Shown: in pieces, positions 1 through 25,285 of the stretch
How the letters are laid out: each line of letters begins with the position of its first letter
Position numbering within the stretch: the stretch's first letter is position 1
Source: Spirochaetales bacterium
Lineage (GTDB): Bacteria > Spirochaetota > Spirochaetia > DAHUYW01
Reading direction: 5' to 3'
DNA length: 25,285 nucleotides
NCBI GenBank assembly: GCA_027314665.1
Contig: DAHVAK010000194.1
Coordinates: forward strand, 1-25,285
Notes under the pieces: model-generated
Database searches by the model: none
What the model was told of the DNA's origin: nothing
Seen by the model: the letters and a program-made list of their open reading frames with translations, nothing else
Made by a program: the position numbers and the translations under genes

Positions 1-249
1 CGCCCCGCAGCCGCCCCCGCCGCATCCGCAGGCTCCGCCGCACGAACACGCCGACGCCTCGCTTTCGGAATGACTGCTCGCGATCGGAAAGCGGGCGTTA
101 CTGCCGCCCACCGAGAAGGACGAAAGCAGCTTGACAAGATCCGTGCAGCCGCACTCGACGCAGGCAACCTCGGGCTCATTGGCGGTGACCCCGACCAGGA
201 TCTCGCTCACCGTGCCGCAGCTCTTGCACTTGTATTCGAAGACAGGCAT
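1..249 (-). CDS. FmdB-family zinc-ribbon protein with Cys/Gly-rich C-terminal tail (partial, C-terminus runs off window)
   Basis: Minus-strand translation from the ATG at 249-247 gives MPVFEYKCKSCGTVSEILVGV...VACVECGCTDLVKLLSSF..., the MPxxEYxCxxCG ... CxxCG zinc-ribbon signature of the FmdB family, followed by SCGGACGCGGGGCG. A GGAG ribosome-binding site lies about 7 nt upstream on the minus strand (256-265). The ORF track omits it because it has no in-window stop. Confidence 0.65.
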   Translation of the reverse strand, partial: MPVFEYKCKSCGTVSEILVGVTANEPEVACVECGCTDLVKLLSSFSVGGSNARFPIASSHSESEASACSCGGACGCGGGGCGA

Positions 250-374
250 TGCTAACTCCTCAGGTAGAAACTACCGATTTCGCTATCAGCTCAATTCATA
301 GCGAAAAGCGCGGGCGCTGTAAAGGGTGGTCGCCCGCGGCTGCTCGCCAGAGGTTCTCCGATCCGCGATTTCTC

Positions 375-812
375 CTATGCCGATTCCAGCCACTTCAGGG
401 CTTCGTCGGGGTCCGTGAATACCTGTACGGTGATTCCCGCCTCGGCGTACTGCGCTATGAATTGTCGCATGTTCATCTTGCCGACGATATTCTGGGGGAG
501 GACGATCGCCCAGAACTTCCAGCCGGCCGCGGCGACACGGGGAAACCACTCCTTCTGCGCCCAACCAGCATCCTCGGTGCGCAGGGCGCTGTTGCCGCGG
601 TCGTCGGAGAGCCACTTCGTGGCGTTGTTGGCTTTCAGAACCTCGTAGCCGCGGTCGAGCACGTTCTTGAAGCTGTCGCCGAACATGAACTTCTTGAACT
701 GATGATGAACTATCTTCGCCTCCGGATGAAACCAAAGCGAAGCATTCTCGTTGCTGAATATCGTGATTGCAGACACCTCTGTGCCCCCTTCGAGAAGATG
801 TAGATGCGCCAC
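375..812 (-). CDS. Hypothetical protein, STAS/SpoIIAA-like (DUF3478-like) fold suspected
   Basis: 145-aa ORF with protein-like composition (W, K, F, N spread evenly). Its local GC (~55%) is lower than the surroundings. The overlapping + strand ORF 249-803 has an Arg/Gly/Leu-rich artefact-like composition. The pattern ...KWLSDDRGNSAL...WFPRVAAAGWKFWAIVLP...FIAQYAEAGITVQVFTDPDEALKWL resembles SpoIIAA-like STAS proteins. Confidence 0.45.
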   Translation of the reverse strand: MAHLHLLEGGTEVSAITIFSNENASLWFHPEAKIVHHQFKKFMFGDSFKNVLDRGYEVLKANNATKWLSDDRGNSALRTEDAGWAQKEWFPRVAAAGWKFWAIVLPQNIVGKMNMRQFIAQYAEAGITVQVFTDPDEALKWLESA

Positions 813-1073
813 CGCTGCCCGGTGCGCGGGGGGAATCGGGAAATGCCCCCGCGCCGCTCAGCCAGTTGGGCAATACGCGCAACTACCCGGCACTCTTTGA
901 AAACTGTGGATGAGTCAGACGACGAGCGAGCAACAACTTCGCAGCCCCGGACCGTACGGCGCCCAGTATCCACGTCCAGCCAGGCACCGCGAAGTGTACA
1001 CCACCGGCGCGCGGGCCGCAACCTGCTCTTTTTTTAAGGCCACTCGCCTGAGCTTGCCGTCTCGGCAGGCCGC

Positions 1074-2123
1074 GTGTTACCCTCGAAGCGGACAGTCTGG
1101 ATGGCAGAGCGCAAGCTCACAGACGAGCCGGATGAGCCCCCCAAGCCCCTCTCCGCAGGTCGAGGCGCTCGGGCCGCTCCCGGCGGGCGGCTTCTCTTTC
1201 GCGACTACCTCTTCGTCGACTGGGTGGTCCAAGGCTACATCGCCGCGGCGGGGCTCCTGGTGCTTGTTCTGCACGGGAGCTCCGTCCCGCGCTGGGAGCT
1301 CATCGTCGCCTCCCACGCGGCGGCCCTGGTCGCGGTCCACCTCCTCATTCGCTCGGCGGGGCTGCGTCCGCAGTCGCGCGCCCTTGACCTCCTTCGCAGC
1401 TTCTATCCGGTGTTGCTCTACATCGGCTTCTACAGCGAGATCGGGGCGATCGATCACATGCTTTTTCCCGGCTTTCTCGATCCGCTCTTCATCGGGCTCG
1501 ACGAGCGCATCTTCGGCTTTCAGCCCAGCCTTCTCTTCATGACCGCGCTTCCCTATCGCGCCGTGAGCGAGCTCCTGTATTCCGCGTACTTCTCCTACTA
1601 CCCGACGATCGCCGGAATCGGCGTGGCGCTTGTTCTCCGCGATCGGCATCAGTTCCTCCACTACCTCTCCACAGTCACCTTCACCTTCTGCGGGTGCTTT
1701 CTGTTCTTCGATCTGTTTCCGGTGATGGGCCCGCGCATCTTCTTCACGCAGGCGGCAGGCTACCGCCTGCCGAACGATCTCCTGCCTGCGGCACTTCCCG
1801 CGGTGCCCGCGGCGGTGAGCGGCGGCCCCTTCTTCGCGCTCATGGGATGGATCTACCGAAGCTTCGAGACCTCCGGGGCAGCCTTTCCGAGCGCTCACGT
1901 CGCGATCGCCCTTGCGACTCTCTGGTTTTCCTTCCTCTACCTCCGCCCGATCCGATGGCTCCACCTGTTGGTGGTGGTTCTCCTGTGCGTCTCGACGGTC
2001 TACTGCCGCTACCACTACGCCGTGGACGTGGCCGGAGGCGTTCTCGCTGCAGCGCTCCTCGTGCCGCTCGGGAGCCGGCTCTTTGCGCGCGGTTCGGCGC
2101 CCCGGAAGACTGAGCGGCGGTAG
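1074..2123 (+). CDS. PAP2-superfamily (phosphatidic acid phosphatase type 2-like) integral membrane protein
   Basis: Multiple predicted transmembrane segments. PAP2 signature motifs are present: ...PSAHVAIA... (PSGH-like) and ...YCRYHYAVDVAGG (SRxxxxxHxxxDV-like). The start is uncertain: GTG at 1074 or ATG at 1101, and neither has a strong SD. Confidence 0.6.
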   Translation: MLPSKRTVWMAERKLTDEPDEPPKPLSAGRGARAAPGGRLLFRDYLFVDWVVQGYIAAAGLLVLVLHGSSVPRWELIVASHAAALVAVHLLIRSAGLRPQSRALDLLRSFYPVLLYIGFYSEIGAIDHMLFPGFLDPLFIGLDERIFGFQPSLLFMTALPYRAVSELLYSAYFSYYPTIAGIGVALVLRDRHQFLHYLSTVTFTFCGCFLFFDLFPVMGPRIFFTQAAGYRLPNDLLPAALPAVPAAVSGGPFFALMGWIYRSFETSGAAFPSAHVAIALATLWFSFLYLRPIRWLHLLVVVLLCVSTVYCRYHYAVDVAGGVLAAALLVPLGSRLFARGSAPRKTERR

Positions 2124-2177
2124 CTCATGGACAGTCGGAGAGCCTGCGGACTACACTGTCGCGTTGGAGAGTTATCG

Positions 2178-2552
2178 ATGAAAAGAATCCCACGCCTTGC
2201 CCTTGCTGTCCTCCTGGCGCTCTCCCTCGGGGTGGGCGCCTACGGGCTCGACGGTGCGAGCGCACCCCTGGCCGACGGGATCTTCGCCGGGATGGGCGAG
2301 TACACTGAATATGGCTGGGTGCAGGTCGCCCTCGTGGTGTTGAACGGGAAGGTCTCGACCGTGAAGGTGCTTCAATATCCGAACGACATGGGTACCTCGC
2401 GAATGATCAACGGCAAGGCACTTCCTCGGCTTATTCGCGAAACCGTGCGGGCGCAGAGCGTGCGGATTCACTTCGTCTCCGGCGCGACCGTGACAAGCGA
2501 AGCCTTCGTTCGGTCCCTCACGGCCTCCTTCGCCGAAGCGCAGGGCCGATGA
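2178..2552 (+). CDS. Secreted/anchored FMN-binding domain protein (FMN_bind, NqrC/RnfG-like) with SGAT flavinylation motif
   Basis: MKRIPRLALAVLLALSLGVGAYG is a signal-peptide-like N-terminus. GGAGAG at 2166-2171 sits 6 nt before the ATG at 2178. ...HFVSGATVTSEAF carries the [S/T]GAT motif used by ApbE to attach FMN to a Thr. The stop overlaps the ApbE start (ATGA, 2549-2552). The alternative upstream ATG at 2127 is less likely. Confidence 0.6.
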   Translation: MKRIPRLALAVLLALSLGVGAYGLDGASAPLADGIFAGMGEYTEYGWVQVALVVLNGKVSTVKVLQYPNDMGTSRMINGKALPRLIRETVRAQSVRIHFVSGATVTSEAFVRSLTASFAEAQGR

Positions 2553-3382
2553 GGCAGGCGCGGCTCGGCGGCGCGATGGTCGCGGAGGAGGCGCTTGGGT
2601 TCGTGCGCACGGAGCTCGTCATGGGGTTTCCGGTCACGATCGCGGTCGCAAACCCGGACGGAGAGCCGAGCTCCCTTGCCTCTCGCACCGCATCCCGGCG
2701 CGAGATCGCGGCAGCGGTCGCGGCGGTCTACGATCACCTACGCGAGGTCGACGTGCGATTCAGCCCGTACCGAGCCACGAGCGAGGTGAGCAGGATCAAT
2801 GGCGGCGAGCTCCGCGAAGAGGGCTTCAGCCCCGAGATGAAACGGGTCCTGCGCCTGTGCGAAGAGACTAAGCGGGCCACCCGGGGCTACTTCGATCCGT
2901 GGCGGGGAGAAAGGCTCGATCCGAGCGGGCTCGTCAAGGGACTCGCCGTCTACGACGCCTCAGGCATCCTGCGCGATCGGGGTTTCGAAGACTTCTGCAT
3001 CGAAGCGGGCGGGGACATCGAAGCTCGCGGGCGATGCTCCGGGGGGGAGAAGTGGCGCATCGGAATCCGGAGTCCCTTCGATCCCCGAACCGTCGTAAAG
3101 GCGGTAGCGCTCGAGAATCGAGGAATCGCAACCTCGGGGCTCTACGCGCGCGGCGAGCACATCTACAACCCCCTCACGGGGAGGAACGCGACGGAGACCG
3201 CGAGCTTCACGGTGATCGGACCAAATCTCTTTGAGGCCGACCGCTTCGCGACCGCGGCGTTCGCCATGGGAAGGCGCGGCCTGGAGCTCATCCGGAACTC
3301 AAGCGATCTCGACGGCTACATGATCGAGCACGACGGAACCGCCACCTACACTGAAGGCTTCTTGAGGTACGTCACGGAGTGA
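2549..3382 (+). CDS. apbE: ApbE-family FAD:protein FMN transferase (flavin transferase)
   Basis: The N-terminal ...ELVMGFPVTIAV matches the MGTxVxI start of ApbE domains. Other family-typical stretches are ...RFSPYRATSEVSRIN..., ...GYFDP..., ...LVKGLAVYDAS..., ...IEAGGDI..., ...ALENRGIATSG...YNPLTG..., ...EADRFATAAFAMG. There is no recognisable signal peptide: the first 19 residues are hydrophilic. The start is coupled to the upstream gene (ATGA) and the stop to the downstream gene (GTGA). Confidence 0.75.
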   Translation: MRQARLGGAMVAEEALGFVRTELVMGFPVTIAVANPDGEPSSLASRTASRREIAAAVAAVYDHLREVDVRFSPYRATSEVSRINGGELREEGFSPEMKRVLRLCEETKRATRGYFDPWRGERLDPSGLVKGLAVYDASGILRDRGFEDFCIEAGGDIEARGRCSGGEKWRIGIRSPFDPRTVVKAVALENRGIATSGLYARGEHIYNPLTGRNATETASFTVIGPNLFEADRFATAAFAMGRRGLELIRNSSDLDGYMIEHDGTATYTEGFLRYVTE

Positions 3383-4917
3383 TCCGCCGCATCGATCGGC
3401 TGCTCGATCGCACCACCATGTATCGCCTTCTCCTCTTCTACCTGGTCTCGCTCCTGGGGCTCGGGCTCATCCTCGCTGCGGCCGGGGCGATCCGGATCTC
3501 CCCTGTCGCCCTCCTTTCCACTGTGCTTCTCTATCTCGCCGTCACCCTGGCTGCAAACTGGGGCTTCGCGCGACTCTTTCGCGTCGATGCGCATGCAGAG
3601 TCCACGATCATCACCGCCTTGATCTTGAGCCTTATCTCGGGTCCGGTTTTGGTATTCAGCGATCCGAGGCACGCGGGGTATCTTGCACTCGCGGGCCTCT
3701 TTGCGGTGGCATCGAAATACCTCATCGCGATCCGGCGCCACCACCTCTTCAATCCCGCGGCCTTCGGGATCCTTCTCACCGGGCTACTCTTCGGCGAGTA
3801 CTCGACCTGGTGGGTGGGCAACATCGCCCTGCTTCCGCTCGTCGTTGCCGGCGGGCTCCTCCTCCTTCGCAAGATCAATCGCTTTCGCATGGTAGGCCTC
3901 TTCGTCGCCTCGGCGGTTCTCTTTCTCTTCGCGCAGGGGATCCTTGAAGGTATTGGGGCGGCGACGGCCCTTTCGACGATCAGCTTCACTCTCCTGCGCT
4001 CTGAGCTGCCCTTTGCCGCCCTCGTCATGCTTACCGAGCCGCTCACCTCGCCGAAGGCCTTCTCGAGGCAGGTCCCCTATGCCGTGCTCACCGCCTTCTG
4101 TTTCCTGCCACGGCTCAACCTCTTCGGCTATGCGATCAGCCCCGAGGAGGCGCTCCTCATTGGGAATCTGTTTTCCCTCCTCGTGAGCCCGAGCTATCGG
4201 ATGGCGCTCCATCTGCGGGAGCGCCAAGAGATCGCCCCGAGCATTTTCGCCTTCACCTTCGAGCGACCGAGGGGCTTCCGGCATCGGGCAGGCCAGTACC
4301 TCGAATGGAGGCTGGCTCTGCCCAGAAGCGACGCCAGGGGGAATCGCCGTTTCTTCACCATCGCCTCCTCCCCGACCGAAAAGGAGCTCATGATCGTCCT
4401 GCGCATTCCCGCGGCGGCGAGCGCCTACAAGCGCGCCCTTCATGCCATGCGGCCCGGCGATCGCCTCCTCGCGGGCGAGCTTGCGGGAGATTTCGTCCTG
4501 CCGCGCGACCCGGCGATCCCCCTCGTGTTCATCGCCGGTGGGATCGGGATCACCCCCTTTCGAAGCATTTTCAAAGAGCTCCTCGATACCGGCGAGCGCC
4601 GCTCGATCGTCCTTTTTTTCCTGCACCTCAGGGGGGAGAGCCTCTTCGAGGAGCTCCTCGCGGAGGCAGAACAGAAGCTCGGGCTCTCGGTCGTCCACAT
4701 CCTCACCGACGCGCAGGGGACGTCGAAGGGGAGCTACGGGCGAATCGGGCAGCTGAACCGCCAGGCAATCGAGGAGAAGGTGAGCGACTACAGGAAGCGG
4801 CGCTTCTACCTCGCGGGCTCCCTCGAGATGGTGGAGGCGACGCGGAGCCTCCTCCGCGGTATGGGCGTGGCGGCGAGGCGCATCACGGCCGACGCCTTCC
4901 CCGGCTACCCTCGGTAG
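3379..4917 (+). CDS. Fusion protein: RnfD/NqrB-like polytopic membrane domain + ferredoxin-NADP reductase-like FAD/NAD(P)-binding domain
   Basis: The N-terminal ~260 aa are strongly hydrophobic with ...HHLFNPAAFGILL... (NPA motif as in RnfD/NqrB) and ...MLTEPLTSP... (like the RnfD TDPVTSP motif). The C-terminal ~200 aa have FNR-family motifs: RFFTIASSP (RxYSxxS FAD site), GGIGITPFRS (GGxGxxP NAD(P) site) and YLAGSLEMV (YxCGP-like). There is no 2Fe-2S ferredoxin segment. A GTG start at 3379 overlaps the ApbE stop. Confidence 0.65.
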   Translation: MIRRIDRLLDRTTMYRLLLFYLVSLLGLGLILAAAGAIRISPVALLSTVLLYLAVTLAANWGFARLFRVDAHAESTIITALILSLISGPVLVFSDPRHAGYLALAGLFAVASKYLIAIRRHHLFNPAAFGILLTGLLFGEYSTWWVGNIALLPLVVAGGLLLLRKINRFRMVGLFVASAVLFLFAQGILEGIGAATALSTISFTLLRSELPFAALVMLTEPLTSPKAFSRQVPYAVLTAFCFLPRLNLFGYAISPEEALLIGNLFSLLVSPSYRMALHLRERQEIAPSIFAFTFERPRGFRHRAGQYLEWRLALPRSDARGNRRFFTIASSPTEKELMIVLRIPAAASAYKRALHAMRPGDRLLAGELAGDFVLPRDPAIPLVFIAGGIGITPFRSIFKELLDTGERRSIVLFFLHLRGESLFEELLAEAEQKLGLSVVHILTDAQGTSKGSYGRIGQLNRQAIEEKVSDYRKRRFYLAGSLEMVEATRSLLRGMGVAARRITADAFPGYPR

Positions 4918-4947
4918 GGCCGGCGGCGTTCCGCCGCAGGCTGCGCA
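4918..4947. terminator. Short GC hairpin between convergent genes (candidate bidirectional terminator)
   Basis: GGCGGCG-TTC-CGCCGC gives a 6-bp stem and 3-nt loop at 4923-4937, in the 30-nt gap between the stop of the + gene (4917) and the stop of the - gene (4948). There is no U-run. Confidence 0.25.
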
Positions 4948-7701
4948 TCACCCGGGAGTCTCGCCCGCCCGATGAGCTCTCAGGCGCACCATCCACTTCA
5001 CAAGCTCGAGGACGGGCGAGACCGAGAAGGCGAGGGCGAGGATGATGAGGAGATCCGCAGGCGAGAGGGAAAAGGTCCCGAAGGGGGCGTGCAGGAAGGG
5101 TAGATAGACGATGAGGGCGAGCAGGAGCAGCTCCCAGAGGATGGCGAGGTTCAGCCACCGGTTCGCGAAGGGGTGGTCCATCACCGAGTGGTGGTCGGAG
5201 CGGAAGTTGAAGGCCTTGAAGAACTGGATGAGCACGAGGGAGACGAAGCTCATCGTCATTGCCTCGTGCACGGAACGTCCCGAGGCAAGGGCCCAGGCAA
5301 ACAGCCCAAGGTTCACCAGGGTAGACCAGATCCCGCCCGCGAGGATGAGGGTTACCACGGACGGCGTGAAGATCCCGCGCTTCGGGTCGCGCGGCTCCCG
5401 CCGCATGAGGTCCGCTTCGGGGGGGTCGACAGCGAGGGCAAGGGCGGGGAGGCCGTCGGTAGCCAGATTGACGTAGAGGATCTGGACCGCGCTCAGGGGC
5501 AAAGGCAGCCCCGCGAGAGTCGCCCCGGCCATCAGCCCGATCTCGCCGATGTTCGAGGAAAGAAGGTACATCAGGTACTTCTTGATGTTCCCGAAGACCC
5601 CGCGTCCCTCCTCCACTGCCGCGACGATCGAGGCGAAGTTGTCGTCGGTGAGGGTCATCGCCGCCGCTTCCTTCGAGACCTCGGTGCCCGTGATACCCAT
5701 CGCGACCCCGATGTCGGCCTTCTTCAGGGCAGGGGCATCGTTCACCCCGTCTCCGGTCATCGCGACGATCTTCCCGCGCTTCTGGAGGGCGGTGACGACC
5801 CGCAGCTTGTGGGCGGGGGAGACCCTGGCGTAGACTTCGATCCCCTCGACGGAGCGCTCGAGCTCCTCGTCGCTCATCGCCTCGAGCTGCGGTCCGGTCA
5901 CGACGCGCCCCCCGGCGAAGAGTCCGAGCTCCCGCGCGACGGCCTCGGCGGTGAGCGGATGGTCGCCGGTGATCATGACGGGCCTGATTCCCGCCTCGCG
6001 GCAGCGATCGATCGCCGGTCGGGCCTCCGGGCGAGGGGGGTCGATCATCCCCGCAAGGCCGAGGAAGGTCATGCCCTGTCCGGCCTCGGGGAGCCTCGCA
6101 GCGCTGCGGCTCGCGACCGCCAGCACCCGGAGGGCCTGCCCCGCCATCGCTCGCGCCTCCTCGAGAAAACACTCGCGCTCCATCCCGTCGAGCCTCCGCT
6201 CCTCCCCTCCGGCGAGGTAGCGATCGCAGGAGGCGAGGATCACCTCCGGAGCTCCCTTCGAGCAGGCGAGGCTCCCGCCGTCGCGCTGCCCGACGAGCAC
6301 GGTCATGCGCTTGGCTTCAGAGGTGAAGGGAACCTCGCCCAGGCGCGGAGCGGCGGCATCGAGCCTGTCCTTCGCCATGCCCGCCTTTGCAGCGGCCACC
6401 ACGAGGGCTCCCTCCGTCGGATCTCCGGTCACGACCCACGCTCCGCTCCCCTCTTCGCGCTCGATCCTCGCGTCTGAGGCGAGAACCGCAGCGCGCAGGA
6501 GCCGCCGAATGGGATGGTCGTCGCCCGCCTGAGCGATCCCCTCGTCCCGCCCCTCGCGCAGGAACTGTCCCGCAGGCTCGTAGCCTGCCCCGGTCACCTC
6601 GACCGAGATCCCCGGCGCAACGAGGCGACGGACGGTCATCTCGTCCCGCGTGAGAGTACCGGTCTTGTCCGTGCAGATGTAGGAGGTGCTCCCGAGGGTC
6701 TCGACCGCGGGAAGCCTTCGCACAAGGGCGTGGCGCCGCACCATCCGTTGGACCCCCAGGGCGAGGGAGATGGTCACGACCGCAGGAAGGGCCTCGGGGA
6801 CGACCGCCACGGCGAGCGCGATGCCGAAGACCAGCATCTCGATCACCGGCTGCCCGCGGACGAGCCCGAGGACGACGATGACCGCGACCACGCCGAGCGC
6901 GATCCGCGCGAGCTGCCCCCCGAGGCGGTCGAGATTGCGCTGGAGGGGAGTCTTCGCGACCTCGATCGTTTGGAGCATCCGGGCAATCCCGCCGAGCTCG
7001 GTCGACATCCCGGTAGCAACGACGAGGGCGCGTCCACGCCCGAAGAGGGCGGCGGTCCCGGCGAAAAGCATGTTCGTGCGGTCGCCGAGGGGGATCTCTT
7101 GATCGGGAAGGGAAGCGCTTCCCTTGTCGACCGGGAGCGACTCCCCGGTGAGGGCCGCCTCGTCGATCGCGAGGTTCGCGCTCTCGAGGAGGCGCGCGTC
7201 GGCGGGAATTCGGTCGCCCGCCCGCACGAGGAGGAGATCGCCGGGGACCACCTCGCGCGCCGGCAGTCGCTGCTCGCGCCCCCCGCGAACGACGGTCGCA
7301 AGAGGGGCTGCCATCTGACGAAGCGCCGTAAGGGCGCGCTCGGCGCGGAACTCCTGGAGAAAGCCGAGCAGGACGGCGAACAGGACGATGACGGCGATGG
7401 CAATCCCTTCGATCTCATGGCCGAGAAGGGCGGAGAGAGCGGTCGCCGCAAGCAGGATGAGGATGAGGAGGTTCTTGAACTGCGCGAGCAGGATAGGCCA
7501 GGGCGAGAGCGACCGGGAGGCTTGAAGCTCATTGGGTCCGTGGGAGGCGAGGCGCCGGGCAGCCTCCGCCGGATCGAGACCGCCCGCCCCCGACCCGAGG
7601 CGGGCGGCGATCTCTTCGCTCGAAAGAGCGTGCCACCGAGGGGAAGCGCTGCTCGGAGCAGCCTTCACGCCGATTGGGCTCAGGCTACGCTCTTGGGTCA
7701 T
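4948..7701 (-). CDS. Cation-translocating P-type ATPase, P2-type (Ca2+-ATPase-like)
   Basis: 917 aa with ICTDKTGTLT (phosphorylation site), PEGLPAVVT, CSKGAPE, MIDPPRPEA, MITGDHPLTA and AMTGDGVNDAPALKKADIGVAMG. There are about ten transmembrane segments, and the N-terminal ...LDPAEAARRLASHGPNEL... is typical of PMCA/SERCA-type pumps. Confidence 0.8.
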   Translation of the reverse strand: MTQERSLSPIGVKAAPSSASPRWHALSSEEIAARLGSGAGGLDPAEAARRLASHGPNELQASRSLSPWPILLAQFKNLLILILLAATALSALLGHEIEGIAIAVIVLFAVLLGFLQEFRAERALTALRQMAAPLATVVRGGREQRLPAREVVPGDLLLVRAGDRIPADARLLESANLAIDEAALTGESLPVDKGSASLPDQEIPLGDRTNMLFAGTAALFGRGRALVVATGMSTELGGIARMLQTIEVAKTPLQRNLDRLGGQLARIALGVVAVIVVLGLVRGQPVIEMLVFGIALAVAVVPEALPAVVTISLALGVQRMVRRHALVRRLPAVETLGSTSYICTDKTGTLTRDEMTVRRLVAPGISVEVTGAGYEPAGQFLREGRDEGIAQAGDDHPIRRLLRAAVLASDARIEREEGSGAWVVTGDPTEGALVVAAAKAGMAKDRLDAAAPRLGEVPFTSEAKRMTVLVGQRDGGSLACSKGAPEVILASCDRYLAGGEERRLDGMERECFLEEARAMAGQALRVLAVASRSAARLPEAGQGMTFLGLAGMIDPPRPEARPAIDRCREAGIRPVMITGDHPLTAEAVARELGLFAGGRVVTGPQLEAMSDEELERSVEGIEVYARVSPAHKLRVVTALQKRGKIVAMTGDGVNDAPALKKADIGVAMGITGTEVSKEAAAMTLTDDNFASIVAAVEEGRGVFGNIKKYLMYLLSSNIGEIGLMAGATLAGLPLPLSAVQILYVNLATDGLPALALAVDPPEADLMRREPRDPKRGIFTPSVVTLILAGGIWSTLVNLGLFAWALASGRSVHEAMTMSFVSLVLIQFFKAFNFRSDHHSVMDHPFANRWLNLAILWELLLLALIVYLPFLHAPFGTFSLSPADLLIILALAFSVSPVLELVKWMVRLRAHRAGETPG

Positions 7702-7860
7702 GTAGTATCAGTATGAGGGCTCGCCCGAGCGCTGTCAAACGCTGCGGGAAACCGAAAGGGAGCGCCGCGCGAGGGAGCGCTCGCCGCCTCAGGTGTGCCG
7801 CGCCTCACATCGGGAGAGTAGAGATTCCCGCCTTTTTCCGCAACCTCCGCCGCTTGGCCG

Positions 7861-7879
7861 CTGTCGATTTCTTCGACAG
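7861..7879. promoter_or_regulatory. Perfect 7-bp inverted repeat CTGTCGA-TTTCT-TCGACAG in the 350-bp divergent intergenic region
   Basis: Read directly from the sequence. It lies between the divergently transcribed P-type ATPase (start 7701, -) and the B12/radical-SAM gene (start 8053, +). It is either an operator-like site or an RNA hairpin. Confidence 0.3.
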
Positions 7880-8052
7880 TGCCAAGACTCACATCGTCAT
7901 CCACTCTGCCGTAACGGGACGCCGGTGCACCGTCGGTTGTCCGCGCCCGCCGCGCGGGCGTCGTGACCCTCGGCGCGCCCAATAGGGCGCGTGCGGCGGC
8001 GTTCTGAGCCTCGCCAAACCGCGCGGGCGGGCGCCGCAATGAAGGAGGCCGC

Positions 8053-9516
8053 ATGAGACGGATCGTTTTCGTGGAGCCCAAGTCGCCGAACCTGCATATC
8101 TTCTCGCGCTTCGCGCTCCCGAGGCTCGGAAGCATCATTCTCGCCACCATGATGCGGGAGCGGGGGTGGGAGGCGTCGGTCGTCGCGGAGGATCTCGCCT
8201 TCCTCGACCTCGACCGCCTTCGCTCGGTCGATCTGGTGGGGATCTCGACCATTACCTCAACCGCCCCGCGGGCCTACGCGATAGCCGACTCCCTTCGGGA
8301 GCGCAACCTTACGGTCATCATAGGCGGGCCCCACGTCACCGAGCTTCCCGACGAGGCCCTGGAGCACGCCGATTTCGTCATCCGGGGCGAAGGGGAAGAG
8401 CCCCTCATGCGCTTCATCGACGCTTGGGAGCGGGGTCGTGATTTCTCGCAGGTGCCGAGCCTCTCCTACCGCAGGGGGGCAAGCGCGGTGCACAATCCCC
8501 TTGCCCCGGCCATCACCCATCTCGATGCGCTTCCCTACCCCGATTTCGCGCTCCTCGAGGGCGGGCTGCGGACGGTCGCCGGGATGCGGACTATTCCCGT
8601 ACAGACCTCTCGGGGCTGTCCCTTCGACTGCTCATTCTGCTCGGTGACCGGCATGTTCGGGCGCGCCTACCGACATCGCTCGACTGCGAACATCATCGAG
8701 GACCTCGCCCGCTACGATGAGCCGGGCAACTTCATCTTTTTCTACGATGACAATTTCACCGCGAGCCCGGCTCGGGCGAAGGAGCTGCTTCGGGCGATGA
8801 TCGACCGAGGCTTCGCCTTCCGGTGGTCGACCCAGGTCCGAGCGGACGTTGCGCGCGACGAGGAGCTGGTCGCGCTCATGAGGCAGGCGGGGTGCCACAC
8901 GGTGTTCATCGGTTTCGAATCGGTCAACCCGGAGAGCCTCGCGGGGATGAACAAGCGCCAGAGCGTCGACGACATCGGCGAGGCGATTCGGGTGCTTCGC
9001 CGCCATCGGATCAACATCCACGGGATGTTCGTCCACGGCTTCGACGAAGACGATTGGTCTGCGGTGGAGCGAAGCGTTCGCTTCGCGCGGCGGGCCCGGC
9101 TCACCTCCTGCCAGTTTCTCATTCTCACCCCCCTGCCGGGGACCCGATTCTACCGCGAGATGATCGATTCCCGTCGCCTGCTCGGCCGCGACTGGTCGCT
9201 CTACGACAGCCACCACGTGGTCTTCGCACCGAAGCGGATGAGCGCCCCCGAGCTGCAGTGGGCCCAGATCTACAGCCACAAGCGCATCTATTCCGCAGGC
9301 GCGACGGTGGGACGTCTCCTGCGCGGGAATCTGGTGAGCGTGGTGCTTTCGATCTACGCGCGCCGGCTCAACCGCGCCTGGCAGCGGCGCAACCAATCCT
9401 ACCTTACGGCGGTCGGACTGATCGCCTCGAGCCTGCGGGAGCTGCGTCGGGGCAATCTCAGCGAGCGGATTCGGAGGCGGCTTGCGGGTCCTGAGGTCTC
9501 CTCGACCGGCGGCTGA
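8053..9516 (+). CDS. B12-binding-domain radical SAM protein (class B rSAM), function unknown
   Basis: N-terminal Rossmann-like B12-binding region (...VDLVGISTITSTA...VIIGGPHVTELP...). Then ...TSRGCPFDCSFCSV, a CxxxCxxC radical-SAM cluster motif, followed by a TIM-barrel-like region. The ribosome-binding site is GAAGGAGG at 8041-8048. Confidence 0.75.
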   Translation: MRRIVFVEPKSPNLHIFSRFALPRLGSIILATMMRERGWEASVVAEDLAFLDLDRLRSVDLVGISTITSTAPRAYAIADSLRERNLTVIIGGPHVTELPDEALEHADFVIRGEGEEPLMRFIDAWERGRDFSQVPSLSYRRGASAVHNPLAPAITHLDALPYPDFALLEGGLRTVAGMRTIPVQTSRGCPFDCSFCSVTGMFGRAYRHRSTANIIEDLARYDEPGNFIFFYDDNFTASPARAKELLRAMIDRGFAFRWSTQVRADVARDEELVALMRQAGCHTVFIGFESVNPESLAGMNKRQSVDDIGEAIRVLRRHRINIHGMFVHGFDEDDWSAVERSVRFARRARLTSCQFLILTPLPGTRFYREMIDSRRLLGRDWSLYDSHHVVFAPKRMSAPELQWAQIYSHKRIYSAGATVGRLLRGNLVSVVLSIYARRLNRAWQRRNQSYLTAVGLIASSLRELRRGNLSERIRRRLAGPEVSSTGG

Positions 9517-9528
9517 CGAGGCGACCTT

Positions 9529-9567
9529 GGCCGAGGAGGCTGCGGACGTCCCCGCGGGGCCTCGGCG
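9529..9567. terminator. Imperfect GC-rich hairpin between convergent genes (candidate bidirectional terminator)
   Basis: GGCCGAGG...(contains palindromic GACGTC)...CCTCGGCG sits in the 51-nt gap between the rSAM stop (9516) and the ABC-F stop (9568). There is no U-run. Confidence 0.3.
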
Positions 9568-11643
9568 CTACCCGCGAACGATCGCGGCGAGCTCGGCGTC
9601 GAGCTCCTCCCAGCGCTTGCTCGCCGCGGCCTGCTCGCGCTCGTTCGCCGCAAGCTGCTCCTTCAGAGCGCGCACCTTCTCCCCATCCCGGTACACCGCA
9701 GGCGAGGCGATCTCTTCGGAGAGCTCGCGCTTCAGGCGCTCGAGGGCGTCGATCTTCGCGAGGATGGCCTCCTGCTCGCGCTCGATCCTGCGTTGGGCGG
9801 CGGGGATGCGGTGGGTCCCGTGAAGCGGGGCGCTGGGGCGCTCCCGGTTCGCCTCGCGCACTGGGCTGGATCCGGGGGCGGGGGCCGGCGAGTGACTCGC
9901 CTGCGGAGCCTCGCTTGAGGCGGAGGCCCCGCGAGACGAGCTGCCCGAGGAGGGTGCGGATCCGCGCGCGGAGGGTACGGGGCCCGCGGCGCGCAGAGGC
10001 TCCTCCGGCTCACCCCCGTGTTTGGTCTTCCAGACGTAGTACTCGTAGTCCCCCGGAAAGAGGCGCGCGATTGAGGGGCCGCCCGCCTCATCGGCGGTGA
10101 GCTCCAGGACGGTCGTCGCCAACCGGTCGATGAAGCCGCGGTCGTGGGACACGAAGACGAGGGTGCCCGAATAGGCGAGGAGCGCCTCGAGGAGGATGTC
10201 CTTGGACTGGAGGTCGAGGTGGTTGGTCGGCTCGTCGAGGATGAGGAGGTTGGCGGGCACGAGGAGAAGCTTTAGGAGCGCGACCCTGCTCTTCTCCCCG
10301 CCGCTTAAGACCGAGACTTGCTTGAACACGTCGTCGCCCCGAAAAAGAAAGGCGCCGAGCAGGTCGCGCAGGCGGGGAACGAGGGAGGTCGGAGCGGCGC
10401 CGGAGATCTCCTCGATCACCTGCTTTGACGGATCGAGCTGGCCTTCGATGTCCTGGGAAAAGTAGCCGGTCGTTACCCCGGTCCCATAGCGGATGCTCCC
10501 CCGATAGTCGCGATCGATGCCGGCGATGAGGCGCATGAGGGTCGATTTTCCTGCCCCGTTTCGCCCCACGATCACGAGCTTGTCGCCGCGCGTGAGGGAG
10601 AGCGAGAAGCCTTCGAGCACGGGCCTATCCCCGTAGCTCTTGCCGATCTCCTCGAGGGTGAGCACCTGCTTTCCGGAATGGGGCGGCTCGGGAAAGGTGA
10701 AGCGCATGCGCTTCATGCTTTCGGGGATCTCGATGCGCTCGATGCGCTCGAGCTGCTTGATGCGACTCTGGACCATCTGGGCCTTGGAGGCGTTGTACCG
10801 GAAGCGGTTGATGAACTCCTCGGTGCGCGCGATCTCCTCGACTTGGGCGGAATAGCGCGCGAGCAGCTCCGCGAGCTCCTCGCCGCGGCGCTTCTCGTAG
10901 GTCGAGTAGTTTCCGCGGTAGACCTTCAGGCGTCCGTTCCACAGCTCGGCTACGGCGCTGCAGGTCACGTCGAGAAAGTAGCGGTCGTGGGAGACGATGA
11001 GGTAGCCGCCGGCAAGGGAGCTCAGGTATTCCTCGAGCCAGGTGCGCGCCTCAAGGTCGAGATAGTTGGTCGGCTCGTCGAGGAGCAGGATATCGGGCCG
11101 CTCGAGGAGCACCTTCGCGAGGGCGATCCGCATCTGCCAGCCGCCGGAGAACTCCGTGGTGGGGCGGTCGAAGTCCTCGCGGAGAAATCCGAGCCCGAGG
11201 AGCACCCGGGAGATGTGCTCGGCGCGGTTGTAGTAGCCGCTTGCGAGAAGGCGCTCCTGGAGGTCATGGTGGCGCAGAAGGAGCCCTTCGGTTTCCTCGC
11301 TCTCCTCGGTGACGCGAGCGAGGCGCTCTTCGAGCTCCTCCTTCTGCGCCACCAGATCGTGGAGGTGGTCGAAGGCCTGCTCCACCTCGGCAAGAAGGGT
11401 TGCGCCCGAGTGGACGATCCCCGATTGGGGGAGATAGGCGACGCGGCTGCCCCGCTCGGACGACACCTCCCCCGAGTCGGGGGCGAGCAGACCGGCCGCG
11501 ATCTTCATGAGGGTGGACTTTCCGCTTCCGTTCGCTCCCGCGAGCGCGGTGCGCGTGGCGGAGTCGATGTTGAAGTTGATCCCGGAGAGGACGTCCCGAT
11601 CCCCATGGGCAAGCGCCACTCCGGTCAATTGAACGAATGCCAA
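9568..11643 (-). CDS. ABC-F family ATPase (tandem ABC domains, no TMD), Uup-like with C-terminal linker + coiled-coil
   Basis: Two Walker A motifs (GANGSGKST, GRNGAGKST) and two signature motifs (FSGGWQMRIALAKVL, LSGGEKSRVALLKLL). The Pro/Ser/Ala-rich low-complexity linker is followed by a heptad-rich EREQEAILAKIDALERLKREL... tail, as in Uup. Confidence 0.8.
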   Translation of the reverse strand: MAFVQLTGVALAHGDRDVLSGINFNIDSATRTALAGANGSGKSTLMKIAAGLLAPDSGEVSSERGSRVAYLPQSGIVHSGATLLAEVEQAFDHLHDLVAQKEELEERLARVTEESEETEGLLLRHHDLQERLLASGYYNRAEHISRVLLGLGFLREDFDRPTTEFSGGWQMRIALAKVLLERPDILLLDEPTNYLDLEARTWLEEYLSSLAGGYLIVSHDRYFLDVTCSAVAELWNGRLKVYRGNYSTYEKRRGEELAELLARYSAQVEEIARTEEFINRFRYNASKAQMVQSRIKQLERIERIEIPESMKRMRFTFPEPPHSGKQVLTLEEIGKSYGDRPVLEGFSLSLTRGDKLVIVGRNGAGKSTLMRLIAGIDRDYRGSIRYGTGVTTGYFSQDIEGQLDPSKQVIEEISGAAPTSLVPRLRDLLGAFLFRGDDVFKQVSVLSGGEKSRVALLKLLLVPANLLILDEPTNHLDLQSKDILLEALLAYSGTLVFVSHDRGFIDRLATTVLELTADEAGGPSIARLFPGDYEYYVWKTKHGGEPEEPLRAAGPVPSARGSAPSSGSSSRGASASSEAPQASHSPAPAPGSSPVREANRERPSAPLHGTHRIPAAQRRIEREQEAILAKIDALERLKRELSEEIASPAVYRDGEKVRALKEQLAANEREQAAASKRWEELDAELAAIVRG

Positions 11644-11652
11644 GCAGCGCTC

Positions 11653-12981
11653 CTACCGGTTATAGGAAAAGTAGATGATGATTGGGCTCGGCCCGACCTC
11701 GGCTACCACGCCGTCGGTGACGGTCGAGGGCGGCGCGTAGGTGAGCTGCAGCCCTCCGTTGCGAAAGGCGTAGAGAAAGCTCACCGCCGAGCGGCCGCTT
11801 GAGCCGCCGAAGCGGAAGGTGATCACCCCGTCGTAGCTCGCGGAAAGCGCGTCGCTAAGGAACAGGGGGAAATCGACCGTTCCTTCGCCGCTCACCTCCG
11901 CGGGGATCACGTCGGGCTGAAGCCTCGAAAAACCGGTCCAGGAAAAGGTCATCTCGGAGGAGAAGGAGATCCTTCCGTAGTAGTTGCTGCGAAAGCTGCC
12001 CTTGTCCAGAAAGCTCCCGTAGAGGAGCAGCCGCCGGTTGTGCTCCTTCTCGATGGCGAGCTTGACCTCGTCGTTGCTCATGGCGATGTACTGCTCGCTC
12101 ACCTGTTTGCCCTCCGGCCCCAGATAGTGAAGCTGGATCTGGCTTGGCGAAAGGAGGGACATCTGCACGGGGGTCCCAACGAAGGCATATTGGTTCTCGC
12201 CGAGATCCTTGATCGCAGAGTAGCGGTAGCTCGCGCTCAACTTGGGAGTCACGATGCGAAAAGAGTGCGTGCTCGGATCGGGGAAAAAGCCGAACTCTGG
12301 GGCGAACTTTGCGAGGTCGATGCGCCCGGTGTCGATCATGTTCTGGAAGGAGGCGGGTCTGAAGGTCTGGCTCAAGGCCGCATCGATCGATGAACCCTGC
12401 GAGCCCGCCGTCTCGCCTCGTCCGAGGACGAGGTCGAAGTTCTGGCAGTAGCCGAGCACTCCGTCGCCGGTGAGCACCTCGTACCAGGTGGTGCCTTCGG
12501 CGCCGCTTGAGCCGGGAAGATTCTCGCGGGAAATCACCTTGACCTCTTGGTTCGCCCGCATGCGGTAGACCCGCTGCGCGGTGAGGGAGGGGCTCTGATA
12601 GAGCACGATGCCGGCGCTGCGCGAGCGCGCCGTCTCGGTCACGTAGGGGGCGTAGGCTGCGGCGAAATTGATCGCGTCCCGTTCGTGCCGGAAAGGAGAG
12701 ACCCTCCAGTTGTCGATCTCGAGGTTGCCCTTGCCGTGCGGCAGCGCGATGAGGTAGGTGCTCGAAAGCTGCGACTGCGACCGGATGCGAACGATCTCTC
12801 CGGTCTTCACGGACGCCTCGTTTTTCGACCACAGGACGACCCCGTAGCTTGGCCGTGAAGAGCAGGAGACGGTGCTGAGGGCGAGCCCGAGAACAAGCAC
12901 CCCGAGGACGCCGAGGCTCGCCAAGCGGCGGTTTACCGAGAATCTTCTCACGTTAGTATTCCTCTTCCCACTATACGACAA
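11653..12981 (-). CDS. Lipoprotein with SH3b-like domains, function unknown
   Basis: The N-terminus ...LGVLGVLVLGLALSTVSCSS has a lipobox-like L-S-T-V-S-C. Two SH3-like segments are present (YGVVLWSKNEASVKTGEIV..., ...TTWYEVLTGDGVLGYCQNFDLV). The gene sits 9 nt from the ABC-F gene and 8 nt from the upstream gene. Confidence 0.55.
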   Translation of the reverse strand: MSYSGKRNTNVRRFSVNRRLASLGVLGVLVLGLALSTVSCSSRPSYGVVLWSKNEASVKTGEIVRIRSQSQLSSTYLIALPHGKGNLEIDNWRVSPFRHERDAINFAAAYAPYVTETARSRSAGIVLYQSPSLTAQRVYRMRANQEVKVISRENLPGSSGAEGTTWYEVLTGDGVLGYCQNFDLVLGRGETAGSQGSSIDAALSQTFRPASFQNMIDTGRIDLAKFAPEFGFFPDPSTHSFRIVTPKLSASYRYSAIKDLGENQYAFVGTPVQMSLLSPSQIQLHYLGPEGKQVSEQYIAMSNDEVKLAIEKEHNRRLLLYGSFLDKGSFRSNYYGRISFSSEMTFSWTGFSRLQPDVIPAEVSGEGTVDFPLFLSDALSASYDGVITFRFGGSSGRSAVSFLYAFRNGGLQLTYAPPSTVTDGVVAEVGPSPIIIYFSYNR

Positions 12982-12989
12982 AAACCCCG

Positions 12990-13895
12990 TCAGGGGGCGA
13001 CGGTCACGGGGGGAAGATCCGCAATGATGAGGATTCTTCCCTCCGTGATCAGCTTGATATTGTCCGGGCTCGCGAGCAGGCGGCGCGCGGCCTGATCCGA
13101 GATGATCACGTCGGTATCGTTCTTGCCGAAGATCCCGGTCGCGACGGTCTGAAAGGGCACCGCGCCGATCCGCGCGAGAAAGGGCCCGAGGGAGGTCGAG
13201 TCGGTGTAGGCCGCCAGCCCTTGCGCCCGCAGAACCGAGGGCTCGACGCTCTTTGCCGAGGCGACGAGATTCATGCTCTCGTCCCAGATCCGAGGAAACA
13301 GGCAGGGGGCGAGATGCGCGCTGCGGTTCTCGCCGTGAACCGGGAGGGCTCCCTTGGCGTAGATCACGATCCCGCTGAACGGCGTCGTGGGGACGAAGCC
13401 AAGGGGAGGCAGCGGCGGGTTCGCTCGGCTCTGATGGACGAAGATCCTGCCGAGGTCGGGGAAGAGGGGGATCCGGTAGTGAACCACCAGATGCGTCAGG
13501 TCGCGGGAGAGAACGGCGAAGCGTTCGTCGCCCGGGGTGAGGATGCCCATGACTGCCGACATCGTCGCCGGATCGGATTGGGCGAGGCTCCCGACGGTGT
13601 CGAAGGAGTCGACCGGGATCGGAAAGAGCGTGGAGGCAAGCATCTGCGGAGCGGACTCCTCAATAATCCGCTGCCCCTCGGCGCGAGCGCTCGGCAGAAC
13701 CACGGAAAAGCCGGTGAGGTCGATCCGCGCGTCGATCGCCACGAAGCCCTGCCGCCAGTCGACGCTGCTCGTGTAGGTCGGGACCGGGGCGGGGGGCGGC
13801 GCGCCGTCGGGCGAGCCGCCGTCCGTCTGGGCAAGAAGGGAGCTCGGCGCGAGGAGCGCGCAGGCAAGAACCGAGAGGAGGATCGCTCGCTTCAC
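12990..13895 (-). CDS. Exported hypothetical protein (signal peptide)
   Basis: MKRAILLSVLACALLAPSSLLAQT is signal-peptide-like, and I recognise no catalytic motif. Its start overlaps the stop of the upstream MltD-like gene (ATGA at 13892-13895). Confidence 0.5.
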   Translation of the reverse strand: MKRAILLSVLACALLAPSSLLAQTDGGSPDGAPPPAPVPTYTSSVDWRQGFVAIDARIDLTGFSVVLPSARAEGQRIIEESAPQMLASTLFPIPVDSFDTVGSLAQSDPATMSAVMGILTPGDERFAVLSRDLTHLVVHYRIPLFPDLGRIFVHQSRANPPLPPLGFVPTTPFSGIVIYAKGALPVHGENRSAHLAPCLFPRIWDESMNLVASAKSVEPSVLRAQGLAAYTDSTSLGPFLARIGAVPFQTVATGIFGKNDTDVIISDQAARRLLASPDNIKLITEGRILIIADLPPVTVAP

Positions 13896-15406
13896 GGCAT
13901 GCTCGCCTCGAGGAGGCCGCTGGACTGCGGAACGTGAAGTCGCGTGCCGATCGAGAGGATCCCGGTAAGGGAAAGCCCGTTCGCGCGCGCGAGCGCCTCC
14001 GGGGTGGTGCCGTAGCGCCGGGAGATGCTCCAGAGGGTATCCCCCGTCTCGACGCGATAGGTGCCGGTGAAGGGCCCGATCGGGCCGGACGACTGGGACG
14101 CCGCCACCGCGGAGACTGCCGGGCGCTTGTAGGGTGGCACATCCTTGACGCCGGGGATGACCAGGCGCGTGCCGATCTGGAGGAAGCGAGGCTGCACGCT
14201 GGGATTATACTGCAGAATCATCGAGACCGGAACACCGTAGTAGCGGGCAAGATCGTAGAGGGTGTCCCCGGAGCCGACCGTGTAGATGTAGAAGCGCATG
14301 AGCTTGAACTGCTGGTCCCTGAGGGTGGTCGTGACCGCGGCGAAATCCTGCTTCGGAACCTTGAGGTAGAAGGGCATCCCGCCCGGCGGGGGCGTGATGT
14401 CGTAGCGCAGCTCGGCGTTTCCCTCCAGAAGCGAGTCGAGGTTCACCCCTGCGTCGCGCGCGAGAATGCGAAGGTCGACCGCCTGGTTGAGCCTGATGCG
14501 CTCCCACTCGACGGGAGGATCCCAGTTGAGCGGGATGCCGTAGCGGCCCGCGTAGCTCGCGACCGCGGCGATGGCGAGGAACTTCGGGACGTACTGCTTG
14601 GTTTCGTAGGGAAGATACCCGTCGGCGGCCAGGGTCCAGAAGTTCTTGATCCCGGTCTTCTGGGTGAGGTAGATCATCGTGCCCAGACCGCTGTTGTACG
14701 CGGCGAGCGCAAGGAGCCAATCCCCGAGGACCTGATAGTTGTATTCCAGCTTTTGCAGGGAGGTGTTGGTCGCCTTCCAGAAATCGAAGCGGTCGTCCTC
14801 CCACTCGTCGATGCGCATCGTCGAGGGGTCGATGCTGTTCGTCATGAGCTGCCACAGCCCCGCCGCTCCGGTGTAGGAGACCGCATAGGGATCGAAGGTC
14901 GATTCGACGATCGGAAGGTAGGCCAGCTCCGGAGGCATGTGGTAGTGCTGGATGCGCTGCGCGATGAAATCGAGAAAGGGCCGGGCCCGCTGCAGCACGT
15001 AGCTGAGCCACTGGATTCCTTCCGGGGAGGTGTAGTAGGAGAGGTAATACTTCAAGAGCCCGTTCATCGGAACGTCGAGGCTGAAGACCTCCGGTCCCGC
15101 GTGGGTCTGGCGAGGGGCGAGGGCTCCCCCGGGCGGAAAGCTGCCGCTCGCCTCCTGAAGCTCCTCCTCGGAGGGGGGCAGGTTTCCGCCTCCCGAGGGG
15201 GTGTAGCTCGCAAGCTGATAGTCGGCGAAGTCTGCCGCCTCGCCCGCGATCGCCCAGGGATGGTCGCCGAGGGCCTGCGGGGGGCGGGTTCTCTCGTTGC
15301 GGTCATGCCCTTCCGGAAGCGGCTGAGCAAACGCAGGGGCGGCGGCCATGAGGAGCGCGAGAGCGCTCGCCACCAGCCGCGACAAGGGCTTCAGCGAAGT
15401 CGTCAT
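13892..15406 (-). CDS. Lytic murein transglycosylase (SLT domain) with two C-terminal LysM domains, MltD-like
   Basis: The signal peptide is ...LALLMAAAPAFAQP. The SLT motif is ...LPIVESTFDPYAVSYTGAAGLWQLM (ES...GLWQ). The two LysM repeats are YTVGSGDTLYDLARYYGVPVSMILQYN...GTRLVIP and YRVETGDTLWSISRRYGTTPEALARANGL...GTRLHVP. The ATG at 15406 is preferred over the TTG at 15409. Confidence 0.8.
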   Translation of the reverse strand: MTTSLKPLSRLVASALALLMAAAPAFAQPLPEGHDRNERTRPPQALGDHPWAIAGEAADFADYQLASYTPSGGGNLPPSEEELQEASGSFPPGGALAPRQTHAGPEVFSLDVPMNGLLKYYLSYYTSPEGIQWLSYVLQRARPFLDFIAQRIQHYHMPPELAYLPIVESTFDPYAVSYTGAAGLWQLMTNSIDPSTMRIDEWEDDRFDFWKATNTSLQKLEYNYQVLGDWLLALAAYNSGLGTMIYLTQKTGIKNFWTLAADGYLPYETKQYVPKFLAIAAVASYAGRYGIPLNWDPPVEWERIRLNQAVDLRILARDAGVNLDSLLEGNAELRYDITPPPGGMPFYLKVPKQDFAAVTTTLRDQQFKLMRFYIYTVGSGDTLYDLARYYGVPVSMILQYNPSVQPRFLQIGTRLVIPGVKDVPPYKRPAVSAVAASQSSGPIGPFTGTYRVETGDTLWSISRRYGTTPEALARANGLSLTGILSIGTRLHVPQSSGLLEASMP

Positions 15407-15422
15407 CAATGTTGGTCACCAC

Positions 15423-15438
15423 GCGCACGCTCGTGCGC
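15423..15438. promoter_or_regulatory. Perfect palindrome GCGCACG-CT-CGTGCGC in the 32-nt gap between lipoprotein and MltD-like genes
   Basis: Read directly. It would form a hairpin in the polycistronic minus-strand RNA, with a 6-bp stem plus GCTC loop, or serve as a protein site. No U-run follows. Confidence 0.25.
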
Positions 15439-15441
15439 CGA

Positions 15442-16512
15442 TCAATGATTTGATTGCGGGCCGGAGAACGGCTTGTCTCCAAAGTAGATGCCCGCCCACT
15501 CCCACTGACCCTGCACGTTGGGATCAGCGGGAAAGTTGATTCTACGAAAATAGAGGTACCAGGTCTCGATTCGATAGGTCCAGCCGCCGGTGCGCAGGTA
15601 GGCCTCCTGGGAGTTCGCGTCGAGGGTGTCGGAGACCCAGACTGAAGGGTTCATGAAGACTCCGAAGTCGGTGAGGAACTCCGGATCATCGGGGGTCGGG
15701 GTGTCGCCCGACTCCCAGGAGCGGACGAAGAAACCGACCTTCGCCTGATAATGCAGGAGAAGCGAGACGTTCTGGTTGGCAATGGCCGATCGAATGGCGG
15801 TTACCAAGTCGGAAAGGCTCGGCATTGCCCAGTTCTTCTTGGGGTACTCGTAGAAGTTGACGAAGTAGGTTACCTCGTTTCGGGCCTCGGGGTGGCCCGG
15901 GATCGGGACGTCCGGGTAGCTCAAGTAGCTCTTGAAGGCTTGGAGCTCCAGGTCCCACTCGTGCAGCTCACCGTAGGTCTCCCCGAGGGAATAGTAGGTG
16001 GGCCCCATTTGAATCTTGTCCCCGTAGCGCGCGATGAGGTCCTTGTAGTAACCGACTCGCGCTTGCGGGTCCTTGGTGATCTTGATGAGCCGCATGAGGC
16101 ACAGGTAGTGCAGCGACTTTCCGCGGACCATGAGATCGGGGTAGTCTGCCACGATGCGGTCGTAGTAGGCCGCGGCGAAGGGAAAGGCGCCCACCCCGTC
16201 GTAGTCCTGCGCCACGACGTAGAGGTAGTAGGCGTCATAGGGGTCTTTCGGGTGTCTGCGCACGTAGTCGGTGAGAAAGAGGTTGAGCCGATTGGCGTCT
16301 CCGTGAGCTCGCAGGGCGGCGGTGATCTGCTGGACGTAGACGAAGCGGGTTTCGTAGGAGGTGTGGCCATCGTCGACGCCCGCGAGCATCTGGGTGAGCT
16401 CCTGGCGCTGTACGTGACCGCCGACCACAAAGTAGGACTTGGAGAAGCTGCAGCTCGCAAGTAGCACAACGGCCAGCGAAAGCGAGAGGAAAGCACAGAT
16501 AGCCGTTTTCAT
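15442..16512 (-). CDS. Lipoprotein, function unknown
   Basis: From the ATG at 16512 the product begins MKTAICAFLSLSLAVVLLASCSF (lipobox LLASC). The product has an aromatic-rich composition with Y/W/F clusters. The much longer upstream extension in the ORF track (to 17490) overlaps icd and is discounted. Local GC is somewhat lower than in the neighbouring genes. Confidence 0.55.
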   Translation of the reverse strand: MKTAICAFLSLSLAVVLLASCSFSKSYFVVGGHVQRQELTQMLAGVDDGHTSYETRFVYVQQITAALRAHGDANRLNLFLTDYVRRHPKDPYDAYYLYVVAQDYDGVGAFPFAAAYYDRIVADYPDLMVRGKSLHYLCLMRLIKITKDPQARVGYYKDLIARYGDKIQMGPTYYSLGETYGELHEWDLELQAFKSYLSYPDVPIPGHPEARNEVTYFVNFYEYPKKNWAMPSLSDLVTAIRSAIANQNVSLLLHYQAKVGFFVRSWESGDTPTPDDPEFLTDFGVFMNPSVWVSDTLDANSQEAYLRTGGWTYRIETWYLYFRRINFPADPNVQGQWEWAGIYFGDKPFSGPQSNH

Positions 16513-16611
16513 ACGCCGACGGATACTACCACGGAGCCCCTCGGTTGACAACACCGGAACGCGACCCAGCGCCGGCGGCGGTTGGCAGGGCGCTGACAAA
16601 GCGAGTGACCC

Positions 16612-16680
16612 CCTGCCGAAACGACGTTTTCGGTTGCGCCTCTTGCCGCCGATTGGCTCGAGAAAACGCCGTTTTGGCAG
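16612..16680. promoter_or_regulatory. Twin palindromic sites AAACG-N-CGTTT (16618-16628 and 16663-16673) with outer CTGCC/GGCAG flanks
   Basis: Read directly: CTGCCGAAACGaCGTTTTCGG ...26 nt... GAGAAAACGcCGTTTTGGCAG. Each core is a perfect 11-nt odd palindrome. The two 22-nt blocks are also inverted copies of each other (18/22). They lie about 100-200 bp upstream of the predicted icd promoter, in the divergent region shared with the lipoprotein gene. Confidence 0.4.
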
Positions 16681-16782
16681 GTGCCTTTGAGTATGACAGC
16701 AACCTGTTGGGCGCTCCGTCGGCCCGACATCCTGCCGGCTGGGCATCGCCGACCCTTCAAGGGCTCCCAGCGCCCCGCTTGG

Positions 16783-16811
16783 TTGGCAAGGCGAGGCCTT
16801 TCCGATAGAAT
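16783..16811 (+). promoter_or_regulatory. Sigma70-like promoter for icd: TTGGCA-17 nt-TAGAAT
   Basis: TTGGCA (16783-16788), an exact 17-nt spacer and TAGAAT (16806-16811). The ribosome-binding site AAGGAG lies at 16832-16837 and the ATG at 16846. Confidence 0.4.
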
Positions 16812-16845
16812 TGTCGTCTGAAAGTGCGCCAAGGAGTAGTAATTC

Positions 16846-18054
16846 ATGGAAGACCTCATCACAAAATCGGGTAACAAGCTCGTCGTTCCGGACCAACCCG
16901 TCATTCCCTACATCGAGGGCGACGGCACCGGCCCCGACATTTGGGCGGCGGCGGTGCGGGTGTTCGACGCCGCGGTGCAGAAGGCCTACGGGGGAAAGCG
17001 GCAGATCGTGTGGAAGGAGGCCCTCGCCGGCGAGAAGGCGTTCAACAAGACCGGGGAGTGGCTCCCGAACGAGAGCCTCGAGATGTTCAGGCGCTATCTT
17101 GTCGGAATCAAGGGTCCGCTCACGACCCCCGTTGGAGGCGGAATCCGAAGCCTCAACGTGACCCTTCGCCAGAAGCTCGACCTTTTCGTCTGTCAGCGCC
17201 CGGTGCGTCACTATCCGGGGATACCCTCGCCCGTGCGCGAGCCCTCGCTCGTCGACATGATCATCTTCCGCGAGAACACGGAGGACGTCTATGCCGGCTT
17301 CGAGACGAAGGAGGGCGAGGCGAAGACCGCAAAGCTGATCAAGTTCCTGAAGGACGAGATGGGCTGGGAGGTCCGTCCCGACTCGGGCATCGGAATCAAG
17401 CCGATCAGCCGGACCGGCACCGAGCGGCTGGTGCGGGCGGCAATCCAGTACGCGCGCAACCACGGGCGCAAGAGCGTCACCTTCGTGCACAAGGGCAACA
17501 TCATGAAGTTCACCGAGGGCGCTTTTCGCGAGTGGGGCTACGAGCTCGCCAAGAGGGAGTTCGGCGACATCACGGTGACCTACGACGAGCTTGCCGGAGG
17601 CAAGGTCCCTTCAGGCAAGATCCTCGTCAAGGACGTCATCGCCGACGCCTTCCTCCAGCAGATCCTCACCCGCCCGGCCGAGTACGACGTCATCGCTACC
17701 ATGAACTTGAACGGCGACTACATCTCCGACGCCCTTGCCGCGCAGGTCGGCGGGATCGGGATCGCCCCTGGCGCCAACATCAACTACGAGAACGGGATCG
17801 CCATCTTCGAGGCGACGCACGGGACCGCGCCGAAATACGCCGGGCTCGACAAGGTAAACCCCGGATCGCTCATCCTTTCGGGGCGGATGATGTTCGAGTA
17901 CCTCGGTTGGGATGAGGCGGCGCAGCTCATCGACAAGGGAATGAACGCCGCGATCGCCCGCAAGCAGGTCACCTACGACTTTGCGCGCCTGATGGAAGGC
18001 TCCCACGAGGTCAAGACGAGCGAGTACGCCTCGCGGATGATCGAGGGCATGTAG
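16846..18054 (+). CDS. icd: NADP-dependent isocitrate dehydrogenase
   Basis: The N-terminus ...[23 protein letters not shown]... aligns with E. coli Icd (...[14 protein letters not shown]...). Other matching segments are ...[23 protein letters not shown]..., ...[12 protein letters not shown]... and a C-terminal ...[15 protein letters not shown]. The length is 402 aa. Confidence 0.9.
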
Positions 18055-18067
18055 TACGAACGCAGAG

Positions 18068-18607
18068 ATGAATCGAGGGAAGCGGCGGTTTCCAAACGCG
18101 CTCCTGGTCACGGGGGTCCTCCTCTTCGTGGTCGGCGGCTGCCTCCTCCTGCTCACCTCGGGGCTGCTCCCCGGGCTCAGCGCCCTGTGGCCCCTGCTGT
18201 TCATTGTCGCCGGTCTCTTTCTGCTCTATCTTGGCTTCGTTCGACGTATCACCGAGTTTTACGTCTTCCCGGGGATGTTCATGGTCCTCGGGGGACTCTA
18301 CTTCGTGCTTGGGGAGGGCTTCCTCGCCTGGCGAGAGCTCTTGAAGATCTGGCCGGTCTTCATGGCGATCACCGGCGCCTCGATCATCCCCTACGGCCTG
18401 CTCAAGCGGGGCAGCGCCCGACTTGCGCTCGTGATCCCCGGGATCGCGATCCTGCTCCTTGCCCTCATCTTTCTGCCGTTCAGCCTCGGGGTAACCTCTC
18501 TCCCCTTCGCGCAGGTGGCCGTGCTGTGGTGGCCGCTGCTCCTCGTCGTGCTCGGGATAGTCTTCCTTGCCAGCCATTTCCTGCGGCGAAGAAAGGAGAA
18601 GACGTAG
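18068..18607 (+). CDS. Small integral membrane protein (about 5 TM), function unknown
   Basis: 179 aa that are almost entirely hydrophobic helices, with an RRRKEKT C-terminus. It starts 13 nt after icd and ends 6 nt before the TPR gene. Confidence 0.5.
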   Translation: MNRGKRRFPNALLVTGVLLFVVGGCLLLLTSGLLPGLSALWPLLFIVAGLFLLYLGFVRRITEFYVFPGMFMVLGGLYFVLGEGFLAWRELLKIWPVFMAITGASIIPYGLLKRGSARLALVIPGIAILLLALIFLPFSLGVTSLPFAQVAVLWWPLLLVVLGIVFLASHFLRRRKEKT

Positions 18608-18613
18608 CTCTCC

Positions 18614-20269
18614 ATGAAAGGCCTTCGCATCCCCGTCCTCCTCCTGTTCGGGTTGGCTCTTGCTGCCTGCGCGACCGCTCCGCGCGAGGCCCCCGCCGCT
18701 TCGACGCCGCCCGCCGCGCGAAGAGGCGAAATGATCATCGAGCAGGCGATCCGCGACATCGGCCTCGCTTCGCCGGCCTCGCTTCGCCGGGCGGAGGCCT
18801 CTTTGAGCCAGGCTACCGCGGGCTATTCGGACCGGGGGCTCGAGCTCACCTACGTCGCCTACAAGATGATCCAGCTCCTCTATCCGCTCTACCTCAAGCC
18901 TGAGTACACCATCCTTCCGCCGGTCGCGAGCGCCTACCCCCCAATCTTCCGGGCGATCGAGGCGGGCCGGTGGGCTCCCGTTCCCCAGAGCGATGCCTCC
19001 TTCATCACCCTCATCCTCCCGCCGCTTGCGGTGCTCTTCACGCGGGACAAGGGGGTTGTCGAGCAGGCCCAGGAAGCCCTCGATCACGCCGCCGGCCTGA
19101 ACCCCGCCTCGGTCCTCCCGCCCTACCTTGAGGGCTACCTGGCCGAGCGCAGCGGAAACGACCCGGAGGCGCTCGCGAGCTACGATCGGGCTCTCGCCCT
19201 CGCGCCCTCCTGCTACCCCGCCGCGGTCGGCAAGGCGCGCATCCTCCTGCAGGAAAGGGAGCTTGCCCAGGCGGAGGCGATCCTTTCGCCGCTCCACGCG
19301 ACCCTCCCGCCGGACGGGGAGATCGCGCGACTCTACGCGCGGGTCCTGCTCGCGGAGGGCCGGCTCCCTGAGGCCGAGAGCGCCATCGCTCAGGCGTTTC
19401 GCGTCGACCCGAAGAGCCTCGAGACCCTCGTGCTTGCGGCGGAGATATCCGACCGCGAGGGCAACTACGGAAAGGCCCTCGACCAGCTCGCCGCCGCCGA
19501 GAGGCTCGGAGCGCCCGACCCGACGCTCATTCTCCTGAAGGCGAGGCTTCTCCGCGAGCAAGGCAGCACGCTTCCGGCTCTCGACGTGCTGCAGAAGGGG
19601 GTGAAGCTCTTTCCCGGCAACCAGCAGATCGGGGACCAGTACGGCAAGGCCCTGATCGAGGCCGGACGCACGACCGAGGGAAGCCGCTACATCGTGCAGA
19701 CCCTGAAGGACAACCCCGACAGCGTCGACAGCCTCGAGCTTCTCATCGACGACGCCATCAAGAACAGGGACTGGGGCAAGGCCTCTCAGTACCTCGGCAA
19801 GCTCCTTCCCCTGTCCGGCTCCGATCTTGCCCTTGAGCAGGCCTACGAGGTCGCGGTGCACCTTGGCGATTCGAAGGGCGCCCTCACCTACGCGCGGGAG
19901 CTCCACGGTCGACACCCCGACGATCCCCACTTTCTCCTTCCCTACGTCCAGGCCCTCGTGGCGGCGGGCAGGAAGGGCGAGGCGCTTGCCGCCGTGGATG
20001 GGGGACTGAAGACGATCGAGGCTGCGAAGGCTCGAAGCGATCTCTACTACCTGCGCAGCACCCTGGAAAGCGACCCGCAGGTGCGACTCGCCGACCTGCA
20101 GCGCTCGCTTCTGGAGAACCTCGGCAACCTCTACTCCCTCCTCGCGATCTCCCGCCTCTATCGCCAGCTGGGCGACGGCGACTCCGCCTCGCGCTACCTC
20201 CGTCAGGCCGCCTCCATCGCCCCCGACGACCCCCTGGTCAAAGCCGCCCTCGCGGCACAGGGCGGATGA
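18614..20269 (+). CDS. Tetratricopeptide-repeat (TPR) lipoprotein
   Basis: MKGLRIPVLLLFGLALAACATA has lipobox LAAC. The body has repeated A/L/Y-rich 34-aa-like units, e.g. ...ALASYDRALALAPSCYPAAVGKARILLQERELAQAEA... and ...GKALDQLAAAERLGAPDPTLILLKARLL.... The antisense 639-aa ORF (18011-19930) has an R/G/E/D-rich artefact composition. Confidence 0.7.
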   Translation: MKGLRIPVLLLFGLALAACATAPREAPAASTPPAARRGEMIIEQAIRDIGLASPASLRRAEASLSQATAGYSDRGLELTYVAYKMIQLLYPLYLKPEYTILPPVASAYPPIFRAIEAGRWAPVPQSDASFITLILPPLAVLFTRDKGVVEQAQEALDHAAGLNPASVLPPYLEGYLAERSGNDPEALASYDRALALAPSCYPAAVGKARILLQERELAQAEAILSPLHATLPPDGEIARLYARVLLAEGRLPEAESAIAQAFRVDPKSLETLVLAAEISDREGNYGKALDQLAAAERLGAPDPTLILLKARLLREQGSTLPALDVLQKGVKLFPGNQQIGDQYGKALIEAGRTTEGSRYIVQTLKDNPDSVDSLELLIDDAIKNRDWGKASQYLGKLLPLSGSDLALEQAYEVAVHLGDSKGALTYARELHGRHPDDPHFLLPYVQALVAAGRKGEALAAVDGGLKTIEAAKARSDLYYLRSTLESDPQVRLADLQRSLLENLGNLYSLLAISRLYRQLGDGDSASRYLRQAASIAPDDPLVKAALAAQGG

Positions 20270-20273
20270 CGCG

Positions 20274-20327
20274 CTCCCTCTCCCGCTGCACGGGCGGGAG
20301 GGGGAGCAGCGGGCTCATTTTCCCCAC
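20274..20327 (+). terminator. Candidate intrinsic terminator after TPR gene
   Basis: A GC-rich imperfect stem CTCCCTCTCCCGC-TGCAC-GGGCGGGAGGGGGAG is followed 13 nt later by a short hairpin GAGC-AGCGG-GCTC and then ATTTTCCCC. The U-tract is short, so this is weak. Confidence 0.35.
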
Positions 20328-20345
20328 ATGCGTGCAAGAAACCGC

Positions 20346-20396
20346 TTGACATATTGTAGTAGTACAACTACAATTGTGTTAATATAATAGTACAAG
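20346..20396 (+). promoter_or_regulatory. Strong sigma70-like promoter (TTGACA-17-TACAAT) overlapped by a 20-bp palindromic operator; second TAGTACAA half-site and TATAAT downstream
   Basis: TTGACA at 20346-20351, an exact 17-nt spacer and TACAAT at 20369-20374. The inverted repeat TTGTAGTAGT|ACAACTACAA at 20354-20373 (9/10 arms) covers the spacer and -10. TAGTACAA recurs at 20360-20367 and 20388-20395, and TATAAT lies at 20383-20388. This is the only AT-rich island in the window, immediately upstream of the GntR gene. Confidence 0.55.
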
Positions 20397-20432
20397 TGGG
20401 GAAAGTTCCCTTCCCAAGCAGGGAGATTCAGG

Positions 20433-20870
20433 ATGGACAGAGAGTCGGCGGATGCCGTGAGTCGGATGCCTCGATCGCTCCGAGAGCTCGGGATCGGCTT
20501 CCGACTCGATGCCCAGAGCGGAGTCCCGCTCTACCGGCAGATCGTTCAGACCGTCGAGCGCAGTCTCTCCGCCGGAAGGCTCAAGGCCGGCGACAAGCTG
20601 CCGACGATCCGCGCCCTTGCCATCGCATTGAAGATCAATCCGAACACCATCGCCAAGGCATATACGGAGCTTGAGCTGCGGGGCCTCGTGAAGACCCAGG
20701 TCGGAAGCGGGACCTACATCAGCGACATCCGCCTCGAGGAAGACGCGGAGTCCGAGCGCACGCGACGCTGGATCGAGGGGCTCTGCCTCGAGCTGCTCAA
20801 GGAGGCGCAGGCTGTCGGGATCGGGAAGGACGAGCTCATCTCCGTGCTGAAGGAGCTCAGGGTGTCGTAG
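20433..20870 (+). CDS. GntR-family transcriptional regulator, short YtrA-like type
   Basis: GGGAG lies 7 nt before the ATG. The winged-HTH GntR signature is ...GDKLPTIRALAIALKINPNTIAKAYTELELRGLVKTQVGSGTYI. The short (~70 aa) C-terminal region fits the YtrA subfamily. Confidence 0.75.
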   Translation: MDRESADAVSRMPRSLRELGIGFRLDAQSGVPLYRQIVQTVERSLSAGRLKAGDKLPTIRALAIALKINPNTIAKAYTELELRGLVKTQVGSGTYISDIRLEEDAESERTRRWIEGLCLELLKEAQAVGIGKDELISVLKELRVS

Positions 20871-20889
20871 GGGAAAGGAGGGTAGCGCC

Positions 20890-21990
20890 GTGGCAACGCT
20901 GGAAAAGAAATGGAGTGAGCTCGTCGGGAACCTCCGGGAGCGGACCCCGGAAAGGCAGTTCACCTGGAACACCCTGAATCTGGTTTGGTTCGTCCTCTTT
21001 CTTGCCGCCGGCATCCTTCTGACAGCCTCCCGAAGCTCGCCCGCGAGCCTCAGCATGGAGACCGTCCTCGTCCTCCTCTCCCCGCTCCTTGTCCCCTTGG
21101 TTACCCTCGTCGCCGCGAGATGGGAGGTGGCCCTCATCATGGTGGCCGTCACCTCCGTCGCAGCGTGGTCCCGTCTTTCCTCCTCCGCGTGGCTCTATCT
21201 GCTTCCCTACTGGATCGGCGCCGCTTCGGCTCTCAGCTTTCAGGTCGTGAGGGAGTGGGATCGGGCGATCGTGCTGCGGATGGGCAGGTTCGCGGGGGTA
21301 AGGGGCCCCGGACCGTTCTTCGTTCTTCCCTTCCTCGACGCCATCGTGCGGCGGGTCGACTTGCGCATCCGGGTAACCGACTTCGCAGCCGAGACCACCC
21401 CCACCCTGGACTCCGTTCCGGTGACGGTCGACGCCCTCTGCTTCTGGCTGGTCTGGGATGCGGAGAAGGCGGTGCTCGAGGTGACGGACTACGTGCAGGC
21501 GGTCGTCCTGAGCTCCCAGACTGCCCTCCGGGCTGCGGTCTCGTGCAACGACCTCACGACCCTTCTCGCCAACGGGGAGAAGATCAAGGAGGACGTGCGC
21601 AAGGAGGTCGATCGCAAGACCACGGAGTGGGGGATCACGATTCAGGCCATCGAGATCACGGAGATCCACATCCCCGATGAGCTCCAGGAGGCCATGAGCC
21701 ACATCGCGCAGGCCGAGCGGGAGAAGCGGGCGCACATCCTGTTGAGCGAGGCGGAGCGGGAGGTTGCGCTCCGGAACGAGGAGGCCTCGCAGATCTACCG
21801 CCGCGATCCGGTTGCCCTCACCCTCAAGCGGTTGAGCGTACTTCATGAGGGGTTCCAGCACGGCAACTCCATGGTCGTGGTCCCCTCTCGGCTGCCTGAT
21901 GAGCTGAGCGAGGACGACCTCTTCGGGCTCAAGGCCTTGAGCGAGCTTCGCGGGGGCGCAAAGTCGAATCGGAGCGAGCAGGGAGGGTAG
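20890..21990 (+). CDS. SPFH/band-7 (stomatin/prohibitin-like) domain protein with extended multi-TM N-terminus
   Basis: GTG start with AGGAGGG 10 nt upstream. About 110 aa of hydrophobic helices are followed by ...VVREWDRAIVLRMGRFAGVRGPGPFFVLPFLDAIVRRVDLRIRVTDF...TLDSVPVTVDALCFW..., characteristic of the band-7/SPFH fold. A coiled-coil-like region follows (...AQAEREKRAHILLSEAEREVALRNEEA...). Confidence 0.7.
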   Translation: MATLEKKWSELVGNLRERTPERQFTWNTLNLVWFVLFLAAGILLTASRSSPASLSMETVLVLLSPLLVPLVTLVAARWEVALIMVAVTSVAAWSRLSSSAWLYLLPYWIGAASALSFQVVREWDRAIVLRMGRFAGVRGPGPFFVLPFLDAIVRRVDLRIRVTDFAAETTPTLDSVPVTVDALCFWLVWDAEKAVLEVTDYVQAVVLSSQTALRAAVSCNDLTTLLANGEKIKEDVRKEVDRKTTEWGITIQAIEITEIHIPDELQEAMSHIAQAEREKRAHILLSEAEREVALRNEEASQIYRRDPVALTLKRLSVLHEGFQHGNSMVVVPSRLPDELSEDDLFGLKALSELRGGAKSNRSEQGG

Positions 21991-21995
21991 GCGAC

Positions 21996-22676
21996 ATGAC
22001 CATCGAGGTCAAATCCCTTTACAAAGACTACGGAGTAAACGGGATCACGGTGAAGGCCCTCCAGGGAATCGAGATCGGGTTCGAGGAGGGAGAGTTCGCG
22101 GCGATCGCGGGACCCTCCGGAAGCGGGAAGTCCACCCTCCTGCACCTGATCGGCTGCCTCGATACCGCGACCAGCGGAGAGATCCTCATCGACGGCGAGA
22201 ACGTCTCGCAGATGAGCTACACGGCCCTGTCGCACTTGCGACGCGAGAAGATCGGCTTCGTCTTCCAGGCCTACAACCTCATCCCGGTGCTCACCGCGCT
22301 GGAGAACGTCTCCTTCCCGCTCACCCTTCTTGGAGAGAGCGCGCGAGAGGCGAGGCAGAAGGCGCTTGGTGCGCTGCACGCGGTGAGCCTCGACGGACTT
22401 CAAGACCGAAGACCCAAGGAGCTCTCGGGAGGGCAGCAGCAGCGGGTGGCGATCGCGCGGGCGCTCGTGAAGAGGCCGCGCATCATCCTCGCGGATGAGC
22501 CGACCGCGAACCTCGACTCCCGAACCGGAAGCGAGATCCTCTCGCTCATGCTCTGCCTCAATGAAGAGGCGAAGACCACCTTCCTCTTTTCGACCCACGA
22601 CCGGATGGTCATGGACTTCGCGCGCAGGCTCATTCAGCTTCGCGACGGCAGGATCGTCGAGGAGCAGCGGCGATGA
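21996..22676 (+). CDS. ABC transporter ATP-binding protein, MacB/LolD/FtsE-type
   Basis: Walker A GPSGSGKST, Q-loop, signature LSGGQQQRVAIARAL, Walker B ILADEPT and H-loop STHD. It is 226 aa. The stop overlaps the next start (ATGA). Confidence 0.85.
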   Translation: MTIEVKSLYKDYGVNGITVKALQGIEIGFEEGEFAAIAGPSGSGKSTLLHLIGCLDTATSGEILIDGENVSQMSYTALSHLRREKIGFVFQAYNLIPVLTALENVSFPLTLLGESAREARQKALGALHAVSLDGLQDRRPKELSGGQQQRVAIARALVKRPRIILADEPTANLDSRTGSEILSLMLCLNEEAKTTFLFSTHDRMVMDFARRLIQLRDGRIVEEQRR

Positions 22677-24001
22677 GCACGACCTCGAGGAGGGAGCCGG
22701 TCTCGCAGCTCGCGCGGATCGCCCTTCGCAACCTGGGTCGGCACAAGGTGAAGACCGTCATCACGACGGCGGCGGTCGCCCTCGGCGTGCTCGCCTTCCT
22801 GTTCATGGACGGCTTCCTGCTCGGGGCCAACACCGAGTCGCGCCGGAACATCGTCAACTTCGAGACGGGGGCTGCGAGGATCTACTCCCGCGCCTACTGG
22901 GACAAGCGGGAAGAGCTCCCACTCCACGAGGGATTCGGAGGCTTCGCGCCGCTCGTCGAGCGGCTGCGCAGCCTCGGCTACGAGGCGGCCCCCCGCGCGA
23001 CCTTCGTGGGCACCCTCTTGAGTCGGGAGGAGGAGCTGCCCTTCATCTTCATGGGGATCGATCCGGAGGCCGAGCGCCGGATGCTCCGCTACCACGCCTA
23101 CGTCGAGCGGGCCGACGGTGGGCATTTCCCGCGCGACGGTGTCTTCGAGGTGCTCCTGGGGGTCAGGGGTGCCAAGGACCTGGGAGCGCGGACGGGGGAC
23201 ACCGTGCGCCTCTCCACGGTCATCGACAAGCGCGACGAGGCGGGGGCGCTCCGCCACATCAACCAGGTGATCGACCTCGTGGTGGCCGGGCTCGTGAACA
23301 GCCCCGACCCAATCGTGAACGGCTACACCGCCTATCTGCCCCTGAGCATCCTCCAGGACGAGACCGGGATGCTTCTGGAAGGGCAGGTGACGGAGATCGC
23401 GATCCGCAAGGCCGGCGCACGGGAGGATGAGCTTCCCGGAAGGGCGGAATCCTCGGAGACCCTCGCTCGCCTGCTCGCCGGTTTTCTGCCGGAGTCGCTG
23501 CTCGTGGTCGGTTGGAAGGAGATCGCGACCGACTACATAGCCGCCTCCGCGTCCGACAACGTCTCCTCGGTCGTGTTTCTCGGCTTTTTCTTCGTGATCG
23601 TGCTCATGGTGATCGCCAACACCGTGCTGATGGCGGTCCTGGAGCGCACGAGGGAGATCGGGATGCTGCGCGCCCTCGGCATGACGGACGGCGCGCTCGT
23701 GAAGCTCTTCTCCATCGAGACCGGTCTGATCGGGCTGATCGGGGCCACTATCGGGCTCGTGCTCTTTCTTCCCCTCAACTCCTGGATGGTGAGCCACGGG
23801 ATCGACTACTCCCCCTGGATGGAAGAGGCGGGAATGGAGAACCTCGGCTACCGGGTGGCGGGGATCTACAAGTCCGCATGGAACTTCACCTCAATGGGCC
23901 TGAGTGTCGTCGTCGCAACGCTCCTCTCCTCGGTGACCGCGCTCGTTCCGACCCTCCGCGCGGTCCGGATGACCATCACCGACGCCCTTCGCTCGGAGTG
24001 A
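22673..24001 (+). CDS. ABC transporter permease, FtsX/MacB/LolC-E family (N-terminal TM, large periplasmic domain, C-terminal 3-TM FtsX domain)
   Basis: The family-typical N-terminus is ...IALRNLGRHKVKTVITTAAVALGVLAFLFM, followed by a ~230-aa soluble region. The C-terminal part ...VIANTVLMAVLERTREIGMLRALGMTDGALVKLF... is the conserved FtsX-domain motif. Confidence 0.8.
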   Translation: MSTTSRREPVSQLARIALRNLGRHKVKTVITTAAVALGVLAFLFMDGFLLGANTESRRNIVNFETGAARIYSRAYWDKREELPLHEGFGGFAPLVERLRSLGYEAAPRATFVGTLLSREEELPFIFMGIDPEAERRMLRYHAYVERADGGHFPRDGVFEVLLGVRGAKDLGARTGDTVRLSTVIDKRDEAGALRHINQVIDLVVAGLVNSPDPIVNGYTAYLPLSILQDETGMLLEGQVTEIAIRKAGAREDELPGRAESSETLARLLAGFLPESLLVVGWKEIATDYIAASASDNVSSVVFLGFFFVIVLMVIANTVLMAVLERTREIGMLRALGMTDGALVKLFSIETGLIGLIGATIGLVLFLPLNSWMVSHGIDYSPWMEEAGMENLGYRVAGIYKSAWNFTSMGLSVVVATLLSSVTALVPTLRAVRMTITDALRSE

Positions 24002-24016
24002 AGCAGGGAGGCATCC

Positions 24017-25285
24017 ATGGAAAGCAAGGCAAGCATCGGAGGCTTCCGAGAGCTCGCCACGATCGCCTATCGGAACATCTACCGCAACCGGAGGCGCTCG
24101 GCATTCTGCGTCTCCGCCGTCGCGATCTCGGTGTTCTTCATCGTCGCCATGGCTGCGGTCATGGAGGGGATGATGGACAACTTCCGCAAAAAGGTAATCA
24201 CCTACGAGACCGGGCACATCCTCATCACCTCGAGGGAGTACGAGCGCAAGAGCGCCTTTCTCCCCGTGCAGTATCCCGTGGAGCCGGAAGACCGGGATCT
24301 CGGGGCTCTCGTGCGGAGGATGGAGGCCGTGCCCGGGGTCACCGCGGTCTTCCCGCGGATCCGGACCCAGGCGAGCCTCCTCAACAGCGTGGTGAAGAGC
24401 GCCCTGCTCTGGGGCATCGACATGGAGCGGGAGCTTCCACACAATCTCTTCAACTACAAGACCAAGAACGCCCACCGCTGCCTGGTGGAGGGGCGCTATC
24501 CTGAGGAGGGCGCAAACGAGTGCGCGATCGGCTTCCGACTTGCCCGCAGGATGGGGGTGGGCATCGGAGACAAGGTGCAACTTCGGATCGTCTCGAGCGA
24601 GCTGTCCAACAAGTACTACTTCCCCATCATTACCGGGATCTTCGACTTCAATGTCGCGGAGGTAGACAAGAGCGCCGTCATCATCCCCTTCGCGCGAGCG
24701 CAACGCCTGACCTCGCTTCAGGGAAGAACGCAGACCCTCCATCTGTTCGTAGGCTCCGAGCGCGAGGTGAGCACGGCCCTTCGCGCGGTACAGGAGCAGC
24801 TGCAGGGCCGGGAGGACCTTTCCATCAAGCCCTATACCCGCAATGCCTTTCTCACCCTCATGAAGGCGTCGGAGATCATGATGACCATCGTCTACGTCGT
24901 CTTCTTGGTCGTCGCCTCGTTTCTCATCATGAACACCGTGATCATGGTGATACACGAGCGGATCAGGGAGATCGGGATGATGGCTGCGCTCGGAATGACG
25001 CGCGCCGAGATCGTGCTGGTCTTTTTCCTGGAATCCCTGACCTTGAGCGGGCTGGGATCGCTGCTCGGGTGTCTGGTGAGCGGGGCGGCGACCCTTGTGC
25101 TTTCGCAGGTTCCGATCGACCTGGGGTCCATGATGGAGGAAATGATCCCGGCAAACAATACCGTCTTCGTGTGCTTCTCGCCCTCGATCGTCGGCTCTGG
25201 ATTTCTCTACGGTCTCGGCGTGTCAGGGCTTTGTACCCTACTGCCTTCGCTGAAGGCCGCCTCCGTCAAGCCGGTCGAGGCGCTG
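24017..25285 (+). CDS. Second FtsX/MacB/LolC-E family ABC permease (partial, runs off 3' end)
   Basis: AGGGAGG lies 6 nt before the ATG at 24017. The N-terminus ...IAYRNIYRNRRRSAFCVSAVAISVFFIV is followed by a periplasmic region, then ...IMNTVIMVIHERIREIGMMAALGMTRAEIVLVF... (FtsX motif). There is no stop within the window. Confidence 0.75.
   Translation, partial: MESKASIGGFRELATIAYRNIYRNRRRSAFCVSAVAISVFFIVAMAAVMEGMMDNFRKKVITYETGHILITSREYERKSAFLPVQYPVEPEDRDLGALVRRMEAVPGVTAVFPRIRTQASLLNSVVKSALLWGIDMERELPHNLFNYKTKNAHRCLVEGRYPEEGANECAIGFRLARRMGVGIGDKVQLRIVSSELSNKYYFPIITGIFDFNVAEVDKSAVIIPFARAQRLTSLQGRTQTLHLFVGSEREVSTALRAVQEQLQGREDLSIKPYTRNAFLTLMKASEIMMTIVYVVFLVVASFLIMNTVIMVIHERIREIGMMAALGMTRAEIVLVFFLESLTLSGLGSLLGCLVSGAATLVLSQVPIDLGSMMEEMIPANNTVFVCFSPSIVGSGFLYGLGVSGLCTLLPSLKAASVKPVEAL

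What the first reader, a model, noticed from the sequence alone, without database searches (positions are those of the whole stretch)
2127..4917. Compact, translationally coupled flavinylation-dependent electron-transfer module: FMN_bind (SGAT) - ApbE - RnfD/NqrB-like::FNR fusion
Three genes are joined by ATGA/GTGA overlaps. The first is an exported FMN-binding-domain protein with the SGAT flavinylation motif. The second is an ApbE flavin transferase. The third has an RnfD/NqrB-like membrane domain (NPA and TEPLTSP motifs) fused directly to an FNR-type FAD/NAD(P)H-binding domain (RFFTIAS, GGIGITPF) and lacks the 2Fe-2S ferredoxin found in NqrF. In canonical Na+-NQR and Rnf complexes these roles are spread over five or six subunits. 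Here a single polypeptide could take electrons from NAD(P)H and pass them across the membrane through covalently bound FMN to an extracytosolic flavoprotein. That would make it a minimal NQR/RNF-like or extracellular-electron-transfer-like system, and I am not certain this exact fusion architecture has been characterised. A PAP2 membrane protein lies immediately upstream (stop at 2123) and may be co-transcribed.
Basis: partly seen in the sequence, partly recalled or inferred. Interest (0 to 1): 0.75.

Follow-up and report, generated by a model that had tools for sequence, protein, structure and literature searches.

The report
Known NQR/RNF-like flavin electron-export cassette
The three overlapping genes are real and form a compact NAD(P)H-to-outside electron-transfer cassette, but this kind of cassette was already described from genomes in 2021 and 2024 as the "NQR/RNF-like system", so this is a new, somewhat divergent member and not a new kind of system.

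Summary
Three same-strand genes joined by ATGA and GTGA overlaps encode a membrane-anchored FMN_bind protein with an SGAT site, an ApbE flavin transferase, and a 512-aa fusion of an RnfD/NqrB-fold membrane domain to an FNR-type FAD/NAD(P)H domain. The fusion has no Fe-S module. It is not an assembly artefact: more than 120 full-length relatives exist, and the gene order FMN_bind-ApbE-fusion is kept in 61 of 80 genomes examined.

Méheust et al. 2021 (eLife) defined this architecture as the "NQR/RNF-like system". Huang et al. 2024 (mSystems) modelled it. No biochemistry was found in the library searched.

Three corrections:
- The RnfD-like domain has lost the roughly 76-residue outer loop that carries the flavinylated threonine. 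The only covalent-FMN site is therefore on the small partner protein.
- The upstream PAP2 gene is not a conserved partner (0 of 80 loci).
- The first gene most likely starts at 2178, not 2127.

One unexplained point: the ApbE here, and in all 66 related cassettes checked, has no signal peptide, yet its presumed substrate is exported. Neither paper comments on this in the text searched. It raises the question of where flavinylation takes place.

The parts
2178..2552 (+). FMN_bind (NqrC/RnfG-like) subunit, 124 aa. It has an N-terminal signal-anchor (MKRIPR-LALAVLLALSLGVGAYG) followed by the FMN-binding domain. The longest ORF starts at 2127, but 2178 is the likely start.
   Evidence: Pfam PF04205, 24.0 bits (cut-off 22). 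An N-in/C-out anchor is seen in 65 of 69 homologues. GGAG lies 8 nt upstream of 2178. The homologue in L084 is called at 124 aa with the same N-terminus type.
2478..2489 (+). SGAT flavinylation motif (S101-G-A-T104 of the 124-aa protein). T104 is the predicted FMN-phosphoryl acceptor.
   Evidence: Read from the sequence. The motif is conserved as V-D-I/V-I/V-S-G-A-T-x-T-S in most cassette homologues. It aligns with the TGAT of E. coli RsxG. The usual Asp three residues upstream is His here and in the 65% relative.
2549..3382 (+). ApbE-family FAD:protein FMN transferase, 277 aa, with no signal peptide or lipobox.
   Evidence: Pfam PF02424, 136.2 bits. It is 31% identical to E. coli Ftp/ApbE over 157 aa, E 2e-17. 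E. coli has the lipoprotein leader MEISFTRVALLAAALFFVGC; the window protein has no hydrophobic leader before the first strand, ELVMGFPVTIAV. The longest possible ORF starts at 2549.
3379..4194 (+). RnfD/NqrB-like membrane domain of the fusion (aa 1-272; about 10 transmembrane helices; N-terminus cytoplasmic).
3751..3759 (+). N125-P126-A127 of the FNPAA motif shared with RnfD/NqrB.
   Evidence: N125 and P126 are invariant in 56 homologues. The motif aligns with FNPAM of RsxD.
3793..3822 (+). Short outer loop (aa 139-148, GEYSTWWVGN). It replaces the roughly 76-aa RnfD loop that carries the flavinylated Thr187.
   Evidence: hhalign places RsxD residues about 141-217, including GISQAT187, as an insertion between window aa 141 and 142.
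4033..4053 (+). TEPLTSP motif (aa 219-225), the family counterpart of RnfD TDPVTAS.
   Evidence: E220 and P221 are invariant; T223 and P225 are at least 90% conserved. Alignment to RsxD.
4198..4917 (+). FNR-type FAD/NAD(P)H-binding domain of the fusion (aa 274-512, then the stop codon).
4345..4371 (+). RRFFTIASS (aa 323-331), the R-x-Y/F-S/T flavin-binding motif of the FNR family.
   Evidence: R323, R324 and S330 are invariant. That this is the flavin-binding motif rests on established knowledge of the FNR family.
4537..4560 (+). GGIGITPF (aa 387-394), the nucleotide-binding glycine motif.
   Evidence: G387, G388, I389, G390, T392 and P393 are invariant. The motif lies at the start of the PF00175 match.
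2128..2157 (+). Promoter-like site (TGGACA-18 nt-TACACT) in the gap between the PAP2 stop and the likely FMN_bind start. This is weak evidence only.
   Evidence: It is the single consensus match in 800-5200, against 0.5 expected by chance.

Best explanation
This is a member of the 'NQR/RNF-like' flavinylation-associated electron-transfer systems. It is a self-contained three-gene cassette.

Proposed mechanism:
- The 512-aa protein sits in the cytoplasmic membrane with both ends inside.
- Its C-terminal FNR-type domain takes a hydride from NAD(P)H onto a flavin.
- Electrons then cross the membrane through the RnfD/NqrB-fold domain, probably through a non-covalently bound flavin, as riboflavin is bound in NqrB.
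- They reach FMN that ApbE has attached covalently to Thr104 (SGAT) of the small membrane-anchored FMN_bind subunit on the outer face.
- The RnfD-like domain has lost its own flavinylated loop. The partner's tethered FMN is thought to occupy that vacated pocket and then hand electrons to an unidentified extracytosolic acceptor. Ferric iron, a soluble flavin or quinone, or another redox protein are candidates.

Shown here: the domain identities and folds, the loss of the RnfD flavinylation loop, the absence of Fe-S, the conservation of the cassette, and the topology signals.

Inferred: every electron-transfer step, the identity of the intramembrane cofactor, the donor (NADH versus NADPH), the acceptor, and whether ions are moved.
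For: - Domains and folds.
- Homology to RnfD with all its signature motifs, and deletion of the Thr187 loop.
- The fusion is a conserved full-length family. There are 120 listed relatives of about 505-515 aa at 40-65% identity. The N-terminal domain alone finds 1219 50%-identity cluster representatives at E<=1e-3, and most of the 150 listed are about 500 aa long.
- At least 397 genome loci were found. The best 80 come from Spirochaetota, Chloroflexota, Patescibacteria, Alphaproteobacteria and Actinomycetota.
- Gene order FMN_bind-ApbE-fusion holds in 61 of 80 loci. Four of the 19 exceptions begin with the fusion at the contig end.
- The ApbE stop overlaps the fusion start in 34 of 63 loci.
- The same overlapping cassette with different flanks is seen in the closest relatives.
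- The partner protein has an N-in/C-out anchor in 65 of 69 cases and a lipobox in actinobacterial and some other members, so its domain is outside.
- Loop charges of the fusion put the N-terminus and the FNR domain inside, and the shortened loop outside.
- The published model of the same family gives the same pathway: PMC8238504 section 13 and PMC11334425 section 9.
Against: - No experiment on any member was found in the library searched.
- The window protein misses the Pfam PF03116 cut-off (23.1 versus 27.7 bits). It therefore fails the letter of the published operational definition, although relatives at 40-55% identity pass it.
- The cassette's ApbE is leaderless in 66 of 66 loci and in the window, while its presumed substrate is exported. 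This does not fit a simple extracytosolic flavinylation scheme.
- The Asp usually found three residues before the SGAT serine is His here.
- No acceptor gene is linked to the cassette. The flanks vary between genomes.
Confidence: 0.7

Rival explanations
1. An inward-facing enzyme, or one matured in the cytoplasm. Because the cassette ApbE is cytosolic, the FMN_bind protein is flavinylated in the cytoplasm. Then one of two things happens. Either the domain stays on the cytoplasmic side and relays electrons from the FNR domain into the NqrB-like domain and on to membrane quinone, making a minimal NAD(P)H:quinone oxidoreductase. Or the chain is modified while unfolded and only then exported.
For: - ApbE starts directly at its first beta strand in 66 of 66 cassettes and in the window, with no room for a leader.
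- A leaderless ApbE in Klebsiella pneumoniae is documented to flavinylate a cytoplasmic target (review PMC12052999 section 6).
- In Na+-NQR, NqrB carries the riboflavin that is the last cofactor before ubiquinone (PMC12052999 section 12).
- No second ApbE is present in the 25-kb window.
Against: - The partner's anchor follows the positive-inside rule for N-in/C-out: mean K+R is 2.1 before the helix and 1.0 after it. The window protein has 3 before and 0 after.
- Several members carry lipoboxes, which mark exported lipoproteins.
- The deleted RnfD loop lies on the outer face, which is where a partner FMN would dock.
- Only 3 of 69 partners have an RR pair that could suggest Tat export of a folded, pre-flavinylated domain.
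- A second, exported ApbE elsewhere in these genomes was not excluded.
Confidence: 0.15
2. A dedicated assimilatory ferric or flavin reductase. The cassette works as in the main model, but its specific job is to reduce extracellular Fe(III) or free flavin for uptake.
For: - Méheust et al. report that 6 of 127 clusters lie next to a VIT1 ferrous-iron transporter.
- The FNR domain's best curated match is NAD(P)H-flavin reductase Fre.
Against: - No iron-related gene is next to the cassette in the window. The flanks are a PAP2 protein and a P2-type cation ATPase.
- No iron-related family appeared among the recurrent neighbours in 80 loci. Those neighbours are two-component systems and MacB-type ABC transporters.
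- Fre and ferric reductases are ordinary members of the FNR fold, so the similarity is not specific.
Confidence: 0.1
3. An artefact or remnant. Either a frameshift or misassembly joined an rnfD-like gene to a separate reductase gene, or the cassette is a decaying piece of an Rnf/Nqr operon.
For: Only the sub-threshold Pfam score of the RnfD-like domain.
Against: - There are hundreds of full-length fusions of the same length at 40-65% identity from five phyla.
- Residues are invariant across both domains and across the junction.
- The whole chain gives a confident single-chain model, pLDDT 88 and pTM 0.77.
- The gene order is conserved.
Confidence: 0.01

Closest known systems
NQR/RNF-like flavinylation-associated system (Méheust et al. 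2021 eLife, PMC8238504; Huang et al. 2024 mSystems, PMC11334425; modelled representative from Ktedonobacter racemifer)
   Same: - The same three components: an FMN_bind subunit homologous to NqrC/RnfG, an ApbE, and an NqrB/RnfD-like membrane domain fused to a PF00175 NAD-binding domain.
- The same loss of the RnfD/NqrB flavinylation threonine.
- Relatives of the window protein from Ktedonobacteria, Patescibacteria and Actinomycetota are 36-43% identical over the full length.
   Different: - The window protein and its closest relatives score below the PF03116 cut-off, so the published Pfam-based definition would miss them.
- Its closest genomic relatives are Spirochaetota MAGs (50-55% identity). 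The 2021 paper describes the family as primarily Actinobacteria and the candidate phyla radiation.
- The Asp before SGAT is replaced by His.
Na+-NQR (NqrABCDEF) of Vibrio (PDB 7xk3, 8a1t)
   Same: - An NqrC-like FMN_bind partner with a Thr acceptor.
- Maturation depends on ApbE.
   Different: - No NqrA, NqrD or NqrE.
- No 2Fe-2S domain.
- No covalent FMN site in the NqrB-like domain.
- The NqrB-like and NqrF-like parts are one polypeptide.
- Electron flow is presumed to run one way, outward, instead of the semicircular path to quinone.
- Ion pumping is unknown.
Rnf complex (RnfABCDGE; PDB 8ahx, 7zc6; E. coli RsxD/RsxG used here for alignment)
   Same: - Shared motifs FNPA, GG..L..RK and (F)F..TDP/TEP.T.
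- An RnfG-like partner.
   Different: - No RnfA, RnfB, RnfC or RnfE.
- No ferredoxin-side Fe-S subunits.
- The roughly 76-aa loop with Thr187 is deleted.
- A fused FNR domain replaces RnfC as the NAD(P)H site.
MsrQ-like / NOX-like ferric-reductase-domain proteins fused to FAD/NAD domains, in ApbE + FMN_bind clusters (Méheust et al. 2021, section 10)
   Same: The same logic and the same accessory genes: a cytosolic PF00175-type domain, a transmembrane electron conduit, and an extracytosolic flavinylated FMN_bind protein.
   Different: The conduit there is a di-haem cytochrome b (PF01794). Here it is an RnfD/NqrB-fold domain with no haem-binding family hit.
Cytoplasmic ApbE of Klebsiella pneumoniae serving a soluble NADH:fumarate reductase (reviewed in PMC12052999)
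   Same: An ApbE without a signal peptide.
   Different: In Klebsiella the target FMN_bind domain is cytoplasmic. Here the target carries an export or anchor signal.

Membership tests
NQR/RNF-like system (operational definition of Méheust et al. 2021) | The gene cluster contains ApbE and/or an FMN_bind gene, and at least one of them has a signal peptide or lipidation site. | tested here: met
   ApbE (136 bits) and FMN_bind (24 bits) lie directly upstream of the fusion and overlap it in series. FMN_bind has an MKRIPR + hydrophobic signal-anchor.
NQR/RNF-like system (operational definition of Méheust et al. 2021) | [quoted passage not shown] | tested here: met
   [not shown]
NQR/RNF-like system (operational definition of Méheust et al. 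2021) | C-terminal cytosolic NAD-binding domain PF00175 on the same polypeptide. | tested here: met
   PF00175 scores 40.9 bits (cut-off 22) at aa 384-489. The fusion is conserved at full length in 56 aligned homologues.
NQR/RNF-like system (feature added by Huang et al. 2024) | The flavinylated Thr of NqrB/RnfD is not conserved in the membrane domain. | tested here: met
   The RsxD loop containing GISQAT187 aligns to a gap between window aa 141 and 142. There is no [ST][GSA]A[ST] motif in the fusion.
NQR/RNF-like system | NAD(P)H-driven electron transfer to the extracytosolic covalently bound FMN. | not testable with these tools
   This needs biochemistry. No experimental report was found.
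Canonical Na+-NQR | Six subunits NqrA-F, including NqrD/E and an NqrF with a 2Fe-2S ferredoxin domain. | tested here: not met
   The flanking genes are a PAP2 protein and a P-type ATPase. No other Nqr/Rnf family hit was found among the window ORFs scanned. The fusion has one Cys and no Fer2 hit.
Canonical Na+-NQR / Rnf | Covalent FMN on the NqrB/RnfD subunit (Thr236 / Thr187). | tested here: not met
   The loop is deleted.
Canonical Rnf | RnfA, RnfB, RnfC and RnfE subunits encoded alongside RnfD and RnfG. | tested here: not met
   None is present in the window. None recurs among the neighbours in 80 related loci.
ApbE flavin transferase family | ApbE fold and sequence family. | tested here: met
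   PF02424, 136.2 bits. 31% identity to E. coli Ftp/ApbE over the C-terminal half, E 2e-17, including the GGD, TSG and H-x-x-x-P-x-TG stretches.
ApbE flavin transferase family (typical extracytosolic form) | N-terminal signal peptide or lipoprotein leader. | tested here: not met
   The longest ORF begins 24 residues before the first strand and has no hydrophobic segment. The same holds in 66 of 66 cassette homologues. The E. coli control has the leader ending in FFVGC.
FMN_bind / NqrC-RnfG-like flavinylation substrate | An FMN_bind domain with an [S/T]GA[S/T] acceptor motif and an export or anchor signal. | tested here: met
   PF04205, 24 bits (cut-off 22). SGAT at nt 2478-2489. Anchor present. 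The Asp usually upstream of the motif is His. Actual flavinylation was not tested.
FNR superfamily (plant-type ferredoxin-NADP reductase fold) | A two-domain FAD/NAD(P)H fold with the R-x-Y/F-S/T and G-x-G-x-x-P motifs. | tested here: met
   [not shown]
MsrQ-like / NOX-type ferric reductase fusions | A di-haem ferric-reductase transmembrane domain (PF01794). | tested here: not met
   No PF01794 hit. The only related hit is a weak NAD_binding_6 match on the cytosolic domain. The membrane domain has the RnfD fold.

The most novel reading that the evidence does not exclude
In this whole family the flavin transferase works in the cytoplasm, because ApbE is leaderless in every cassette examined. 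Covalent FMN would then be installed on the partner protein before it crosses the membrane, or on a partner that in fact faces inward. Either outcome would be new. The first would mean export of a pre-flavinylated chain and no need for FAD export, which would suit the tiny Patescibacteria genomes that carry the cassette. The second would mean that the published 'extracytosolic electron transfer' model has the wrong topology for this family, and that the cassette is a minimal inward-facing NAD(P)H:quinone-type oxidoreductase.
Probability: 0.25. Interest if true: 0.6.

Novelty: new member of a known kind. Interest (0 to 1): 0.3.

Why it matters
The cassette is the smallest known relative of the Na+-NQR and Rnf respiratory machines: two structural proteins plus a maturation enzyme. 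It is common in Patescibacteria and other poorly understood lineages that have few ways of disposing of reducing equivalents. This instance adds little to what is published. It mainly shows that the family extends to Spirochaetota-like, high-GC organisms, and that a Pfam-threshold definition undercounts it. Here at least 397 genome loci were found, against the 127 clusters first reported.

The leaderless ApbE is the one point that could matter. It turns 'where is the FMN attached, and how does it get outside?' into a direct and inexpensive experimental question. The family is still uncharacterised biochemically, so any measured donor, acceptor or ion coupling would be new.

Tried and rejected
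- A single-sequence search of the PDB with the membrane domain alone found nothing relevant (best hit was an unrelated Doc protein, E 0.61). Homology to RnfD/NqrB needed the fold search and a profile comparison.
- The full-length profile search of the PDB was dominated by the FNR domain.
- PAP2 as a co-functioning partner is rejected: 0 of 80 loci. The P-type ATPase is also rejected: 4 of 80 loci.
- Apparent FMN_bind-ApbE fused ORFs in L002 and L015 are nested stop-to-stop frames in high-GC DNA. They have no start codon before the ApbE domain, so they are not fusions.
- Several 'conserved neighbour' clusters are antisense ORFs overlapping the cassette itself, so I ignored them.
- I looked for a second, cytosol-facing flavinylation site in the fusion. 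There is no SGAT-like motif. The only family-specific conserved Ser/Thr in a cytoplasmic segment is T13, in an R-x-T context that does not resemble the ApbE motif. I did not pursue this further.
- I looked for a twin-arginine signal that would explain export of a folded, pre-flavinylated partner. Only 3 of 69 partners have one.
- The sheet of Méheust et al. supplementary file 1 that lists signal-peptide calls for NQR/RNF-like clusters is truncated in the held copy. I could not check the authors' own calls for ApbE.
- The organism of the window was not identified. The identical protein is known only from a Logan assembly with no name attached.


Full report
**1. What is in the sequence**

The DNA shows ATGA at 2549-2552 and GTGA at 3379-3382, so each stop codon overlaps the next start codon.

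Pfam gives:
- FMN_bind, 24.0 bits (cut-off 22), for the first ORF.
- ApbE, 136.2 bits, for the second.
- NAD_binding_1, 40.9 bits, at aa 384-489 of the third.
- A sub-threshold NQR2_RnfD_RnfE match, 23.1 bits against a cut-off of 27.7, at aa 146-267 of the third.

NCBIfam places the C-terminal half among FNR-type reductases. The best match is NAD(P)H-flavin reductase, E 7.4e-21. Upstream lies a PAP2 protein (1074..2123). Downstream and convergent lies a P2-type cation ATPase (4948..7701, − strand).

**2. Is the fusion real, and is the N-terminal half RnfD-like?**

The fusion is real.
- The 512-aa protein has 120 listed relatives of almost the same length (about 505-515 aa) at 40-65% identity. 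Many of them carry both PF00175 and PF03116.
- Fifty-six of them align with invariant residues in both halves.
- The N-terminal 272 residues alone find 1219 cluster representatives at E<=1e-3 and 667 at E<=1e-10 in 1.84 billion proteins. Most of the 150 listed are about 500 aa long.

A frameshift or misassembly is therefore excluded.

**3. What the membrane domain has lost**

In that alignment about 76 residues of RsxD have no counterpart. They include GISQAT, whose Thr is residue 187, the position flavinylated in RnfD. They fall between window residues 141 and 142, where the window has only the short loop GEYSTWWVGN.
- The fusion contains no [ST][GSA]A[ST] motif.
- It has a single cysteine, so it has neither its own covalent-FMN site nor an Fe-S cluster.
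- Loop charges put the arginine-rich N-terminus and the RR and RK..R loops inside, and the shortened loop outside. This places the FNR domain in the cytoplasm, as its substrate requires.

**4. The partner and the transferase**

The FMN_bind protein most likely starts at ATG 2178. The evidence is MKRIPR followed by a 17-residue hydrophobic helix, GGAG 8 nt upstream, homologues that begin 'MKK + helix', and a 124-aa gene call for the partner of the 65% relative. A promoter-like match sits in the 54-nt gap after PAP2, but this is weak evidence.

Its SGAT motif (nt 2478-2489) is conserved across the family as VD(I/V)(I/V)SGATxTS. In the window and its nearest relative the Asp is His.

Across 69 homologues the anchor has more K+R before the helix than after it (2.1 versus 1.0). 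Actinobacterial and some other members have lipoboxes. The domain is therefore predicted to lie outside the membrane, like NqrC and RnfG.

The ApbE is a normal family member in its catalytic half (31% identity to E. coli Ftp/ApbE, E 2e-17).

**5. Conservation of the cassette**

A scan of one genome per species found at least 397 loci. The best 80 come from Spirochaetota MAGs (closest, 50-55%), Chloroflexota including Ktedonobacteria, many Patescibacteria, Mesorhizobium and Kaistia, and Microbacteriaceae and Cellulomonas.

Iterated profile searches of all ORFs in these loci gave the following.
- The order FMN_bind-ApbE-fusion holds in 61 of 80. Four of the 19 exceptions begin with the fusion at the contig end.
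- The ApbE stop overlaps the fusion start in 34 of 63.
- PAP2 occurs in none of the loci, and the P-type ATPase in four.
- The nearest relatives carry the same overlapping cassette in quite different surroundings.
- The recurrent neighbours are two-component regulators (about 16-20 loci) and MacB-type ABC transporters (about 20 loci). No obvious electron acceptor recurs.
- The rest of the window holds no other Nqr/Rnf subunit and no second ApbE.

**6. Comparison with what is known**

This architecture is already in the literature.
- Méheust et al. 2021 (PMC8238504) define an 'NQR/RNF-like system' as a flavinylation-associated cluster encoding a PF03116 + PF00175 fusion. They report 127 clusters, mainly in Actinobacteria and the candidate phyla radiation. 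[quoted passage not shown]
- Huang et al. 2024 (PMC10979944 and PMC11334425) modelled the Ktedonobacter racemifer complex. They noted that the NqrB/RnfD flavinylation site is not conserved, and suggested that the partner's tethered FMN reaches the vacated flavin pocket.

My independent results (the deleted loop, the topology, the conserved cassette) agree with both papers. No biochemical study of any member turned up.

The window's cassette is thus a new member of a known, still uncharacterised kind. It is slightly off the published definition, because it and its closest relatives fall under the PF03116 threshold.

**7. How it most likely works**

- Shown: the parts, their folds, the orientation signals, and the loss of the internal flavinylation site.
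- Inferred from the Na+-NQR and Rnf structures and the published model: NAD(P)H reduces a flavin on the FNR domain. Electrons cross through the RnfD-fold domain, probably through a non-covalent flavin equivalent to the riboflavin of NqrB. They arrive at FMN covalently bound to Thr104 of the partner on the outer face, and then pass to an unknown acceptor.
- Open: donor preference, the acceptor, and any ion coupling.

**8. The unexplained point**

The window's ApbE cannot have a signal peptide. Its longest ORF begins 24 residues before the first beta strand, and those residues are not hydrophobic. E. coli ApbE, used as a control, starts with a lipoprotein leader ending in FFVGC. The same holds in all 66 cassette ApbEs examined, which begin M-K-E/Q-T-R-L-I-M-G-M-P-I-T-V or similar.

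Leaderless ApbEs are known, but the documented case serves a cytoplasmic target (K. pneumoniae; PMC12052999 section 6). Neither paper on this family mentions the issue in the text I could search.

Possible readings are:
- flavinylation of the unfolded chain before export;
- an unrecognised export route for the enzyme;
- a second, exported ApbE elsewhere in these genomes;
- a partner domain that is really cytoplasmic.

Twin-arginine motifs are rare (3 of 69), and I found no alternative cytosolic acceptor site in the fusion. I could not scan whole genomes for other ApbEs.

**9. Verdict**

Novelty is 'new member of a known kind', and interest is modest. The leaderless transferase is the one aspect worth an experiment.

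Noticed in passing
window 2549-3382; loci L001-L080 (ApbE ORFs listed): The cassette ApbE lacks any signal peptide or lipobox in the window and in 66 of 66 related cassettes. Its presumed substrate has an export anchor or lipobox. The two papers on the family do not discuss this in the text searched.
   Followed up: partly
L082 2771-4508; about 16-20 of loci L001-L080: An OmpR-type response regulator and a HisKA sensor kinase recur next to the cassette in unrelated phyla. MacB/FtsE-type ABC ATPases recur in about 20 loci. This suggests regulated expression linked to the envelope. The window itself has a MacB-like pair (ABC ATPase 21996-22676, FtsX permease 22673-24001), but it lies 17 kb away.
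   Followed up: partly
L041 4946-5952: One Acidiferrales MAG has two tandem FMN_bind genes, both with anchors and SGAT motifs, upstream of the fusion. No ApbE was detected between them.
   Followed up: no
L079 (Cellulomonas MAG), FMN_bind ORF 4420-5088: The partner protein begins MAHTTRRRTLGL...LAAC. This looks like a twin-arginine lipoprotein signal, which would allow export of an already flavinylated, folded domain. Only 3 of 69 partners have an RR pair.
   Followed up: partly
window 2469-2471 (His three residues before the SGAT serine): The Asp normally found upstream of the flavinylation motif (VDxxSGAT) is His in the window and in its 65% relative (L084). It is Asn in L082 and Ser in L001. 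This subclade may therefore have an altered ApbE recognition motif.
   Followed up: partly
window 15442-17490 (−) versus 16846-18054 (+): A 682-aa ORF with no Pfam hit overlaps a strong isocitrate/isopropylmalate dehydrogenase gene on the other strand (314 bits). Part of the long ORF is therefore probably a high-GC antisense artefact. Many other long antisense ORFs in this 65% GC window look the same.
   Followed up: no
window 8053-9516 (+): A B12-binding radical SAM protein (PF02310 + PF04055) lies beyond the P-type ATPase. No link to the cassette was seen.
   Followed up: no
window 11653-15409 (−): A run of cell-wall-related genes: an SH3_3 protein, a 301-aa ORF with no family, and a LysM + SLT lytic transglycosylase. 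A LiaF-like membrane protein lies at 18068-18607.
   Followed up: no
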